Virus record (IMG/VR): IMGVR_UViG_3300045912_000220
DNA from: a virus
Direction: 5' to 3' (one strand)
Length of the DNA: 64,000 bases
Shown here: positions 1-64,000 of the stretch, in pieces
Position numbering within the stretch: the first letter of the stretch is position 1
How the letters are laid out: each line of letters opens with the position of its first letter
Notes under the pieces: model-generated
Told to the model about the DNA's origin: nothing
Databases searched by the model: none
Seen by the model: the letters and a program-made list of their open reading frames with translations, nothing else
Translations under genes and position numbers: made by a program

Positions 1-382
1 GAACCAGCGCATGTACTGGGGGCGGTGGCGCCGGTACTCGGAGCAGTTCCTAAAGGCCAACCCGTTCTGCGTGCATTGTGCAGCCCAAGGTGTCGACCAT
101 CCGGCCACGGTAACTGACCACGTGATACCGCACCGGGGCGACCACGCGCTGTTCTGGGACCCTGCGAACCATCAGCCGTTGTGCAAGCGCCACCACGATC
201 AGAAAACGGCCCGCGAGGACGGCGGCTTCGGCAATGCGCCGCTGGTGCGGGAACAGGCGAACCAAGGGCCAGCGCTGACCGAGTACGAGGAGTACGTTCG
301 GGCCATGGGCGGGGACGCGGTGCCCCCGGTGGTTCGGGCTTGGGTGCGACGCAGAAAGAAACGCAGAGGGAATCAGCCGTGA
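1..382 (+). CDS. HNH endonuclease (terminase-associated), 5'-truncated by window edge
   Basis: CVHC...ATVTDHVIPHRGD...NHQPLCKRHHDQKT HNH motif; full copy at 38573-39028. Confidence 0.9.
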   Translation, partial: NQRMYWGRWRRYSEQFLKANPFCVHCAAQGVDHPATVTDHVIPHRGDHALFWDPANHQPLCKRHHDQKTAREDGGFGNAPLVREQANQGPALTEYEEYVRAMGGDAVPPVVRAWVRRRKKRRGNQP

Positions 383-423
383 GCGCAGACGCAGCAACGC
401 AGGCCAGTCCGGACCCGGGCAAC

Positions 424-503
424 GGGGTAGGGGTGGGTCAAAAGTCCGAGGCGGTAACCAAACGAGCGCGCCCCCAGTCAAAAAAAGCCGCGCGCGAAAT
501 TGG
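424..503. other. Candidate cos (packaging) region
   Basis: GGGGTAGGGGTGGGTCAAAAGT...GAGCGCGCCCCCAGTCAAAAAAAGCCGCGCGCGAAATT after the HNH gene and upstream of terS, resembling from memory the layout of cos regions in HK97/P27/SfV-like phages. Confidence 0.5.
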
Positions 504-540
504 CGCAGGGGGTGGGGAATTGTCCGGGGGGGCGTCCCCG

Positions 541-2154
541 GTGGTCGACGGGCTGAAGCCGGCCGTGCCGGCGGTGCCGTGGCCCGCGGACAAGGTTTCC
601 CGGTGGCCTATCGACCGCCTGAAGGCGTACGCCCGGAACCCACGGACGCATACCGCCGAGCAGGTTGCCAAGCTGGCCCGCAGTCTCGAGGAGTTCGGGT
701 GGACGAACCCGGTGCTGGTCGACGAAGCCGGCGAAATCATCGCCGGCCACGGCCGGGTGCTGGCCGCGGAACAGCTGGGCTGGGATTCGGCCCCGGTGAT
801 GGTGGCCCGCGGGTGGAACGACGACCAAAAGCGGGCCTACCGGATCGCCGACAACCGGCTGGCGCTCGACGCCGGGTGGGACGACGAACTGCTGGCGGTG
901 GAACTGCGCGACCTGCAAGCCGCGGAATTCGACCTAGAGCTGACGGGCATGACCAACGCCGAGCTGGCCCAGCTACTGATCGTCAGCGGGGACGCCGAGC
1001 CCGAACCTGAGCCACCGCCGCCAGACGCGCAAGCGGTCGGGATCAGCCGGCCCGGCGAGGTATGGCTGTGTGGGTCCCATCGCGTTATCTGCGGGGACTC
1101 GACCGACCCGGCGACGCTGGCGGCGCTTATGGGCGAGGCGGTAGCGGCTCTGGTGCACGCCGACCCGCCATACGGGATGGGGAAGGAATCCGATGGGGTG
1201 GCGAACGACAACCTGTACGGCGACAAGCTGGACGCGTTCCAGCTGGCGTGGTGGCGGGCCTGCCGGCCGCACATTGCGCCGAACGCATCGGTGTACATCT
1301 GGGGCGCGGCGCTCGACCTATGGCGGTTGTGGTGGCGGGCGGGGCTTGGCGAGTCCGAGCCGCTGACCCTGCGGAACGAAATCGTCTGGGACAAGGGCAG
1401 CATCGCCGGCATGCGGTCCGAGGACCTGACGCAGTACCCGGAAGCCACGGAGCGCGCGCTGTTTTTCCAGCTCGGGCGCCACGTGTTCCTGATTAACCAG
1501 ACGAAGGACGACTACTGGGAGGGCTGGGAACCGTTGCGGCTCTGGCTCTGCGGCGAGCGTGACCGCATGGGCTGGGGGCCGGCCGACGTGAAGCGCATCT
1601 GCGACAATCACATGTACGGCCACTGGTTCGGGCGCTCGCAGTGGGCGTGGATCAACCGCGAGAATTACGAAAAGCTGCAGGCCGCGGCCGCTGGCCGCGC
1701 GTTCGTGAAGCCTTACGACGAGCTGCTTGAGGACTACCGCGAGCTGGCCCGGCAGTTCAACGGTGACGTCCGCGACCCGCGGCACGAGAACTACCGCGCC
1801 GTGCGCCCATACTTCGACAACACGCACGACACCATGCGCGACGTATGGCAGTTCCCGCGGGTTACTGGCGACGATCGGTTCGGCCACGCCACCCCGAAGC
1901 CCGTGGCCATGATCGCGCGGTGCCTGCTTTCGAGCGCGCGCGAGGGCGACGTGGTGCTGGAGCCGTTCGGCGGTACCGGCACGACCCTGATCGCGGCCGA
2001 GCGCACCCGCCGCCGCTGCTTCATCGCCGAGCTGGAGCCGGTATGGGCTGACGTGATTGTGCGCCGGTGGCAGAGCATGACCGGCGGCACAGCGGTGCTA
2101 GAGTCGACGGGCGAAACTTTCGAGGCGGTCGAGCGTGCGCGGTCGCAAGCCTAA
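541..2154 (+). CDS. ParB/Srx-like N-terminal domain fused to DNA N6-adenine/N4-cytosine methyltransferase (beta class)
   Basis: WPADKVSRWPIDRLKAYARNPRTH...IIAGHGR (ParB-like); ADPPY catalytic motif; HATPKP and VLEPFGGTGTT SAM-binding motif. Start uncertain (GTG 541 preferred; 379 possible). Confidence 0.88.
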   Translation: MVDGLKPAVPAVPWPADKVSRWPIDRLKAYARNPRTHTAEQVAKLARSLEEFGWTNPVLVDEAGEIIAGHGRVLAAEQLGWDSAPVMVARGWNDDQKRAYRIADNRLALDAGWDDELLAVELRDLQAAEFDLELTGMTNAELAQLLIVSGDAEPEPEPPPPDAQAVGISRPGEVWLCGSHRVICGDSTDPATLAALMGEAVAALVHADPPYGMGKESDGVANDNLYGDKLDAFQLAWWRACRPHIAPNASVYIWGAALDLWRLWWRAGLGESEPLTLRNEIVWDKGSIAGMRSEDLTQYPEATERALFFQLGRHVFLINQTKDDYWEGWEPLRLWLCGERDRMGWGPADVKRICDNHMYGHWFGRSQWAWINRENYEKLQAAAAGRAFVKPYDELLEDYRELARQFNGDVRDPRHENYRAVRPYFDNTHDTMRDVWQFPRVTGDDRFGHATPKPVAMIARCLLSSAREGDVVLEPFGGTGTTLIAAERTRRRCFIAELEPVWADVIVRRWQSMTGGTAVLESTGETFEAVERARSQA

Positions 2155-2599
2155 GCCCACCTATCTGCGGGCACTCGACGGCGGGGCCGCGCGCCGGCCG
2201 CTGGATCGCGCCGACGAACCGAGGCCGGCAGGCGACCTGTTCGACCCGCCGCCAGAGCTGTCGCCACGCCAGCAGGCAATCTGGCGCCACGCGATCGCGC
2301 ACGCGCCGCCGGGGATGCTGACCAAGCTGGACCAGTCGGTGTTCCTGTCATGGGTTGTGGCCGTCGACACGCTGGAGCTGGCCCGGCAGAAGGTGACCGA
2401 GCTGGGCCTGCTGGTGAAAACCCGTGACGGCAACACGATGCAGAATCCTTACCTGTCCATTCAGAACAAGCAGGCCGCCATCGTGATGAAGGCGGCGGCC
2501 GAGCTGGGTTTCAGTCCGACGGCCCGTACCCGTGTCAAAGTCCCGAAGCAAGCGCCCCGCGACAACCCGTTCGGCGAGCTCCGCACGCTCGACGACTGA
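2135..2599 (+). CDS. terS: Terminase small subunit, P27 family
   Basis: MRGRKPKPT start, QNPYL and ELGFSPTARTRV motifs; directly before terL. Confidence 0.92.
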   Translation: MRGRKPKPTYLRALDGGAARRPLDRADEPRPAGDLFDPPPELSPRQQAIWRHAIAHAPPGMLTKLDQSVFLSWVVAVDTLELARQKVTELGLLVKTRDGNTMQNPYLSIQNKQAAIVMKAAAELGFSPTARTRVKVPKQAPRDNPFGELRTLDD

Positions 2600-4292
2600 C
2601 GGCCGCGACTACGTGGCCGTGGCGATCGCCTATGCCGAGGACGCATTGGACGATCGCCGCGGCGAGCGTTACGGCCGATGGATCAGGCTGGCGGCCAAGC
2701 GGTTCCTCGCCGACCTGAAGCGGGCGCAGGCCAAACGGCCACCGTTCTATTTCTCGCCGAAACGGGCAAACGCGCACTGCCGCTTCATCGAAGCGCTGCC
2801 GCACGTCGAGGGCGTGTGGGCCACGCCGACTATCCGGCTTGAGCCGGCGCAGGTGTTTTTCGTGGTTCAGCTGTTCGGGTTCAGGAACACGGATGGCGGG
2901 CGCCGATTCACCGAGGCGCTGCTCTGCATCGCGCGCAAGAACGCCAAGTCGACGCTGGCCGCTGGCATTCTGCTGTCCTGCTTCTGCATGGAGCGCGAGC
3001 TAGGGGCGCAGGTGCTGAGCGCGGCAACAACTGGTAGCCAAGCGCGCATCCTCTGGGGCATCGCCAAGCGCATGGTGGAAATGACACCGGCGCTGCGGGA
3101 CACGTTCGACCTAGAGCCGTTCGCCAATGCCATCGCCCGGCCTGAGATTGGCGGCACGTTCAAGCCGATCAACGCCAAGGCGTCGACACAGGACGGCCTC
3201 AACCCGAGCCACGCCGGCCTCGATGAGCTTCACGCGCACAAGACCCATGACTTGCTGAACGTCCTGCGGTCGGCGGCCGGCGCCCGGTCGAACCCGCTGT
3301 GGCTCTACACGACGACCGAGGGGTACGAAACGCCCGGGCCGTGGCCAGAGGTGCGGGCCTATGCCCGGCAGGTGCTGCAGGGCCTGTTCCGGGCCGATCA
3401 CTTCCTCGCCTGCATCTGGGCGCTCGACGACGACGACGACGGGGAGGCCGAGTTCGACGAACGGAAATGGGTGAAGGCCAACCCGTTGCTGCCGGTCAAC
3501 CCGGTTCTTCGGGCCGAGCTGCGGAAGCTGGCCACGAACGCCAGAGCCATGCCGGGCACCCACGCCGAGTTCCGCATCAAGCGGCTGAACCTGCCGGCGG
3601 CCTCGGCGGCCGCGTGGGTGAACCTTCCGCGGTGGCGCCGGTGCTCCGGCCCGGTCGACCTTGAGGCATTGCGAGGCGCGCAATGCTGGGGGGCGTTCGA
3701 CCTTGCCAGCACCACGGATATGACCGCGTGGGCGCTGCTATGGCTGGTGGACGGGCACTACTACGCCCGGGTCCGCTACTGGGTCCCCGAGGCCGCCGTG
3801 CACCAGCGGACCGAGCGGCGATCGGTGCCGTACGCGGCGTGGGTGGCCGCCGGCCTGATCGAGCAGACTCCGGGCGACGTGGCCGACTACGACATCATCG
3901 AGCGGGCAATCCTCGAGGATTTCGAGCGGTTCGGGCCGTCCCGGATTGCCTTCGACCCGTGGAACGCCACCGCTACGGCTACCGCGTTGCTGAATCAGGG
4001 GTTACCCTTGGAGCAGTTCGTGCAGGGCACCCGGAGCTACAACGCCGCGATGAAGGCGTGCGAGGTGGCCTACACCGGGGGCAAGCTGAGCCACGGCGGC
4101 AACCCGGTGCTGGCGTGGAACATGGCCAACGTAGTAGCGAGGCGCGACGCGAACATGAACATCGCCCCTGACCGCAAGCGCTCGGCCGACAAGATAGACG
4201 GCGCGGCCGCGCTGTTCATGGCGTTCGGCCTGTCGGCGGCAGATAACGCCGGCAACCTTGACGCGATTCTGGCCAACCCGGTGAGCGCGTAA
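2532..4292 (+). CDS. terL: Terminase large subunit
   Basis: Walker A IARKNAKST, Walker B LDELHAH, YTTTEG coupling motif, nuclease FDLAST and KIDGAAA; start codon uncertain. Confidence 0.96.
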   Translation: MSKSRSKRPATTRSASSARSTTDGRDYVAVAIAYAEDALDDRRGERYGRWIRLAAKRFLADLKRAQAKRPPFYFSPKRANAHCRFIEALPHVEGVWATPTIRLEPAQVFFVVQLFGFRNTDGGRRFTEALLCIARKNAKSTLAAGILLSCFCMERELGAQVLSAATTGSQARILWGIAKRMVEMTPALRDTFDLEPFANAIARPEIGGTFKPINAKASTQDGLNPSHAGLDELHAHKTHDLLNVLRSAAGARSNPLWLYTTTEGYETPGPWPEVRAYARQVLQGLFRADHFLACIWALDDDDDGEAEFDERKWVKANPLLPVNPVLRAELRKLATNARAMPGTHAEFRIKRLNLPAASAAAWVNLPRWRRCSGPVDLEALRGAQCWGAFDLASTTDMTAWALLWLVDGHYYARVRYWVPEAAVHQRTERRSVPYAAWVAAGLIEQTPGDVADYDIIERAILEDFERFGPSRIAFDPWNATATATALLNQGLPLEQFVQGTRSYNAAMKACEVAYTGGKLSHGGNPVLAWNMANVVARRDANMNIAPDRKRSADKIDGAAALFMAFGLSAADNAGNLDAILANPVSA

Positions 4293-4295
4293 GCC

Positions 4296-5594
4296 GTGGC
4301 CGTAGCGTGGTCGTCGTGGATGCGGTACGTATTCGGCGGGCTCTGGAACCCGGAGTACGGCCCCCAGCTCGCCGGGCCCGGAAGTTTCGCCAACGAGGCC
4401 GGCCAGAGCGTCACCGATTCGCGCGCCATGCAGGTGGCGGCGGTGTTCCGGTGCATCCGGATCATCGCCGAAACGGCCGGCACGCTGCCGATGGTCGGCT
4501 ACCGGCGGCTGCCGAACGGGGACCGGGAGCCGTTGCCCAGCTCCCATTGGCTGCCCCAGCTGATCGACTACCCGAACGAAACGCAGACGGGCGATGAATT
4601 CCGCGAGGCCGTGGTGGCCCAGATGGCCGGCTGGGGCAACGCGTACGCGCTGGTCAGCCGGCAGTCCGCCGGGCGCGTCGTCGAGCTGTGGCCGGGCCGG
4701 GTCGAGGCAATGGAAGTCGAGCGGCGGCCGGATCGCACGCTGCTGTACCGCTACCCGGACGCGTCCGGCACCCGGCAGGCACTGCCACCCGGGCGCGTGC
4801 TGCACTTCCGGGCGTTCAGCATGGACGGGGTGATGGGCCTGTCGCCGCTGGCCATGGCCCGCGAATCGCTGGGCCTGACGGTGGGTGCCGAGCGGTTCGC
4901 GTCGTCGTTTTTCGCGCAGGGTGGCCGGCCCGCCGGCGTCATGACGGCCGATAAGGTGCTGACCGACAAGCAGCGCGAGCAGATTCGGAAGGAATACTCG
5001 GCGATGGCGGACGCGTCGAACCCGACCGGCAAGCGCTTCTGGCTGCTCGAGGGATCGCTGAAGTATCAGGCGATCAGCGTGAACCCGGCCGACATGCAGA
5101 TGCTGGAAACGCGAGCGTTCCAGATTGCCGACATCGCCCGATTCTTCGGGGTGCCGCTGTTCCTGCTCATGGAAACTGAAAAATCGACTAGCTGGGGCAG
5201 CGGTATCGAGCAGCAAAACATCGGCTTCTTGACGTACACGTTGCGGCCGTACCTGTCGCGGCTGGTGGCGACGTTTAACCGCTACGTCATCCCGGAGCGG
5301 GAGCGCGAGTCGCTGTTCGTCGACATCGACGAAGCGGCCCTGCTGTCGCTGGATTCGACGGCCCAGAAAGACCTGCTTGCGAGTCACGCAAACAACGGGA
5401 TCATGACCCGCAACGAAATCCGGCGCCGCCTGAAGCTGCCGGCCTACCCTGACCCTAACGCCGACGTCCTCACCGTGCAGACGGCGCTGACGCCGCTGGG
5501 AAAACTGGGTACGCTACCGGCAACGCCCGAGCCGGCGCCGCCACCGGCGGTATCGGCCGGGGGTAACGATGGCGCCGACGACGCCGAGGGCTGA
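4296..5594 (+). CDS. Portal protein, HK97 family
   Basis: AVFRCIRIIAETAG, GNAYA, DGVMGLSP, IARFFGVP, SWGSGIEQQ, MTRNEIR. Confidence 0.96.
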   Translation: MAVAWSSWMRYVFGGLWNPEYGPQLAGPGSFANEAGQSVTDSRAMQVAAVFRCIRIIAETAGTLPMVGYRRLPNGDREPLPSSHWLPQLIDYPNETQTGDEFREAVVAQMAGWGNAYALVSRQSAGRVVELWPGRVEAMEVERRPDRTLLYRYPDASGTRQALPPGRVLHFRAFSMDGVMGLSPLAMARESLGLTVGAERFASSFFAQGGRPAGVMTADKVLTDKQREQIRKEYSAMADASNPTGKRFWLLEGSLKYQAISVNPADMQMLETRAFQIADIARFFGVPLFLLMETEKSTSWGSGIEQQNIGFLTYTLRPYLSRLVATFNRYVIPERERESLFVDIDEAALLSLDSTAQKDLLASHANNGIMTRNEIRRRLKLPAYPDPNADVLTVQTALTPLGKLGTLPATPEPAPPPAVSAGGNDGADDAEG

Positions 5595-5598
5595 CGCT

Positions 5599-6333
5599 AT
5601 GCCGTGGCATGAACAGAAGGGGCAGCTGCACTATCTGGCCTGCCGTGACCGGCGCGACCTGCCGCTGGAACTGTGCGAGCTGAAGTTTCACACGAAGGAC
5701 GCGAGTAGCGGCGCGGTGCAGTTCACCGGCTACGCCGCGGTCTGGGGCCGGACGGACAGCTACGGCGACACCGTGCTCCGCGGTGCGTTCCTCGAAAGCC
5801 TGAAAGAACGCCGCCCGATGATGCTGTTCGGGCATTCGCCGGGGCGTGTTCCGGGCAAATGGCTCGAATGGGAAGAAGATGACAAGGGCCTCCTTATGCT
5901 CGGCGAGCTGACGCCCGGGCATTCAGAGGCGCAGGACATCGCTGCCAGCCTGAAGCACGGGGCGTTGAACGGCCTGAGCATCGGCGGCTACACGACCGAC
6001 TGGGAAAGCCGCGACAACGGCGGCCGGATCATCAAGGCGTTCGACTTGTACGAGGTGTCGATCGTCAGCATGCCGGCAGAACAGGAAGCCCGAATCGATA
6101 CCGCCAGCGTGAAAGCCGCGCTGGATCGCTGCTCGAAAGTTTCCGAAATAGAGGACCTGCTGCGCGAGGCCGCGGGCTGCTCTAAGTCGGCCGCGACCGC
6201 CATTGTGTCGCGCCTGTCGCGCCTGCTCCGGGGTGAGCCCGAGGCCGACCCGACGCCAGCCGCCGCCGGGCAACTGCTCGACGTGCTTCGTTCGACCCGA
6301 ATCCCGCGTTCACTCTTGGAGGGTGACAAATGA
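5599..6333 (+). CDS. Prohead (capsid maturation) protease, HK97 family
   Basis: FTGYAAVWG, DSYGD, GLSIGG, LYEVSIVSMPA. Confidence 0.93.
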   Translation: MPWHEQKGQLHYLACRDRRDLPLELCELKFHTKDASSGAVQFTGYAAVWGRTDSYGDTVLRGAFLESLKERRPMMLFGHSPGRVPGKWLEWEEDDKGLLMLGELTPGHSEAQDIAASLKHGALNGLSIGGYTTDWESRDNGGRIIKAFDLYEVSIVSMPAEQEARIDTASVKAALDRCSKVSEIEDLLREAAGCSKSAATAIVSRLSRLLRGEPEADPTPAAAGQLLDVLRSTRIPRSLLEGDK

Positions 6334-7628
6334 ACAAGTTCATCACGTCGGTCAGCAACGGCATGCGTGCCGCGCTGGCCAGCAAGCGCGCACTGCCGCG
6401 CGACTACTTCGGCCGGCCGATGGACCGGAAGGACACTCCCGCCCCCAGCGCCGCCACCATCAAAACGATGGAGGACCTTCGCACCGCGTTTCTCGAACAG
6501 CACCGCGAGCTGACGCAGTTCATCGAGAAGGCGAACGGCGAGCTGAAGGAAACGGGCAAGGTGGCCAACGAAACGGCCAGCGCCATGCGGGCGCTATCCG
6601 AGTCGCTGAACACGCTCGGGACCCGGCTCGACAAGGTGGAGGGCAAGGCTGACCGGCTGGGCGAGGGCGAGCGCACGGCGAAGTCGCTGGGCGAGCAGTT
6701 CGTCGAGTCCGAGGAATGGGCGTCGTCTGGCGCGCTGCTCAAGGTGGCCAAGGCCCGCTGGGAGACGCGCGCTATCGTCAACGCCACCGGCCAGAACCAG
6801 CCGCTGGTTCCCGACATGCGGGTGCCCGGTATCGTGGCTACGCCGAACCGGCGGCTGCGCATCCGGCAGCTGCTGCCGGCGGGCACCACGTCGTCGAATC
6901 TGGTGCAGTTCGCGAAGGAAAACGTGTTCACGAACAACGCCGGACCGCAGGCGGGTGGCTCGCCGACCGTCGCGGCCGAAAACGTCGTGAAGCCCGAGAG
7001 CGACATCACGTTCACGCTGGCGAACGCGCCCGTCGTCACCATCGCGCACTTCATCCTCGCGTCCCGGCAGGTGCTGGACGACGCGCCGATGCTGGCCAGC
7101 TACATCAACGGCCGGCTGCAGTACGGCCTCGCGCTCGAGGAGGACGAACAGCTGCTGCTGGGTGACGGCACCGTCGGTAAGCTCGACGGCCTAATGAATC
7201 AGGCGACGTTCTACAACCGCGCCCAGACGGGCACGAAGCTCGACTGGCTGCGCCGGGCCATCACGCAGCTGCAGCTGTCCGAGTACGACGCCGAGTTCAT
7301 GGTCCTGAACCCCGCCGACTGGGAGGACATCGAGCTGACCAAAGATCAGGACCTGCGCTACCTGATCGCAAACCCGGTGTCGATCCTCGGCCCGCAGCTC
7401 TGGGGCCTGCCGGTAGTGCCGACGAACACGATGCCCGAGGGCCAGTTCCTTGTGGCGAACGGTTCGATGGCTGCGCAAATCTGGGATCGGTCGCAGGCCG
7501 CCATCGAGGTCAGCCGCGAGGACTCGGATAACTTCCGGCGCAACATGGTGACCCTGCTCGCCGAGGAGCGGCTGGCGCTGACGGTGTACCGCCCGTCGGC
7601 GCTAATCAAGGGCGTGTTCAGCGTCTAA
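6330..7628 (+). CDS. Major capsid protein, HK97 fold
   Basis: Coiled-coil delta domain, EDEQLLLGDG, GLPVV, FRRNMVTLLAEERLALTVYRPSA. Confidence 0.96.
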   Translation: MNKFITSVSNGMRAALASKRALPRDYFGRPMDRKDTPAPSAATIKTMEDLRTAFLEQHRELTQFIEKANGELKETGKVANETASAMRALSESLNTLGTRLDKVEGKADRLGEGERTAKSLGEQFVESEEWASSGALLKVAKARWETRAIVNATGQNQPLVPDMRVPGIVATPNRRLRIRQLLPAGTTSSNLVQFAKENVFTNNAGPQAGGSPTVAAENVVKPESDITFTLANAPVVTIAHFILASRQVLDDAPMLASYINGRLQYGLALEEDEQLLLGDGTVGKLDGLMNQATFYNRAQTGTKLDWLRRAITQLQLSEYDAEFMVLNPADWEDIELTKDQDLRYLIANPVSILGPQLWGLPVVPTNTMPEGQFLVANGSMAAQIWDRSQAAIEVSREDSDNFRRNMVTLLAEERLALTVYRPSALIKGVFSV

Positions 7629-7648
7629 CCCGAGGCGCGGAACGGGCA

Positions 7649-7678
7649 GGGGCGGGCCGGGCCATGACGGCCCGCCCC
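7649..7678 (+). terminator. GC-rich hairpin after the capsid gene (terminator/attenuator or mRNA stabiliser)
   Basis: GGGGCGGGCCG-8nt-CGGCCCGCCCC, 11-bp stem; only ATT follows, no U-tract. Confidence 0.5.
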
Positions 7679-7698
7679 ATTACCCGGGGAGAGCTGCC

Positions 7699-8100
7699 GT
7701 GTATCTGGTTCGTGCTCTGCGGCGCTTTGCGTCGGTCGACGAGGGGTGGATTCCCCGCGGCGCTACACTTAGCGTTCCCCGTGACCGCGCGTTCGAGCTG
7801 GCAGGGTCCGGCGTGGTCGAAATCCTCGAGGGCGACGATCGCGCGTGGAATTTCGAGACGAAAACCGAACCGCATGCATTGTCGCCAGTGGCCCCAGCGC
7901 CGCGCGCGTCGACGTTACCCGTACCGCCGGCTGGCCAACCGTCGCCGTTAACGACGGCTACCGCATCGCCGGCCACGCCGACCACGTCTACGCGGCCGAC
8001 GCGCGCTGGTGGGACTACCACGCGCCGGCGGTCCGTGCGCAGTGCCCCCGCGCGCAGCTCTGGACCTGCACCGGAGCCGCCGCCCGACGGCACGGACTGA
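7699..8100 (+). CDS. Small post-capsid protein with Pro/Thr-rich tail overlapping the next gene
   Basis: GTG start after GGAGAG; globular first ~58 aa; position typical of small head-associated genes. Confidence 0.6.
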   Translation: MYLVRALRRFASVDEGWIPRGATLSVPRDRAFELAGSGVVEILEGDDRAWNFETKTEPHALSPVAPAPRASTLPVPPAGQPSPLTTATASPATPTTSTRPTRAGGTTTRRRSVRSAPARSSGPAPEPPPDGTD

Positions 8101-8441
8101 ACCTGCTGCAGTATGAACGCGGGCCGGGCCTGAGCGTCCGGCCGGGCATCGTCCGGACCGGCGGTGCCGTGGGCAATTCCGGCGCCCAAGCCATCAACCT
8201 TGCCTACTTGCTCGGCGCCCGCCGGCTGGTGCTGATCGGGTTCGACATGGGCGAGCAGGGGCACTACTTCGGCGACCATCCGCCGGGCCTGCACGTCGTG
8301 AGCCCGTGGGAGCGTATGCGCGCCGGTATGGCCACGATGGCCGCGGAACTGGCCGCGCTGGGCGTGCAGGTGGTGAACTGTTCGCCGCTGACCGCCATCA
8401 CGTACTGGCCGCGCGCCGATCTACCCGACGTGCTGCCCTAG
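7845..8441 (+). CDS. Maf/MptE-like (DUF115-type) putative glycosyltransferase
   Basis: CIVASGPS, VAVND, DHVYAADARWW, NSGAQAINLAYLLGARRLVLIGFDM. Confidence 0.7.
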   Translation: MEFRDENRTACIVASGPSAARVDVTRTAGWPTVAVNDGYRIAGHADHVYAADARWWDYHAPAVRAQCPRAQLWTCTGAAARRHGLNLLQYERGPGLSVRPGIVRTGGAVGNSGAQAINLAYLLGARRLVLIGFDMGEQGHYFGDHPPGLHVVSPWERMRAGMATMAAELAALGVQVVNCSPLTAITYWPRADLPDVLP

Positions 8442-8472
8442 CGGGCCGCGCAACGGCCCGGCACAATGGGCC

Positions 8473-9291
8473 ATGCGCCGCGCGCATCTGCTGATCCGTC
8501 ACGAACCGCACTACCGGCGCGAAGCCTTCGCGGCTGGGTTGCAGGCGTGCGGCTATCAGGTGGCCGGCTACCCGCGCGAGCGCGCCCGCCCCGGCGACCT
8601 ACTGGTGATGTGGAACCGCTACGGCGCCAATCACGCGCTGGCCGAGCGCTTCGAGGCCGCCGGCGGCGTCGTGCTGGTGGCCGAGAACGGCCTCATGGGC
8701 CGTGATTCCCCGGGCGGCCCGTGGTACTCGCTGTTCCGCGGCGCGCCGGCGGGTGCCGGGTGGTCACCAGAGGGGCCGGCCGACCGGTGGTTCGCGCAGG
8801 GGTGGACGCTGGCCCCGTGGCGCGACATGCCAGCAGGCGACGTGCTGATCCTTGCGCAGCGCGGCATTGGCCCGCCCGGGGTGGCCCAGCCGCACGGCTG
8901 GCACCGCGACATCGCCCGTCGGCTGGCGCACTGGGGCCGCGTGCGCATCCGCGAACATCCCGGCGAGCGGCCGGCGCTGCCGCTGGCCGACGACCTAGCC
9001 AACGTCCGCGCCGTGGTCACGTGGGCCAGCGCGGCGGCGCTGAAGGCAATGGCGGCGGGGGTGCCGGTGTTCTACGGGTTCCGCAACTGGATAGGGAAGG
9101 GCTGCGGGCAATGGCTCGACGACGCGACGATCCGTGGGCCGTGCGCCCCGGTATTCCCCGACCGGACCGCGACCTGCGGGCTTGTTGGCTGGGCCACGTG
9201 GACGACCCGCGAGTTATCGACCGGCCAGCCTTTCCGGCACGTGCTCGGGTGGCCGTCTACCGCATCGCCGACCATCACCGATCACGCGTGA
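8473..9291 (+). CDS. KpsS/KpsC-like (capsule synthesis) GT-B glycosyltransferase 1
   Basis: VLILAQ...IREHPG...AVVTWASAAALKAMAAGVPVF, matching the HP and VVT-x-S-xx-EA-G-P pattern. Confidence 0.65.
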   Translation: MRRAHLLIRHEPHYRREAFAAGLQACGYQVAGYPRERARPGDLLVMWNRYGANHALAERFEAAGGVVLVAENGLMGRDSPGGPWYSLFRGAPAGAGWSPEGPADRWFAQGWTLAPWRDMPAGDVLILAQRGIGPPGVAQPHGWHRDIARRLAHWGRVRIREHPGERPALPLADDLANVRAVVTWASAAALKAMAAGVPVFYGFRNWIGKGCGQWLDDATIRGPCAPVFPDRTATCGLVGWATWTTRELSTGQPFRHVLGWPSTASPTITDHA

Positions 9292-10085
9292 TAAGCGACG
9301 CCATGGCCGAGGGCATCGCCGCCGCCGGGGACGTTCCGGTGCTGGCGTACGAGCACGAATTCGCCGGGCAGCCGGTCGCCGACGCTGCCGTGTTCTACGG
9401 CCTCGAGGGCCGCCTGCCGCACGTGTTCGCCGCCTACAAGGGGATCGGGCGCGCGGTGTACGTGGACCTTGGGTACTGGGATCGGCGCCGTGGCGGCCGT
9501 TTCGCCGGCTTCCACAAGATAGCGGTCAACGCCCGCCACCCGACGGCCTACTTCCGGCGGCCAGCCCACCCGCCTGACCGATTGCGCGCCGTGGCCGCGC
9601 CCATCAAGCCGTGGCGCAGGAACGGCCGGCATGTTCTGGTCGCTGGCATGGGCGACAAGGGCGCCAGAGCAGAGGGCTACGCCACCGAAGCGTGGGAGCG
9701 CTGGGCCATCGGCGAGCTGCAGCGGTATACCGCCCGCCCGATCGTTTACCGGCCGAAGCCCAGCTGGAAGAAGGCCCGCCCCATCGCTGGCACCATCTAC
9801 TCGCCGCGGACCCGGGAAGTCGCCGATGAGCTGCGCGACTGCTGGGCCGTGGTCACTCACCACAGCAACGTTGCCGTCGACGCGATCATGGCCGGCGTGC
9901 CGGCGTTCTGCTGGGAAGGGGTGGCCGCCTGTATGTCGGGGCAGGAGCTGGCTGGGATAGAGTCGCCACCGATGCCGGACGGCCGCGAGCAATGGGCTGC
10001 CGACATCGCCTACACGCAGTGGAGCGTCGAGGAAATGCGGACCGGCGCAGCGTGGCGCCATCTGCGGCAGGAGGGGCTTCTGTGA
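9249..10085 (+). CDS. KpsS/KpsC-like GT-B glycosyltransferase 2
   Basis: HVLVAG...IVYRPKP...AVVTHHSNVAVDAIMAGVPAF...AYTQWSVEEM; GTG start inferred. Confidence 0.65.
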   Translation: MAVYRIADHHRSRVISDAMAEGIAAAGDVPVLAYEHEFAGQPVADAAVFYGLEGRLPHVFAAYKGIGRAVYVDLGYWDRRRGGRFAGFHKIAVNARHPTAYFRRPAHPPDRLRAVAAPIKPWRRNGRHVLVAGMGDKGARAEGYATEAWERWAIGELQRYTARPIVYRPKPSWKKARPIAGTIYSPRTREVADELRDCWAVVTHHSNVAVDAIMAGVPAFCWEGVAACMSGQELAGIESPPMPDGREQWAADIAYTQWSVEEMRTGAAWRHLRQEGLL

Positions 10086-10945
10086 GGATCGTTTTCTGGC
10101 ATTCGGACAAGCCGCGCGAACGGCTGCTGGCCGATGCGTTCGCCGACGGTGCCCGGGTGCACGGCGACACGGTGGAGCTGCGGCCGCTGGAATCGGGTCC
10201 CGTGTCGCCGGCCGACGCCGACGTGGTGTGCATGGTCGGGGTGAAGTCGCGCGAGCTGTACCGCGTGCACCAGCGCGAGGGCATTCACGTCGTCTACTTC
10301 GACAAGGGCTACACGCGTCACGCCGCGCCGACGCCGGTGAAGCTCTGGGAGTATTGGCGGGTGTCGGTCGACCGGCATCATCCGACCGAAATGCTCATGG
10401 ACATTGCCCGCCCGATGGACCGCGCCGACCGGCTCGGGCTGGTCATGCAGCGATGGCGCAAGCCGACGAAGCGCGGCCACGTGCTGATCGCCGGCAGCTC
10501 GGCGAAGTACCACCAGTTCTATGGGCTGAAGGCGCCGACGCCGTACGCGCACAAGCTGGTGGCTGCCCTGCGCGAGCATACGGCACGGCCGATCACGTAC
10601 CGGCCCAAGCCCAGCTGGAAGGATGCGGAGCCAATCGAGGGGACCGAGTACAGCGGCACCGATCAGACGATCGAGCAAGCGCTGGCCGGCGCGCATTGTC
10701 TGGTGACCCACGGCAGCAACGCGGTGTTCGAGGCGGTGCTGCTCGGCATCCCGTGCGTGGTGCTGGGCGACGCGGTGGCCCGGCCAATCAGTAGCACCAG
10801 CGTCGCCGACGTTGAGGCGCCCTACTTGGCGACGTATGAACAGCGGCACCAGTGGCTTGCGAATTTGGCTTATTGGCAGTGGACGATGCCGGAACTGCAC
10901 CGCGGCGAGGCGTGGCAGTATCTGCGCCCGCTGATCTACCGATGA
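10082..10945 (+). CDS. KpsS/KpsC-like GT-B glycosyltransferase 3
   Basis: HVLIAG...ITYRPKP...LVTHGSNAVFEAVLLGIP...AYWQWTMPEL; GTGA overlap with previous stop. Confidence 0.65.
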   Translation: MRIVFWHSDKPRERLLADAFADGARVHGDTVELRPLESGPVSPADADVVCMVGVKSRELYRVHQREGIHVVYFDKGYTRHAAPTPVKLWEYWRVSVDRHHPTEMLMDIARPMDRADRLGLVMQRWRKPTKRGHVLIAGSSAKYHQFYGLKAPTPYAHKLVAALREHTARPITYRPKPSWKDAEPIEGTEYSGTDQTIEQALAGAHCLVTHGSNAVFEAVLLGIPCVVLGDAVARPISSTSVADVEAPYLATYEQRHQWLANLAYWQWTMPELHRGEAWQYLRPLIYR

Positions 10946-11547
10946 ACCGTCACACGCGTCCGTCGCAGGACTACGAGGCCGCCGTTCGCGCGGCGAGCCG
11001 TCATCACATGCGATCGAAAACGTACAGCGGGTTGCTGCTGCGCCCGCACGCGGCCGCCATCGGCGCCCTGATCCGTGAACACGGCTGCCGGTCAGTGCTC
11101 GACGTGGGCTGCGGAAAGGGCGAGCAGTACCGCTGGGTATCGCCCGGGCCGCCGCATTCGGCGGTGCCGTCCGGCCTGACGCTGGAGCAGTTCTGGGGCG
11201 TCGAGGTCACGAAATATGACCCGGCGGTGCCGGCGTACGTGGCCGAGCCGCGCGGCACGTTCGACGCGGTGCTGTGCACGCACGTGCTTGGATCGGTTCC
11301 CACCGTCGACCTGCCGTGGTTCATCGACCGGCTCTACGGGTGGGCCTCGCGGGTGGTCTACGTGGCGGAAAAGCTCGGCCCAGTCAAGAAAAGGGTGCTC
11401 GACGACGTGCCGGGCTTGCCGCGCGGGTACCAGCGCGCCGACTGGCTGCGAGTATTGGACCGGCCCGCGGGCCGTGGCCTGCACGTGGTCCTGTCAACAA
11501 CCGGCGACGAATCCGGGACCATCCGGGAACAGGTGCGCATCCGATGA
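10942..11547 (+). CDS. Class I SAM-dependent methyltransferase
   Basis: VLDVGCGKG, YDPAVP, FDAVLCTHVL; ATGA overlap. Confidence 0.85.
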   Translation: MNRHTRPSQDYEAAVRAASRHHMRSKTYSGLLLRPHAAAIGALIREHGCRSVLDVGCGKGEQYRWVSPGPPHSAVPSGLTLEQFWGVEVTKYDPAVPAYVAEPRGTFDAVLCTHVLGSVPTVDLPWFIDRLYGWASRVVYVAEKLGPVKKRVLDDVPGLPRGYQRADWLRVLDRPAGRGLHVVLSTTGDESGTIREQVRIR

Positions 11548-12542
11548 GAATTCGCGTCCTTGGCGGCGGGTGGTACGGCTGCCATCTGGCGCTGGCGATG
11601 CAGCGCGACGGGCACGAAGTCGAGCTGCACGAAATCGCCGACCGGCTGTTCGCTGGGGCCTCGGGTGGCAACCCGGCCCGGCTGCATCTGGGCTTCCACT
11701 ACCCGCGCTCGCGGCTCACTCGCGTGCTATGTCAGGAAAGCCACCGGCTGTTCATGGCCCAGTACGGCGCGCTCACGCGCACCGTGCCAGTCAACGTCTA
11801 CGCCGTCGCAGACGGCGAAAGCCTGATCGACTGGGGCACCTATCGGCAGGTGCTGCGCGGCGAGGTCGACTTCGTGGAGCTTGAGCGGCCGTCCGAGCTT
11901 GGGCTGGCGAACGTCGAGGGCGCCATGCTGACCGGTGAGCGGCACATTGTCATCGATGAGGCGCGCGCATGGTTCACGGAACAGCTGGGCGATGCGGTCC
12001 GGCTGAACATGCCCCCGGACGCCGACCCGGACGGCTGGGACTGGACGATCGATTGCACGTTCTGCGCCCGCGACGCCGAGCGGGTCGACCGGTACGAGCC
12101 GTGCGTAACGGCGCTGCTCGAGGGGCCAACCGATCGCGCGGTCACCATCATGGACGGCCCGTTCCCGTCCGTTTACCCGTGGAACGAACAGCAGGGCCTG
12201 TCGAGCCTGACCAGCGCCCGCTACACGCCGCTGGCCCGCTGCTCGACGTACTGGCATGCCCGGCAGCTGCTCGACGACTGTTCGGCCAATGACGCGATGC
12301 GCCGCGGGGTGCTAATGCTCGGCCAGATGGCGAAGTTCTGGCCGGCCGTGCAGGAGCTGTACCGCGTCGTCGACGCCCGCCTGACCATCCGCGCTCAGCC
12401 CATGAGCGGGTCGGACGCCCGGTTCGTCGACGTGGTGCGCCCGCTGCCCCGGACGCTGCGGGTGAGGGCGGGGAAAATCGACGCGATCCTGCACGCCGAA
12501 CAGCTGATCCGCGAGGCGATATGTTCACCGCAACCGGGGTAG
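11544..12542 (+). CDS. FAD-dependent oxidoreductase (DAO-like)
   Basis: N-terminal VLGGGWYGC dinucleotide motif, ASGGNPARLHLGFHYPRS; ATGA overlap. Confidence 0.82.
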   Translation: MRIRVLGGGWYGCHLALAMQRDGHEVELHEIADRLFAGASGGNPARLHLGFHYPRSRLTRVLCQESHRLFMAQYGALTRTVPVNVYAVADGESLIDWGTYRQVLRGEVDFVELERPSELGLANVEGAMLTGERHIVIDEARAWFTEQLGDAVRLNMPPDADPDGWDWTIDCTFCARDAERVDRYEPCVTALLEGPTDRAVTIMDGPFPSVYPWNEQQGLSSLTSARYTPLARCSTYWHARQLLDDCSANDAMRRGVLMLGQMAKFWPAVQELYRVVDARLTIRAQPMSGSDARFVDVVRPLPRTLRVRAGKIDAILHAEQLIREAICSPQPG

Positions 12543-13114
12543 GGTCAACGATCGTTCGCGAGCTGGCCACCATCACCGGCGAACACGCGCAGCGGATCGA
12601 GGGCGACCTAAGCCAGTACGGCGCCGAGCTGACCATCCCGGACGGTAGCCACCGGTACGTGTTAGCCGCCGGCGTCCTGCACGGTCGAGCGGTGCAGGAC
12701 CTGACCCCGGAACAGGTGCGCGAAACGCTGGCCGTTAATCTGGTCTCCGTTGTGCGAATCTGCGACACGGTGCTCCGGCGGGACCCGAAGGCCCGCATCT
12801 GCATTATCGGCAGCCAGTCCGGCTGCCGCTGGTCATTCGACGAGCTGTACGCGCTGGCCAAGGGAGCCGTCCACCGGTACGTTGAGCAGCGGCCGACGCG
12901 CTGCTGTCAGCAGCTGGTGGCCGTCGCGCCCCCGATCATCGCCGACTCCGGGATGACGATGCGGCGGCACGATTACCCAGCCGTGCTGGCAACCCGCCCG
13001 CACTGCCGGGCGGTCGACGTGGCCCGGGTGGTGCACCGGCTGTTGTGGACGCCGCGGGAGCTGGCGCCGTCGGGGCTGGTGGTGCCGGTGCCCGCTGGGA
13101 ACGTGATGGCATGA
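12521..13114 (+). CDS. Short-chain dehydrogenase/reductase-like protein
   Basis: TGVGSTI, AAGVL, VNL, IIGSQSG, YALAK (YxxxK). Confidence 0.72.
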   Translation: MFTATGVGSTIVRELATITGEHAQRIEGDLSQYGAELTIPDGSHRYVLAAGVLHGRAVQDLTPEQVRETLAVNLVSVVRICDTVLRRDPKARICIIGSQSGCRWSFDELYALAKGAVHRYVEQRPTRCCQQLVAVAPPIIADSGMTMRRHDYPAVLATRPHCRAVDVARVVHRLLWTPRELAPSGLVVPVPAGNVMA

Positions 13115-13719
13115 CGGACAAGCGGAAGCCGCCGCCGGACGCCGACCGGCCCCTGTACCTGCGGGCGCTGGCCTACGCGCGATCCGGTGCTGCCGCCATC
13201 GACGGCGGCGCCAACGTCGGCAACTGGTCACGGTGGATGGCTGAACACTTCGACGCGGTGCACGCGTTCGAGCCGAACCCGCGCTGCTGGCCCGCGTTCG
13301 AGGACATGCCGCCGGGCGTGGTGCTGCACCGCGCCGCGCTCGGCGAGGCCGCGGGCGAGGCGTGGCTGTACCAGCCACCGAAGCGCAGGGCCACCACGGC
13401 GGGCTACGTCGGGTCGGCAGAGCATGCCCCGCCCGTTGAGCGGCCACGCGCGGAGCCGGTCGCGGTGGCCACGGTCGACGGCCTCGGGCTGACCCGGTGC
13501 GGCCTGCTCAAGCTCGACATCGAGGGTGGCGAGCTGTACGCCCTGCGCGGCTCCCGGCAGACGCTGGCCCGCTGCCGACCCGTCGTCGTCGTCGAGGTAT
13601 CGGCGCTCAGCCACAAGCATTACGGGGTGCCAGAGGCCGACGTGCGCCGGCTGCTCAGCGACGCCCGGTACACGCGGCTAACGCTCGCCGCGCCGAACGA
13701 AATATGGGTGCCGCTTTGA
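13111..13719 (+). CDS. FkbM-family methyltransferase
   Basis: IDGGANVG, VHAFEPNP, LLKLDIEGGE, RPVVVVE; ATGA overlap. Confidence 0.9.
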   Translation: MTDKRKPPPDADRPLYLRALAYARSGAAAIDGGANVGNWSRWMAEHFDAVHAFEPNPRCWPAFEDMPPGVVLHRAALGEAAGEAWLYQPPKRRATTAGYVGSAEHAPPVERPRAEPVAVATVDGLGLTRCGLLKLDIEGGELYALRGSRQTLARCRPVVVVEVSALSHKHYGVPEADVRRLLSDARYTRLTLAAPNEIWVPL

Positions 13720-14450
13720 AGCTCACGATCTGCACGGGCTGGTCGCCGGCCGGGTACCACGAATACGGCCGACGGTTCGCCGAGTCATTCGCACGGCACT
13801 GGCCAGAGTCGGTCGAGCTGGTGGTCTACGGCGAGGAACCCGTACCGCTGCCCCGGGGCACGTTCCGGCCACTGTCGGACATCCCGGGGTGCGCCGAATG
13901 GCTGGCCGCCCACGATGCGCCGCGTTACCGGGGGCACCGTGACGGCCCGGACTACAAATGGCGGCTGGACGCGTGGAAGTTCAGCCGGCAGGGGTTCATC
14001 CCGGCCGCGGCTGCTGCGGAGCTGCCGGACACCGGCACCCCGCAGTTTCTCGCGTGGCTCGACGGGGATGTCATCACGCACCGCAAGGTGCCCGAGGGCT
14101 GGCCGCAGCTACTGCTGCCGCCGGGCTTCGACGTGGCCTATCTGGGCCGGCCGCCCAAGCACTCCGAGATTGGATTCCAGCTCTACCGGCTGAACGGACC
14201 GGGGTCGCCTGCGCTGCGGCTGCTCGAAATGTTCCGCGAGCTGTACCTGTCGGGCGCGGTATTCCGGCTGCGCGAATGGCACAGCGCGTTCGTGTGGGAT
14301 GAAGCCCGGGTGCGTAGCGGCGCCCGAGCATTCAACCTGACGCCGAACGGCCACGGCCACGTCTGGCACCAGTCGCCGCTGGCCCGCTACACCGACCATC
14401 TGAAGGGGAAGCGCAAAGCCTATGACCGCAGCCCAGAGCGCAGGCGATAG
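13716..14450 (+). CDS. GT-A fold glycosyltransferase (DxD)
   Basis: WLDGDV DxD motif, KFSRQG, HSAFVWD, DHLKG; TTGA overlap (ATG 13704 is an alternative start). Confidence 0.7.
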   Translation: MKLTICTGWSPAGYHEYGRRFAESFARHWPESVELVVYGEEPVPLPRGTFRPLSDIPGCAEWLAAHDAPRYRGHRDGPDYKWRLDAWKFSRQGFIPAAAAAELPDTGTPQFLAWLDGDVITHRKVPEGWPQLLLPPGFDVAYLGRPPKHSEIGFQLYRLNGPGSPALRLLEMFRELYLSGAVFRLREWHSAFVWDEARVRSGARAFNLTPNGHGHVWHQSPLARYTDHLKGKRKAYDRSPERRR

Positions 14451-15207
14451 CGGGCCGCTGACCGTCTACGTCGGCTGGGACCCGCGCGAGGTCGCAGCCT
14501 TCGACGTAACGGTGGCCACGCTGAAGGCCCGGGCGTCCGTCCCGGTCCGCGTGGTTCCGCTGAAACGCCGGCGGCTCGAGCGTGCCGGCCTGCTGACACG
14601 GGTGGTGCAGCCCGTAGCGGCGGGTGACCGGCGGCTGGTCAGCGGCCGCTGGTACACGTTCCCGGCCGGCACGCTCTGGGATGTCACCAGCGGCGCCCCG
14701 ATGGCCACCGAGTTCGCGGTTTCCCGGTTTCTCGTGCCGGCGCTGGCCCAGTCCGGCTGGGCGCTGTTCGTCGACTGCGACGTCGTGTTTCTCGGCGACG
14801 TGGCCGAGCTGCTTGAGGTGGCCGACCCGCAATACGCCGTGCAGGTGGTCAAGCACGGCGAGCTTCCCGGCGAAGGGCTGAAAATGGACGGGCAGCCGCA
14901 GCTGGCCTACCCGCGGAAAAACTGGTCGTCGGTGGTGCTCTGGAACTGCGACCACGCCGGGAACCGGCGCCTGACGCTACGCGAGGTCAACGGCTGGCCG
15001 GGCCGGGACCTGCACGCGTTCCGGTGGCTCGCCGACGAACATATCGGCAGCCTGCCGGCCGGCTGGAATTGGCTGGTCGGGGTGCAGCCTCGCCCGCCCG
15101 ACCCGAAGGTGGCACACTTCACGCTCGGCGGGCCATGGCTGCCCGGGTGGAAAGGTGCCGAGCATGACCAGCTCTGGGTATCAGCTGCGGCGACTGTTCG
15201 GCCCTGA
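14422..15207 (+). CDS. GT8-like glycosyltransferase
   Basis: VYVGWDPRE, TEFAVSRFLVP, FVDCDVVF, RKNWSSVVLWN, LPAGWNWLVG, HFTLGGPW. Confidence 0.82.
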   Translation: MTAAQSAGDSGPLTVYVGWDPREVAAFDVTVATLKARASVPVRVVPLKRRRLERAGLLTRVVQPVAAGDRRLVSGRWYTFPAGTLWDVTSGAPMATEFAVSRFLVPALAQSGWALFVDCDVVFLGDVAELLEVADPQYAVQVVKHGELPGEGLKMDGQPQLAYPRKNWSSVVLWNCDHAGNRRLTLREVNGWPGRDLHAFRWLADEHIGSLPAGWNWLVGVQPRPPDPKVAHFTLGGPWLPGWKGAEHDQLWVSAAATVRP

Positions 15208-15790
15208 AGTCGAGCCGATCACCGTCGCCGAGGCGAAGGCCCACTGCCGGGTCGACGCCGACCTGACGGCCGAGGACGACCTGTTCGCCGGCTGGATTAC
15301 CGCGGCCCGGGAGCTGGCCGAGGATTACACGAAGCGCACGTTCTGCGAGTCCGTGTGGGAACTGTGGCTGGACGATTTCCCGCGCTTTTCCGATGACCTG
15401 CGGGTGGTCCTGCCGATGGGCGCCCCGTTCGTCGCCGTCGAGTCCGTGTCCTACCTGTCGACGAATGGCGACCGCGTCGAGCTGGCCGGGTATGAGGTCC
15501 TGCCAGACGAACCGCCAGCCATCCGGCCGTCCCCGTGGACCGTCTGGCCCGTCGTGAGCTGCGCCGCCGGGGCCGTCCGGGTCCGGTACCGGGCCGGCTA
15601 CGTCGGCGAGGGGTCGCCGGCCGGGGCCGAGGCGGTACCGCAGCGCGTCAAGCAGGCCCTGCGGATGCTGGTGGGGCACTGGTACGCGAACCGGGAAAGC
15701 GTGACCGCCGGCGGCTCGACCGGCGCTGCGCCTGTCGAGGTGCCATACAGTTTCGAGCGGGCGCTCGACCCGCTGCGGGTGTACCCGTGA
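15164..15790 (+). CDS. Head-tail connector (gp6/phiE125 gp8-like)
   Basis: EPITVAEAKAHCRVD, AARELAEDYT, VPQRVKQALRMLVGHWYANRE. Confidence 0.92.
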   Translation: MTSSGYQLRRLFGPEVEPITVAEAKAHCRVDADLTAEDDLFAGWITAARELAEDYTKRTFCESVWELWLDDFPRFSDDLRVVLPMGAPFVAVESVSYLSTNGDRVELAGYEVLPDEPPAIRPSPWTVWPVVSCAAGAVRVRYRAGYVGEGSPAGAEAVPQRVKQALRMLVGHWYANRESVTAGGSTGAAPVEVPYSFERALDPLRVYP

Positions 15791-15927
15791 GCTGCCGACC
15801 CTGCGAACAGGCCCGGCGGTACCTGCCGGCGCCGGTGGCCGGCTTCCTGCGCGCCGTCGAGGCCCGGCAGCTGGCTCGCGCCGCGCGCCGGGCCCAGAAA
15901 CGCGCGGCCAAGGCCGCGAAGGGCTGA
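15787..15927 (+). CDS. 46-aa basic CxxC peptide
   Basis: GTGA overlap with connector stop; MSCRPCEQARR...KRAAKAAKG fills the gap exactly up to the next start at 15931. Confidence 0.55.
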   Translation: MSCRPCEQARRYLPAPVAGFLRAVEARQLARAARRAQKRAAKAAKG

Positions 15928-15930
15928 TCC

Positions 15931-16302
15931 GTGCAGGCCGGGCGACTGCGCCACCGGATCACGATTCAGCAGGCCGTCGACGTGAAAACGGCCACGGGGG
16001 CCGTGCGGACCGAGTACGTGGACTGGCTCGAGACGTGGGCCGAGGTCGCCCCGCTGACGCCGCGCGAGTTCTGGGCCGCCCAGCAGGTGCAAAGCGACAT
16101 CACTGCCAAGGTGCGGGTCCGGTACCGTCCGGGCATGAACGCGAAAATGCGGGTGCGCCACCAGCGGGAAGCGGGTAGTCCGTCCGTCGTCGACGTGTAC
16201 GACGTTGAGGGGCCGCCGGTCGAGGTTGAGGGCCGGCGCTGGGAAGTATGGCTTATGTGCCGCCGGCGGGACGCCGAGGGCTTCCGGAGCGGGAACCCGT
16301 AA
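15931..16302 (+). CDS. Head closure/head-tail adaptor (SPP1 gp16-like)
   Basis: MQAGRLRHRITIQ, WAEVAPL-RE, VRVRYRPG. Confidence 0.92.
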   Translation: MQAGRLRHRITIQQAVDVKTATGAVRTEYVDWLETWAEVAPLTPREFWAAQQVQSDITAKVRVRYRPGMNAKMRVRHQREAGSPSVVDVYDVEGPPVEVEGRRWEVWLMCRRRDAEGFRSGNP

Positions 16303-16733
16303 TGCCGCTGGAAGGCGTCGCCGAGCTCGACCGGTTGCTGGCGCTGCTGCCGCAGGCGGTGCAGCCGAAGGTGCTGCGGAAGGCCGTGCGCGCCGGCATC
16401 CGCCCGGCCGAAAAACGGGCCAAGGCCACGGTGCCGGTCGGCACGGTGGCTCATCGGACCCGCAAGGGGCGGCTGGTGCCGCCCGGGTTCGCGAAGCGGT
16501 CAATCCGGGTGGTGACCAAGGCCGACCGGACCGGCCAGAAGGTCTCGGCGGCGCTGGGCGTGCGTCGGGATGCGTTCTACGCGGTGCAGTTCGTGGAACG
16601 CGGCACCAGCCGCCACCCGGCCCGCCCATGGCTGCGCCGGGCATTCGACGAAACGGTCGAGGCCCAGCAGAAGGCGCTGGCCGACAAGCTCCGGGCGGAA
16701 ATCCTGAAGTTTGCGCGAGGCGCTAGACGATGA
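16302..16733 (+). CDS. HK97 gp10-family tail completion protein
   Basis: LEGVAEL, FYAVQFVERGTSRHPARPWLRRAFD; TAATG overlap. Confidence 0.9.
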   Translation: MPLEGVAELDRLLALLPQAVQPKVLRKAVRAGIRPAEKRAKATVPVGTVAHRTRKGRLVPPGFAKRSIRVVTKADRTGQKVSAALGVRRDAFYAVQFVERGTSRHPARPWLRRAFDETVEAQQKALADKLRAEILKFARGARR

Positions 16734-17134
16734 GCGGGCCTAACCTGCACGAGTTCCTGACGGCCGTGCCCGCCGTGGCGGCCGTCGTCGGCGACCGGGT
16801 GTACCCGGACATCATCCCGCAGCACGTCTACGACGAGGTTACCCGGTCCCCGTGCATCGTCTACCAGCGGCTCGGCGCCACGCGGTCGGCCACGTACTGC
16901 GGCCACGACCTGCTTGTGGCGGCGGCGATTCAGGTGGACCATTACGCGCAGGATTTCGACGCGGCTGTGCAGCTGGGGGACCTGACCCGGCAGGCACTGC
17001 GGGACTACTCGGGTACCATGGGGACGGTGCGGGTCCGCTGGTGCCGGCTGGATAGCGAGACGCACTTGGTCGAGCCAGAGCCGGGGCTGTTCCGGCTATC
17101 GGCCGACTGGACTATCTGGTACGTTGAAGCCTGA
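16730..17134 (+). CDS. Tail terminator (DUF3168-like)
   Basis: VGDRVYP, PCIVYQR, IQVDHYA; synteny. Confidence 0.85.
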   Translation: MSGPNLHEFLTAVPAVAAVVGDRVYPDIIPQHVYDEVTRSPCIVYQRLGATRSATYCGHDLLVAAAIQVDHYAQDFDAAVQLGDLTRQALRDYSGTMGTVRVRWCRLDSETHLVEPEPGLFRLSADWTIWYVEA

Positions 17135-17151
17135 CAACGGGGGAGGCCGCC

Positions 17152-17580
17152 ATGGCATCCGAAGATACCCTGCTCGGAAACGATTTCGCGTTTCAGCTCG
17201 GCGACGGCGGGTCGCCCGAGGCGTTCACGGACATGTGCGCCGCTGTCGACGTGTCCGGCATCGGTGCGGAAAAGCCGCTGGTCGACGTGACAAGCCTGTG
17301 CGACACGGCCCGCACGTACCGCAACGGCCTCGCCGACGGCATCGAGTTCCCGCTGGTGGTGAATTTCCAGCAGGGCGACGCCGCCACCCGTTCCGTCTAC
17401 GCCAACTTCCGGAATGACACCGTGCGCACGTTCCGGCTCCGGCTGAAGGACACGCCGGGTGAGTATTTCGAGTTCCGGGCCATCGTCCGCGGGTGGACCC
17501 TGACGCCGCCTATTGGCGAGAAGGCCACCATGACCTTCACGTTGAAGGTCACCGGGGATATTGAATGGGTGCAGGCGTAA
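17152..17580 (+). CDS. Major tail (tube) protein
   Basis: GDGGSPEAF, VDVTSL, GLADG, TFTLKVTG; RBS GGAGG. Confidence 0.88.
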   Translation: MASEDTLLGNDFAFQLGDGGSPEAFTDMCAAVDVSGIGAEKPLVDVTSLCDTARTYRNGLADGIEFPLVVNFQQGDAATRSVYANFRNDTVRTFRLRLKDTPGEYFEFRAIVRGWTLTPPIGEKATMTFTLKVTGDIEWVQA

Positions 17581-17585
17581 CGCCC

Positions 17586-17861
17586 GTGCCGTTCAAGCTG
17601 CGCACCGAACGCGTCGAGGTCGGCGGCCACGTCATCGTGGTGCGGGAGCTGACCCACGGCGAGCGGCGGCGAATGGTCGAGGCCGCCGCAGCCGACCGGC
17701 TGGCCGTGCCAGAGCTGGTCGCATCGTTCGCGCTGGTGGACCCCGCGGTAGGGGTCGAGGATGTCGCCGGCTTGCCGGCGGCGATCGTCGACGCGGCGGT
17801 TTCCACCGCCCTGCGTTTGTCCGGCATGGACACTGACGACGCCCCGGAAAAAAAAGCCTGA
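17586..17861 (+). CDS. Tail assembly chaperone G
   Basis: Between tube and tape measure; ends ...PEKKA* at an A8 slippery run. Confidence 0.8.
   Translation: MPFKLRTERVEVGGHVIVVRELTHGERRRMVEAAAADRLAVPELVASFALVDPAVGVEDVAGLPAAIVDAAVSTALRLSGMDTDDAPEKKA
17847..17856 (+). promoter_or_regulatory. -1 programmed ribosomal frameshift site
   Basis: GAA AAA AAA G; the -1 frame is open into ORF 17906-18223. Confidence 0.8.
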
Positions 17862-18223
17862 CGCATGAACAGCTGCTGCGGTGCCGGGTCGCGGCACTGC
17901 TCGGCATGCCACCATCCGCGGTCGACGACCTGCCAGCAGCCGACCTGATCCTGCTCGACCGGTACTGGCAGGCCGAACCGTGGGGTCCGTGGCGGGATAA
18001 CCTGCACGCGGCTATCATCGCCCGGGAGGTCCGCCGGCCGTACCTGCGCAGGGGCGCGAAGAACCCGCTGGACGACTTCATGGTGATGCAGCCGGCACGC
18101 CGGGCCGAGCTGGCCGCGGAACAGGCCCGGGCCGCATCCGCTGCGCTGGTGGACATGCTGCGGGCCGTGGCCCGCAAGAGGGGCGCCGGTGACCGACCTA
18201 GCAAAACTAGTCGTCCGACTTGA
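17849..18223 (+). CDS. Tail assembly chaperone T portion (G-T fusion by frameshift)
   Basis: -1 frame reads KKSLTHEQLLRCRVAALLGMPPSAVDDL...EPWG. Confidence 0.78.
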   Translation, partial: KKSLTHEQLLRCRVAALLGMPPSAVDDLPAADLILLDRYWQAEPWGPWRDNLHAAIIAREVRRPYLRRGAKNPLDDFMVMQPARRAELAAEQARAASAALVDMLRAVARKRGAGDRPSKTSRPT

Positions 18224-20063
18224 AGCCGAAACGGCCCGCTACCAGTCAGAGCTAGAAAAGGCCCGCAAGGGCCTCGGCAGTTTCCAGCGGGGCGTCGACG
18301 GCCAGCTGCGCAAGGTGCAGCAGGCGTTCGCCGCCACGGCCGCGGCCGCCGTCGCCGGCTTCGGGGCGCTGGTCAAAGGCGCGGTGGATGCTGCCGACCA
18401 AACGGGCAAGCTGGCTCAGAAGGTCGGCGTCAGCACCGAGAGTCTTTCCCAGCTGGGGTTCGCCGCCGGTCAGTCCGGCACCGACATCAAGGGCCTCGAG
18501 AACGGCCTGAAGGCGCTGAGCCGGGTTGCCGTCGAATCGAGTACCGGCAGCAAGCAAGCGGCCGAGGCGTTCGCGGCGCTCGGCATCAGTGCGACCGATG
18601 CGAACGGGCAGGTGCGCGGCACCGAGGAGCTGCTGCTCGACATCGCCGACAAGTTCAGCCAGTTCGAGGATAGCGCCAGCAAAGCGGCGCTGGCTCAGCG
18701 GCTATTCGGTCGCGCCGGCCTCGAGCTGATCCCGCTACTGAACAACGGTCGCGACGGCATCGAGGCCCTGAAAAAGCAGGCCGATGCGCTCGGCCTGACC
18801 ATCACCGACAAAACGGCCAAAGCAGCCGCGCTGTTCAACGACTCGCTGGACGTGCTGCGCTCCCGGGTTGTGGGCCTCGCCCGGCAGACGGCGGCCGACC
18901 TGCTCCCGGCGCTTGCCGAGGCGGTCGACGGGTTCGCAAAGTCGGCGACCGGCGCCGCCGAGTTCGACCTAGCGGGCAAGGTACTGGCGAACGGCCTGCG
19001 GCTGCTGGTGACGGTCGGGTTCGCGACGTTCCGCACGTTCGCCGACATCGGCCGATCGCTGGGCGCGCTGGCGGCGTCGGCCGTAGCGTTCGCGCGTGGT
19101 GAATGGACCGAGGCGCGCGACATCATCGTGCAGGCGGTCGAGGATCAGAAGAAGGCCACCGCTGACGCGAACATGTTCCTCGACAAGCTCTGGGCCGACA
19201 CCGGCGCCCGGATCGTCGAGACTGCAAAGGCCAACGACGCCGAGCTGAAAAAGACACTGATTTTCGGCGGTGGCGCCGGTGCGGGCGGCGGGCTTCAGGA
19301 AATCAGCGTCGGCGCCAAGAAGATAGAGCTGGGGCCGATCGAGCAGTTCTATCGTGAGCTGGATGAGCTGACCAAAACAAGCAGCGAAAAGCAGCTCGAC
19401 CGGTTCAATGAGGTCAAGGCGGCACTGGATCAGCTGTACCGCGACGGGATCATCGGCGCCGAGATTTACAACGCCCGGCTGGGCGAGGCCGTCGACCGGC
19501 TGCTTCCGGAAATGGAGGTGAAGGTCAAGAAGCTCACGGACGAAACGAAGAAGTCGACCGATGAGCTAACCGAGTACGTCCGGCAGGCGCAGCGGAACAC
19601 GGTCGACATTATCGCCGACGGGCTGCGCGAGGGCTTCGACGGCGGCGTGCGGGGGATTCTGCGCAGTGTAGCCGACATGCTGGTGGACATCACGGCGCAG
19701 ATAGTGGCCGCCGATCTAGGGCGGCGCCTGTTCGGCGATATGAGCGCCGGGTCCAGCGGCGGCGGGATCGGTGGCTGGATCGGCAAGGCGCTGGGCGGGC
19801 TCGGCGGGCTGTTCGGTGGCTCGCGTGATAGCGGCGGCCGCGGCATGCCGGGTATGTCCTACCTGATCGGCACTGGCGCGCAGCCGGAACTGTTCGTGCC
19901 AGACTCCGCGGGAACGTTCGTGCCTGCCGGTGCCGGCGGCATGACGGTGAACAACTACTTCACGGTGCAGGCCCCGCAGGGCGCCATCACGCGGCAGACG
20001 GAAAGCCAGATAGCCGCCGCCGCCGCGCGAGGCATCGGCACCGCCGCCCGGCGGAACAACTGA
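18189..20063 (+). CDS. Tape measure protein (624 aa)
   Basis: LAKLVVRLEAET start, Ala-rich helical body, C-terminal PELFVPDSAGTFVP. Confidence 0.93.
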   Translation: MTDLAKLVVRLEAETARYQSELEKARKGLGSFQRGVDGQLRKVQQAFAATAAAAVAGFGALVKGAVDAADQTGKLAQKVGVSTESLSQLGFAAGQSGTDIKGLENGLKALSRVAVESSTGSKQAAEAFAALGISATDANGQVRGTEELLLDIADKFSQFEDSASKAALAQRLFGRAGLELIPLLNNGRDGIEALKKQADALGLTITDKTAKAAALFNDSLDVLRSRVVGLARQTAADLLPALAEAVDGFAKSATGAAEFDLAGKVLANGLRLLVTVGFATFRTFADIGRSLGALAASAVAFARGEWTEARDIIVQAVEDQKKATADANMFLDKLWADTGARIVETAKANDAELKKTLIFGGGAGAGGGLQEISVGAKKIELGPIEQFYRELDELTKTSSEKQLDRFNEVKAALDQLYRDGIIGAEIYNARLGEAVDRLLPEMEVKVKKLTDETKKSTDELTEYVRQAQRNTVDIIADGLREGFDGGVRGILRSVADMLVDITAQIVAADLGRRLFGDMSAGSSGGGIGGWIGKALGGLGGLFGGSRDSGGRGMPGMSYLIGTGAQPELFVPDSAGTFVPAGAGGMTVNNYFTVQAPQGAITRQTESQIAAAAARGIGTAARRNN

Positions 20064-20064
20064 C

Positions 20065-20715
20065 ATGCTTCAACCCGACACGCTCGAAATTTTCCCGACG
20101 TGCCCGACCTACGGGTTCACCAGCGAGCCGCGGTATCTGGTCAAGATTGTGGCGCGCGAGGGCGGCTTCGAGCGGCGAACCCGGAAATGGTCCCGGCCGC
20201 TGCACCGTTACGTGGCGGTTCCGCTGGGCGACCGTTCCGCGGCGGACGTGCAGGAGGTGCTGTACTTCTGGCACGCGGTCGGCGGAATGTTCACGACGTT
20301 CCGGTTCCGCGACTGGGCCGACTACAAGAGCTGCGCTGTACAGGATGAGCCGTCGCCGACGGATCAGCCGTTTACGTTCATTCCCGGCAGCCCCGGCGGC
20401 TACCAGCTGGTCAAGCGGTACACCGCCGGCAGCCTCGAGCAGCTGCGGGAAATCGTGAAGCCCGAGGGTGCCACGATCCGGGTGGCGAATGAGTTCGGGG
20501 TGGAGCAGCCGAGCAACCGCTGGATACTCGACGAAGCGACCGGACTGCTGCAGCCGATTGCCGGATTCGAGGGCACGCCGGCCAGCTGGGGCGGTCAGTT
20601 CTACGTGCCGGTGCGGTTCGATTCCGAGCTGCCCGTCGAAATCACGAACAAGCAGATACAGGCGGCAACGTTCGCGCTGGCCGAGGTCCGCGTCGAGCTG
20701 CCGTACGACCAATGA
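20065..20715 (+). CDS. Distal tail protein, DUF2460 (RcGTA-type)
   Basis: GGFERR-RKW, FRFRDWADY, FYVPVRFDS. Confidence 0.88.
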   Translation: MLQPDTLEIFPTCPTYGFTSEPRYLVKIVAREGGFERRTRKWSRPLHRYVAVPLGDRSAADVQEVLYFWHAVGGMFTTFRFRDWADYKSCAVQDEPSPTDQPFTFIPGSPGGYQLVKRYTAGSLEQLREIVKPEGATIRVANEFGVEQPSNRWILDEATGLLQPIAGFEGTPASWGGQFYVPVRFDSELPVEITNKQIQAATFALAEVRVELPYDQ

Positions 20716-21623
20716 GGGACATAGCGCCAGAGCTGGCCGCGACGATTGCCAGCGACACGCCCACGCTGTCCGTCTGCTGGCTGATCGAGAAGGGAAACGG
20801 CGAAAAAATCCGCGGCACTGACCACGACAGGGACATTCTGGTGGCGGTCGAGGGATCGCCGACGTACGGCCTCGCTGGCCTCTACCGGGCGCGGGCCAAT
20901 ATCACCGGCAGCGCCACGCAGCATTCGGCCGACCTGTCCCCGGACAATCTGGAAGTCGAAGGGGCCACCGATGACGCCGTGACCGGCGAGTTCGACGTAT
21001 CGGTGGCGGAAATTGAGGCGGGGGTGCTCGACCGGGCGCCGGTCACGGTGTTCGTCGTCGACTGGCGGAACCCAGACGCGGGCCAGCTGGTCATCAAGCG
21101 CGGCTGGCTCGGCGAAATCCTGCGCGACTCGGATAACCGCTACCGCACCGAGGTCCGCGGCCTGACCCAAGCGCTCAGCCAGAACATCGGCCAGACGTAC
21201 GCCGAGCGCTGCAACGTCGTCGAGCTGGGCGACACGCGCTGCCGGTTCGACGTTGCAGCCGTGACGCGCACCGGGCAGGTGGGTTCAGTCACCAGTCGCC
21301 GGCAGTTCGTGCTGGCGGTCACTCCCAGCGGTGAGCCGCCCGTGCCGACGTATTGGAACGGCGGCAAGGTCCGCGGCATCACCGGGGCTAATCAGGGGTT
21401 CACGCGCGAGGTAAAGCGCGCCGTGTACTCGCTGGGCGGGGTCACCGTTGAGCTATGGGAAGAACTGCCGGACGACGTGGCGGTGCTCGACGTGTTCGAG
21501 CTGGTCCCCGGCTGCGATCGGCTGCTTGGCACGTGCCGGGACGTGTTCAACAACGTGGCTAACTTCCGCGGCTTCGGGGTGTTCGCGCCCGGGCGAGCTG
21601 CGCTTATCAAGGGACCGACGTGA
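20712..21623 (+). CDS. Baseplate hub protein, DUF2163/BR0599 (RcGTA-type)
   Basis: GTDHDRDI, ELGDTRCRFD, C-terminal GCDRLLGTCRDVFNNVANFRGF. Confidence 0.9.
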   Translation: MRDIAPELAATIASDTPTLSVCWLIEKGNGEKIRGTDHDRDILVAVEGSPTYGLAGLYRARANITGSATQHSADLSPDNLEVEGATDDAVTGEFDVSVAEIEAGVLDRAPVTVFVVDWRNPDAGQLVIKRGWLGEILRDSDNRYRTEVRGLTQALSQNIGQTYAERCNVVELGDTRCRFDVAAVTRTGQVGSVTSRRQFVLAVTPSGEPPVPTYWNGGKVRGITGANQGFTREVKRAVYSLGGVTVELWEELPDDVAVLDVFELVPGCDRLLGTCRDVFNNVANFRGFGVFAPGRAALIKGPT

Positions 21624-22045
21624 TAACCGGCGCGCAGATTGCGGCCGCCGCGCAATCATGGGTTGGCGTCCCGTTTCTGCATCAGGGCCGCAACCGGCAG
21701 GGGGTCGACTGCGCGGGCCTGATAGTGGCCGTGCTGCGCGAGGTCGGCTGGTTCCACCCCGACTTCCGCGACTACCCGCGCTACGGCCGAGCGCCGCAGG
21801 TTGCGCTGCGCGAGGCCGTCGAGCGCATCGGCCAGCCGACCGCCACGCCGGCGCCGGGCGTCGTGTGCCTGATCCGCTGGCCACGCGAGCGGATGGCATC
21901 GCACATCGGCTGGCTGACCGGCGGCACGCTGGTGCACGCGAACGGGCAGGCGCGGCGGGTGGTCGAGCACGGGTACCGCGGGAACTGGGTCCGGGATACC
22001 GTCGCGCTGTACCGGCTGACCGGGGTGGACTACGGCGATGAGTAA
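21620..22045 (+). CDS. NlpC/P60 tail peptidase
   Basis: WVGVPFLHQGR...GVDCAGL...HIG...LVHA. Confidence 0.92.
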   Translation: MITGAQIAAAAQSWVGVPFLHQGRNRQGVDCAGLIVAVLREVGWFHPDFRDYPRYGRAPQVALREAVERIGQPTATPAPGVVCLIRWPRERMASHIGWLTGGTLVHANGQARRVVEHGYRGNWVRDTVALYRLTGVDYGDE

Positions 22046-25000
22046 CGTCGGGCAGGGCGTGTTCGCTGCGGTCGGCGGCGTCGTCGGATTCATCATCGGC
22101 GGCCCGACGGGCGCGGCCTACGGGTTCCAGATAGGGCTGCTGGCCGGCTCGGCGCTGTTCCCGACCCAGCTGCCCGGGGTGCAGGGGCCGCGGCTGCAGG
22201 ACCTTGATACCGCCCAGCAGGACCCGGGCGCACCGGTCCCGATCGTCTACGGCACGTGCGCGATTACCGGAACCGTGATGTGGCTGGGCGAGGTCATCGA
22301 ATCGAGCCAGACGGACACCGTGGGCGGCAAGGGCGCGCCCGAGCAGGACGTAACCACCTACACGTACAGCCAAAGCGTTGCCATCGGCCTCTGCGAAGGC
22401 CCGCTGGGCGGCGTGCTGCGCATCTGGGAGAACGGCCGGCTGGTGTATGACGCGCGGCCCCAGCTGGCCGGCGAAACGGACGCCGACTTCGTGGCCCGCG
22501 GCGAGGCGGCCTCGGCCTATCTGGAAAACCTGACCATCTACCTTGGCACCGAGGATCAGGAACCCGACCCGACCATCGAGGCGGACAAGGGCGTCGGGAA
22601 CGTGCCGGCGTTCCGCGGGCTGGCGTACATGGTCTACGCCAACCGGCAGCTGACGGACGACCAAGGGCGCCGGCACCCGGTGTTCAAGGTCGAGGTCAGC
22701 AACAACCCCGCGAACGTGCCGGTGCTTATCTACGACGTGCCCGGGGCCCAGACTTGGACGAAGCCGCGGGGGCTCGCATCCGCGCGGGTGACCGTGCTCG
22801 GCGGCGGCGGCGGCGGCGGGGCTGGCGCCGGACTGGCGGCCAACGGGTTCATCGGTTCCGGCGGTGGCGGTGGCGGTGGCGGTTTCTCACGCGCCACGTT
22901 CGCCGCCGACGTGCTTCCGGAAACGGTGGCCGTCACGGTCGGCGCAGGCGGTGCTGGCGGCACCACGACGCTGGACACGACGGGCAACGGCAAGCCGGGC
23001 ACGGCCGGGACTAGTGGCGGGGCGTCGTCGTTCGGTGCGTTCCTGACCGCTGGCGGCGGTGGCGGCGGCGGCGGTGGTATTGATTCGCAGAGCGGCACCG
23101 CCGCTGGGGGCGCCGGCGGCGTAGGCGGAACCGGCACTCTGTACACCGGTGGCGCCGGCGGCGCTGGCGAGGTCGGCAACGCGGCCGGGCCGCAGAACGG
23201 CAACCCGGGACAAACGGTGGTACTCGCCGGCGGTGGTGGTGGCGGCGGCGGGGCGCTGGACCGATTCGACGTGGCCGGCAATGCCGGCCCCGGCGGCAGC
23301 GTGCAGGCGCCCGGGGCCGTCCCTCTGGTCACCGGGGGAGCGGCTGGTGCCGGCTGCGCCCGCAAGGGCGGCTGTCAGGCATCCGGCGGCGGCGCCGGCG
23401 GCAACACTGGGGACGACCCGTACAGCGGCGGCGGTGGTGGTGGCGGCGGCGGGTGCGCCGGCGGGAATTTCGTGCCCGGGTCCGGCCCAGCGATCGCTGG
23501 CCCGGGGGCTGCTGGAGGCCGCTATGGCGGCGGTGGTGGCGGCGGCGGCAGCGCTCAAGGACGGGTCTCGTCGAACATTGCCGCCGTCGCGCTGGGGGGT
23601 GCCGGCGGACCCGGTGGTAGCGGCGCCGTCATCGTCGAGCAGACGTACAGCACCAGCGGGTTGAAGCTGGCCGATGTCGTGCAGGACATCAGCCGGCGGG
23701 CGGGCCTCTGGGATGTTGACGTGGAACAGCTGCGCGACATCCCGATCGACGGGTACGTGATCGGCCGGCCAATGCCTGCGCGCGCTGCGCTTGAGCCGCT
23801 GCGCAGTTTCGGCTGGTTCGACGGGGTGGAAAGCGGTTTCCTGCTCCGCTACGTGAAGCGCGGCGGAGTCGCCGTGGCCGAGCTTGGCGTGCAGGACTTA
23901 GGGGCGTCGGCCGGCGCGGACCGGCCACCGCCCGCCATTACCACACGCAAGATTCAGGACGTAGAGCTGCCCCGGCAGGTTCGGGTGCAGTACATCGACG
24001 TCGACCGCGATTATGAACCCGGCGAACAGCTCAGCCCGACCCGCATCACGACCGAGGCCACGAACGACGTAGACGTCGCGGTACCGGTGGTAATGAACGG
24101 GACCAAGGCGGCCCAGATTGCCGAAATCCTCTGGTCAGACGCGTGGCGCTCGCGCTGGGTTCACCAGACGGCGGTCGACGGTTCGTGGCTGCGGCTCGAG
24201 CCAACCGACCCGATTCTGGTGCCAGTCGACGGGCGCGTGCAGCGTATGCGCATAGTTTCTGTGACCGATGAAGGCCCGGAACTGCGGCGGCTCGAGCTGG
24301 TGCGCGACGACGACGGCAGCTACATCAGCTACGCGGTCGCCGAGGCGCCCGACCGCCGGCCGAACGTCGTCACGCTGGTCCGCGATTCGGCGGTGCTGCT
24401 GTTGGACCTGCCGGCGCTGCGCGACGAGGACGACGACCCCGGCTTCTACGCGGCCGCATACCCGATCGGCCCGGGTACCGTGTGGCAGGGCGCTGTCCTG
24501 TTCAAGTCGATAGATGGCGGCCAATCGTTCGCGCCGTCCGGCACGCTGACGCAAGCGACGGTCGTCGGCACGCTCGCCGCCGGCCTGCCCGACGGGATCA
24601 GCTCGACGTTCGACGAAGCGGCAGAACTGCTGGTGGACCTTGAGTATGGGACGCTGGAAAGCCGGACCGAGGCGGCGATACTCGCCGGGGCGAACGCCGC
24701 GGCAATCGGCGCGGACGGGCGCTGGCAGATCGTGCAGTTCCGGGACGCCGAACAGCTCGCCGGCGGGCGCTGGCGCTTGACCGGCATACTGCGCGGCCGG
24801 AAAGGTACCGAGTACCTGACCGGCGGCTCGCGCGCTGGCGATCGGTTCGTGATGGTCAGCACCGGCACCCTGATCCGGGTGGCGTTGCAGCTGTCCGAGG
24901 TTGGCGCGCTGCGCGTCTGGCGGTCGGTTTCTGTCGGCCGGCCCTACTCGACCGGGACAAATCAGGAATTCACCGGCCGGGCCCGGGCGCTGCTGCCGTG

Positions 25001-26255
25001 GTCGCCGGTCGACATCGGCATCGAGGCCAGCGGCGGGGACCGGATCATCACGTGGAGCCGGCGCGACCGCTTCGGGCAGGAATTGCAGAGCGGCGTCGAA
25101 GTTCCGATGAGCGAGGACACCGAAGCCTACGAGGTCGACGTATTCGACCGGGCGGACACCGGCGCACCGCTGCTCACGCTGTCGACCAATGGGCCGCTGG
25201 CTACGCTGACCGAGGCCCAGCGGTACGCCATTTTCGGCAGCCCGTCGGACGGCGAGATTGCCGTGGCCGTGCATCAGATGTCGGCACGGGTTGGTCGCGG
25301 GGTACCCGGCTACTTCCCGGCGGAGCTGTTCGCGTCGGTCACGGATGAAACGGTCGACCCGACCCCGGAGCCGCCCGGCGGCCGGTCGGTCGAGCTCGGG
25401 TATCTGGAGTTCGTGAAGTCACGCCGCCCCGGCGACACGTCGCAGCGGACGCTCGAGGCGCGCGCCCGCAACCCCGCCGGGCGGTACGTGCTGGACCTGC
25501 TGCGCAACGGCGGCGGCTCGTCGTCCTATTCGCTGCTGCGATTCAACGATGGCAACGACGTGAGCGTCGCCAGCGCCGGCGTGTTCGACGTAACCGACAT
25601 GCTTCAGGACCCGACCGACCCGCGGTTCGTGTATCTGGCCCAGCTGTTCGGCGGCAACGGGCCGAGCTCGCCCGGCCCGGGCCTGCTGCGCCGCGTGAAT
25701 ATCGAGCTGCTGACGGCTGGGGGGCTGATTTCCGGCGCGACGGTGGCCCAGCGGCTGACCGGGCTTTCCGGCGACCCGCAGCGGCTGGCCCTGATCGATG
25801 GTGTTTTGTACGCGGCGTGCCCGTTTGAGAATACCGTCGCCCGGCACGACCCTGCCGACCTGTCGCCGCTGTTCCCTGACCTGTTCCCGGGCTTCAGCCC
25901 GTTCTACGTGTTCGCGCGAGGCACCGAGCTATGGGCCGCGACGCGGGCGCGGCCGGCGTCGACGGTGTACCGCCTGAACCCGGTCACCGGAGCCGTCCTG
26001 TCGCAGTTCAACATCGCCCCGTTCTGCGTCGACGTGCGGGCGGTGGGCGACTTCCTGTACGCCATCAGCATTGACGACGAGCGGCTGTACAAGTACCGGC
26101 TGCCGGACGGTGCCCTGCTCTGGGATGCCGATTTCAGCGCGGAAACGTGGGGCGACTCACGAAACTACCTGCAGGTTGACGGCGCCCGGATCAGCGCCGG
26201 CCGGGTGGTGGTGCGGGTATACGATAGCGCCACCGACGAACAGCTCTACCCGTGA
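22038..26255 (+). CDS. Tail tip/central fibre (Phage-tail_3 'megatron'-like) with glycine-rich insert and C-terminal extension
   Basis: PVPIVYGT, YSQSVAIGLCEG, PAFRGLAY, ELPRQVRVQYID, LLRGRKGT-like segment, SEDTEAYEVD. Confidence 0.9.
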   Translation: MSNVGQGVFAAVGGVVGFIIGGPTGAAYGFQIGLLAGSALFPTQLPGVQGPRLQDLDTAQQDPGAPVPIVYGTCAITGTVMWLGEVIESSQTDTVGGKGAPEQDVTTYTYSQSVAIGLCEGPLGGVLRIWENGRLVYDARPQLAGETDADFVARGEAASAYLENLTIYLGTEDQEPDPTIEADKGVGNVPAFRGLAYMVYANRQLTDDQGRRHPVFKVEVSNNPANVPVLIYDVPGAQTWTKPRGLASARVTVLGGGGGGGAGAGLAANGFIGSGGGGGGGGFSRATFAADVLPETVAVTVGAGGAGGTTTLDTTGNGKPGTAGTSGGASSFGAFLTAGGGGGGGGGIDSQSGTAAGGAGGVGGTGTLYTGGAGGAGEVGNAAGPQNGNPGQTVVLAGGGGGGGGALDRFDVAGNAGPGGSVQAPGAVPLVTGGAAGAGCARKGGCQASGGGAGGNTGDDPYSGGGGGGGGGCAGGNFVPGSGPAIAGPGAAGGRYGGGGGGGGSAQGRVSSNIAAVALGGAGGPGGSGAVIVEQTYSTSGLKLADVVQDISRRAGLWDVDVEQLRDIPIDGYVIGRPMPARAALEPLRSFGWFDGVESGFLLRYVKRGGVAVAELGVQDLGASAGADRPPPAITTRKIQDVELPRQVRVQYIDVDRDYEPGEQLSPTRITTEATNDVDVAVPVVMNGTKAAQIAEILWSDAWRSRWVHQTAVDGSWLRLEPTDPILVPVDGRVQRMRIVSVTDEGPELRRLELVRDDDGSYISYAVAEAPDRRPNVVTLVRDSAVLLLDLPALRDEDDDPGFYAAAYPIGPGTVWQGAVLFKSIDGGQSFAPSGTLTQATVVGTLAAGLPDGISSTFDEAAELLVDLEYGTLESRTEAAILAGANAAAIGADGRWQIVQFRDAEQLAGGRWRLTGILRGRKGTEYLTGGSRAGDRFVMVSTGTLIRVALQLSEVGALRVWRSVSVGRPYSTGTNQEFTGRARALLPWSPVDIGIEASGGDRIITWSRRDRFGQELQSGVEVPMSEDTEAYEVDVFDRADTGAPLLTLSTNGPLATLTEAQRYAIFGSPSDGEIAVAVHQMSARVGRGVPGYFPAELFASVTDETVDPTPEPPGGRSVELGYLEFVKSRRPGDTSQRTLEARARNPAGRYVLDLLRNGGGSSSYSLLRFNDGNDVSVASAGVFDVTDMLQDPTDPRFVYLAQLFGGNGPSSPGPGLLRRVNIELLTAGGLISGATVAQRLTGLSGDPQRLALIDGVLYAACPFENTVARHDPADLSPLFPDLFPGFSPFYVFARGTELWAATRARPASTVYRLNPVTGAVLSQFNIAPFCVDVRAVGDFLYAISIDDERLYKYRLPDGALLWDADFSAETWGDSRNYLQVDGARISAGRVVVRVYDSATDEQLYP

Positions 26256-26266
26256 GGCCGTGAGCC

Positions 26267-27715
<1,449 letters not shown>

Positions 27716-27754
27716 CCGGGCCGGCGGGCGGCCGTGCGGCGCCCGCCGGCCCGG
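27716..27754. terminator. 15-bp inverted repeat between convergent late and early arms
   Basis: CCGGGCCGGCGGGCG-9nt-CGCCCGCCGGCCCGG immediately after the fibre stop and before a convergent stop at 27759. Confidence 0.7.
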
Positions 27755-27758
27755 GGCC

Positions 27759-27980
27759 TCAGCGAGCGAGGCCGGCCGCGCGCTTGCCGGCAGGCGTGGC
27801 GCGGGCGGTGTACCGCGAGCCGTCGCAGCTCACGTCGACCCAGCCGCGAGATTGGCAATCGTTCGCGGTCCTGTGCCACGCGACAAGCATGCGGACGCTG
27901 GCGCGATTGGAAGTCATCGGTGACTGGTGGCCATCAGGGCCCGCGGCGAGGCGCACGAAATCGAACTGGTCTGGCGTCAT
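27759..27980 (-). CDS. Hypothetical protein (73 aa)
   Basis: ATG with GGAG RBS. Confidence 0.65.
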   Translation of the reverse strand: MTPDQFDFVRLAAGPDGHQSPMTSNRASVRMLVAWHRTANDCQSRGWVDVSCDGSRYTARATPAGKRAAGLAR

Positions 27981-27995
27981 GGTCGGTGCTCCGGT

Positions 27996-28217
27996 TCAGA
28001 ACAGCGTGACGGCGCCGCCGCCGGCGCCGCGGGCCACCGCTTCGGCGTACGCGCGGGCGGCCTCGATGGTCGCGTAGCCGCTGCGGCTGCCGATCAGCAG
28101 GCCGCTGTCATCGTCGGCGACGACGACCGCGAACGCGCGGCCGCCGGGCGCGTGCACAACACGGGCGGTGATGCCGTTTTCGGCATCGTGGAAGCTCAGC
28201 AGGGCGGGGGCGTTCAT
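27996..28217 (-). CDS. Hypothetical protein (73 aa)
   Basis: ATG with GGAG RBS, behind promoter cassette P1. Confidence 0.7.
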   Translation of the reverse strand: MNAPALLSFHDAENGITARVVHAPGGRAFAVVVADDDSGLLIGSRSGYATIEAARAYAEAVARGAGGGAVTLF

Positions 28218-28254
28218 CTGGTGCTCCGTCGTTCGGTGGCTGCTCGATGGGTTC

Positions 28255-28299
28255 ATCCTCGCATCCGGTGCCGCGGGCGTCCGGAACCGCGTCACAATT
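28255..28299 (-). promoter_or_regulatory. Promoter cassette P1 (CRP-like site plus extended -10)
   Basis: AATTGTGA-cgcggt-TCCGG ... TGCGAGGAT. Confidence 0.55.
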
Positions 28300-28326
28300 C
28301 CGGCTCCGGGCGCTCCGCGGCCAGCG

Positions 28327-28599
28327 TCAGCCATTTTCAAGCGTGCGTGTGATGGCGGCGCGTTCGGCCGGCCCTATCGGGCGAGTTACGCCAGCATTTC
28401 GCTGCGACTGACGCCAAACGCGGTCGGCCTCGCTGCGCGCCTGCTCAGCCACAATGGCCGCGCCCGGGTAGCCGCGCGCGAAGCCGTTGTCCGCCAGATA
28501 GTCCCGGATGGCCCGGGGTTCATCGCCGCAGAGGTCGCGCGTGGCGACGATGATCCGGGCGAGGTCGAGGACGTGTTCCTGCATCGTTTTCACGGTCAT
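28327..28599 (-). CDS. Hypothetical protein (~90 aa)
   Basis: Compositionally normal ORF in the leftward block; start uncertain. Confidence 0.6.
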   Translation of the reverse strand: MTVKTMQEHVLDLARIIVATRDLCGDEPRAIRDYLADNGFARGYPGAAIVAEQARSEADRVWRQSQRNAGVTRPIGPAERAAITRTLENG

Positions 28600-28628
28600 G
28601 CTCCGCGTGGGGTATCTGTCGCGCCGTT

Positions 28629-28967
28629 TCAAAGCCCGCTGACGATGCGGGCTTTCTGTTTTTCATTGGCAACCCGGGCGGGGTGGTCCGGCCCGTGGCC
28701 AGCCTTCACGGCCTCGCGGGAGGCGCTTGCGATGGCCAGCTCGGCCTCGGTCGCATCGCGCAGCCTCAGCCATTGGACGGCGTACTCGCCGTCGCTGTCG
28801 CAATCGTCGGGAGCCCCGACCGGCGTTCGCTCGGTGCGGGTCTCGAGGACTGCGACCGGAAAACCGCCGAGCCGGAAAACTTCGCCGGCATTCCTGCGAT
28901 TCTTCGCTTGATACCAGCCGTCCACGCAGGCGGCGAGGATCGCGGGGTTCAGTGTGGTCGGGTTCAT
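28629..28967 (-). CDS. Hypothetical protein (112 aa)
   Basis: ATG with GAGG RBS, behind cassette P2. Confidence 0.7.
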   Translation of the reverse strand: MNPTTLNPAILAACVDGWYQAKNRRNAGEVFRLGGFPVAVLETRTERTPVGAPDDCDSDGEYAVQWLRLRDATEAELAIASASREAVKAGHGPDHPARVANEKQKARIVSGL

Positions 28968-28985
28968 TGTGAGCCTCGAAGGATC

Positions 28986-29049
28986 GGTGGTTTCGACGGT
29001 TCCAGCATCCCACGACGCGGCCCCGCCTACCGTGACCGAGGTCCCATTT
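28986..29049 (-). promoter_or_regulatory. Promoter cassette P2
   Basis: AAATGGGA-cctcgg-TCACG ... TGGGATGCT-GGAACCGTCGAAACCACC. Confidence 0.55.
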
Positions 29050-29388
29050 CTGGTGCCTGCGCGGCGTCCGGGCATAGTTCAACCCCTTTCCCCGGGGGCG
29101 GGGCGCGCTGGCCCTGCTGCCGGGTACTCGGGTCCCCTGCGCGGGTTTGCCGCGCGCCACCCCGGGAGGCGGTTCCGAATCGGGACCGGGTTGCAGAGGG
29201 ACGCAGCGCCCGGGTTAACGGTTTCGTGTGCGGCAGGCCCGTTTCGGCCCCGATGCTTTCGCGGCACGCGCGATGCGTGGCGGCAGGGTCGGGGGCGTAA
29301 GGGCTTGAAGCGGGAGTCGGGCGGGGATAGGATTCCCCCGTGGTTCCGCGTCGGCGCCCGGGCCCCCGGGTTTAGTGCCGACAAACAT

Positions 29389-29428
29389 GACGCCCCCAGT
29401 GTTTGCGCGCTGGGGGCGTCGACTTTTT
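29389..29428 (+). terminator. Intrinsic terminator-like hairpin
   Basis: GACGCCCCCAG-10nt-CTGGGGGCGTC followed by GACTTTTT. Confidence 0.65.
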
Positions 29429-29499
29429 AGCACTGGTGAAACGTCATGGGAAGCCCGGTCAGACAGGACCGCGCCGCCCGCCGGGTTCAGCCGGGATTA

Positions 29500-29515
29500 T
29501 GTTTCACGTGGAACC
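29500..29515. promoter_or_regulatory. parS-like centromere site
   Basis: TGTTTCACGTGGAACC, 15/16 identical to the bacterial chromosomal parS palindrome TGTTTCACGTGGAACA; intergenic. Confidence 0.65.
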
Positions 29516-29517
29516 TG

Positions 29518-29784
29518 TCACCGCACCAGCTCGCGCCCGTCGAGCCGGTAGATGGCCACCCGGACGTGGTTCCGGTAAGCGGCCACCATGCAGCGCTGCA
29601 TCCGGTTGTGCTGCGGAAAGCGGCGGGCGTAAACCCGCGCCCATCCGAGGGCATCGTCGACCGTGGCGAACGGTAGGACGCCGGAGACTGGCGTGAACGA
29701 ACGAACGCGCCCGCAGAAGCCCACCACTACCGGGTAGAACAGGATCGGCGCGCCTGCGGCCTTGGGCGGGCCGTCAGCGGTCAT
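29518..29784 (-). CDS. Hypothetical protein (88 aa)
   Basis: ATGA-coupled start, normal composition. Confidence 0.6.
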   Translation of the reverse strand: MTADGPPKAAGAPILFYPVVVGFCGRVRSFTPVSGVLPFATVDDALGWARVYARRFPQHNRMQRCMVAAYRNHVRVAIYRLDGRELVR

Positions 29785-29834
29785 CGGGCGTACCCGCAGC
29801 CGTAGATGCTGGCGGCCGGGCGGCGTTCCGCCAT
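29781..29834 (-). CDS. 17-aa coupling peptide MAERRPAASIYGCGYAR
   Basis: TGATG overlap at its start and ATGA overlap at its stop. Confidence 0.4.
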   Translation of the reverse strand: MAERRPAASIYGCGYAR

Positions 29835-30040
29835 CACTGCGCCACCGCCTGCGCGATGGCCCGCGCGGCGTGACCCCGAGTCGGGCAGCAGGCGATGTAC
29901 TCGCCCGCCACGATCGCCGCGTACGCCCGCGGCCCCTGCCGGACGATGGCCGTGCCATCGGCGAAAACTTCGGCGCCGAGAACGTCGCCGACGATCGTCG
30001 GGAAAGCGGCGCGGGCTTCGGAAGCGTTGAGAATCTGCAT
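29834..30040 (-). CDS. Hypothetical protein (68 aa)
   Basis: ATG with GGAG RBS, behind cassette P3. Confidence 0.7.
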   Translation of the reverse strand: MQILNASEARAAFPTIVGDVLGAEVFADGTAIVRQGPRAYAAIVAGEYIACCPTRGHAARAIAQAVAQ

Positions 30041-30056
30041 GGCGGAAGTCTCCGTG

Positions 30057-30122
30057 GGTGGGGTTTCGACGGTTCCTATACTTGCATGGCGCGCAAACGA
30101 AAACCGGCACCCGGTCACACTT
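30057..30122 (-). promoter_or_regulatory. Promoter cassette P3 with TTGC-N7-GCAA operator (30082-30096)
   Basis: AAGTGTGA-ccgggt-GCCGG ... TTGCGCGCCATGCAAGTAT-AGGAACCGTCGAAACCCCACC. Confidence 0.6.
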
Positions 30123-30127
30123 TCGGC

Positions 30128-30418
30128 ATGCCGCCGTTGCTGGGCTTCCGGCGGCTCGCCGCGGTGGTCCTGCTGGCGTTTGCCACGGTCGAGGTTGACC
30201 GGCCGGCCGACGCGCTGCGGCCCGACCCGGGGCGCGAGGCCCCCGCCACGCCCACCCGCAACGGCCGCCGGCGCGAGGATGGGCTATGGCCTGCACCAGA
30301 GCCGCCACGCGAGCCGCGGCAGCCGGGACCGGTGTACCAGAGGCCCCCGGGTGGCCGCCGACGCACGCGCGACGACGTGGCGCCGGAGCCGACGGCGCTG
30401 TGGGGCGTTCGCGGTTGA
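30128..30418 (+). CDS. Possible secreted/proline-rich hypothetical protein
   Basis: Signal-peptide-like start MPPLLGFRRLAAVVLLAFA; no clear RBS. Confidence 0.25.
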   Translation: MPPLLGFRRLAAVVLLAFATVEVDRPADALRPDPGREAPATPTRNGRRREDGLWPAPEPPREPRQPGPVYQRPPGGRRRTRDDVAPEPTALWGVRG

Positions 30419-30469
30419 GCAGTCGCGCGGGTGCCGTCGACTGCCGGCGCCGGCGTCGCGGGAATCGAA

Positions 30470-30515
30470 AACTGCGGAGCGCGTCACGGTCTGCTCCGGG
30501 GCTGCTCGATACAGT
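30470..30515 (+). promoter_or_regulatory. Rightward promoter: CRP-like site at about -41.5 plus -10 TACAGT
   Basis: TGCGG-agcgcg-TCACG (30473-30488), TACAGT at 30510-30515. Confidence 0.5.
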
Positions 30516-30551
30516 GCAGTCGTGCCGGGATGTTCCGGCGAGGAGAGCGGA

Positions 30552-30824
30552 ATGACGGACCACGACCCAAACGCGAAGTACCGGATCGCCACGTTCACGG
30601 TTGAGAACACGACGATTCGGGTCTACCTGCTGAACCCCGGCGAAGCGTTCGAGCGCTTCGGCGGCCTGCAGCGCAGCCTTCCGGTGACCAAAACCGCGTC
30701 GCTGATTGTCAGCACGTCGGACCATCGCGGCCGCAAGGACATGGAGTACGACCTGCGCGGCCAGAGCGGCGACGACATGTGGGGTTGGATTTTCGACATC
30801 TGCCGGCAGTCCGCAGCCAAGTAG
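30552..30824 (+). CDS. Hypothetical protein (90 aa), lone rightward gene
   Basis: ATG with GAGGAG RBS, protein-like composition. Confidence 0.75.
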   Translation: MTDHDPNAKYRIATFTVENTTIRVYLLNPGEAFERFGGLQRSLPVTKTASLIVSTSDHRGRKDMEYDLRGQSGDDMWGWIFDICRQSAAK

Positions 30825-30870
30825 GCTAAACAGGCCGGGCACGTCACGTTCTGGTCGTGGCGTGCTCGGC

Positions 30871-31290
30871 CTACGGCCAGTCCCGCGGGCTGGCCCCGGC
30901 CGACTGCCGGCCGAGGTTGAACGCGCGGATCAGCGCGGCCCGGATGTTGCCGACGTGACAGTCGCGGAAGTCGAACCGGTCGACGCCGCGCTCCGTGAAC
31001 GACTCGAAGCCCAGCAGTTCGTGCGCCAGCCGCGCCAGCTGTTCCTCGGCGCCGAGGGCCGCGCGCCGGTCATCCTCGGCAGCGTCATCGCGTAACTGCA
31101 CCAGCTGCGCGTAGTCCACCCGCCCAGCGATCAGCCGGTCGAGCAGCGGGAATACGTGCGTCCGCAGGTACAGCGCGCAGTCGCGCAGGGCGTCGGTTAC
31201 GTCGTCGCTCGCACTGAACGCGGGGTGCTCGGGGTCGAGGCGCACGCGCACTGTCCGCGCGGCCCGCTGCTGCCATTTCGGGGCCATCAC
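30871..31290 (-). CDS. Hypothetical protein with C-terminal DUF6900-like domain
   Basis: LAHELLGFESFTERGVDRFDFRDCHVGNIRAALIRAFNLG resembles the TLETR-SDSLDFHDV...AALEAAY-AG pattern recalled for DUF6900; GTGA overlap. Confidence 0.65.
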   Translation of the reverse strand: MMAPKWQQRAARTVRVRLDPEHPAFSASDDVTDALRDCALYLRTHVFPLLDRLIAGRVDYAQLVQLRDDAAEDDRRAALGAEEQLARLAHELLGFESFTERGVDRFDFRDCHVGNIRAALIRAFNLGRQSAGASPRDWP

Positions 31291-31535
31291 AGCACCCCGT
31301 TGCCGGCCAGCTCATCGGCCTGATCGCGGGCCAGCCACGACGCCAGACTGAAGGCGGCGGCGAAACGGTCGAACACGTGCTGGTCATGCCCGGTCGGCAT
31401 GGTGCCGCCGCGGATGCTGACGCGGTACGCGTTCGCGCCGACGGCCTCGACGACGACGGCGCCGAGGCCATCCCGGCAGACGGTAGGGCCGACGCGCAGC
31501 TCCGCCACGATGCGAGGCGCATGGATGTTCGCCAT
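31287..31535 (-). CDS. Hypothetical protein (82 aa)
   Basis: ATG with GGAG RBS. Confidence 0.7.
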   Translation of the reverse strand: MANIHAPRIVAELRVGPTVCRDGLGAVVVEAVGANAYRVSIRGGTMPTGHDQHVFDRFAAAFSLASWLARDQADELAGNGVL

Positions 31536-31540
31536 GGTGG

Positions 31541-31741
31541 TTACTCCGGTCGTATCGAATGGGGCGCGAAGCCCGGGGCCTCGCGGTCGAAGAAGGAACG
31601 GACTGACTCTGCGGCTTCCCGGTCCGGGCACCAGCAGAGCAGCCGCCCGTCGCGATCGCTGACCACGTACCGCCGCGGCACGCGTTCACGGCCCGGCGTG
31701 CAGCCGTCAGCGTCGAAGGTCGGGTACATCGCCGAGGCCAT
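31541..31741 (-). CDS. Hypothetical protein (66 aa)
   Basis: TGATG coupling to upstream ORF. Confidence 0.6.
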   Translation of the reverse strand: MASAMYPTFDADGCTPGRERVPRRYVVSDRDGRLLCWCPDREAAESVRSFFDREAPGFAPHSIRPE

Positions 31742-31956
31742 CACAGCGCGGCCTCGATGGCCGTTGCCAGCGCGTGCCAGCCGTCCCGGGCAAGCGGCTC
31801 CCGCACGGTCGCGAGCCACAGCCGCATGTCCTGCGCCCGGCGATGCGCCGCTGCTGACTCGCAGCCAGACGCCAGCGCCAGCATGCCGGATGCCCGGAAA
31901 GCCTTGGCGGCCTGCCCGAGCAGGCCGGCCAACTGTTCGTTCGTGGCGGCGTTCAC
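31741..31956 (-). CDS. Hypothetical protein (71 aa)
   Basis: GTGA coupling; helical composition. Confidence 0.6.
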   Translation of the reverse strand: MNAATNEQLAGLLGQAAKAFRASGMLALASGCESAAAHRRAQDMRLWLATVREPLARDGWHALATAIEAAL

Positions 31957-32231
31957 CGGCCACCCCGATCGCGCGCGATGGCGCGCAGTTCGGCCAGCAG
32001 GCCCATGTTGTCCGGGTCGAGCGGGTGGGCGAGCGACATCACCTGCCGCGCGACCTGCGCGACGACGTACTGGGCGTGGCCGACGGCGCCCCAGTTCGAC
32101 TCGCTGGCCGTGGCCGTCAGCTCATCGGCGTGTTCGAGCAGCATCAGCGCGAGGCCGCGCAGCTCGGACGCGGCGTCGAGCATTTCGGCGGCGGTGCGGA
32201 ATTCGGCGGCGTTTACGTTGATCATGGTCAT
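31953..32231 (-). CDS. Hypothetical protein (92 aa)
   Basis: ATG with GGAG RBS, behind cassette P4. Confidence 0.7.
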   Translation of the reverse strand: MTMINVNAAEFRTAAEMLDAASELRGLALMLLEHADELTATASESNWGAVGHAQYVVAQVARQVMSLAHPLDPDNMGLLAELRAIARDRGGR

Positions 32232-32246
32232 CGTCGTGCTCCGTGG

Positions 32247-32314
32247 GGTGGCTGTTTCGACCGGTCGAGCATCGCATCGGGCGGCCGGGACATCCGCGAC
32301 GCGCGTCACAATTT
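32247..32314 (-). promoter_or_regulatory. Promoter cassette P4
   Basis: AAATTGTGA-cgcgcg-TCGCG ... TGCGATGCT-CGACCGGTCGAAACAGCCACC. Confidence 0.55.
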
Positions 32315-32393
32315 CGGCCACGGGTCGGCGGCCGTGCAGCGGGCGTCCACGAGCTTCGCAGCGGCTGCGGTCAGGTTGCGCGCGGTAGATGGT

Positions 32394-32415
32394 GGGGGCG
32401 GCTTGCGCCGCCCCC
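32394..32415 (-). terminator. GNRA-capped hairpin downstream of ORF 32422-32766
   Basis: On the minus strand GGGGGCGGC-GCAA-GCCGCCCCC; no U-tract. Confidence 0.45.
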
Positions 32416-32421
32416 GGCGGG

Positions 32422-32766
32422 TTACTCGGCGCCGTTGACGGCCTCGACCGCGTAGGCGAAAAACCGGTCGCCGGCTTCAGCGGCGGCGGCTTTCTTGGCG
32501 GCCTCGAAGCTGCGGTGCCAGCTGTCGACGCCCCAGTTCCGGAAAGCCACCAGTTTTTCCTCGATGTCCGCGGCGTGAGCGGCGATGCGTGCGTCGCGGT
32601 CGGCGAAGTCACGGAACCATCGGCGCGCCCAAGCCAGCTCGGCGGCGCGGTAACCGTCGACATCTACCAGCCGGCACACAACGACGTGCGTGTAGGCGGC
32701 CGTCGTCTGGCGGGTGGCGATCGTGCCGTTCGGCAGGCGGTGCATCAGGGTGGTGCGCTTGGTCAT
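32422..32766 (-). CDS. Hypothetical protein (114 aa)
   Basis: ATG with GGAG RBS, behind cassette P5. Confidence 0.72.
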   Translation of the reverse strand: MTKRTTLMHRLPNGTIATRQTTAAYTHVVVCRLVDVDGYRAAELAWARRWFRDFADRDARIAAHAADIEEKLVAFRNWGVDSWHRSFEAAKKAAAAEAGDRFFAYAVEAVNGAE

Positions 32767-32799
32767 CGTCGGGACTCCGCGGGCGTTGAACACGGGTCC

Positions 32800-32843
32800 A
32801 TACTTGCACGGCGCGCAAGCCGCGTCCGGTACTACGTCACGGT
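32800..32843 (-). promoter_or_regulatory. Promoter cassette P5 with TTGC-N7-GCAA operator (32804-32818)
   Basis: CGTGA-cgtagt-ACCGG ... TTGCGCGCCGTGCAAGTAT. Confidence 0.58.
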
Positions 32844-32849
32844 TCCGAA

Positions 32850-33197
32850 CTAGCGGTACCAGTCATCCGGGCCATACCCGGGGTCGTCGTCGTCGTCGAC
32901 GGGGGGCAAGTCGAGGGTGCGCTGGGGTGGCGGGGTGGCCTCGTCGGGCAGCACCGGCCTCGAGGGCCAGCGGACCCGGGGCGCGTGCAGCTGGGCGTAG
33001 TATTCAGCGATGCGGGCAAGCCGGACGGCCACCGGCAGCTCGGGCGGGTCGCCCGGCAGACTGAAGTCGATGACGCCCCGGCGCTTGCGCGCCAGCCAGT
33101 CAACCCCGGTCGGCGGCGGGGTCGACCGGCTGCGGCTCGGGGCGGGGCGCGTAGAAGTCGGGGTCGTAGATCGCCCCGAGCGGGATTTCGCCGGCAT
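32850..33197 (-). CDS. Hypothetical protein with acidic C-terminus (start uncertain)
   Basis: C-terminal ~80 aa is protein-like (DDDDDPGYGPDDWYR); the N-terminus overlaps the HTH gene. Confidence 0.4.
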   Translation of the reverse strand: MPAKSRSGRSTTPTSTRPAPSRSRSTPPPTGVDWLARKRRGVIDFSLPGDPPELPVAVRLARIAEYYAQLHAPRVRWPSRPVLPDEATPPPQRTLDLPPVDDDDDPGYGPDDWYR

Positions 33198-33351
33198 AAA
33201 AGTCGAACAGGGCGCGCGCGAGGGGCCGCTTCGGTACCTGCTGTCCCTTTTCGATTCGGGACAGGTTCGCCTGATCCGTGCCGACCCGGCGGGCCACGTC
33301 GTCGAGACTGAGGCCCCGAGCGCGGCGCAGGCGTGTCATCAGCGTGTCCAC
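33100..33351 (-). CDS. XRE/Cro-family HTH transcriptional regulator
   Basis: LRRARGLSLDDVARRVGTDQANLSRIEKGQQVP; start GTG 33351 or ATG 33339. Confidence 0.92.
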   Translation of the reverse strand: MDTLMTRLRRARGLSLDDVARRVGTDQANLSRIEKGQQVPKRPLARALFDFYAGEIPLGAIYDPDFYAPRPEPQPVDPAADRG

Positions 33352-33361
33352 AGCGCCAACT

Positions 33362-33457
33362 GTGCACGTGGCGCAAGGGCAGCGCAAGGCGCGAGGTTGA
33401 CCGGGGTCACACTTCTGGCGGCCCAAGGTTGCGCCCGCTTGCACGGCATGCAAACCT
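33362..33457. promoter_or_regulatory. Divergent control region: operators at 33362-33376 and 33439-33453, CRP-like site at 33396-33411
   Basis: GTGC-acgtggc-GCAA, TTGC-acggcat-GCAA, GTTGA-ccgggg-TCACA, extended -10 TGCAAACCT. Confidence 0.6.
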
Positions 33458-33486
33458 GCAACCGTCCGAAGCCAAGAGCCGCCGCC

Positions 33487-33726
33487 ATGTATGACATCGC
33501 CGATTTCGCCCCCGTCCGCCCCGCCGGCCTGCTCCGCAGCATCGCACCGACCATCACCAGCACCCATGAGGGCTGCCGCGTTGAGTCGGTGCGGTGGCGC
33601 AACCTGTCGACCGGCTTCGAGGCCGAGGAGATCACCTTGAGCCATCCGGCCGCGCTGGCCGATGTCGCGTGGTCCCGGGCCACGGATCGGGATTTCTGCC
33701 GGCTGTTCGAGGCCGTCGGCGCGTGA
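33487..33726 (+). CDS. Hypothetical protein (79 aa)
   Basis: First ORF of the rightward block. Confidence 0.65.
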   Translation: MYDIADFAPVRPAGLLRSIAPTITSTHEGCRVESVRWRNLSTGFEAEEITLSHPAALADVAWSRATDRDFCRLFEAVGA

Positions 33727-33959
33727 GCCGAGTCCGCAAGCAGGCCCCGCCCATCGCATACCCGGCGCAGCGCCAACGCGACCTGACGGCAGACGCACTG
33801 AGCTGCCCGACCTGCGGGCGTGACTGGGGCGGCATGGCCGTGCGCGTCTGCCGGACCTGCGGCGATCCCATCCGGCGCGGCGAGCGCTACCGGGTGGTGC
33901 CGATCGGCCCCGGCGTGTTCTGCTACGTGCACCGCCATTGCCAACCCGGGGGTGCCTGA
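33723..33959 (+). CDS. Putative zinc-finger protein (78 aa)
   Basis: CPTC, CRTC, HRHC motifs; GTGA overlap. Confidence 0.65.
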   Translation: MSRVRKQAPPIAYPAQRQRDLTADALSCPTCGRDWGGMAVRVCRTCGDPIRRGERYRVVPIGPGVFCYVHRHCQPGGA

Positions 33960-33960
33960 C

Positions 33961-34131
33961 ATGCTGGGCCGACTGCTGTTCGCTGCGCTGGTAGCCTCAC
34001 CGGTGGCCGCGTCGCTGGCATGGCTGCTGGCCGTCATGAGCCGCGCCGACTTCTACGCGCTGCTCGGCCCCGCGACGGCAATCGTCGTGGGCGGGTGCTG
34101 GGCCGTGCTGCTGATCGCGTACAGGGGCTGA
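33961..34131 (+). CDS. Small two-TM membrane protein (56 aa)
   Basis: Two hydrophobic stretches. Confidence 0.6.
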   Translation: MLGRLLFAALVASPVAASLAWLLAVMSRADFYALLGPATAIVVGGCWAVLLIAYRG

Positions 34132-34132
34132 A

Positions 34133-34474
34133 ATGGACGGGCCGGGGCTGCCGCTGGGAACCTGCGTGCGCATCCTCGGACTGACGCGTCGTCCGGAGCT
34201 GAACGGCCGGTATGCCGTCATCGTCGAACCGTTGCAGCGTATCGACCTACCAGAGCGGCACGGCGTTAGCCGGCAGGCCGACTGCTATGGCGTGATGCTG
34301 GTGACCGACCCGGACGTGAACGGGTGGCTGCGGCCAGAGAACGCCGAGGCGATCGACGAATACTGGCCCAGCGATGCGCTGGTGCGCGCCATCTGGCTCA
34401 ACGAAACGGGGTTGGAGCCGCCGGACCTGCGGGCGATCGCGCGCGAGAAGAAAAGCCATCGGGGGGCAGAATGA
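34133..34474 (+). CDS. Hypothetical protein (113 aa), SH3/KOW-like N-terminus
   Basis: GTCVRILGLTRRPELNGRYAVIV. Confidence 0.65.
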   Translation: MDGPGLPLGTCVRILGLTRRPELNGRYAVIVEPLQRIDLPERHGVSRQADCYGVMLVTDPDVNGWLRPENAEAIDEYWPSDALVRAIWLNETGLEPPDLRAIAREKKSHRGAE

Positions 34475-34752
34475 CCGTGCCGGCCGGGGTGGTGCAGCTG
34501 GCGCACGTCACCGGCGAGCTGGCGCTACGGATGGCGGAATTTCTGGACGGGTACGAATTCACCGGGACCGACGCAGCCGGGCGGCAGACGAGCTACACGC
34601 CGGACCACGTAGAGCTGGCGCTGCTCACCGATGCGCTGTCGCAGTTCATCGCCGACCCGGGCACGGTCGAAATTCTCGCGCGCTATGCCGCCAGCAGGCA
34701 GGCCGCCGAGCGCGAGCAGGCGGCGGCTAGATTCGGGCCAGCGCAGCCTTAA
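34471..34752 (+). CDS. Hypothetical protein (93 aa)
   Basis: ATGA overlap. Confidence 0.65.
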   Translation: MTVPAGVVQLAHVTGELALRMAEFLDGYEFTGTDAAGRQTSYTPDHVELALLTDALSQFIADPGTVEILARYAASRQAAEREQAAARFGPAQP

Positions 34753-35017
34753 TTCTCGCGTCGAGGTCGAGCCGCATTTCCGTCAGCGTGTTGAGCTCGG
34801 CATCGGACGGCGGGCGGCGCTCGGCGACCCAGCGGTGCACCATCGCCAGCAGCGCTTCGCGCGCCGGGGCGGTGTCGCCCGGCAGCTCGGCGATGCTGGC
34901 CAGCGTGTCGAGTACCACGCGCAGGCGTTCCGGGTGACCGCCGAACACTTCGCCGACGGCGGTCGCGCCGCTGAGGGCGCGCAGGATGAGGGCAACGGCG
35001 GCAAGCTGGGTCTGCAT
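34727..35017 (-). CDS. Hypothetical lysis-cassette protein (96 aa)
   Basis: TGATG coupling to holin-lipoprotein gene. Confidence 0.65.
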   Translation of the reverse strand: MQTQLAAVALILRALSGATAVGEVFGGHPERLRVVLDTLASIAELPGDTAPAREALLAMVHRWVAERRPPSDAELNTLTEMRLDLDARIKAALARI

Positions 35018-35679
35018 CAGCTGATCCCTTGCAAGGTGGTGCGGATGTTGGCGAGGAGCTGCGCCAGTTCAAGCAGCCAGCGGTCCAGATTGGCAGACGC
35101 GATGGCCACCTTGTCCGGGTGCGCATCGCCGGCCTCGAGTTCGCGCAACACCGCCCGGTAAAGCCGCAGCGACGCGTCGAGCTGATCCGCCACGGGCTTC
35201 GCGGCCACCGCCAGCTCGCCGACGCGGCGCCGGATGTCCGGCGCCACGGTGGGATCCTCGACGATGGCCAGCGAGGCCCGCTGGTAGACCGTGAATTCGC
35301 CGAGCAGCGCGGCGGCGCGCTGCTCCGGCGTTTCGGCAACGGCCACGGCGCTGGACTGGCAGCCCGCCAGCCCGGCCACCAGAGCCACCAGCAGCAACGC
35401 GCCGACGAGCGGGTGCGACTGCACGTGCTTCGACTGCTGATCGGCGGCGGCTTTGGTCAGCGTCAGCGGCTGCACGTCCGAGCGCTGGCGCTTGTAGGCG
35501 GCGTACGCGGCCGATGCCAGCGCCACCAGCTGAAGGGCCGCGTCGACGTTCGCCTGAATGTCGGCAGGCGTGACCAAATGCGCTACGCCGAACAGGACCG
35601 TCAGCTGCGTCAGCAGCGAAACGATGGCGCCCACGTAGACTTGCGACCGGTACCACGGGATTGGATCGAGCGTGCTCAC
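35017..35679 (-). CDS. Holin-like N-terminus fused to lipobox-containing (LAGC) helical lipoprotein
   Basis: Two N-terminal TM segments, third hydrophobic segment ending LAGC; adjacent to endolysin. Confidence 0.65.
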   Translation of the reverse strand: MSTLDPIPWYRSQVYVGAIVSLLTQLTVLFGVAHLVTPADIQANVDAALQLVALASAAYAAYKRQRSDVQPLTLTKAAADQQSKHVQSHPLVGALLLVALVAGLAGCQSSAVAVAETPEQRAAALLGEFTVYQRASLAIVEDPTVAPDIRRRVGELAVAAKPVADQLDASLRLYRAVLRELEAGDAHPDKVAIASANLDRWLLELAQLLANIRTTLQGIS

Positions 35680-35706
35680 GGCAATTGTCCGGTGATGGAT
35701 CGGGCG

Positions 35707-36273
35707 TCAGTCTACCCGGACCCGGTGCAAAACCCAGCCGAACAGGAAATCAGCCTTGCCCGGCTGCTCGACGGCCTGCCGCAGATAGTCGGCGGCCTGC
35801 AAGGCGTTCAGCAGCCGAAGCAGGACCGTTTCGCCGGCCGGGCCGCGCCACCGCAGGAAGGCCCGGAGCGCGGCCAGCGTCGCCGGGCCGAGCTGGCCGT
35901 CGACTTCCAGCAGGGGGTAGCGCTCGCCACGCATGCTCAGGCCGTTCAGCGAGCGCTGCAGGAAGCGGACCGCCGGCCGGGGGCCCATGTTGAAGTTCGT
36001 GTCGAACAGCTCCCGCGCGATGGCCGGAGACAGGGCCGCCACGTCGTCGAGGCGCAGGGCATCCCAGTACGCCCGCTTGGCGATGGCCCGGGCGGTGCTC
36101 TTGGGAAGCTCGCGCATCGGTCCCGTGTAGCCGTGCGCTCGAGCCACCCGGGCGGTGATGCCCCACATGGTTTCTCCGCCCGGATCGTTCGGATGATTCG
36201 CGTAGCCGCCTTCCGCCCGGGCGGTGATGTCCCACGCGCGGTCGAATTCCGTCGGCTGGGTCGGTTTCGGCAT
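35707..36273 (-). CDS. Endolysin, glycoside hydrolase family 108 with PG-binding domain
   Basis: EGGYANHPNDPGGETMWGIT, FDTNFNMG, FLFGWVLHRV. Confidence 0.95.
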   Translation of the reverse strand: MPKPTQPTEFDRAWDITARAEGGYANHPNDPGGETMWGITARVARAHGYTGPMRELPKSTARAIAKRAYWDALRLDDVAALSPAIARELFDTNFNMGPRPAVRFLQRSLNGLSMRGERYPLLEVDGQLGPATLAALRAFLRWRGPAGETVLLRLLNALQAADYLRQAVEQPGKADFLFGWVLHRVRVD

Positions 36274-36286
36274 GACTCGCCACCAT

Positions 36287-36322
36287 GGTAACTTGCGCGA
36301 CGCGCAACCGTTGCGCGTAACC
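36287..36322. promoter_or_regulatory. Overlapping palindromes in the divergent lysis/late intergenic region
   Basis: TTGCGCG-A-CGCGCAA (36293-36307, also TTGC-N7-GCAA) overlapping CGCGCAAC-C-GTTGCGCG (36301-36317). Confidence 0.6.
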
Positions 36323-36341
36323 GTACCGCGGAGCCATCACG

Positions 36342-37055
36342 ATGGACAATGCCGAAGCCGAGAAGCGAGCCGCGCAGGACCACGCCGAGGCCGTCGAGCT
36401 CGCGGCCGAAACGCTAGGCGTGCAGGTGCTCGAAGCACTGGTCTTTGAGCTGGAACAGGTCCCGGAATGGGCGAGGCGGTCCGAGTCGGATCACGCGCTG
36501 GCCGTCGACCGACTGCGCGACAAGGTGCTCGGGCTTGTCGGGCGCGCGCTGGGCGTCCTGTTCACTGGCCAGTACCCGGTGTGCCAAGCCGAGCTGGCCC
36601 GGGTGGCGTTTGGCGAAGAAATCACCGCTACCCTGAAAATCGACCGCGGGGCCACGTCCCGGCATGAACTGGCCGACGCCACCGGCTCCCGGGTGCTGGT
36701 GGTCATCGCTGATCCGGGCCGGTTTACCGCCGGCATTGACGCCGTGCGGGCCAGAGCGGCGCAGGGCGACCTGTTCCGGGAGGGGCCGGCGACGCCGGTC
36801 GACGGGGAGCCAAACGATGACCTGCCGGCCTATGCGGCGTCGTCGGCGCCCGACATGGGCGAGCTGATCGGGACCTTGGTCGAGGCGGGCGTGCCGCTGC
36901 GTCCCGGCGAGGCCGAGGCGTGGACGGTGGCCCAGCAGCGTTACGGCCTCAACTGGGCCCGCAAGTTCATCGAGGAACGGGACCGCGGCGAGGATGTCAC
37001 CGACTTTCCCCGCCCGTGGTTCATTTCGGCACCGATCCCGCGTGCCGTGCAATGA
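36342..37055 (+). CDS. Conserved phage hypothetical protein (237 aa)
   Basis: RBS GGAG; DRLR...HEL-DA-G--VLVVIADP---T-G-D-VR pattern recalled from proteobacterial prophage proteins. Confidence 0.75.
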   Translation: MDNAEAEKRAAQDHAEAVELAAETLGVQVLEALVFELEQVPEWARRSESDHALAVDRLRDKVLGLVGRALGVLFTGQYPVCQAELARVAFGEEITATLKIDRGATSRHELADATGSRVLVVIADPGRFTAGIDAVRARAAQGDLFREGPATPVDGEPNDDLPAYAASSAPDMGELIGTLVEAGVPLRPGEAEAWTVAQQRYGLNWARKFIEERDRGEDVTDFPRPWFISAPIPRAVQ

Positions 37056-37633
37056 ACGACGATCCGCTGACCGTCGACGACCTGTTCCCGGAGCCGCGCC
37101 CGGCGCCCGAGCGTTTGCCGCCGGTGCTCGACGCATGCTGCGGCCCAAGAATGTGCTGGTTCGACCCTCGGGACGGTCGCGCCCTGTTCGTCGACCGTCG
37201 CCGCGAGGTGCACCACGTCGACATCGGCACGCCCGGCACTGTGGGCCGCCGGCCCATCGTCGTTGACCCGGACGTGCTGGCCGACTTCCGCCGGCTGCCG
37301 TTCGCGGACGACGAGTTCGCGCTGGTGCTGTTCGACCCGCCGCATATCGAGCGCGCCGAGGCCCGCGGCCTATTCACGCGTAAGTATGGCCACCTGTCGG
37401 GCGACTGGCGCGGCATGCTGCAGCAGGGCTTCGCCGAATGTTTCCGGGTGCTCAAGCCGCACGGGGTGCTGGTGTTCAAATGGGCCGAATCGGACCACCC
37501 GGTTGCCGAGATACTGGCCCTGACCCCGCACCGACCGCTGTTCGGACATCGGAGCGGCCGGAAAATGGGGACCCATTGGATAACGTTCCTGAAGCCGGCC
37601 GCCGCTGCGCCAGCGGGTCGGCCGACGCCATAA
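37052..37633 (+). CDS. Phage SAM-dependent (putative DNA amino-) methyltransferase
   Basis: VLDACCGPRMCWFD, PDVLADFRRLPF, FDPPH, ECFRVLKPHGVLVFKW; ATGA overlap. Confidence 0.85.
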   Translation: MNDDPLTVDDLFPEPRPAPERLPPVLDACCGPRMCWFDPRDGRALFVDRRREVHHVDIGTPGTVGRRPIVVDPDVLADFRRLPFADDEFALVLFDPPHIERAEARGLFTRKYGHLSGDWRGMLQQGFAECFRVLKPHGVLVFKWAESDHPVAEILALTPHRPLFGHRSGRKMGTHWITFLKPAAAAPAGRPTP

Positions 37634-37660
37634 TGGGCACCCCAGTTCCGGAGATAAACG

Positions 37661-38074
37661 ATGGCGCAGGACGTTGCCACGTGGGCCGTGCCGGTGATCC
37701 TGTTCCTCGGCGGCATCGTCTGGGGCGTCACGTGGTACATGCTGCAGCGGTTTGTTTCGGCGGTCGACGACCTGCGGAACGACCTGCACGGCACTGAAGG
37801 CCCGGTGGCCAAGCTGCGGGGCGAGCTGGCCGACATGGCGGCCAAGCTGCCGACCTATCAGACGCGCGAGGACGCGAGCGTCGTGGCCCGCGACGTGGCG
37901 ACCAAGCTCGACGCACTGCGCGCCGAGTCGGTGGCCCGGGAGGACCGGATCGTCGGGGCGATCCGGGACATGGGCCGCACGTCACAAGCGGAGTCCGCTG
38001 CCATCCGGGCCGAATTGCGGGCCGTGCATGAGCGGGTCGACCGCATCCGCGACGTTCAGGCCGGGTTCGGGTGA
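37661..38074 (+). CDS. Single-TM coiled-coil membrane protein (holin/antiholin-like)
   Basis: N-terminal TM WAVPVILFLGGIVWGVTWYML followed by a coiled coil; RBS GGAG. Confidence 0.65.
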   Translation: MAQDVATWAVPVILFLGGIVWGVTWYMLQRFVSAVDDLRNDLHGTEGPVAKLRGELADMAAKLPTYQTREDASVVARDVATKLDALRAESVAREDRIVGAIRDMGRTSQAESAAIRAELRAVHERVDRIRDVQAGFG

Positions 38075-38532
38075 TCCGCGTCTACCCGGTCGAACCGGTG
38101 CCGGCGCCCCGGCAGGTGCGCCGGGATGCGTGGAAGCCATCGGCCGGGGTGCAGCGCTACCGGGCGTACCGCGATGAGCTGCGCTACCGGGGGGTGCGGG
38201 TGCCGGTCCCGTTCCACCACGTCCTGTTCGTCCTGCCAATGCCGGCCAGCTGGCCCAAGGCCAAGCGGGCAGCCCATGAGGGCATGCCGCATCAGGCCAA
38301 GCCGGACCGCGATAACTTGGAAAAGGCCCTGCTCGACGCCGTGTTCGGCGAGGATTCCCACGTCTGGGATGGCCGGGCCTCGAAGCTCTGGGGCACCGAA
38401 CCGCTGCTGATCATCAGCCCGGAGCCGATCGGCATCGTCCTGCCGTTCGACCTGACGCCGTACTACCACGCGGCCAGACGGCCAGACGCCGCTGCCCGGG
38501 GGTACGCGTTCGCGCCGCCGACCCCACCGTAA
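38071..38532 (+). CDS. rusA: RusA-family Holliday junction resolvase
   Basis: PVPAPR, FVLPMPASW, KPDRDNLEKALLDA, DSHV. Confidence 0.9.
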   Translation: MIRVYPVEPVPAPRQVRRDAWKPSAGVQRYRAYRDELRYRGVRVPVPFHHVLFVLPMPASWPKAKRAAHEGMPHQAKPDRDNLEKALLDAVFGEDSHVWDGRASKLWGTEPLLIISPEPIGIVLPFDLTPYYHAARRPDAAARGYAFAPPTPP

Positions 38533-38572
38533 GTCATGGCGCGGCGCGCAAGCCGGCTGGTACTCTGCGCCC

Positions 38573-39028
38573 ATGCCGACACGTGCCCCGACCCACAAGC
38601 CCCAGCCCGCCCAGCTGCGGCAAGCCCGGCGGGCCAGCAACCCGGAGAACCAGCGCATGTACTGGGGGCGGTGGCGCCGGTACTCGGAGCAGTTCCTAAA
38701 GGCCAACCCGTTCTGCGTGCATTGTGCAGCCCAAGGTGTCGACCATCCGGCCACGGTAACTGACCACGTGATACCGCACCGGGGCGACCACGCGCTGTTC
38801 TGGGACCCTGCGAACCATCAGCCGTTGTGCAAGCGCCACCACGATCAGAAAACGGCCCGCGAGGACGGCGGCTTCGGCAATGCGCCGCTGGTGCGGGAAC
38901 AGGCGAACCAAGGGCCAGCGCTGACCGAGTACGAGGAGTACGTTCGGGCCATGGGCGGGGACGCGGTGCCCCCGGTGGTTCGGGCTTGGGTGCGACGCAG
39001 AAAGAAACGCAGAGGGAATCAGCCGTGA
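38573..39028 (+). CDS. HNH endonuclease (terminase-associated), full-length
   Basis: HNH motif as above; spans the unit junction. Confidence 0.92.
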   Translation: MPTRAPTHKPQPAQLRQARRASNPENQRMYWGRWRRYSEQFLKANPFCVHCAAQGVDHPATVTDHVIPHRGDHALFWDPANHQPLCKRHHDQKTAREDGGFGNAPLVREQANQGPALTEYEEYVRAMGGDAVPPVVRAWVRRRKKRRGNQP

Positions 39029-39069
39029 GCGCAGACGCAGCAACGCAGGCCAGTCCGGACCCGGGCAAC

Positions 39070-39149
39070 GGGGTAGGGGTGGGTCAAAAGTCCGAGGCGG
39101 TAACCAAACGAGCGCGCCCCCAGTCAAAAAAAGCCGCGCGCGAAATTGG
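39070..39149. other. Candidate cos region (copy 2)
   Basis: Copy of 424-503. Confidence 0.5.
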
Positions 39150-39186
39150 CGCAGGGGGTGGGGAATTGTCCGGGGGGGCGTCCCCG

Positions 39187-40800
39187 GTGGTCGACGGGCT
39201 GAAGCCGGCCGTGCCGGCGGTGCCGTGGCCCGCGGACAAGGTTTCCCGGTGGCCTATCGACCGCCTGAAGGCGTACGCCCGGAACCCACGGACGCATACC
39301 GCCGAGCAGGTTGCCAAGCTGGCCCGCAGTCTCGAGGAGTTCGGGTGGACGAACCCGGTGCTGGTCGACGAAGCCGGCGAAATCATCGCCGGCCACGGCC
39401 GGGTGCTGGCCGCGGAACAGCTGGGCTGGGATTCGGCCCCGGTGATGGTGGCCCGCGGGTGGAACGACGACCAAAAGCGGGCCTACCGGATCGCCGACAA
39501 CCGGCTGGCGCTCGACGCCGGGTGGGACGACGAACTGCTGGCGGTGGAACTGCGCGACCTGCAAGCCGCGGAATTCGACCTAGAGCTGACGGGCATGACC
39601 AACGCCGAGCTGGCCCAGCTACTGATCGTCAGCGGGGACGCCGAGCCCGAACCTGAGCCACCGCCGCCAGACGCGCAAGCGGTCGGGATCAGCCGGCCCG
39701 GCGAGGTATGGCTGTGTGGGTCCCATCGCGTTATCTGCGGGGACTCGACCGACCCGGCGACGCTGGCGGCGCTTATGGGCGAGGCGGTAGCGGCTCTGGT
39801 GCACGCCGACCCGCCATACGGGATGGGGAAGGAATCCGATGGGGTGGCGAACGACAACCTGTACGGCGACAAGCTGGACGCGTTCCAGCTGGCGTGGTGG
39901 CGGGCCTGCCGGCCGCACATTGCGCCGAACGCATCGGTGTACATCTGGGGCGCGGCGCTCGACCTATGGCGGTTGTGGTGGCGGGCGGGGCTTGGCGAGT
40001 CCGAGCCGCTGACCCTGCGGAACGAAATCGTCTGGGACAAGGGCAGCATCGCCGGCATGCGGTCCGAGGACCTGACGCAGTACCCGGAAGCCACGGAGCG
40101 CGCGCTGTTTTTCCAGCTCGGGCGCCACGTGTTCCTGATTAACCAGACGAAGGACGACTACTGGGAGGGCTGGGAACCGTTGCGGCTCTGGCTCTGCGGC
40201 GAGCGTGACCGCATGGGCTGGGGGCCGGCCGACGTGAAGCGCATCTGCGACAATCACATGTACGGCCACTGGTTCGGGCGCTCGCAGTGGGCGTGGATCA
40301 ACCGCGAGAATTACGAAAAGCTGCAGGCCGCGGCCGCTGGCCGCGCGTTCGTGAAGCCTTACGACGAGCTGCTTGAGGACTACCGCGAGCTGGCCCGGCA
40401 GTTCAACGGTGACGTCCGCGACCCGCGGCACGAGAACTACCGCGCCGTGCGCCCATACTTCGACAACACGCACGACACCATGCGCGACGTATGGCAGTTC
40501 CCGCGGGTTACTGGCGACGATCGGTTCGGCCACGCCACCCCGAAGCCCGTGGCCATGATCGCGCGGTGCCTGCTTTCGAGCGCGCGCGAGGGCGACGTGG
40601 TGCTGGAGCCGTTCGGCGGTACCGGCACGACCCTGATCGCGGCCGAGCGCACCCGCCGCCGCTGCTTCATCGCCGAGCTGGAGCCGGTATGGGCTGACGT
40701 GATTGTGCGCCGGTGGCAGAGCATGACCGGCGGCACAGCGGTGCTAGAGTCGACGGGCGAAACTTTCGAGGCGGTCGAGCGTGCGCGGTCGCAAGCCTAA
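39187..40800 (+). CDS. ParB-like/DNA methyltransferase (copy 2)
   Basis: Copy of 541-2154. Confidence 0.88.
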   Translation: MVDGLKPAVPAVPWPADKVSRWPIDRLKAYARNPRTHTAEQVAKLARSLEEFGWTNPVLVDEAGEIIAGHGRVLAAEQLGWDSAPVMVARGWNDDQKRAYRIADNRLALDAGWDDELLAVELRDLQAAEFDLELTGMTNAELAQLLIVSGDAEPEPEPPPPDAQAVGISRPGEVWLCGSHRVICGDSTDPATLAALMGEAVAALVHADPPYGMGKESDGVANDNLYGDKLDAFQLAWWRACRPHIAPNASVYIWGAALDLWRLWWRAGLGESEPLTLRNEIVWDKGSIAGMRSEDLTQYPEATERALFFQLGRHVFLINQTKDDYWEGWEPLRLWLCGERDRMGWGPADVKRICDNHMYGHWFGRSQWAWINRENYEKLQAAAAGRAFVKPYDELLEDYRELARQFNGDVRDPRHENYRAVRPYFDNTHDTMRDVWQFPRVTGDDRFGHATPKPVAMIARCLLSSAREGDVVLEPFGGTGTTLIAAERTRRRCFIAELEPVWADVIVRRWQSMTGGTAVLESTGETFEAVERARSQA

Positions 40801-41245
40801 GCCCACCTATCTGCGGGCACTCGACGGCGGGGCCGCGCGCCGGCCGCTGGATCGCGCCGACGAACCGAGGCCGGCAGGCGACCTGTTCGACCCGCCGCCA
40901 GAGCTGTCGCCACGCCAGCAGGCAATCTGGCGCCACGCGATCGCGCACGCGCCGCCGGGGATGCTGACCAAGCTGGACCAGTCGGTGTTCCTGTCATGGG
41001 TTGTGGCCGTCGACACGCTGGAGCTGGCCCGGCAGAAGGTGACCGAGCTGGGCCTGCTGGTGAAAACCCGTGACGGCAACACGATGCAGAATCCTTACCT
41101 GTCCATTCAGAACAAGCAGGCCGCCATCGTGATGAAGGCGGCGGCCGAGCTGGGTTTCAGTCCGACGGCCCGTACCCGTGTCAAAGTCCCGAAGCAAGCG
41201 CCCCGCGACAACCCGTTCGGCGAGCTCCGCACGCTCGACGACTGA
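40781..41245 (+). CDS. terS: Terminase small subunit (copy 2)
   Basis: Copy of 2135-2599. Confidence 0.92.
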   Translation: MRGRKPKPTYLRALDGGAARRPLDRADEPRPAGDLFDPPPELSPRQQAIWRHAIAHAPPGMLTKLDQSVFLSWVVAVDTLELARQKVTELGLLVKTRDGNTMQNPYLSIQNKQAAIVMKAAAELGFSPTARTRVKVPKQAPRDNPFGELRTLDD

Positions 41246-42938
41246 CGGCCGCGACTACGTGGCCGTGGCGATCGCCTATGCCGAGGACGCATTGGACGAT
41301 CGCCGCGGCGAGCGTTACGGCCGATGGATCAGGCTGGCGGCCAAGCGGTTCCTCGCCGACCTGAAGCGGGCGCAGGCCAAACGGCCACCGTTCTATTTCT
41401 CGCCGAAACGGGCAAACGCGCACTGCCGCTTCATCGAAGCGCTGCCGCACGTCGAGGGCGTGTGGGCCACGCCGACTATCCGGCTTGAGCCGGCGCAGGT
41501 GTTTTTCGTGGTTCAGCTGTTCGGGTTCAGGAACACGGATGGCGGGCGCCGATTCACCGAGGCGCTGCTCTGCATCGCGCGCAAGAACGCCAAGTCGACG
41601 CTGGCCGCTGGCATTCTGCTGTCCTGCTTCTGCATGGAGCGCGAGCTAGGGGCGCAGGTGCTGAGCGCGGCAACAACTGGTAGCCAAGCGCGCATCCTCT
41701 GGGGCATCGCCAAGCGCATGGTGGAAATGACACCGGCGCTGCGGGACACGTTCGACCTAGAGCCGTTCGCCAATGCCATCGCCCGGCCTGAGATTGGCGG
41801 CACGTTCAAGCCGATCAACGCCAAGGCGTCGACACAGGACGGCCTCAACCCGAGCCACGCCGGCCTCGATGAGCTTCACGCGCACAAGACCCATGACTTG
41901 CTGAACGTCCTGCGGTCGGCGGCCGGCGCCCGGTCGAACCCGCTGTGGCTCTACACGACGACCGAGGGGTACGAAACGCCCGGGCCGTGGCCAGAGGTGC
42001 GGGCCTATGCCCGGCAGGTGCTGCAGGGCCTGTTCCGGGCCGATCACTTCCTCGCCTGCATCTGGGCGCTCGACGACGACGACGACGGGGAGGCCGAGTT
42101 CGACGAACGGAAATGGGTGAAGGCCAACCCGTTGCTGCCGGTCAACCCGGTTCTTCGGGCCGAGCTGCGGAAGCTGGCCACGAACGCCAGAGCCATGCCG
42201 GGCACCCACGCCGAGTTCCGCATCAAGCGGCTGAACCTGCCGGCGGCCTCGGCGGCCGCGTGGGTGAACCTTCCGCGGTGGCGCCGGTGCTCCGGCCCGG
42301 TCGACCTTGAGGCATTGCGAGGCGCGCAATGCTGGGGGGCGTTCGACCTTGCCAGCACCACGGATATGACCGCGTGGGCGCTGCTATGGCTGGTGGACGG
42401 GCACTACTACGCCCGGGTCCGCTACTGGGTCCCCGAGGCCGCCGTGCACCAGCGGACCGAGCGGCGATCGGTGCCGTACGCGGCGTGGGTGGCCGCCGGC
42501 CTGATCGAGCAGACTCCGGGCGACGTGGCCGACTACGACATCATCGAGCGGGCAATCCTCGAGGATTTCGAGCGGTTCGGGCCGTCCCGGATTGCCTTCG
42601 ACCCGTGGAACGCCACCGCTACGGCTACCGCGTTGCTGAATCAGGGGTTACCCTTGGAGCAGTTCGTGCAGGGCACCCGGAGCTACAACGCCGCGATGAA
42701 GGCGTGCGAGGTGGCCTACACCGGGGGCAAGCTGAGCCACGGCGGCAACCCGGTGCTGGCGTGGAACATGGCCAACGTAGTAGCGAGGCGCGACGCGAAC
42801 ATGAACATCGCCCCTGACCGCAAGCGCTCGGCCGACAAGATAGACGGCGCGGCCGCGCTGTTCATGGCGTTCGGCCTGTCGGCGGCAGATAACGCCGGCA
42901 ACCTTGACGCGATTCTGGCCAACCCGGTGAGCGCGTAA
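41178..42938 (+). CDS. terL: Terminase large subunit (copy 2)
   Basis: Copy of 2532-4292. Confidence 0.96.
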   Translation: MSKSRSKRPATTRSASSARSTTDGRDYVAVAIAYAEDALDDRRGERYGRWIRLAAKRFLADLKRAQAKRPPFYFSPKRANAHCRFIEALPHVEGVWATPTIRLEPAQVFFVVQLFGFRNTDGGRRFTEALLCIARKNAKSTLAAGILLSCFCMERELGAQVLSAATTGSQARILWGIAKRMVEMTPALRDTFDLEPFANAIARPEIGGTFKPINAKASTQDGLNPSHAGLDELHAHKTHDLLNVLRSAAGARSNPLWLYTTTEGYETPGPWPEVRAYARQVLQGLFRADHFLACIWALDDDDDGEAEFDERKWVKANPLLPVNPVLRAELRKLATNARAMPGTHAEFRIKRLNLPAASAAAWVNLPRWRRCSGPVDLEALRGAQCWGAFDLASTTDMTAWALLWLVDGHYYARVRYWVPEAAVHQRTERRSVPYAAWVAAGLIEQTPGDVADYDIIERAILEDFERFGPSRIAFDPWNATATATALLNQGLPLEQFVQGTRSYNAAMKACEVAYTGGKLSHGGNPVLAWNMANVVARRDANMNIAPDRKRSADKIDGAAALFMAFGLSAADNAGNLDAILANPVSA

Positions 42939-42941
42939 GCC

Positions 42942-44240
42942 GTGGCCGTAGCGTGGTCGTCGTGGATGCGGTACGTATTCGGCGGGCTCTGGAACCCGGA
43001 GTACGGCCCCCAGCTCGCCGGGCCCGGAAGTTTCGCCAACGAGGCCGGCCAGAGCGTCACCGATTCGCGCGCCATGCAGGTGGCGGCGGTGTTCCGGTGC
43101 ATCCGGATCATCGCCGAAACGGCCGGCACGCTGCCGATGGTCGGCTACCGGCGGCTGCCGAACGGGGACCGGGAGCCGTTGCCCAGCTCCCATTGGCTGC
43201 CCCAGCTGATCGACTACCCGAACGAAACGCAGACGGGCGATGAATTCCGCGAGGCCGTGGTGGCCCAGATGGCCGGCTGGGGCAACGCGTACGCGCTGGT
43301 CAGCCGGCAGTCCGCCGGGCGCGTCGTCGAGCTGTGGCCGGGCCGGGTCGAGGCAATGGAAGTCGAGCGGCGGCCGGATCGCACGCTGCTGTACCGCTAC
43401 CCGGACGCGTCCGGCACCCGGCAGGCACTGCCACCCGGGCGCGTGCTGCACTTCCGGGCGTTCAGCATGGACGGGGTGATGGGCCTGTCGCCGCTGGCCA
43501 TGGCCCGCGAATCGCTGGGCCTGACGGTGGGTGCCGAGCGGTTCGCGTCGTCGTTTTTCGCGCAGGGTGGCCGGCCCGCCGGCGTCATGACGGCCGATAA
43601 GGTGCTGACCGACAAGCAGCGCGAGCAGATTCGGAAGGAATACTCGGCGATGGCGGACGCGTCGAACCCGACCGGCAAGCGCTTCTGGCTGCTCGAGGGA
43701 TCGCTGAAGTATCAGGCGATCAGCGTGAACCCGGCCGACATGCAGATGCTGGAAACGCGAGCGTTCCAGATTGCCGACATCGCCCGATTCTTCGGGGTGC
43801 CGCTGTTCCTGCTCATGGAAACTGAAAAATCGACTAGCTGGGGCAGCGGTATCGAGCAGCAAAACATCGGCTTCTTGACGTACACGTTGCGGCCGTACCT
43901 GTCGCGGCTGGTGGCGACGTTTAACCGCTACGTCATCCCGGAGCGGGAGCGCGAGTCGCTGTTCGTCGACATCGACGAAGCGGCCCTGCTGTCGCTGGAT
44001 TCGACGGCCCAGAAAGACCTGCTTGCGAGTCACGCAAACAACGGGATCATGACCCGCAACGAAATCCGGCGCCGCCTGAAGCTGCCGGCCTACCCTGACC
44101 CTAACGCCGACGTCCTCACCGTGCAGACGGCGCTGACGCCGCTGGGAAAACTGGGTACGCTACCGGCAACGCCCGAGCCGGCGCCGCCACCGGCGGTATC
44201 GGCCGGGGGTAACGATGGCGCCGACGACGCCGAGGGCTGA
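42942..44240 (+). CDS. Portal protein (copy 2)
   Basis: Copy of 4296-5594. Confidence 0.96.
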   Translation: MAVAWSSWMRYVFGGLWNPEYGPQLAGPGSFANEAGQSVTDSRAMQVAAVFRCIRIIAETAGTLPMVGYRRLPNGDREPLPSSHWLPQLIDYPNETQTGDEFREAVVAQMAGWGNAYALVSRQSAGRVVELWPGRVEAMEVERRPDRTLLYRYPDASGTRQALPPGRVLHFRAFSMDGVMGLSPLAMARESLGLTVGAERFASSFFAQGGRPAGVMTADKVLTDKQREQIRKEYSAMADASNPTGKRFWLLEGSLKYQAISVNPADMQMLETRAFQIADIARFFGVPLFLLMETEKSTSWGSGIEQQNIGFLTYTLRPYLSRLVATFNRYVIPERERESLFVDIDEAALLSLDSTAQKDLLASHANNGIMTRNEIRRRLKLPAYPDPNADVLTVQTALTPLGKLGTLPATPEPAPPPAVSAGGNDGADDAEG

Positions 44241-44244
44241 CGCT

Positions 44245-44979
44245 ATGCCGTGGCATGAACAGAAGGGGCAGCTGCACTATCTGGCCTGCCGTGACCGGCG
44301 CGACCTGCCGCTGGAACTGTGCGAGCTGAAGTTTCACACGAAGGACGCGAGTAGCGGCGCGGTGCAGTTCACCGGCTACGCCGCGGTCTGGGGCCGGACG
44401 GACAGCTACGGCGACACCGTGCTCCGCGGTGCGTTCCTCGAAAGCCTGAAAGAACGCCGCCCGATGATGCTGTTCGGGCATTCGCCGGGGCGTGTTCCGG
44501 GCAAATGGCTCGAATGGGAAGAAGATGACAAGGGCCTCCTTATGCTCGGCGAGCTGACGCCCGGGCATTCAGAGGCGCAGGACATCGCTGCCAGCCTGAA
44601 GCACGGGGCGTTGAACGGCCTGAGCATCGGCGGCTACACGACCGACTGGGAAAGCCGCGACAACGGCGGCCGGATCATCAAGGCGTTCGACTTGTACGAG
44701 GTGTCGATCGTCAGCATGCCGGCAGAACAGGAAGCCCGAATCGATACCGCCAGCGTGAAAGCCGCGCTGGATCGCTGCTCGAAAGTTTCCGAAATAGAGG
44801 ACCTGCTGCGCGAGGCCGCGGGCTGCTCTAAGTCGGCCGCGACCGCCATTGTGTCGCGCCTGTCGCGCCTGCTCCGGGGTGAGCCCGAGGCCGACCCGAC
44901 GCCAGCCGCCGCCGGGCAACTGCTCGACGTGCTTCGTTCGACCCGAATCCCGCGTTCACTCTTGGAGGGTGACAAATGA
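44245..44979 (+). CDS. Prohead protease (copy 2)
   Basis: Copy of 5599-6333. Confidence 0.93.
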   Translation: MPWHEQKGQLHYLACRDRRDLPLELCELKFHTKDASSGAVQFTGYAAVWGRTDSYGDTVLRGAFLESLKERRPMMLFGHSPGRVPGKWLEWEEDDKGLLMLGELTPGHSEAQDIAASLKHGALNGLSIGGYTTDWESRDNGGRIIKAFDLYEVSIVSMPAEQEARIDTASVKAALDRCSKVSEIEDLLREAAGCSKSAATAIVSRLSRLLRGEPEADPTPAAAGQLLDVLRSTRIPRSLLEGDK

Positions 44980-46274
44980 ACAAGTTCATCACGTCGGTCA
45001 GCAACGGCATGCGTGCCGCGCTGGCCAGCAAGCGCGCACTGCCGCGCGACTACTTCGGCCGGCCGATGGACCGGAAGGACACTCCCGCCCCCAGCGCCGC
45101 CACCATCAAAACGATGGAGGACCTTCGCACCGCGTTTCTCGAACAGCACCGCGAGCTGACGCAGTTCATCGAGAAGGCGAACGGCGAGCTGAAGGAAACG
45201 GGCAAGGTGGCCAACGAAACGGCCAGCGCCATGCGGGCGCTATCCGAGTCGCTGAACACGCTCGGGACCCGGCTCGACAAGGTGGAGGGCAAGGCTGACC
45301 GGCTGGGCGAGGGCGAGCGCACGGCGAAGTCGCTGGGCGAGCAGTTCGTCGAGTCCGAGGAATGGGCGTCGTCTGGCGCGCTGCTCAAGGTGGCCAAGGC
45401 CCGCTGGGAGACGCGCGCTATCGTCAACGCCACCGGCCAGAACCAGCCGCTGGTTCCCGACATGCGGGTGCCCGGTATCGTGGCTACGCCGAACCGGCGG
45501 CTGCGCATCCGGCAGCTGCTGCCGGCGGGCACCACGTCGTCGAATCTGGTGCAGTTCGCGAAGGAAAACGTGTTCACGAACAACGCCGGACCGCAGGCGG
45601 GTGGCTCGCCGACCGTCGCGGCCGAAAACGTCGTGAAGCCCGAGAGCGACATCACGTTCACGCTGGCGAACGCGCCCGTCGTCACCATCGCGCACTTCAT
45701 CCTCGCGTCCCGGCAGGTGCTGGACGACGCGCCGATGCTGGCCAGCTACATCAACGGCCGGCTGCAGTACGGCCTCGCGCTCGAGGAGGACGAACAGCTG
45801 CTGCTGGGTGACGGCACCGTCGGTAAGCTCGACGGCCTAATGAATCAGGCGACGTTCTACAACCGCGCCCAGACGGGCACGAAGCTCGACTGGCTGCGCC
45901 GGGCCATCACGCAGCTGCAGCTGTCCGAGTACGACGCCGAGTTCATGGTCCTGAACCCCGCCGACTGGGAGGACATCGAGCTGACCAAAGATCAGGACCT
46001 GCGCTACCTGATCGCAAACCCGGTGTCGATCCTCGGCCCGCAGCTCTGGGGCCTGCCGGTAGTGCCGACGAACACGATGCCCGAGGGCCAGTTCCTTGTG
46101 GCGAACGGTTCGATGGCTGCGCAAATCTGGGATCGGTCGCAGGCCGCCATCGAGGTCAGCCGCGAGGACTCGGATAACTTCCGGCGCAACATGGTGACCC
46201 TGCTCGCCGAGGAGCGGCTGGCGCTGACGGTGTACCGCCCGTCGGCGCTAATCAAGGGCGTGTTCAGCGTCTAA
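44976..46274 (+). CDS. Major capsid protein (copy 2)
   Basis: Copy of 6330-7628. Confidence 0.96.
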   Translation: MNKFITSVSNGMRAALASKRALPRDYFGRPMDRKDTPAPSAATIKTMEDLRTAFLEQHRELTQFIEKANGELKETGKVANETASAMRALSESLNTLGTRLDKVEGKADRLGEGERTAKSLGEQFVESEEWASSGALLKVAKARWETRAIVNATGQNQPLVPDMRVPGIVATPNRRLRIRQLLPAGTTSSNLVQFAKENVFTNNAGPQAGGSPTVAAENVVKPESDITFTLANAPVVTIAHFILASRQVLDDAPMLASYINGRLQYGLALEEDEQLLLGDGTVGKLDGLMNQATFYNRAQTGTKLDWLRRAITQLQLSEYDAEFMVLNPADWEDIELTKDQDLRYLIANPVSILGPQLWGLPVVPTNTMPEGQFLVANGSMAAQIWDRSQAAIEVSREDSDNFRRNMVTLLAEERLALTVYRPSALIKGVFSV

Positions 46275-46344
46275 CCCGAGGCGCGGAACGGGCAGGGGCG
46301 GGCCGGGCCATGACGGCCCGCCCCATTACCCGGGGAGAGCTGCC

Positions 46345-46746
46345 GTGTATCTGGTTCGTGCTCTGCGGCGCTTTGCGTCGGTCGACGAGGGGTGGATTCC
46401 CCGCGGCGCTACACTTAGCGTTCCCCGTGACCGCGCGTTCGAGCTGGCAGGGTCCGGCGTGGTCGAAATCCTCGAGGGCGACGATCGCGCGTGGAATTTC
46501 GAGACGAAAACCGAACCGCATGCATTGTCGCCAGTGGCCCCAGCGCCGCGCGCGTCGACGTTACCCGTACCGCCGGCTGGCCAACCGTCGCCGTTAACGA
46601 CGGCTACCGCATCGCCGGCCACGCCGACCACGTCTACGCGGCCGACGCGCGCTGGTGGGACTACCACGCGCCGGCGGTCCGTGCGCAGTGCCCCCGCGCG
46701 CAGCTCTGGACCTGCACCGGAGCCGCCGCCCGACGGCACGGACTGA
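46345..46746 (+). CDS. Small post-capsid protein (copy 2)
   Basis: Copy of 7699-8100. Confidence 0.6.
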   Translation: MYLVRALRRFASVDEGWIPRGATLSVPRDRAFELAGSGVVEILEGDDRAWNFETKTEPHALSPVAPAPRASTLPVPPAGQPSPLTTATASPATPTTSTRPTRAGGTTTRRRSVRSAPARSSGPAPEPPPDGTD

Positions 46747-47087
46747 ACCTGCTGCAGTATGAACGCGGGCCGGGCCTGAGCGTCCGGCCGGGCATCGTCC
46801 GGACCGGCGGTGCCGTGGGCAATTCCGGCGCCCAAGCCATCAACCTTGCCTACTTGCTCGGCGCCCGCCGGCTGGTGCTGATCGGGTTCGACATGGGCGA
46901 GCAGGGGCACTACTTCGGCGACCATCCGCCGGGCCTGCACGTCGTGAGCCCGTGGGAGCGTATGCGCGCCGGTATGGCCACGATGGCCGCGGAACTGGCC
47001 GCGCTGGGCGTGCAGGTGGTGAACTGTTCGCCGCTGACCGCCATCACGTACTGGCCGCGCGCCGATCTACCCGACGTGCTGCCCTAG
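46491..47087 (+). CDS. Maf/MptE-like protein (copy 2)
   Basis: Copy of 7845-8441. Confidence 0.7.
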   Translation: MEFRDENRTACIVASGPSAARVDVTRTAGWPTVAVNDGYRIAGHADHVYAADARWWDYHAPAVRAQCPRAQLWTCTGAAARRHGLNLLQYERGPGLSVRPGIVRTGGAVGNSGAQAINLAYLLGARRLVLIGFDMGEQGHYFGDHPPGLHVVSPWERMRAGMATMAAELAALGVQVVNCSPLTAITYWPRADLPDVLP

Positions 47088-47118
47088 CGGGCCGCGCAAC
47101 GGCCCGGCACAATGGGCC

Positions 47119-47937
47119 ATGCGCCGCGCGCATCTGCTGATCCGTCACGAACCGCACTACCGGCGCGAAGCCTTCGCGGCTGGGTTGCAGGCGTGCGGCT
47201 ATCAGGTGGCCGGCTACCCGCGCGAGCGCGCCCGCCCCGGCGACCTACTGGTGATGTGGAACCGCTACGGCGCCAATCACGCGCTGGCCGAGCGCTTCGA
47301 GGCCGCCGGCGGCGTCGTGCTGGTGGCCGAGAACGGCCTCATGGGCCGTGATTCCCCGGGCGGCCCGTGGTACTCGCTGTTCCGCGGCGCGCCGGCGGGT
47401 GCCGGGTGGTCACCAGAGGGGCCGGCCGACCGGTGGTTCGCGCAGGGGTGGACGCTGGCCCCGTGGCGCGACATGCCAGCAGGCGACGTGCTGATCCTTG
47501 CGCAGCGCGGCATTGGCCCGCCCGGGGTGGCCCAGCCGCACGGCTGGCACCGCGACATCGCCCGTCGGCTGGCGCACTGGGGCCGCGTGCGCATCCGCGA
47601 ACATCCCGGCGAGCGGCCGGCGCTGCCGCTGGCCGACGACCTAGCCAACGTCCGCGCCGTGGTCACGTGGGCCAGCGCGGCGGCGCTGAAGGCAATGGCG
47701 GCGGGGGTGCCGGTGTTCTACGGGTTCCGCAACTGGATAGGGAAGGGCTGCGGGCAATGGCTCGACGACGCGACGATCCGTGGGCCGTGCGCCCCGGTAT
47801 TCCCCGACCGGACCGCGACCTGCGGGCTTGTTGGCTGGGCCACGTGGACGACCCGCGAGTTATCGACCGGCCAGCCTTTCCGGCACGTGCTCGGGTGGCC
47901 GTCTACCGCATCGCCGACCATCACCGATCACGCGTGA
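47119..47937 (+). CDS. KpsS/KpsC-like GT 1 (copy 2)
   Basis: Copy of 8473-9291. Confidence 0.65.
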   Translation: MRRAHLLIRHEPHYRREAFAAGLQACGYQVAGYPRERARPGDLLVMWNRYGANHALAERFEAAGGVVLVAENGLMGRDSPGGPWYSLFRGAPAGAGWSPEGPADRWFAQGWTLAPWRDMPAGDVLILAQRGIGPPGVAQPHGWHRDIARRLAHWGRVRIREHPGERPALPLADDLANVRAVVTWASAAALKAMAAGVPVFYGFRNWIGKGCGQWLDDATIRGPCAPVFPDRTATCGLVGWATWTTRELSTGQPFRHVLGWPSTASPTITDHA

Positions 47938-48731
47938 TAAGCGACGCCATGGCCGAGGGCATCGCCGCCGCCGGGGACGTTCCGGTGCTGGCGTACGAGC
48001 ACGAATTCGCCGGGCAGCCGGTCGCCGACGCTGCCGTGTTCTACGGCCTCGAGGGCCGCCTGCCGCACGTGTTCGCCGCCTACAAGGGGATCGGGCGCGC
48101 GGTGTACGTGGACCTTGGGTACTGGGATCGGCGCCGTGGCGGCCGTTTCGCCGGCTTCCACAAGATAGCGGTCAACGCCCGCCACCCGACGGCCTACTTC
48201 CGGCGGCCAGCCCACCCGCCTGACCGATTGCGCGCCGTGGCCGCGCCCATCAAGCCGTGGCGCAGGAACGGCCGGCATGTTCTGGTCGCTGGCATGGGCG
48301 ACAAGGGCGCCAGAGCAGAGGGCTACGCCACCGAAGCGTGGGAGCGCTGGGCCATCGGCGAGCTGCAGCGGTATACCGCCCGCCCGATCGTTTACCGGCC
48401 GAAGCCCAGCTGGAAGAAGGCCCGCCCCATCGCTGGCACCATCTACTCGCCGCGGACCCGGGAAGTCGCCGATGAGCTGCGCGACTGCTGGGCCGTGGTC
48501 ACTCACCACAGCAACGTTGCCGTCGACGCGATCATGGCCGGCGTGCCGGCGTTCTGCTGGGAAGGGGTGGCCGCCTGTATGTCGGGGCAGGAGCTGGCTG
48601 GGATAGAGTCGCCACCGATGCCGGACGGCCGCGAGCAATGGGCTGCCGACATCGCCTACACGCAGTGGAGCGTCGAGGAAATGCGGACCGGCGCAGCGTG
48701 GCGCCATCTGCGGCAGGAGGGGCTTCTGTGA
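47895..48731 (+). CDS. KpsS/KpsC-like GT 2 (copy 2)
   Basis: Copy of 9249-10085. Confidence 0.65.
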   Translation: MAVYRIADHHRSRVISDAMAEGIAAAGDVPVLAYEHEFAGQPVADAAVFYGLEGRLPHVFAAYKGIGRAVYVDLGYWDRRRGGRFAGFHKIAVNARHPTAYFRRPAHPPDRLRAVAAPIKPWRRNGRHVLVAGMGDKGARAEGYATEAWERWAIGELQRYTARPIVYRPKPSWKKARPIAGTIYSPRTREVADELRDCWAVVTHHSNVAVDAIMAGVPAFCWEGVAACMSGQELAGIESPPMPDGREQWAADIAYTQWSVEEMRTGAAWRHLRQEGLL

Positions 48732-49591
48732 GGATCGTTTTCTGGCATTCGGACAAGCCGCGCGAACGGCTGCTGGCCGATGCGTTCGCCGACGGTGCCC
48801 GGGTGCACGGCGACACGGTGGAGCTGCGGCCGCTGGAATCGGGTCCCGTGTCGCCGGCCGACGCCGACGTGGTGTGCATGGTCGGGGTGAAGTCGCGCGA
48901 GCTGTACCGCGTGCACCAGCGCGAGGGCATTCACGTCGTCTACTTCGACAAGGGCTACACGCGTCACGCCGCGCCGACGCCGGTGAAGCTCTGGGAGTAT
49001 TGGCGGGTGTCGGTCGACCGGCATCATCCGACCGAAATGCTCATGGACATTGCCCGCCCGATGGACCGCGCCGACCGGCTCGGGCTGGTCATGCAGCGAT
49101 GGCGCAAGCCGACGAAGCGCGGCCACGTGCTGATCGCCGGCAGCTCGGCGAAGTACCACCAGTTCTATGGGCTGAAGGCGCCGACGCCGTACGCGCACAA
49201 GCTGGTGGCTGCCCTGCGCGAGCATACGGCACGGCCGATCACGTACCGGCCCAAGCCCAGCTGGAAGGATGCGGAGCCAATCGAGGGGACCGAGTACAGC
49301 GGCACCGATCAGACGATCGAGCAAGCGCTGGCCGGCGCGCATTGTCTGGTGACCCACGGCAGCAACGCGGTGTTCGAGGCGGTGCTGCTCGGCATCCCGT
49401 GCGTGGTGCTGGGCGACGCGGTGGCCCGGCCAATCAGTAGCACCAGCGTCGCCGACGTTGAGGCGCCCTACTTGGCGACGTATGAACAGCGGCACCAGTG
49501 GCTTGCGAATTTGGCTTATTGGCAGTGGACGATGCCGGAACTGCACCGCGGCGAGGCGTGGCAGTATCTGCGCCCGCTGATCTACCGATGA
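48728..49591 (+). CDS. KpsS/KpsC-like GT 3 (copy 2)
   Basis: Copy of 10082-10945. Confidence 0.65.
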   Translation: MRIVFWHSDKPRERLLADAFADGARVHGDTVELRPLESGPVSPADADVVCMVGVKSRELYRVHQREGIHVVYFDKGYTRHAAPTPVKLWEYWRVSVDRHHPTEMLMDIARPMDRADRLGLVMQRWRKPTKRGHVLIAGSSAKYHQFYGLKAPTPYAHKLVAALREHTARPITYRPKPSWKDAEPIEGTEYSGTDQTIEQALAGAHCLVTHGSNAVFEAVLLGIPCVVLGDAVARPISSTSVADVEAPYLATYEQRHQWLANLAYWQWTMPELHRGEAWQYLRPLIYR

Positions 49592-50193
49592 ACCGTCACA
49601 CGCGTCCGTCGCAGGACTACGAGGCCGCCGTTCGCGCGGCGAGCCGTCATCACATGCGATCGAAAACGTACAGCGGGTTGCTGCTGCGCCCGCACGCGGC
49701 CGCCATCGGCGCCCTGATCCGTGAACACGGCTGCCGGTCAGTGCTCGACGTGGGCTGCGGAAAGGGCGAGCAGTACCGCTGGGTATCGCCCGGGCCGCCG
49801 CATTCGGCGGTGCCGTCCGGCCTGACGCTGGAGCAGTTCTGGGGCGTCGAGGTCACGAAATATGACCCGGCGGTGCCGGCGTACGTGGCCGAGCCGCGCG
49901 GCACGTTCGACGCGGTGCTGTGCACGCACGTGCTTGGATCGGTTCCCACCGTCGACCTGCCGTGGTTCATCGACCGGCTCTACGGGTGGGCCTCGCGGGT
50001 GGTCTACGTGGCGGAAAAGCTCGGCCCAGTCAAGAAAAGGGTGCTCGACGACGTGCCGGGCTTGCCGCGCGGGTACCAGCGCGCCGACTGGCTGCGAGTA
50101 TTGGACCGGCCCGCGGGCCGTGGCCTGCACGTGGTCCTGTCAACAACCGGCGACGAATCCGGGACCATCCGGGAACAGGTGCGCATCCGATGA
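49588..50193 (+). CDS. Class I SAM methyltransferase (copy 2)
   Basis: Copy of 10942-11547. Confidence 0.85.
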   Translation: MNRHTRPSQDYEAAVRAASRHHMRSKTYSGLLLRPHAAAIGALIREHGCRSVLDVGCGKGEQYRWVSPGPPHSAVPSGLTLEQFWGVEVTKYDPAVPAYVAEPRGTFDAVLCTHVLGSVPTVDLPWFIDRLYGWASRVVYVAEKLGPVKKRVLDDVPGLPRGYQRADWLRVLDRPAGRGLHVVLSTTGDESGTIREQVRIR

Positions 50194-51188
50194 GAATTCG
50201 CGTCCTTGGCGGCGGGTGGTACGGCTGCCATCTGGCGCTGGCGATGCAGCGCGACGGGCACGAAGTCGAGCTGCACGAAATCGCCGACCGGCTGTTCGCT
50301 GGGGCCTCGGGTGGCAACCCGGCCCGGCTGCATCTGGGCTTCCACTACCCGCGCTCGCGGCTCACTCGCGTGCTATGTCAGGAAAGCCACCGGCTGTTCA
50401 TGGCCCAGTACGGCGCGCTCACGCGCACCGTGCCAGTCAACGTCTACGCCGTCGCAGACGGCGAAAGCCTGATCGACTGGGGCACCTATCGGCAGGTGCT
50501 GCGCGGCGAGGTCGACTTCGTGGAGCTTGAGCGGCCGTCCGAGCTTGGGCTGGCGAACGTCGAGGGCGCCATGCTGACCGGTGAGCGGCACATTGTCATC
50601 GATGAGGCGCGCGCATGGTTCACGGAACAGCTGGGCGATGCGGTCCGGCTGAACATGCCCCCGGACGCCGACCCGGACGGCTGGGACTGGACGATCGATT
50701 GCACGTTCTGCGCCCGCGACGCCGAGCGGGTCGACCGGTACGAGCCGTGCGTAACGGCGCTGCTCGAGGGGCCAACCGATCGCGCGGTCACCATCATGGA
50801 CGGCCCGTTCCCGTCCGTTTACCCGTGGAACGAACAGCAGGGCCTGTCGAGCCTGACCAGCGCCCGCTACACGCCGCTGGCCCGCTGCTCGACGTACTGG
50901 CATGCCCGGCAGCTGCTCGACGACTGTTCGGCCAATGACGCGATGCGCCGCGGGGTGCTAATGCTCGGCCAGATGGCGAAGTTCTGGCCGGCCGTGCAGG
51001 AGCTGTACCGCGTCGTCGACGCCCGCCTGACCATCCGCGCTCAGCCCATGAGCGGGTCGGACGCCCGGTTCGTCGACGTGGTGCGCCCGCTGCCCCGGAC
51101 GCTGCGGGTGAGGGCGGGGAAAATCGACGCGATCCTGCACGCCGAACAGCTGATCCGCGAGGCGATATGTTCACCGCAACCGGGGTAG
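50190..51188 (+). CDS. FAD-dependent oxidoreductase (copy 2)
   Basis: Copy of 11544-12542. Confidence 0.82.
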   Translation: MRIRVLGGGWYGCHLALAMQRDGHEVELHEIADRLFAGASGGNPARLHLGFHYPRSRLTRVLCQESHRLFMAQYGALTRTVPVNVYAVADGESLIDWGTYRQVLRGEVDFVELERPSELGLANVEGAMLTGERHIVIDEARAWFTEQLGDAVRLNMPPDADPDGWDWTIDCTFCARDAERVDRYEPCVTALLEGPTDRAVTIMDGPFPSVYPWNEQQGLSSLTSARYTPLARCSTYWHARQLLDDCSANDAMRRGVLMLGQMAKFWPAVQELYRVVDARLTIRAQPMSGSDARFVDVVRPLPRTLRVRAGKIDAILHAEQLIREAICSPQPG

Positions 51189-51760
51189 GGTCAACGATCG
51201 TTCGCGAGCTGGCCACCATCACCGGCGAACACGCGCAGCGGATCGAGGGCGACCTAAGCCAGTACGGCGCCGAGCTGACCATCCCGGACGGTAGCCACCG
51301 GTACGTGTTAGCCGCCGGCGTCCTGCACGGTCGAGCGGTGCAGGACCTGACCCCGGAACAGGTGCGCGAAACGCTGGCCGTTAATCTGGTCTCCGTTGTG
51401 CGAATCTGCGACACGGTGCTCCGGCGGGACCCGAAGGCCCGCATCTGCATTATCGGCAGCCAGTCCGGCTGCCGCTGGTCATTCGACGAGCTGTACGCGC
51501 TGGCCAAGGGAGCCGTCCACCGGTACGTTGAGCAGCGGCCGACGCGCTGCTGTCAGCAGCTGGTGGCCGTCGCGCCCCCGATCATCGCCGACTCCGGGAT
51601 GACGATGCGGCGGCACGATTACCCAGCCGTGCTGGCAACCCGCCCGCACTGCCGGGCGGTCGACGTGGCCCGGGTGGTGCACCGGCTGTTGTGGACGCCG
51701 CGGGAGCTGGCGCCGTCGGGGCTGGTGGTGCCGGTGCCCGCTGGGAACGTGATGGCATGA
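51167..51760 (+). CDS. SDR-like protein (copy 2)
   Basis: Copy of 12521-13114. Confidence 0.72.
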   Translation: MFTATGVGSTIVRELATITGEHAQRIEGDLSQYGAELTIPDGSHRYVLAAGVLHGRAVQDLTPEQVRETLAVNLVSVVRICDTVLRRDPKARICIIGSQSGCRWSFDELYALAKGAVHRYVEQRPTRCCQQLVAVAPPIIADSGMTMRRHDYPAVLATRPHCRAVDVARVVHRLLWTPRELAPSGLVVPVPAGNVMA

Positions 51761-52365
51761 CGGACAAGCGGAAGCCGCCGCCGGACGCCGACCGGCCCCT
51801 GTACCTGCGGGCGCTGGCCTACGCGCGATCCGGTGCTGCCGCCATCGACGGCGGCGCCAACGTCGGCAACTGGTCACGGTGGATGGCTGAACACTTCGAC
51901 GCGGTGCACGCGTTCGAGCCGAACCCGCGCTGCTGGCCCGCGTTCGAGGACATGCCGCCGGGCGTGGTGCTGCACCGCGCCGCGCTCGGCGAGGCCGCGG
52001 GCGAGGCGTGGCTGTACCAGCCACCGAAGCGCAGGGCCACCACGGCGGGCTACGTCGGGTCGGCAGAGCATGCCCCGCCCGTTGAGCGGCCACGCGCGGA
52101 GCCGGTCGCGGTGGCCACGGTCGACGGCCTCGGGCTGACCCGGTGCGGCCTGCTCAAGCTCGACATCGAGGGTGGCGAGCTGTACGCCCTGCGCGGCTCC
52201 CGGCAGACGCTGGCCCGCTGCCGACCCGTCGTCGTCGTCGAGGTATCGGCGCTCAGCCACAAGCATTACGGGGTGCCAGAGGCCGACGTGCGCCGGCTGC
52301 TCAGCGACGCCCGGTACACGCGGCTAACGCTCGCCGCGCCGAACGAAATATGGGTGCCGCTTTGA
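51757..52365 (+). CDS. FkbM-family methyltransferase (copy 2)
   Basis: Copy of 13111-13719. Confidence 0.9.
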   Translation: MTDKRKPPPDADRPLYLRALAYARSGAAAIDGGANVGNWSRWMAEHFDAVHAFEPNPRCWPAFEDMPPGVVLHRAALGEAAGEAWLYQPPKRRATTAGYVGSAEHAPPVERPRAEPVAVATVDGLGLTRCGLLKLDIEGGELYALRGSRQTLARCRPVVVVEVSALSHKHYGVPEADVRRLLSDARYTRLTLAAPNEIWVPL

Positions 52366-53096
52366 AGCTCACGATCTGCACGGGCTGGTCGCCGGCCGGG
52401 TACCACGAATACGGCCGACGGTTCGCCGAGTCATTCGCACGGCACTGGCCAGAGTCGGTCGAGCTGGTGGTCTACGGCGAGGAACCCGTACCGCTGCCCC
52501 GGGGCACGTTCCGGCCACTGTCGGACATCCCGGGGTGCGCCGAATGGCTGGCCGCCCACGATGCGCCGCGTTACCGGGGGCACCGTGACGGCCCGGACTA
52601 CAAATGGCGGCTGGACGCGTGGAAGTTCAGCCGGCAGGGGTTCATCCCGGCCGCGGCTGCTGCGGAGCTGCCGGACACCGGCACCCCGCAGTTTCTCGCG
52701 TGGCTCGACGGGGATGTCATCACGCACCGCAAGGTGCCCGAGGGCTGGCCGCAGCTACTGCTGCCGCCGGGCTTCGACGTGGCCTATCTGGGCCGGCCGC
52801 CCAAGCACTCCGAGATTGGATTCCAGCTCTACCGGCTGAACGGACCGGGGTCGCCTGCGCTGCGGCTGCTCGAAATGTTCCGCGAGCTGTACCTGTCGGG
52901 CGCGGTATTCCGGCTGCGCGAATGGCACAGCGCGTTCGTGTGGGATGAAGCCCGGGTGCGTAGCGGCGCCCGAGCATTCAACCTGACGCCGAACGGCCAC
53001 GGCCACGTCTGGCACCAGTCGCCGCTGGCCCGCTACACCGACCATCTGAAGGGGAAGCGCAAAGCCTATGACCGCAGCCCAGAGCGCAGGCGATAG
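52362..53096 (+). CDS. GT-A glycosyltransferase (copy 2)
   Basis: Copy of 13716-14450. Confidence 0.7.
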   Translation: MKLTICTGWSPAGYHEYGRRFAESFARHWPESVELVVYGEEPVPLPRGTFRPLSDIPGCAEWLAAHDAPRYRGHRDGPDYKWRLDAWKFSRQGFIPAAAAAELPDTGTPQFLAWLDGDVITHRKVPEGWPQLLLPPGFDVAYLGRPPKHSEIGFQLYRLNGPGSPALRLLEMFRELYLSGAVFRLREWHSAFVWDEARVRSGARAFNLTPNGHGHVWHQSPLARYTDHLKGKRKAYDRSPERRR

Positions 53097-53853
53097 CGGG
53101 CCGCTGACCGTCTACGTCGGCTGGGACCCGCGCGAGGTCGCAGCCTTCGACGTAACGGTGGCCACGCTGAAGGCCCGGGCGTCCGTCCCGGTCCGCGTGG
53201 TTCCGCTGAAACGCCGGCGGCTCGAGCGTGCCGGCCTGCTGACACGGGTGGTGCAGCCCGTAGCGGCGGGTGACCGGCGGCTGGTCAGCGGCCGCTGGTA
53301 CACGTTCCCGGCCGGCACGCTCTGGGATGTCACCAGCGGCGCCCCGATGGCCACCGAGTTCGCGGTTTCCCGGTTTCTCGTGCCGGCGCTGGCCCAGTCC
53401 GGCTGGGCGCTGTTCGTCGACTGCGACGTCGTGTTTCTCGGCGACGTGGCCGAGCTGCTTGAGGTGGCCGACCCGCAATACGCCGTGCAGGTGGTCAAGC
53501 ACGGCGAGCTTCCCGGCGAAGGGCTGAAAATGGACGGGCAGCCGCAGCTGGCCTACCCGCGGAAAAACTGGTCGTCGGTGGTGCTCTGGAACTGCGACCA
53601 CGCCGGGAACCGGCGCCTGACGCTACGCGAGGTCAACGGCTGGCCGGGCCGGGACCTGCACGCGTTCCGGTGGCTCGCCGACGAACATATCGGCAGCCTG
53701 CCGGCCGGCTGGAATTGGCTGGTCGGGGTGCAGCCTCGCCCGCCCGACCCGAAGGTGGCACACTTCACGCTCGGCGGGCCATGGCTGCCCGGGTGGAAAG
53801 GTGCCGAGCATGACCAGCTCTGGGTATCAGCTGCGGCGACTGTTCGGCCCTGA
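53068..53853 (+). CDS. GT8-like glycosyltransferase (copy 2)
   Basis: Copy of 14422-15207. Confidence 0.82.
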   Translation: MTAAQSAGDSGPLTVYVGWDPREVAAFDVTVATLKARASVPVRVVPLKRRRLERAGLLTRVVQPVAAGDRRLVSGRWYTFPAGTLWDVTSGAPMATEFAVSRFLVPALAQSGWALFVDCDVVFLGDVAELLEVADPQYAVQVVKHGELPGEGLKMDGQPQLAYPRKNWSSVVLWNCDHAGNRRLTLREVNGWPGRDLHAFRWLADEHIGSLPAGWNWLVGVQPRPPDPKVAHFTLGGPWLPGWKGAEHDQLWVSAAATVRP

Positions 53854-54436
53854 AGTCGAGCCGATCACCGTCGCCGAGGCGAAGGCCCACTGCCGGGTCG
53901 ACGCCGACCTGACGGCCGAGGACGACCTGTTCGCCGGCTGGATTACCGCGGCCCGGGAGCTGGCCGAGGATTACACGAAGCGCACGTTCTGCGAGTCCGT
54001 GTGGGAACTGTGGCTGGACGATTTCCCGCGCTTTTCCGATGACCTGCGGGTGGTCCTGCCGATGGGCGCCCCGTTCGTCGCCGTCGAGTCCGTGTCCTAC
54101 CTGTCGACGAATGGCGACCGCGTCGAGCTGGCCGGGTATGAGGTCCTGCCAGACGAACCGCCAGCCATCCGGCCGTCCCCGTGGACCGTCTGGCCCGTCG
54201 TGAGCTGCGCCGCCGGGGCCGTCCGGGTCCGGTACCGGGCCGGCTACGTCGGCGAGGGGTCGCCGGCCGGGGCCGAGGCGGTACCGCAGCGCGTCAAGCA
54301 GGCCCTGCGGATGCTGGTGGGGCACTGGTACGCGAACCGGGAAAGCGTGACCGCCGGCGGCTCGACCGGCGCTGCGCCTGTCGAGGTGCCATACAGTTTC
54401 GAGCGGGCGCTCGACCCGCTGCGGGTGTACCCGTGA
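53810..54436 (+). CDS. Head-tail connector (copy 2)
   Basis: Copy of 15164-15790. Confidence 0.92.
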   Translation: MTSSGYQLRRLFGPEVEPITVAEAKAHCRVDADLTAEDDLFAGWITAARELAEDYTKRTFCESVWELWLDDFPRFSDDLRVVLPMGAPFVAVESVSYLSTNGDRVELAGYEVLPDEPPAIRPSPWTVWPVVSCAAGAVRVRYRAGYVGEGSPAGAEAVPQRVKQALRMLVGHWYANRESVTAGGSTGAAPVEVPYSFERALDPLRVYP

Positions 54437-54573
54437 GCTGCCGACCCTGCGAACAGGCCCGGCGGTACCTGCCGGCGCCGGTGGCCGGCTTCCTGCGCGC
54501 CGTCGAGGCCCGGCAGCTGGCTCGCGCCGCGCGCCGGGCCCAGAAACGCGCGGCCAAGGCCGCGAAGGGCTGA
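54433..54573 (+). CDS. 46-aa basic CxxC peptide (copy 2)
   Basis: Copy of 15787-15927. Confidence 0.55.
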   Translation: MSCRPCEQARRYLPAPVAGFLRAVEARQLARAARRAQKRAAKAAKG

Positions 54574-54576
54574 TCC

Positions 54577-54948
54577 GTGCAGGCCGGGCGACTGCGCCAC
54601 CGGATCACGATTCAGCAGGCCGTCGACGTGAAAACGGCCACGGGGGCCGTGCGGACCGAGTACGTGGACTGGCTCGAGACGTGGGCCGAGGTCGCCCCGC
54701 TGACGCCGCGCGAGTTCTGGGCCGCCCAGCAGGTGCAAAGCGACATCACTGCCAAGGTGCGGGTCCGGTACCGTCCGGGCATGAACGCGAAAATGCGGGT
54801 GCGCCACCAGCGGGAAGCGGGTAGTCCGTCCGTCGTCGACGTGTACGACGTTGAGGGGCCGCCGGTCGAGGTTGAGGGCCGGCGCTGGGAAGTATGGCTT
54901 ATGTGCCGCCGGCGGGACGCCGAGGGCTTCCGGAGCGGGAACCCGTAA
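54577..54948 (+). CDS. Head closure protein (copy 2)
   Basis: Copy of 15931-16302. Confidence 0.92.
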   Translation: MQAGRLRHRITIQQAVDVKTATGAVRTEYVDWLETWAEVAPLTPREFWAAQQVQSDITAKVRVRYRPGMNAKMRVRHQREAGSPSVVDVYDVEGPPVEVEGRRWEVWLMCRRRDAEGFRSGNP

Positions 54949-55379
54949 TGCCGCTGGAAGGCGTCGCCGAGCTCGACCGGTTGCTGGCGCTGCTGCCGCA
55001 GGCGGTGCAGCCGAAGGTGCTGCGGAAGGCCGTGCGCGCCGGCATCCGCCCGGCCGAAAAACGGGCCAAGGCCACGGTGCCGGTCGGCACGGTGGCTCAT
55101 CGGACCCGCAAGGGGCGGCTGGTGCCGCCCGGGTTCGCGAAGCGGTCAATCCGGGTGGTGACCAAGGCCGACCGGACCGGCCAGAAGGTCTCGGCGGCGC
55201 TGGGCGTGCGTCGGGATGCGTTCTACGCGGTGCAGTTCGTGGAACGCGGCACCAGCCGCCACCCGGCCCGCCCATGGCTGCGCCGGGCATTCGACGAAAC
55301 GGTCGAGGCCCAGCAGAAGGCGCTGGCCGACAAGCTCCGGGCGGAAATCCTGAAGTTTGCGCGAGGCGCTAGACGATGA
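54948..55379 (+). CDS. HK97 gp10-family protein (copy 2)
   Basis: Copy of 16302-16733. Confidence 0.9.
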   Translation: MPLEGVAELDRLLALLPQAVQPKVLRKAVRAGIRPAEKRAKATVPVGTVAHRTRKGRLVPPGFAKRSIRVVTKADRTGQKVSAALGVRRDAFYAVQFVERGTSRHPARPWLRRAFDETVEAQQKALADKLRAEILKFARGARR

Positions 55380-55780
55380 GCGGGCCTAACCTGCACGAGT
55401 TCCTGACGGCCGTGCCCGCCGTGGCGGCCGTCGTCGGCGACCGGGTGTACCCGGACATCATCCCGCAGCACGTCTACGACGAGGTTACCCGGTCCCCGTG
55501 CATCGTCTACCAGCGGCTCGGCGCCACGCGGTCGGCCACGTACTGCGGCCACGACCTGCTTGTGGCGGCGGCGATTCAGGTGGACCATTACGCGCAGGAT
55601 TTCGACGCGGCTGTGCAGCTGGGGGACCTGACCCGGCAGGCACTGCGGGACTACTCGGGTACCATGGGGACGGTGCGGGTCCGCTGGTGCCGGCTGGATA
55701 GCGAGACGCACTTGGTCGAGCCAGAGCCGGGGCTGTTCCGGCTATCGGCCGACTGGACTATCTGGTACGTTGAAGCCTGA
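55376..55780 (+). CDS. Tail terminator (copy 2)
   Basis: Copy of 16730-17134. Confidence 0.85.
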   Translation: MSGPNLHEFLTAVPAVAAVVGDRVYPDIIPQHVYDEVTRSPCIVYQRLGATRSATYCGHDLLVAAAIQVDHYAQDFDAAVQLGDLTRQALRDYSGTMGTVRVRWCRLDSETHLVEPEPGLFRLSADWTIWYVEA

Positions 55781-55797
55781 CAACGGGGGAGGCCGCC

Positions 55798-56226
55798 ATG
55801 GCATCCGAAGATACCCTGCTCGGAAACGATTTCGCGTTTCAGCTCGGCGACGGCGGGTCGCCCGAGGCGTTCACGGACATGTGCGCCGCTGTCGACGTGT
55901 CCGGCATCGGTGCGGAAAAGCCGCTGGTCGACGTGACAAGCCTGTGCGACACGGCCCGCACGTACCGCAACGGCCTCGCCGACGGCATCGAGTTCCCGCT
56001 GGTGGTGAATTTCCAGCAGGGCGACGCCGCCACCCGTTCCGTCTACGCCAACTTCCGGAATGACACCGTGCGCACGTTCCGGCTCCGGCTGAAGGACACG
56101 CCGGGTGAGTATTTCGAGTTCCGGGCCATCGTCCGCGGGTGGACCCTGACGCCGCCTATTGGCGAGAAGGCCACCATGACCTTCACGTTGAAGGTCACCG
56201 GGGATATTGAATGGGTGCAGGCGTAA
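55798..56226 (+). CDS. Major tail protein (copy 2)
   Basis: Copy of 17152-17580. Confidence 0.88.
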   Translation: MASEDTLLGNDFAFQLGDGGSPEAFTDMCAAVDVSGIGAEKPLVDVTSLCDTARTYRNGLADGIEFPLVVNFQQGDAATRSVYANFRNDTVRTFRLRLKDTPGEYFEFRAIVRGWTLTPPIGEKATMTFTLKVTGDIEWVQA

Positions 56227-56231
56227 CGCCC

Positions 56232-56507
56232 GTGCCGTTCAAGCTGCGCACCGAACGCGTCGAGGTCGGCGGCCACGTCATCGTGGTGCGGGAGCTGACC
56301 CACGGCGAGCGGCGGCGAATGGTCGAGGCCGCCGCAGCCGACCGGCTGGCCGTGCCAGAGCTGGTCGCATCGTTCGCGCTGGTGGACCCCGCGGTAGGGG
56401 TCGAGGATGTCGCCGGCTTGCCGGCGGCGATCGTCGACGCGGCGGTTTCCACCGCCCTGCGTTTGTCCGGCATGGACACTGACGACGCCCCGGAAAAAAA
56501 AGCCTGA
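56232..56507 (+). CDS. Tail assembly chaperone G (copy 2)
   Basis: Copy of 17586-17861. Confidence 0.8.
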   Translation: MPFKLRTERVEVGGHVIVVRELTHGERRRMVEAAAADRLAVPELVASFALVDPAVGVEDVAGLPAAIVDAAVSTALRLSGMDTDDAPEKKA

Positions 56508-56869
56508 CGCATGAACAGCTGCTGCGGTGCCGGGTCGCGGCACTGCTCGGCATGCCACCATCCGCGGTCGACGACCTGCCAGCAGCCGACCTGATCCTGC
56601 TCGACCGGTACTGGCAGGCCGAACCGTGGGGTCCGTGGCGGGATAACCTGCACGCGGCTATCATCGCCCGGGAGGTCCGCCGGCCGTACCTGCGCAGGGG
56701 CGCGAAGAACCCGCTGGACGACTTCATGGTGATGCAGCCGGCACGCCGGGCCGAGCTGGCCGCGGAACAGGCCCGGGCCGCATCCGCTGCGCTGGTGGAC
56801 ATGCTGCGGGCCGTGGCCCGCAAGAGGGGCGCCGGTGACCGACCTAGCAAAACTAGTCGTCCGACTTGA
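56495..56869 (+). CDS. Tail assembly chaperone T portion (copy 2)
   Basis: Copy of 17849-18223. Confidence 0.78.
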   Translation, partial: KKSLTHEQLLRCRVAALLGMPPSAVDDLPAADLILLDRYWQAEPWGPWRDNLHAAIIAREVRRPYLRRGAKNPLDDFMVMQPARRAELAAEQARAASAALVDMLRAVARKRGAGDRPSKTSRPT

Positions 56870-58709
56870 AGCCGAAACGGCCCGCTACCAGTCAGAGCTA
56901 GAAAAGGCCCGCAAGGGCCTCGGCAGTTTCCAGCGGGGCGTCGACGGCCAGCTGCGCAAGGTGCAGCAGGCGTTCGCCGCCACGGCCGCGGCCGCCGTCG
57001 CCGGCTTCGGGGCGCTGGTCAAAGGCGCGGTGGATGCTGCCGACCAAACGGGCAAGCTGGCTCAGAAGGTCGGCGTCAGCACCGAGAGTCTTTCCCAGCT
57101 GGGGTTCGCCGCCGGTCAGTCCGGCACCGACATCAAGGGCCTCGAGAACGGCCTGAAGGCGCTGAGCCGGGTTGCCGTCGAATCGAGTACCGGCAGCAAG
57201 CAAGCGGCCGAGGCGTTCGCGGCGCTCGGCATCAGTGCGACCGATGCGAACGGGCAGGTGCGCGGCACCGAGGAGCTGCTGCTCGACATCGCCGACAAGT
57301 TCAGCCAGTTCGAGGATAGCGCCAGCAAAGCGGCGCTGGCTCAGCGGCTATTCGGTCGCGCCGGCCTCGAGCTGATCCCGCTACTGAACAACGGTCGCGA
57401 CGGCATCGAGGCCCTGAAAAAGCAGGCCGATGCGCTCGGCCTGACCATCACCGACAAAACGGCCAAAGCAGCCGCGCTGTTCAACGACTCGCTGGACGTG
57501 CTGCGCTCCCGGGTTGTGGGCCTCGCCCGGCAGACGGCGGCCGACCTGCTCCCGGCGCTTGCCGAGGCGGTCGACGGGTTCGCAAAGTCGGCGACCGGCG
57601 CCGCCGAGTTCGACCTAGCGGGCAAGGTACTGGCGAACGGCCTGCGGCTGCTGGTGACGGTCGGGTTCGCGACGTTCCGCACGTTCGCCGACATCGGCCG
57701 ATCGCTGGGCGCGCTGGCGGCGTCGGCCGTAGCGTTCGCGCGTGGTGAATGGACCGAGGCGCGCGACATCATCGTGCAGGCGGTCGAGGATCAGAAGAAG
57801 GCCACCGCTGACGCGAACATGTTCCTCGACAAGCTCTGGGCCGACACCGGCGCCCGGATCGTCGAGACTGCAAAGGCCAACGACGCCGAGCTGAAAAAGA
57901 CACTGATTTTCGGCGGTGGCGCCGGTGCGGGCGGCGGGCTTCAGGAAATCAGCGTCGGCGCCAAGAAGATAGAGCTGGGGCCGATCGAGCAGTTCTATCG
58001 TGAGCTGGATGAGCTGACCAAAACAAGCAGCGAAAAGCAGCTCGACCGGTTCAATGAGGTCAAGGCGGCACTGGATCAGCTGTACCGCGACGGGATCATC
58101 GGCGCCGAGATTTACAACGCCCGGCTGGGCGAGGCCGTCGACCGGCTGCTTCCGGAAATGGAGGTGAAGGTCAAGAAGCTCACGGACGAAACGAAGAAGT
58201 CGACCGATGAGCTAACCGAGTACGTCCGGCAGGCGCAGCGGAACACGGTCGACATTATCGCCGACGGGCTGCGCGAGGGCTTCGACGGCGGCGTGCGGGG
58301 GATTCTGCGCAGTGTAGCCGACATGCTGGTGGACATCACGGCGCAGATAGTGGCCGCCGATCTAGGGCGGCGCCTGTTCGGCGATATGAGCGCCGGGTCC
58401 AGCGGCGGCGGGATCGGTGGCTGGATCGGCAAGGCGCTGGGCGGGCTCGGCGGGCTGTTCGGTGGCTCGCGTGATAGCGGCGGCCGCGGCATGCCGGGTA
58501 TGTCCTACCTGATCGGCACTGGCGCGCAGCCGGAACTGTTCGTGCCAGACTCCGCGGGAACGTTCGTGCCTGCCGGTGCCGGCGGCATGACGGTGAACAA
58601 CTACTTCACGGTGCAGGCCCCGCAGGGCGCCATCACGCGGCAGACGGAAAGCCAGATAGCCGCCGCCGCCGCGCGAGGCATCGGCACCGCCGCCCGGCGG
58701 AACAACTGA
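56835..58709 (+). CDS. Tape measure protein (copy 2)
   Basis: Copy of 18189-20063. Confidence 0.93.
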   Translation: MTDLAKLVVRLEAETARYQSELEKARKGLGSFQRGVDGQLRKVQQAFAATAAAAVAGFGALVKGAVDAADQTGKLAQKVGVSTESLSQLGFAAGQSGTDIKGLENGLKALSRVAVESSTGSKQAAEAFAALGISATDANGQVRGTEELLLDIADKFSQFEDSASKAALAQRLFGRAGLELIPLLNNGRDGIEALKKQADALGLTITDKTAKAAALFNDSLDVLRSRVVGLARQTAADLLPALAEAVDGFAKSATGAAEFDLAGKVLANGLRLLVTVGFATFRTFADIGRSLGALAASAVAFARGEWTEARDIIVQAVEDQKKATADANMFLDKLWADTGARIVETAKANDAELKKTLIFGGGAGAGGGLQEISVGAKKIELGPIEQFYRELDELTKTSSEKQLDRFNEVKAALDQLYRDGIIGAEIYNARLGEAVDRLLPEMEVKVKKLTDETKKSTDELTEYVRQAQRNTVDIIADGLREGFDGGVRGILRSVADMLVDITAQIVAADLGRRLFGDMSAGSSGGGIGGWIGKALGGLGGLFGGSRDSGGRGMPGMSYLIGTGAQPELFVPDSAGTFVPAGAGGMTVNNYFTVQAPQGAITRQTESQIAAAAARGIGTAARRNN

Positions 58710-58710
58710 C

Positions 58711-59361
58711 ATGCTTCAACCCGACACGCTCGAAATTTTCCCGACGTGCCCGACCTACGGGTTCACCAGCGAGCCGCGGTATCTGGTCAAGATTGTGGCG
58801 CGCGAGGGCGGCTTCGAGCGGCGAACCCGGAAATGGTCCCGGCCGCTGCACCGTTACGTGGCGGTTCCGCTGGGCGACCGTTCCGCGGCGGACGTGCAGG
58901 AGGTGCTGTACTTCTGGCACGCGGTCGGCGGAATGTTCACGACGTTCCGGTTCCGCGACTGGGCCGACTACAAGAGCTGCGCTGTACAGGATGAGCCGTC
59001 GCCGACGGATCAGCCGTTTACGTTCATTCCCGGCAGCCCCGGCGGCTACCAGCTGGTCAAGCGGTACACCGCCGGCAGCCTCGAGCAGCTGCGGGAAATC
59101 GTGAAGCCCGAGGGTGCCACGATCCGGGTGGCGAATGAGTTCGGGGTGGAGCAGCCGAGCAACCGCTGGATACTCGACGAAGCGACCGGACTGCTGCAGC
59201 CGATTGCCGGATTCGAGGGCACGCCGGCCAGCTGGGGCGGTCAGTTCTACGTGCCGGTGCGGTTCGATTCCGAGCTGCCCGTCGAAATCACGAACAAGCA
59301 GATACAGGCGGCAACGTTCGCGCTGGCCGAGGTCCGCGTCGAGCTGCCGTACGACCAATGA
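58711..59361 (+). CDS. DUF2460 distal tail protein (copy 2)
   Basis: Copy of 20065-20715. Confidence 0.88.
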   Translation: MLQPDTLEIFPTCPTYGFTSEPRYLVKIVAREGGFERRTRKWSRPLHRYVAVPLGDRSAADVQEVLYFWHAVGGMFTTFRFRDWADYKSCAVQDEPSPTDQPFTFIPGSPGGYQLVKRYTAGSLEQLREIVKPEGATIRVANEFGVEQPSNRWILDEATGLLQPIAGFEGTPASWGGQFYVPVRFDSELPVEITNKQIQAATFALAEVRVELPYDQ

Positions 59362-60269
59362 GGGACATAGCGCCAGAGCTGGCCGCGACGATTGCCAGCG
59401 ACACGCCCACGCTGTCCGTCTGCTGGCTGATCGAGAAGGGAAACGGCGAAAAAATCCGCGGCACTGACCACGACAGGGACATTCTGGTGGCGGTCGAGGG
59501 ATCGCCGACGTACGGCCTCGCTGGCCTCTACCGGGCGCGGGCCAATATCACCGGCAGCGCCACGCAGCATTCGGCCGACCTGTCCCCGGACAATCTGGAA
59601 GTCGAAGGGGCCACCGATGACGCCGTGACCGGCGAGTTCGACGTATCGGTGGCGGAAATTGAGGCGGGGGTGCTCGACCGGGCGCCGGTCACGGTGTTCG
59701 TCGTCGACTGGCGGAACCCAGACGCGGGCCAGCTGGTCATCAAGCGCGGCTGGCTCGGCGAAATCCTGCGCGACTCGGATAACCGCTACCGCACCGAGGT
59801 CCGCGGCCTGACCCAAGCGCTCAGCCAGAACATCGGCCAGACGTACGCCGAGCGCTGCAACGTCGTCGAGCTGGGCGACACGCGCTGCCGGTTCGACGTT
59901 GCAGCCGTGACGCGCACCGGGCAGGTGGGTTCAGTCACCAGTCGCCGGCAGTTCGTGCTGGCGGTCACTCCCAGCGGTGAGCCGCCCGTGCCGACGTATT
60001 GGAACGGCGGCAAGGTCCGCGGCATCACCGGGGCTAATCAGGGGTTCACGCGCGAGGTAAAGCGCGCCGTGTACTCGCTGGGCGGGGTCACCGTTGAGCT
60101 ATGGGAAGAACTGCCGGACGACGTGGCGGTGCTCGACGTGTTCGAGCTGGTCCCCGGCTGCGATCGGCTGCTTGGCACGTGCCGGGACGTGTTCAACAAC
60201 GTGGCTAACTTCCGCGGCTTCGGGGTGTTCGCGCCCGGGCGAGCTGCGCTTATCAAGGGACCGACGTGA
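59358..60269 (+). CDS. DUF2163 baseplate hub (copy 2)
   Basis: Copy of 20712-21623. Confidence 0.9.
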   Translation: MRDIAPELAATIASDTPTLSVCWLIEKGNGEKIRGTDHDRDILVAVEGSPTYGLAGLYRARANITGSATQHSADLSPDNLEVEGATDDAVTGEFDVSVAEIEAGVLDRAPVTVFVVDWRNPDAGQLVIKRGWLGEILRDSDNRYRTEVRGLTQALSQNIGQTYAERCNVVELGDTRCRFDVAAVTRTGQVGSVTSRRQFVLAVTPSGEPPVPTYWNGGKVRGITGANQGFTREVKRAVYSLGGVTVELWEELPDDVAVLDVFELVPGCDRLLGTCRDVFNNVANFRGFGVFAPGRAALIKGPT

Positions 60270-60691
60270 TAACCGGCGCGCAGATTGCGGCCGCCGCGCA
60301 ATCATGGGTTGGCGTCCCGTTTCTGCATCAGGGCCGCAACCGGCAGGGGGTCGACTGCGCGGGCCTGATAGTGGCCGTGCTGCGCGAGGTCGGCTGGTTC
60401 CACCCCGACTTCCGCGACTACCCGCGCTACGGCCGAGCGCCGCAGGTTGCGCTGCGCGAGGCCGTCGAGCGCATCGGCCAGCCGACCGCCACGCCGGCGC
60501 CGGGCGTCGTGTGCCTGATCCGCTGGCCACGCGAGCGGATGGCATCGCACATCGGCTGGCTGACCGGCGGCACGCTGGTGCACGCGAACGGGCAGGCGCG
60601 GCGGGTGGTCGAGCACGGGTACCGCGGGAACTGGGTCCGGGATACCGTCGCGCTGTACCGGCTGACCGGGGTGGACTACGGCGATGAGTAA
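60266..60691 (+). CDS. NlpC/P60 peptidase (copy 2)
   Basis: Copy of 21620-22045. Confidence 0.92.
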   Translation: MITGAQIAAAAQSWVGVPFLHQGRNRQGVDCAGLIVAVLREVGWFHPDFRDYPRYGRAPQVALREAVERIGQPTATPAPGVVCLIRWPRERMASHIGWLTGGTLVHANGQARRVVEHGYRGNWVRDTVALYRLTGVDYGDE

Positions 60692-63600
60692 CGTCGGGCA
60701 GGGCGTGTTCGCTGCGGTCGGCGGCGTCGTCGGATTCATCATCGGCGGCCCGACGGGCGCGGCCTACGGGTTCCAGATAGGGCTGCTGGCCGGCTCGGCG
60801 CTGTTCCCGACCCAGCTGCCCGGGGTGCAGGGGCCGCGGCTGCAGGACCTTGATACCGCCCAGCAGGACCCGGGCGCACCGGTCCCGATCGTCTACGGCA
60901 CGTGCGCGATTACCGGAACCGTGATGTGGCTGGGCGAGGTCATCGAATCGAGCCAGACGGACACCGTGGGCGGCAAGGGCGCGCCCGAGCAGGACGTAAC
61001 CACCTACACGTACAGCCAAAGCGTTGCCATCGGCCTCTGCGAAGGCCCGCTGGGCGGCGTGCTGCGCATCTGGGAGAACGGCCGGCTGGTGTATGACGCG
61101 CGGCCCCAGCTGGCCGGCGAAACGGACGCCGACTTCGTGGCCCGCGGCGAGGCGGCCTCGGCCTATCTGGAAAACCTGACCATCTACCTTGGCACCGAGG
61201 ATCAGGAACCCGACCCGACCATCGAGGCGGACAAGGGCGTCGGGAACGTGCCGGCGTTCCGCGGGCTGGCGTACATGGTCTACGCCAACCGGCAGCTGAC
61301 GGACGACCAAGGGCGCCGGCACCCGGTGTTCAAGGTCGAGGTCAGCAACAACCCCGCGAACGTGCCGGTGCTTATCTACGACGTGCCCGGGGCCCAGACT
61401 TGGACGAAGCCGCGGGGGCTCGCATCCGCGCGGGTGACCGTGCTCGGCGGCGGCGGCGGCGGCGGGGCTGGCGCCGGACTGGCGGCCAACGGGTTCATCG
61501 GTTCCGGCGGTGGCGGTGGCGGTGGCGGTTTCTCACGCGCCACGTTCGCCGCCGACGTGCTTCCGGAAACGGTGGCCGTCACGGTCGGCGCAGGCGGTGC
61601 TGGCGGCACCACGACGCTGGACACGACGGGCAACGGCAAGCCGGGCACGGCCGGGACTAGTGGCGGGGCGTCGTCGTTCGGTGCGTTCCTGACCGCTGGC
61701 GGCGGTGGCGGCGGCGGCGGTGGTATTGATTCGCAGAGCGGCACCGCCGCTGGGGGCGCCGGCGGCGTAGGCGGAACCGGCACTCTGTACACCGGTGGCG
61801 CCGGCGGCGCTGGCGAGGTCGGCAACGCGGCCGGGCCGCAGAACGGCAACCCGGGACAAACGGTGGTACTCGCCGGCGGTGGTGGTGGCGGCGGCGGGGC
61901 GCTGGACCGATTCGACGTGGCCGGCAATGCCGGCCCCGGCGGCAGCGTGCAGGCGCCCGGGGCCGTCCCTCTGGTCACCGGGGGAGCGGCTGGTGCCGGC
62001 TGCGCCCGCAAGGGCGGCTGTCAGGCATCCGGCGGCGGCGCCGGCGGCAACACTGGGGACGACCCGTACAGCGGCGGCGGTGGTGGTGGCGGCGGCGGGT
62101 GCGCCGGCGGGAATTTCGTGCCCGGGTCCGGCCCAGCGATCGCTGGCCCGGGGGCTGCTGGAGGCCGCTATGGCGGCGGTGGTGGCGGCGGCGGCAGCGC
62201 TCAAGGACGGGTCTCGTCGAACATTGCCGCCGTCGCGCTGGGGGGTGCCGGCGGACCCGGTGGTAGCGGCGCCGTCATCGTCGAGCAGACGTACAGCACC
62301 AGCGGGTTGAAGCTGGCCGATGTCGTGCAGGACATCAGCCGGCGGGCGGGCCTCTGGGATGTTGACGTGGAACAGCTGCGCGACATCCCGATCGACGGGT
62401 ACGTGATCGGCCGGCCAATGCCTGCGCGCGCTGCGCTTGAGCCGCTGCGCAGTTTCGGCTGGTTCGACGGGGTGGAAAGCGGTTTCCTGCTCCGCTACGT
62501 GAAGCGCGGCGGAGTCGCCGTGGCCGAGCTTGGCGTGCAGGACTTAGGGGCGTCGGCCGGCGCGGACCGGCCACCGCCCGCCATTACCACACGCAAGATT
62601 CAGGACGTAGAGCTGCCCCGGCAGGTTCGGGTGCAGTACATCGACGTCGACCGCGATTATGAACCCGGCGAACAGCTCAGCCCGACCCGCATCACGACCG
62701 AGGCCACGAACGACGTAGACGTCGCGGTACCGGTGGTAATGAACGGGACCAAGGCGGCCCAGATTGCCGAAATCCTCTGGTCAGACGCGTGGCGCTCGCG
62801 CTGGGTTCACCAGACGGCGGTCGACGGTTCGTGGCTGCGGCTCGAGCCAACCGACCCGATTCTGGTGCCAGTCGACGGGCGCGTGCAGCGTATGCGCATA
62901 GTTTCTGTGACCGATGAAGGCCCGGAACTGCGGCGGCTCGAGCTGGTGCGCGACGACGACGGCAGCTACATCAGCTACGCGGTCGCCGAGGCGCCCGACC
63001 GCCGGCCGAACGTCGTCACGCTGGTCCGCGATTCGGCGGTGCTGCTGTTGGACCTGCCGGCGCTGCGCGACGAGGACGACGACCCCGGCTTCTACGCGGC
63101 CGCATACCCGATCGGCCCGGGTACCGTGTGGCAGGGCGCTGTCCTGTTCAAGTCGATAGATGGCGGCCAATCGTTCGCGCCGTCCGGCACGCTGACGCAA
63201 GCGACGGTCGTCGGCACGCTCGCCGCCGGCCTGCCCGACGGGATCAGCTCGACGTTCGACGAAGCGGCAGAACTGCTGGTGGACCTTGAGTATGGGACGC
63301 TGGAAAGCCGGACCGAGGCGGCGATACTCGCCGGGGCGAACGCCGCGGCAATCGGCGCGGACGGGCGCTGGCAGATCGTGCAGTTCCGGGACGCCGAACA
63401 GCTCGCCGGCGGGCGCTGGCGCTTGACCGGCATACTGCGCGGCCGGAAAGGTACCGAGTACCTGACCGGCGGCTCGCGCGCTGGCGATCGGTTCGTGATG
63501 GTCAGCACCGGCACCCTGATCCGGGTGGCGTTGCAGCTGTCCGAGGTTGGCGCGCTGCGCGTCTGGCGGTCGGTTTCTGTCGGCCGGCCCTACTCGACCG

Positions 63601-64000
63601 GGACAAATCAGGAATTCACCGGCCGGGCCCGGGCGCTGCTGCCGTGGTCGCCGGTCGACATCGGCATCGAGGCCAGCGGCGGGGACCGGATCATCACGTG
63701 GAGCCGGCGCGACCGCTTCGGGCAGGAATTGCAGAGCGGCGTCGAAGTTCCGATGAGCGAGGACACCGAAGCCTACGAGGTCGACGTATTCGACCGGGCG
63801 GACACCGGCGCACCGCTGCTCACGCTGTCGACCAATGGGCCGCTGGCTACGCTGACCGAGGCCCAGCGGTACGCCATTTTCGGCAGCCCGTCGGACGGCG
63901 AGATTGCCGTGGCCGTGCATCAGATGTCGGCACGGGTTGGTCGCGGGGTACCCGGCTACTTCCCGGCGGAGCTGTTCGCGTCGGTCACGGATGAAACGGT
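60684..64000 (+). CDS. Tail tip protein (copy 2), 3'-truncated by window edge
   Basis: Copy of 22038-25354; open to the window end. Confidence 0.9.
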   Translation, partial: MSNVGQGVFAAVGGVVGFIIGGPTGAAYGFQIGLLAGSALFPTQLPGVQGPRLQDLDTAQQDPGAPVPIVYGTCAITGTVMWLGEVIESSQTDTVGGKGAPEQDVTTYTYSQSVAIGLCEGPLGGVLRIWENGRLVYDARPQLAGETDADFVARGEAASAYLENLTIYLGTEDQEPDPTIEADKGVGNVPAFRGLAYMVYANRQLTDDQGRRHPVFKVEVSNNPANVPVLIYDVPGAQTWTKPRGLASARVTVLGGGGGGGAGAGLAANGFIGSGGGGGGGGFSRATFAADVLPETVAVTVGAGGAGGTTTLDTTGNGKPGTAGTSGGASSFGAFLTAGGGGGGGGGIDSQSGTAAGGAGGVGGTGTLYTGGAGGAGEVGNAAGPQNGNPGQTVVLAGGGGGGGGALDRFDVAGNAGPGGSVQAPGAVPLVTGGAAGAGCARKGGCQASGGGAGGNTGDDPYSGGGGGGGGGCAGGNFVPGSGPAIAGPGAAGGRYGGGGGGGGSAQGRVSSNIAAVALGGAGGPGGSGAVIVEQTYSTSGLKLADVVQDISRRAGLWDVDVEQLRDIPIDGYVIGRPMPARAALEPLRSFGWFDGVESGFLLRYVKRGGVAVAELGVQDLGASAGADRPPPAITTRKIQDVELPRQVRVQYIDVDRDYEPGEQLSPTRITTEATNDVDVAVPVVMNGTKAAQIAEILWSDAWRSRWVHQTAVDGSWLRLEPTDPILVPVDGRVQRMRIVSVTDEGPELRRLELVRDDDGSYISYAVAEAPDRRPNVVTLVRDSAVLLLDLPALRDEDDDPGFYAAAYPIGPGTVWQGAVLFKSIDGGQSFAPSGTLTQATVVGTLAAGLPDGISSTFDEAAELLVDLEYGTLESRTEAAILAGANAAAIGADGRWQIVQFRDAEQLAGGRWRLTGILRGRKGTEYLTGGSRAGDRFVMVSTGTLIRVALQLSEVGALRVWRSVSVGRPYSTGTNQEFTGRARALLPWSPVDIGIEASGGDRIITWSRRDRFGQELQSGVEVPMSEDTEAYEVDVFDRADTGAPLLTLSTNGPLATLTEAQRYAIFGSPSDGEIAVAVHQMSARVGRGVPGYFPAELFASVTDET

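Follow-up and report, generated by a model that had tools for sequence, protein, structure and literature searches.

Known viral systems for glycosylating virions and DNA

Virion glycosylation by phage-encoded enzymes is known from mycobacteriophages such as Che8, Corndog and Myrna (Freeman et al. 2023, cited in PMC12619734). According to that citing account, the capsid and tail-tube subunits of these siphophages are the proposed substrates of phage-encoded cytoplasmic glycosyltransferases, with the C-terminus as the acceptor region and the glycosylation itself shown by experiment. The ten-gene cassette that we describe here, from a phage of a Gram-negative, alphaproteobacterial-type host, would act likewise; however, its role is predicted from genes, its candidate acceptor is a Ser-Pro site in the capsid E-loop, its enzyme families are GT42/Maf-like and KpsS/KpsC-like with CMP-sugar folds, and it is far larger and lodged inside the head-neck operon. 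A further precedent is the chlorovirus PBCV-1, in which viral enzymes (A064R, A075L and others) glycosylate the capsid (PMC11571054). There, as in our proposal, soluble virus-encoded transferases equip the major capsid protein with a complex methylated glycan, although PBCV-1 is a giant virus of eukaryotes whose glycans are N-linked and whose transferases belong to other GT families and use UDP/GDP sugars. A064R is a soluble viral transferase that includes a methyltransferase activity.

Phages also deploy GT-A and GT-B enzymes on their DNA, as exemplified by the T4 glucosyltransferases, the glycans on 5hmC and the arabinosyl-5hoC of RB69 and DLP3, sometimes with several enzymes in series and sometimes with Kdo as donor. 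The known DNA sugar modifications need kinases and a hydroxyl on the base, which comes either from a C5-methylase together with 5mYOX or from a thymidylate-synthase homologue (bioRxiv 10.1101/2023.12.21.572611; PMC13326640). Such base-hydroxylating enzymes and nucleotide kinases always accompany DNA glycosylation, but none was found here.

A ten-gene insertion in the late operon

The source phage is an uncultured hot-spring virus with a genome of 38,646 bp. The window, i.e., the whole 64,000-nt stretch of DNA analysed, is this single genome read round (offset 38,646), and the second copy of the block at 46491-53853 is likewise the same genome read round. The original prediction had singled out ten consecutive co-oriented ORFs (about 7.4 kb, some 19% of the genome) that part normally near-adjacent capsid and connector genes. 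Both points stand: ten co-oriented, mostly overlapping genes at 7845-15207 (7,363 bp; 19.05% of the genome) lie between the genes for the HK97-type major capsid protein (6330..7628, + strand; PF05065, 8.9e-51; 43% identity to HK97 gp5) and the head-tail adaptor (15164..15790, + strand; phrog_442, 6.1e-29; PF05135). Upstream are TerL (2532-4292), the portal (4296-5594) and an S78 protease (5569-6333), and downstream head closure (15931-16302), followed by the neck, tail terminator and tail tube genes. In HK97 the adaptor gene starts 34 nt past the capsid gene, and in the Mesorhizobium phage vB_MseS-P1 a single 70-aa gene separates the two; hence, measured against the usual order, the block is an insertion.

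Just past the capsid stop is a GC hairpin (7650..7679, + strand) with a perfect 11-bp stem, an 8-nt loop and no U-tract, which is likely an attenuator or mRNA-end structure. Two relatives (L005 and L006) have GC hairpins at the equivalent position, where HK97 has an annotated putative terminator. It is followed by a small conserved ORF (7699..7847, + strand; about 47-50 conserved residues) in the -1 frame relative to the first cassette gene, A, with its first in-frame stop at 8100. Compared with the equivalent position in L006, this ORF shows 39% identity over 66 aa, and L005 has a like pattern; its frame relation to A is identical in all three phages.

All ten ORFs are real genes: third-position GC reaches 0.84-0.92 in each of them, precisely in the frame predicted, and switches at every junction, and the synteny search in IMG/VR that had been suggested recovered the block beside the capsid gene, in the same order and at 40-67% identity, in three related metagenomic contigs (L004-L006). 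Gene H is the variable member, found in L004 and missing in L005 and L006; the other nine genes occur in all three. Each of the start/stop overlaps noted earlier (10082, 10942, 11544, 13111 and 13716) is 4 nt long, and further overlaps join F to G (22 nt), I to J (29 nt) and J to the adaptor gene (44 nt). The start of C is most likely GTG 9249, giving a 43-nt overlap with B; we prefer it because it retains the first strand common to D and the orthologues. The cassette genes belong to the late structural operon, in line with the late expression originally proposed: no promoter-like sites were found within the block, and its terminator-like sites are not above chance. The earlier expectation of cytoplasmic proteins is likewise borne out, with membrane segments in none of the ten (maximal Kyte-Doolittle 19-residue mean ≤2.0) and the sole value above 1.6 falling in the confidently modelled Rossmann core of D. 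As also proposed, the host is very likely Gram-negative, given the GH108 endolysin and the relatives in Alphaproteobacteria.

Predicted enzymes of the cassette

Judged from profiles and folds, the cassette codes for six transferases, two methyltransferases and one redox pair, with catalytic motifs that appear intact across the enzymes. The enzyme classes first assigned hold for all ten at profile or fold level, and predicted structures recover a GT42/Maf-like fold for A, a KpsC/WbbB-like fold for D and a GT-A-like fold for I.

Gene A (7845..8441, + strand) is predicted to encode a minimal GT42/Maf-like (MptE-like) transferase of 198 aa (phrog_4603, 7.6e-33; PF01973 at 23.7 bits, under the cutoff). 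Its model (pLDDT 95) finds its best PDB folds in the sialyltransferases CstII (1ro7) and CstI (2p2v) and in Maf (5mu5), at TMq 0.56-0.63. Besides the catalytic-domain fold that it shares with these enzymes, it shows an ASGPS nucleotide loop in its N-terminal part together with an invariant D-H-P motif (D52, H140, H145-P146). The substrate of Maf enzymes is a structural protein that self-assembles, and they modify it in the cytoplasm; A, however, has none of Maf's flanking domains and thus might act on a sugar rather than on a protein. No enzyme of the cassette can be named as the initiator of the glycan. Among its homologues, PAJU2 ORF010 was annotated by its depositors as "structural protein", and PmgO of P1 is located in a late operon.

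Genes B (8473..9291), C (9249..10085) and D (10082..10945), all on the + strand, code for modified GT-B proteins. C and D share 33% identity over 285 aa, and B is a divergent paralogue of C with orthologues in L006, L009 and L021-L026. The model of D (pLDDT 91) has clear best structural matches in WbbB (GT99; VIA Z 13.9), KpsC (of the KpsS/KpsC family, GT107; 13.7) and KrkA (GT140; 11.7), other GT-B folds reaching at most 9.9; its best eight Swiss-Prot models are LpsZ, KpsC, FixF, LipA, KpsS and LipB proteins, topped by Sinorhizobium LpsZ. The N-domain motif [D/E]-x-G-Y (V-D-L-G-Y in C, F-D-K-G-Y in D; B has E-N-G) matches the Y-E-F-G-Y of Capsule_synth proteins. Thus, of the initial KpsS/KpsC-like GT-B call the fold stands, but family membership does not. 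Retaining β-Kdo transferases are defined by the QXXXD nucleophile motif, which is missing in B and D and is A-x-x-x-D in C; hence, these proteins are not members of that family. The CMP-binding (K/R)XHP motif is shared by B, in the canonical form R-E-H-P, and is replaced by R-P-K-P in C and D. Further, at about 280 aa they lack the helical insertions of KpsS, KpsC, WbbB and KrkA, and profile-profile comparison with PF05159 members aligned 38 columns only, at 57% probability. Together, the three proteins make up a mostly viral family of their own, whose profile is matched by 5,309 cluster representatives. With QXXXD missing in B and D, the donor sugar of the three is a guess.

The remaining genes, again on the + strand, are predicted to encode tailoring enzymes and two further transferases. 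E (10942..11547) is a class I SAM methyltransferase (PF13489, 30.1 bits, cutoff 27; VLDVGCGKG), and H (13111..13719) is an FkbM-family methyltransferase (PF05050, 55.7 bits, cutoff 22.7; phrog_8156, 5.3e-22). F (11544..12542) is a DAO-family FAD oxidoreductase with a GxGxxG motif (PF01266 at 27.6 bits, just under the cutoff of 27.9; TM 0.88-0.95 to DAO clusters in the Atlas structural comparison), whose homologue in other phages is fused to a GFO_IDH_MocA reductase. G (12521..13114) is a short SDR of 197 aa with TGxGS and YxxxK motifs (PF00106, 32.6 bits, cutoff 26.6). I (13716..14450; ATG 13704 may be an alternative start) is a virus-specific GT-A-like transferase with a D-G-D motif and no Pfam match; its Atlas model (pTM 0.91) reaches TM 0.76-0.89 to viral clusters, some with GT8 or Gly_transf_sug and some fused to MptE-like and Methyltransf_24 domains. 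J (14422..15207) is a GT8-like GT-A transferase with a D-C-D motif (phrog_28018, 7.5e-50; weak PF01501) and 33-37% identity to annotated nucleotide-diphospho-sugar transferases of Caulobacter, Pelagibacter and Synechococcus phages.

Genomic contexts and the target of the glycan

The core of A plus B/C/D is found in many phages, mainly of Alphaproteobacteria, and our literature search found no paper describing this cassette. It is inserted between the capsid and adaptor genes in the source phage, L004-L006 and TvV-S20, between portal and head closure in L026, between tail chaperone and tape measure in a Bosea prophage, and between TerL and portal in Mesorhizobium L029 and L031. The core follows head closure in PAJU2, L022 and L024, and tail proteins in CcrColossus (gp126-131). 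The Mesorhizobium prophage L007-L009 carries it upstream of the terminase gene, with dATP/dGTP pyrophosphohydrolase and HD genes close by. In one lineage (L013, L014 and a JGI contig), the genes that it follows are not structural but DUF2800, ssDNA-binding, DNA polymerase A and SNF2 genes, and a dGTP diphosphohydrolase gene is close by; this placement makes position a weaker argument for a virion target.

The best reading, which we hold at slightly better than even, is that the cassette glycosylates the virion from host CMP-Kdo-type sugars, placing an acidic, methylated chain on the particle. Support for a glycan on the virion is circumstantial: such a target is suggested by the recurrent embedding in morphogenesis operons, the lack of a DNA-hydroxylating enzyme and a Ser-Pro-Thr insertion in the capsid protein. 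This 8-residue insertion, PQAGGSPT, sits at the exposed E-loop tip, 9 residues ahead of the Lys aligned to HK97 K169. It is common to the source phage, L005 and L006 (PQAG[GQ]SPT), missing in TvV-S20 and in the cassette-less HK97, vB_MseS-P1 and PsSC8, and represents one single evolutionary event. GSP occurs 9 times in the virion proteins against 1.8 expected, a value reached in 0 of 2000 shuffles, though correction for the thousands of possible tripeptides gives p ~0.1. Ser-Pro is conserved in relatives at 4/4 tested sites.

A different, rather unlikely role would be to remodel an envelope glycoconjugate of the host late in infection or in lysogens, with a lipid-linked poly-Kdo-like chain, LPS, capsule, host flagellin or pilin as the product, thereby masking receptors and sparing progeny from loss on debris, or else excluding other phages. 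The fold-nearest relatives of B, C and D (KpsS, KpsC, LpsZ, LipA/B and WbbB) act on lipid-linked acceptors at the inner membrane face without membrane segments of their own, the top model LpsZ comes from Sinorhizobium, of the bacterial class of the likely hosts, and Maf enzymes act on host flagellin. However, neither a flippase nor an ABC exporter, polymerase or lipid-carrier enzyme is encoded in the cassette. Moreover, it is embedded in the late operon, whose neck and tail genes need read-through, and it is therefore expected to be silent in the lysogen and on only minutes before lysis. The known serotype-converting phage genes, by contrast, are located close to attachment sites and code for membrane proteins.

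We consider it improbable that the cassette glycosylates phage DNA as a hypermodification blocking host nucleases. The position directly behind replication genes in one lineage, and the dNTP-hydrolase genes near the cassette in that lineage and in the Mesorhizobium prophage, would fit such a role, but most occurrences are within head, neck or tail modules, and P1, whose well-studied DNA is ordinary, carries a homologue of A. Phage GT-A/GT-B enzymes do add mono- to trisaccharides, including Kdo, to bases (bioRxiv 10.1101/2023.12.21.572611; PMC13326640). Yet no base-hydroxyl-making enzyme is detectable in the 38,646-bp genome: a search of it recognised no C5-methylase, TET-like oxygenase, thymidylate-synthase homologue, dNMP kinase or DNA polymerase, several ORFs outside the cassette matching no recognisable family, and the sole DNA methylase present is a ParB fusion of the N6/N4 type. 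Equally improbable is a non-virion target (a cytoplasmic protein of phage or host, or a small molecule), for although the F/G pair and two methyltransferases would also fit natural-product tailoring and a small conserved ORF precedes A, scaffold-synthesis genes are missing, six transferases indicate a glycan chain and the strong link to morphogenesis operons is left unexplained.

Under virion glycosylation, the late-expressed cytoplasmic cassette would build an oligosaccharide on at least one of the phage's own structural proteins during synthesis and assembly. Four transferases (A to D) have CMP-sugar enzyme folds, and I and J are of the DxD-type GT-A kind. The cassette encodes no genes for sugar-nucleotide synthesis, and donors would thus be supplied by the host: CMP-Kdo, which all Gram-negative cells contain, or another CMP-ulosonic acid related to it for A to D, and probably UDP-hexoses for I and J. 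After transfer, F and G could oxidise and then re-reduce a sugar position, altering its stereochemistry or readying it for further change, and E and H may O-methylate the chain. Candidate acceptors are the conserved x-Ser-Pro sites in the capsid E-loop tip and in the adaptor, head-closure and tail-tube proteins. If this is true, we speculate that the phage would gain a hydrophilic and acidic coat that changes how its particles adsorb, how stable they are or how they are recognised.

Genomic context of the cassette

The 64-kb window represents a single 38,646-bp genome read round, with one offset shared by every 40-mer repeat; hence, the block under consideration occurs in it twice (7845-15207 and 46491-53853). 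The genome (G+C ~69%) is that of an uncultured phage assembled from metagenomes, and the sequencing runs containing it are DNA only, from hot springs and microbial mats; a search for RNA runs containing it found none. Its plus strand encodes, in succession, a 657-aa N6/N4 DNA methylase with a fused N-terminal ParB domain (181-2154) directly upstream of the small terminase (2135-2599), the large terminase (2532-4292), the portal (4296-5594), an S78 protease (5569-6333) and an HK97-type capsid protein (6330-7628). These are followed by the ten-ORF cassette A-J (7845-15207) and then by the head-tail adaptor (15164-15790), head closure (15931-16302), neck (16248-16733), tail terminator (16730-17134) and tail tube (17152-17580) proteins. 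No integrase, polymerase or helicase was recognized in the remainder of the genome. In HK97 and the Mesorhizobium phage vB_MseS-P1, the adaptor gene adjoins the capsid gene directly or with one small gene in between; thus, the cassette is an insertion, accounting for 19% of the genome.

That the ten ORFs are genuine genes is borne out by a GC3 of 0.84-0.92 in each predicted frame, with a switch of frame at every junction, and by conserved synteny: the order protease-MCP (major capsid protein)-A-B-C-D-E-F-G-(H)-I-J-adaptor-closure-neck-terminator-tube is kept in three IMG/VR contigs at 40-67% protein identity. In one of these (L005), the B orthologue (8350-9192) contains one in-frame stop codon, which reflects either an error in sequencing or decay of this copy. 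The start/stop overlaps by which the genes had been predicted to be chained are each of 4 nt, and there are additional overlaps between F and G (22 nt), I and J (29 nt), and J and the adaptor gene (44 nt); GTG at 9249 is the best start for C. Across 6000-17000 we found no promoter-like sites and three terminator-like sites, against 4.6 expected by chance. As anticipated, all ten proteins are free of membrane-like segments.

The junction between the capsid gene and the cassette has its own conserved features. After the capsid stop codon lies a hairpin (7650-7679) with a perfect 11-bp GC stem and an 8-nt loop, without a U-tract. In two of the syntenic contigs (L005 and L006), similar hairpins occupy the equivalent position, at which a putative terminator is annotated in HK97; this element probably sets the ratio of expression between the capsid protein and the downstream enzymes. 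Directly after it comes a small ORF (plus strand, 7699-8100 in the window; 7617-7883 in L005; 3759-4211 in L006) with ~47 conserved residues of the pattern ALRRF...G...L.VPR..A..L...GVV.I.E. In all three genomes its frame is -1 with respect to A, and its first in-frame stop lies deep within A. We considered whether a -1 frameshift might attach it to A as an N-terminal domain; no conserved slippery heptamer was seen, and where A homologues are longer, the additional sequence is only of low complexity and stems from mis-called starts. The ORF may instead code for a separate small protein or be an upstream ORF throttling the translation of A.

Predicted activities of the cassette enzymes

Protein A (198 aa) matches phrog_4603 (7.6e-33). 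Its match to PF01973 is below the curated cutoff (23.7 against 34.6 bits) and spans residues 102-138 only, with this domain being carried by some of its homologues at 35-42% identity. Its structural model (pLDDT 95) supports the Maf-like assignment of the original prediction and points to a GT42-type catalytic fold: the matches to the GT42 sialyltransferases CstII and CstI and to Maf have a Foldseek probability of 1.00 and a TMq of 0.56-0.63, as against only 0.38-0.41 for the archaeal MptE kinase (8sd5). Sequence conservation across 52 homologues shows D52, H140, H145 and N178 to be invariant and P146 nearly so, and an ASGPS loop is present at residues 14-18; H145-P146 and this loop are candidates for the His-Pro CMP-binding motif and the nucleotide loop of the GT42/Maf enzymes. 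The Maf flagellin glycosyltransferases are proteins of ~600 aa with domains flanking the catalytic core; A, in contrast, lacks these domains and aligns with the 632-residue Maf chain over part of its length only (TMt 0.22). Single-sequence searches of the PDB with A, D, I and J returned no match, and profile searches of the same database only weak GT1 or CstII matches.

B, C and D are paralogous proteins, with 33% identity between C and D over 285 residues and a C-terminal part that is common to B as well. In keeping with the KpsS/KpsC-like fold originally predicted, the model of D (pLDDT 91) ranks the retaining beta-Kdo transferases first (WbbB, Z 13.9; KpsC, 13.7; KrkA, 11.7), with the 15 best chains all being Kdo transferases (Z 11.5-13.9) and the next fold, generic GT-B, scoring at most 9.9. 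Likewise, its eight best matches among models of reviewed UniProt (Swiss-Prot) entries all belong to the KpsS/KpsC family (LpsZ, KpsC, FixF, LipA, KpsS and LipB).

True membership in that family, as distinct from its fold, is not upheld. Two motifs define the retaining beta-Kdo transferases (GT99/GT107/GT140), namely QXXXD, with the nucleophilic Asp, and (K/R)XHP, which binds CMP (PMC12887879, 2026). Capsule_synth proteins from genomes have Q-L-Q-S-D at the former, and at the equivalent strand end in a sequence alignment D has A-G-S-S-A, B has Q-R-G-I-G and C has A-G-M-G-D; QXXXD thus appears to be absent from B and D and replaced by A-x-x-x-D in C. At the CMP motif, B-type proteins display R-E-H-P, R-K-H-P or R-P-H-P, and the C and D types R-P-K-P, in which the Arg and Pro are invariant and a Lys takes the place of the His. 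An acidic-x-G-Y motif in the N-domain matches Y-E-F-G-Y of the genomic Capsule_synth proteins. Assignment to Capsule_synth (PF05159) itself was rejected: only six of 41 family members match it (best E-value 0.092), and an hhalign comparison of the B/C/D profile with six genomic PF05159 domains aligned 38 columns at 57% probability. B, C and D share the Kdo-transferase fold and probably use CMP-sugar chemistry, but they constitute a separate family. At 50% identity this family comprises 5,309 cluster representatives, and nearly all of the Atlas clusters closest to it are viral.

The remaining proteins conform to the classes first proposed for them. E is a SAM methyltransferase (PF13489, 30.1 bits; cutoff 27), H an FkbM methyltransferase (PF05050, 55.7 bits; cutoff 22.7) and G an SDR (PF00106, 32.6 bits; cutoff 26.6). 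F is a DAO-type flavoenzyme that is borderline by profile (PF01266, 27.6; cutoff 27.9) and has a structural TM of 0.88-0.95 to DAO clusters; in other phages its homologue is fused to a GFO/IDH/MocA reductase. The cofactor motifs, too, fit these assignments. G had to be considered as a truncated SDR, but its TGxGS loop at residue 4 and YxxxK motif are retained, making it short but intact; its position after F suggests that the two form an oxidise-then-reduce pair. J is a GT8-like GT-A transferase (phrog_28018, 7.5e-50; a weak PF01501 match; a D-C-D motif). I is GT-A-like, with its Atlas model showing a TM of 0.76-0.82 to clusters carrying PF04488 or PF01501, together with a D-G-D motif; it is virus-specific and is fused to MptE-like and methyltransferase domains in other phages.

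Versions of the cassette in other phages

No DNA match to the block was found among 50,697 phage records. At the protein level, a core of A and B/C/D, usually with methyltransferases and J, is shared by numerous phages and prophages, with alphaproteobacterial hosts in most cases, and the window cassette is the largest version among those compared. The core is placed between the capsid and neck genes in the window lineage, in a Rhodobacterales prophage and in 'Tetraselmis viridis virus' S20 (TvV-S20), which is a 39-kb HK97-like phage. Elsewhere it follows the head-closure gene (Pseudomonas phage PAJU2 and two further sequences, L022 and L024) or the tail proteins (jumbo phage CcrColossus), separates the tail chaperones from the tape measure (a Bosea prophage) or the terminase from the portal (Mesorhizobium CA8 and M. 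jarvisii), or lies upstream of the terminase (another Mesorhizobium prophage). In an exceptional lineage, it follows genes for DUF2800, ssDNA-binding, DNA polymerase A and SNF2 proteins.

Several of these genomes merit separate comment. In coliphage P1 (3944-5130), the late operon encodes PmgO, a homologue of A, and next to it PmgP, in which a second match, a weak one, corresponds to the NSGAQAINLA region of A; there may therefore be two MptE-like proteins in the P1 late pmgL operon. The A homologue of PAJU2, ORF010 (AP009624.1, 3781-4350), was labelled 'structural protein' by its depositors, as were the capsid and tail-tube proteins; if that label rests on virion protein analysis, the A-type enzyme may accompany the particle. 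In the Mesorhizobium prophage whose cassette precedes the terminase, there are also genes for a dATP/dGTP pyrophosphohydrolase (PF04447) and an HD_4 protein (1332-1850 and 4069-4716), a pair reminiscent of dNTP-pool editing for modified DNA. Finally, a 62-kb contig binned as 'Candidatus Methanoperedens' (JAHFDG010000019.1) encodes B, C, two D-like proteins, E, F, G, I and J; in all likelihood it belongs to a phage and was assigned to an archaeal genome in error.

The target of the predicted glycan

We lean, with moderate confidence, towards the phage's own structural proteins as the target, on the strength of the operon insertions, a feature of the capsid E-loop, and the lack of a hydroxylated base for the DNA alternative and of an export or lipid-carrier function for the envelope alternative. 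Some of the insertion sites, such as terminase-portal and chaperone-tape measure, rarely tolerate extra genes. The repeated, independent insertion of the cassette within morphogenesis operons points to selection for its co-expression with virion proteins. At the tip of the E-loop, the capsid proteins of the window genome, L005 and L006 share an 8-residue insertion, PQAG[GQ]SPT (PQAGGSPT in the window, residues 204-212), nine residues before the Lys aligned with the cross-linking K169 of HK97. It occurs only in phages with the full cassette at the MCP-adaptor position, and is absent from the cassette-less HK97, vB_MseS-P1 and PsSC8 as well as from TvV-S20; as evidence for an acceptor site it is a single event. 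The virion proteins contain nine copies of Gly-Ser-Pro against 1.8 expected, a number reached in none of 2000 shuffles, which, allowing for the number of tripeptides, is only suggestive; Ser-Pro is retained at all four sites alignable in relatives. Two of the nine copies are in a tail-fibre-like protein (26267-27715) with a DUF2793 N-terminus and a weak match to the carbohydrate-binding CBM_19 at its C-terminus.

Certain observations run against a virion target: the lineage with the cassette in the replication module has it away from structural genes, A lacks the Maf flanking domains, and the initiating enzyme cannot be named among those of the cassette. The donor sugar, too, is a prediction from the modelled fold alone.

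Remodelling of a host envelope glycoconjugate we judge unlikely: the cassette encodes neither export nor lipid-carrier functions, and transcription of the neck and tail genes through it fits poorly with such a role. Glycosylation of phage DNA is less probable still: known cases are always accompanied either by a C5-methylase and a TET-like oxygenase (5mYOX) or by a thymidylate-synthase homologue and kinases (10.1101/2023.12.21.572611; PMC13326640), and neither such partners for making the necessary hydroxylated base nor a DNA polymerase were found in a Pfam search of 30 other ORFs of the genome, an absence that is not absolute since some ORFs have no Pfam match at all.

Returning to a virion target, a more detailed scheme can be put forward only tentatively. 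Host CMP-Kdo, or a related CMP-ulosonic acid, might be used by the virus-specific KpsS/KpsC-like and Maf-like transferases to decorate Ser-Pro sites in the capsid E-loop, the neck and the tail tube with a short, capsule-like glycan that is acidic and methylated, both in this phage and in a large, mostly alphaproteobacterial, phage group. The particle would thereby gain a 'capsule', and the enzymes producing it would differ in their catalytic motifs from all characterised Kdo transferases.

Implications

Literature searches on MptE-like/Maf proteins in phages and on Kdo with capsid found no description of the cassette, and papers on PAJU2, phiCbK and Caulobacter phages do not discuss its genes. 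The nearest known system is the virion glycosylation of mycobacteriophages. To our knowledge, glycosylation of the virion by phage enzymes has been demonstrated only for a few mycobacteriophages. Versions of the cassette are carried by cultured phages, namely Pseudomonas PAJU2, coliphage P1 (pmgO/pmgP), Caulobacter CcrColossus and its relatives, and TvV-S20; therefore, the question of the target is testable now.

B, C and D would represent a new branch of the sialyl/Kdo-transferase superfamily without the usual nucleophile. If the virion is indeed the target, glycosylated particles would be widespread among the phages of Gram-negative bacteria, and their modification would draw on acidic sugars activated by CMP and on families of enzymes that have so far had no link with viruses, with a bearing on adsorption, environmental stability and the immune recognition of therapeutic phages.

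Follow-up and report, generated by a model that had tools for sequence, protein, structure and literature searches.

A host-type parS site on an integrase-less siphovirus genome as a probable loading site for host ParB

A 16-bp palindromic element, TGTTTCACGTGGAACC, is positioned at 29500-29515 (14-bp core, 29501-29514) of the 64-kb viral DNA analyzed here, the whole stretch of which we call the window, and by its sequence this element is a genuine chromosomal-type parS. It is probably a loading site for the ParB protein of the bacterial host, and partition of the phage DNA as an episome is a plausible use for it. The explanation that we prefer, tentatively and with a confidence that falls a little short of even, is that the element is an orphan host-type parS that loads host ParB for the positioning or partition of unintegrated phage DNA.

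The element was compared with the parS consensus sequences listed in PMC7022226. It agrees at every base with NGTTNCACGTGAAACN, and its 14-bp core fits GTTYCACGTGRAAC, the core form used for actinobacteria, exactly. It shows one mismatch, at the outermost base, to the published consensus TGTTNCACGTGAAACA and two to the perfect palindrome TGTTTCACGTGAAACA; thus an earlier, sequence-only reading of this DNA was right to place a parS-like sequence here, and its count of one mismatch is correct against TGTTNCACGTGAAACA and too low against the perfect palindrome. Read on the minus strand, the site becomes GGTTCCACGTGAAACA, in which base 1 is the sole difference from TGTTCCACGTGAAACA, the parS inside the Bacillus subtilis parB gene (PMC4333373). 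Both half-sites, GTTTCAC on the left and GTTCCAC on the right (minus strand), are among the variants reported to be bound by ParB (PMC7022226), and the outer base of parS differs among the consensus sequences of different species (PMC7022226, PMC4333373). In addition, bases G1 and A6 of the half-site, by which parS is told apart from the Noc-binding site (PMC7383237), are intact in both halves, which read G..(T/C)CAC; by the same rule a Noc site was rejected, as its key bases misfit. A LexA or CRP/FNR site was likewise dismissed by eye on geometry or key bases, and a likeness to the XerD arm of dif (TTATGTT) was dropped, with 8/11 bases matching by eye and no XerC arm. No other site within 3 mismatches was found anywhere in the genome, and an apparent excess of the GTTCCAC half-site (11 observed vs 3.6 expected) is explained by higher-order composition and TGG-AAC codon pairs. 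Rather than an ori-proximal cluster next to parAB, there is a single site on a phage genome without parAB, and because it is single, not ori-proximal and without parAB, the element, which resembles functional parS in its sequence, is not a chromosomal centromere.

The window holds a single phage genome of 38,646 bp that is wrapped, as bases 1-25,354 recur exactly from 38,647; the genome is complete and circularly closed or permuted, and its G+C content is ~69%. Pfam and PHROG scans of essentially every plausible ORF identified packaging and head genes (small and large terminase, portal, S78 protease and HK97-type capsid), tail-side genes (connector, head completion, tail completion, tail tube and tape measure) and RcGTA-like distal tail genes (DUF2460, phiJL001 gp84/BR0599, NlpC/P60 and Phage-tail_3/Rcc01698_C) together with a DUF2793 fibre, so that on gene content the phage is a siphovirus with an RcGTA-like tail. 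The remaining genes include a lysin with GH108 and PG_binding_3 domains, a second methylase, RusA, HNH and many small ORFans. A cluster of roughly 7 kb (7845-15207), with genes for glycosyltransferase-like proteins, methyltransferases (FkbM, Methyltransf_23), an FAD-oxidoreductase and a short-chain dehydrogenase, lies as an insertion between the genes for the capsid and the head-tail connector.

The same scans of essentially all ORFs found neither integrase nor protelomerase, in agreement with the missing integrase of the sequence-only reading, and no recognisable replication initiator, helicase, primase, polymerase or recombinase in the closed 38.6-kb genome. Its DNA-metabolism genes are confined to two methylases, RusA and HNH. 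A single DNA-binding regulator could be recognised, a 79-aa XRE/Cro-type helix-turn-helix (HTH) protein (33100-33339, minus strand) at a divergent promoter region, and this small regulator and the missing integrase are the sole hints of a temperate or episomal life.

The host is probably a high-GC proteobacterium (Pseudomonadota), more specifically an alphaproteobacterium; the affinity to Pseudomonadota is drawn from the tail and lysin types and from the nearest capsid and lysin clusters. Among 185,579 species genomes of GTDB no close prophage relatives were detected, the nearest portal proteins being 32-37% identical. The parS consensus in question is used by most of Pseudomonadota (PMC7022226). 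As the RcGTA-like tail genes and the GH108 lysin suggest a Gram-negative, non-sporulating type of host, entrapment of the phage genome in a spore would not be a possible payoff of the site.

Whether the phage encodes a reader of its own site turns on one gene. A protein of 657 aa (591 aa as called; 181-2154, plus strand, with a second wrapped copy at 38827-40800) fuses a ParB_N domain, of the CTPase fold, to an N6/N4 DNA methyltransferase. It aligns solely to the N-terminal CTPase fold of Noc/ParB (residues 7-97 of 7NG0), with GHGR at the position of the ParB GERR motif; no match to HTH, ParB DNA-binding or dimerisation domains was found in it, and the remainder is a DNA methylase. Fusions of ParB_N to a methylase are frequent in phages and unrelated to segregation, according to a 2025 survey (PMC12704722). 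Since only the N-terminal fold matches and this fusion type is common in phages, the protein is, on its domain content, not a partition ParB, and as it has no HTH or ParB DNA-binding domain it was rejected as the reader of the site. Neither ParA nor an HTH-type ParB was found in the genome by the Pfam and PHROG scans of essentially all ORFs, and tblastn of a Brucella ParB against the phage genome gave no match. Therefore the description of a phage without its own parAB stands for ParA and HTH-type ParB and has to be amended for the ParB_N domain in the methylase fusion. A cassette of the P1/N15/RedRock type, with adjacent parA and parB and cognate repeats, does not surround the site either, the flanking genes being ORFans of 68-112 aa.

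The site lies at the end of a short leftward operon that departs from a divergent promoter region (30041-30127) and consists of a 68-aa ORFan (29834-30040, minus strand) as its first gene and an 88-aa ORFan (29518-29784, minus strand; ORF 29518-29784/29958) as its last. Only 2 bp (29516-29517), as the sequence-only reading had noted, separate the site from the stop codon of the latter at 29518-29520 (TCA, that is, TGA on the minus strand). On its other side extends a non-coding stretch (28968-29517, delimited by gene calls, a GC3 frame plot and identity runs) that is followed downstream by a 112-aa ORFan (28629-28967, minus strand). The stretch measures 442 bp up to an ATG at 29075, or 550 bp when the next gene starts at 28967, and by either measure it is the largest visible gap, as had been claimed; the extension of the ORF to the ATG at 29075 is probably spurious, because gene calls and a homologue in JGI data place the start at 28967. 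An exact 15-nt repeat, GGAACCGTCGAAACC, occurs at 28989-29003 and 30062-30076 (minus strand), in each case 22 nt upstream of the start codon of a leftward gene (ATG at 28967 and 30040), and is probably a shared promoter or leader element.

Between the parS and a conserved non-coding block lies a GC-rich hairpin with a T-run (29388-29430). The hairpin (29388-29421) lies ~70 bp towards the left; TTTTT comes after it on the plus strand, and a weaker U-tract accompanies it on the minus strand. Shuffled sequence folds much less well than this hairpin (z -3.6), and in a diverged relative of the phage (L003, below) its stem carries a compensatory C-G to G-C change. It is probably a real terminator and bidirectional, and by the position of this hairpin the parS sits within the 3' end of the leftward operon, between stop codon and terminator. 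On the plus strand, 29350-29424 gives a sub-threshold Rfam match to the P22 sar antisense RNA (31 bits vs a gathering score of 43), and 29350-29430 comprises two hairpins and a T-run, a combination that could represent either a bidirectional terminator or a small RNA. A solitary half-site, GTTTCAC (29436-29442, minus strand), lies 58 bp from the parS and is one of only three copies of this heptamer in the whole genome; its significance is weak, and it is kept in L003 but within a generally conserved block. The non-coding stretch (28968-29517) contains no DnaA boxes, CtrA boxes or AT-rich unwinding element, and an origin adjoining the site was rejected on these grounds.

The phage lineage is very rare in public data. 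No relatives were found in INPHARED by megablast or blastn, or in IMG/VR through four neighbouring proteins or a 24-mer anchor; in JGI metagenomes a first anchor gave 0 matches and a second gave 11, all of them chance matches of 21-24 nt. For each of three neighbours (the 88-aa, 112-aa and DUF6900 proteins), 5.8 billion proteins yielded a single homologue besides the protein itself. Near-identical copies are present on Logan contigs of two other runs (L001 and L002), and a single diverged relative, L003, shares the region at ~86% DNA identity. The L003 version of the site is TGTTTCACGTGGAACG, in which 15/16 bases are kept and the outermost base is changed, a change that falls on the base that varies between the consensus sequences of species. 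The flanks have diverged to ~60% identity, over 3 bp on the side of the stop codon and over a block of 33 bp on the other. The perfect run over the site is 20 bp long (29495-29514), and the same 800-bp alignment contains a dozen others measuring 15-29 bp and two longer ones, of 57 and 134 bp; as equally long perfect runs are so common, the conservation of the site is consistent with selection and is modest evidence for it, short of proof. Conservation in relatives, proposed earlier as a check on the site, is thus borne out in the retention of the sequence and does not rise above the local background, in the one informative relative.

Other features of these alignments concern the region more widely. 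The two longest runs (57 and 134 bp) belong to a non-coding block (29057-29251) that is almost 100% identical to L003, between flanking genes that are only ~82% identical; it has no Rfam match, and its folding is no better than that of shuffled sequence on either strand. L003 lacks the 90-aa rightward gene of the window (30552-30824; compared region 30449-30867) and has other small genes in the interval from the DUF6900 gene to the homologue of the 88-aa gene, and these gene differences indicate mosaic exchange in the early-left region. A homologue of the 112-aa gene is also found, in a different mosaic context without parS (L011), which indicates that the site is not tied to that gene, and nothing more.

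How often such a sequence would arise by chance was estimated in several ways. Base composition predicts 2e-4 occurrences of the degenerate core per genome, and 2/3000 first-order Markov genomes contained a match, giving an overall chance of 2e-4 to 7e-4 per genome. Five bacterial genomes (~30 Mb) contain 14 copies of the pattern, every one in a cluster of 2-4 sites, the arrangement typical of chromosomal parS, and 0 copies of a reversed control; one Gemmatimonadales genome holds the identical hybrid variant, GTTTCACGTGGAAC, inside such a cluster. As many windows were scanned, a per-genome probability of ~5e-4 would by itself leave room for a fluke, and the enrichment among viruses was therefore examined. 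The perfect parS TGTTTCACGTGAAACA is present in at least 119 IMG/VR contigs (L023-L141), compared with 2 (L142-L143) for a control in which the palindrome was reversed at the same composition, an enrichment in viral contigs of at least 60-fold. Among the matches listed, 26/119 loci contain 2-5 copies. No full ParB was found in these 119 listed loci (1.06 Mb, ~±5 kb per site) by tblastn with a single Brucella ParB as query, a search that sets a lower bound on the presence of ParB there. These observations suggest that host-type parS without a nearby ParB is recurrent in viral contigs and looks widespread, and, given the enrichment together with the lack of a nearby ParB, it is unlikely that the class as a whole reflects chance or neutrality.

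In the explanation that we prefer, dimers of the host chromosomal ParB would recognise both half-sites through their helix-turn-helix domains, and the bound ParB would take up CTP and form closed clamps that slide a few kb along the neighbouring phage DNA. The phage genome could in this way be coupled to the partners of the host chromosome origin, namely the ParA gradient, polar anchors or SMC loading. As integrase, partition and recognisable replication genes are all missing, the likeliest benefit would be that phage DNA which stays unintegrated is positioned or partitioned as the cells grow and divide. The result would be a carrier or pseudolysogenic state, the non-sporulating counterpart of the Spo0J-dependent spore entrapment of phi29. 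Such a carrier state fits the missing integrase. Counting against it are the presence of one site only, compared with five in phi29 and with clusters in chromosomes, and the lack of origin-like features adjoining the site.

That host ParB binds the site for a purpose other than partition seems unlikely to us, though this alternative ranks first among the rivals. It shares the sequence evidence of the partition explanation. As a decoy, replicated sites would titrate ParB and its partners (MipZ, SMC) and so disturb host segregation or division; as a silencer, spreading ParB clamps would dampen the flanking leftward operons and the divergent promoter ~0.5 kb away. Silencing is compatible with the position of the site, which has a leftward operon on each side and the divergent promoter region less than 0.6 kb away, and it is also favoured by the spreading of Caulobacter ParB over ~2 kb from a single parS (PMC5815017) and by the silencing of genes near parS upon ParB overproduction in Pseudomonas aeruginosa (PMC7022226). 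Moreover, with no visible lysogeny module the phage may be simply lytic, and partition is of little value to a lytic phage. However, nothing in the sequence is specific to titration or silencing, and a single site per genome would be a weak sink for ParB until copy number is high.

We rate lower, as rather improbable, the possibility that the reader of the palindrome is not host ParB. A phage protein could take this role (one of the ORFans, the XRE regulator or the ParB_N-methylase), or the site could belong to a promoter, with CATAAT directly beside it on the minus strand, or to an RNA stem, in which it pairs with the inverted half-site 58 nt away. In line with this, the conserved 20-bp run takes in the flanking ATAATC, a 9-bp inverted repeat (29436-29444 vs 29499-29507) pairs in folds of both strands, and the neighbouring ORFs have no assigned function. 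Each candidate nevertheless meets an objection. The RNA stem was rejected, since shuffled sequence folds just as well as the sequence with the parS half-site stem (z -0.7 and -0.9); no acceptable -35 at a spacing of 16-18 bp was seen by eye; the genome offers a phage regulator no second copy of the motif; and the methylase fusion shows no detectable HTH or ParB DNA-binding domain. Without ParB, an exact 14-bp consensus match with a chance of ~2e-4 would be a coincidence that nothing explains, and it is for this unexplained match that both this possibility and that of chance are rated below ParB binding. A chance or neutral occurrence with no selected function, to which host ParB may bind incidentally, is just as improbable: given very many windows scanned, matches at ~5e-4 per genome will appear, and the site is single and its conservation in L003 not above local background, but perfect parS is at least 60 times commoner than its reversal in viral contigs, bacterial genomes show essentially no background outside the clusters of 2-4 sites, and the sole change in L003 affects a base that varies among species' consensuses.

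If host ParB does load at the site, the piracy of host centromeres would reach beyond phi29, the one case studied so far (spore entrapment in Bacillus), to a tailed phage whose host is non-sporulating and probably a proteobacterium. Stable pseudolysogeny would then have a minimal mechanism that needs neither integrase nor par genes. The IMG/VR count (at least 119 vs 2, with no ParB nearby among the matches listed) suggests a common and under-described phenomenon, and it weighs more than one weakly conserved site. As markers, such sites would be an inexpensive means of predicting carrier-state phages, and they can narrow host range to lineages that bear ParB. The strongest form of the proposal is that a phage of a Gram-negative, non-sporulating host, without integrase, partition or recognisable replication genes, is inherited as a free episome solely by means of one pirated 16-bp centromere that recruits host ParB and ParA, and that centromere piracy is then widespread and largely undescribed (at least 119 contigs without ParB vs 2 for the control); in this full form we consider it unlikely.

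The principle is already known from phi29 and Nf, and the idea is not new. In B. subtilis, Lin and Grossman (1998) reportedly found that a single chromosomal parS gave an unstable plasmid ParB/ParA-dependent stability; theirs was an engineered laboratory plasmid, not a natural virus. Compared with chromosomal parS, the phage site belongs to the same 16-bp palindrome family and both its half-sites are among the bound variants, whereas chromosomal sites form ori-proximal clusters beside parAB and the phage site is single and without parAB (PMC7022226). P1, N15 and integrase-less mycobacteriophages rely on ParABS for the extrachromosomal maintenance of an integrase-less genome, but such plasmid prophages encode their own ParA and ParB and element-specific parS repeats, which are absent here (PMC7157519). 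SGI1 (PMC10954446) is similar to the phage in carrying the cis site only and using the ParAB of another replicon; there, however, the pirated system is the parABS of an IncC plasmid and not that of the chromosome, and the element is an integrative island.

The closest parallel is phi29. Five host parS sites and Spo0J mediate segregation of the phi29 genome into the forespore (PMC2731898), and both phi29 and Nf carry host parS sites used through Spo0J (Meijer et al. 2005, via PMC2731898). These phages share with ours a host-type ParB/Spo0J sequence on a phage without its own ParB, and the handling of an unintegrated phage genome by the host segregation machinery, which is proposed likewise here. 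Our phage, too, has no HTH-type ParB or ParA of its own. phi29 is a small lytic podovirus with protein-primed linear DNA, five sites and a sporulating Firmicute host, whereas the present phage is a 38.6-kb siphovirus with an RcGTA-like tail and a GH108 lysin, and in place of multiple sites and spore entrapment it has one site and, probably, a non-sporulating host. The site therefore belongs with the orphan host parS of the phi29 type and differs from it in copy number, phage type and host biology.
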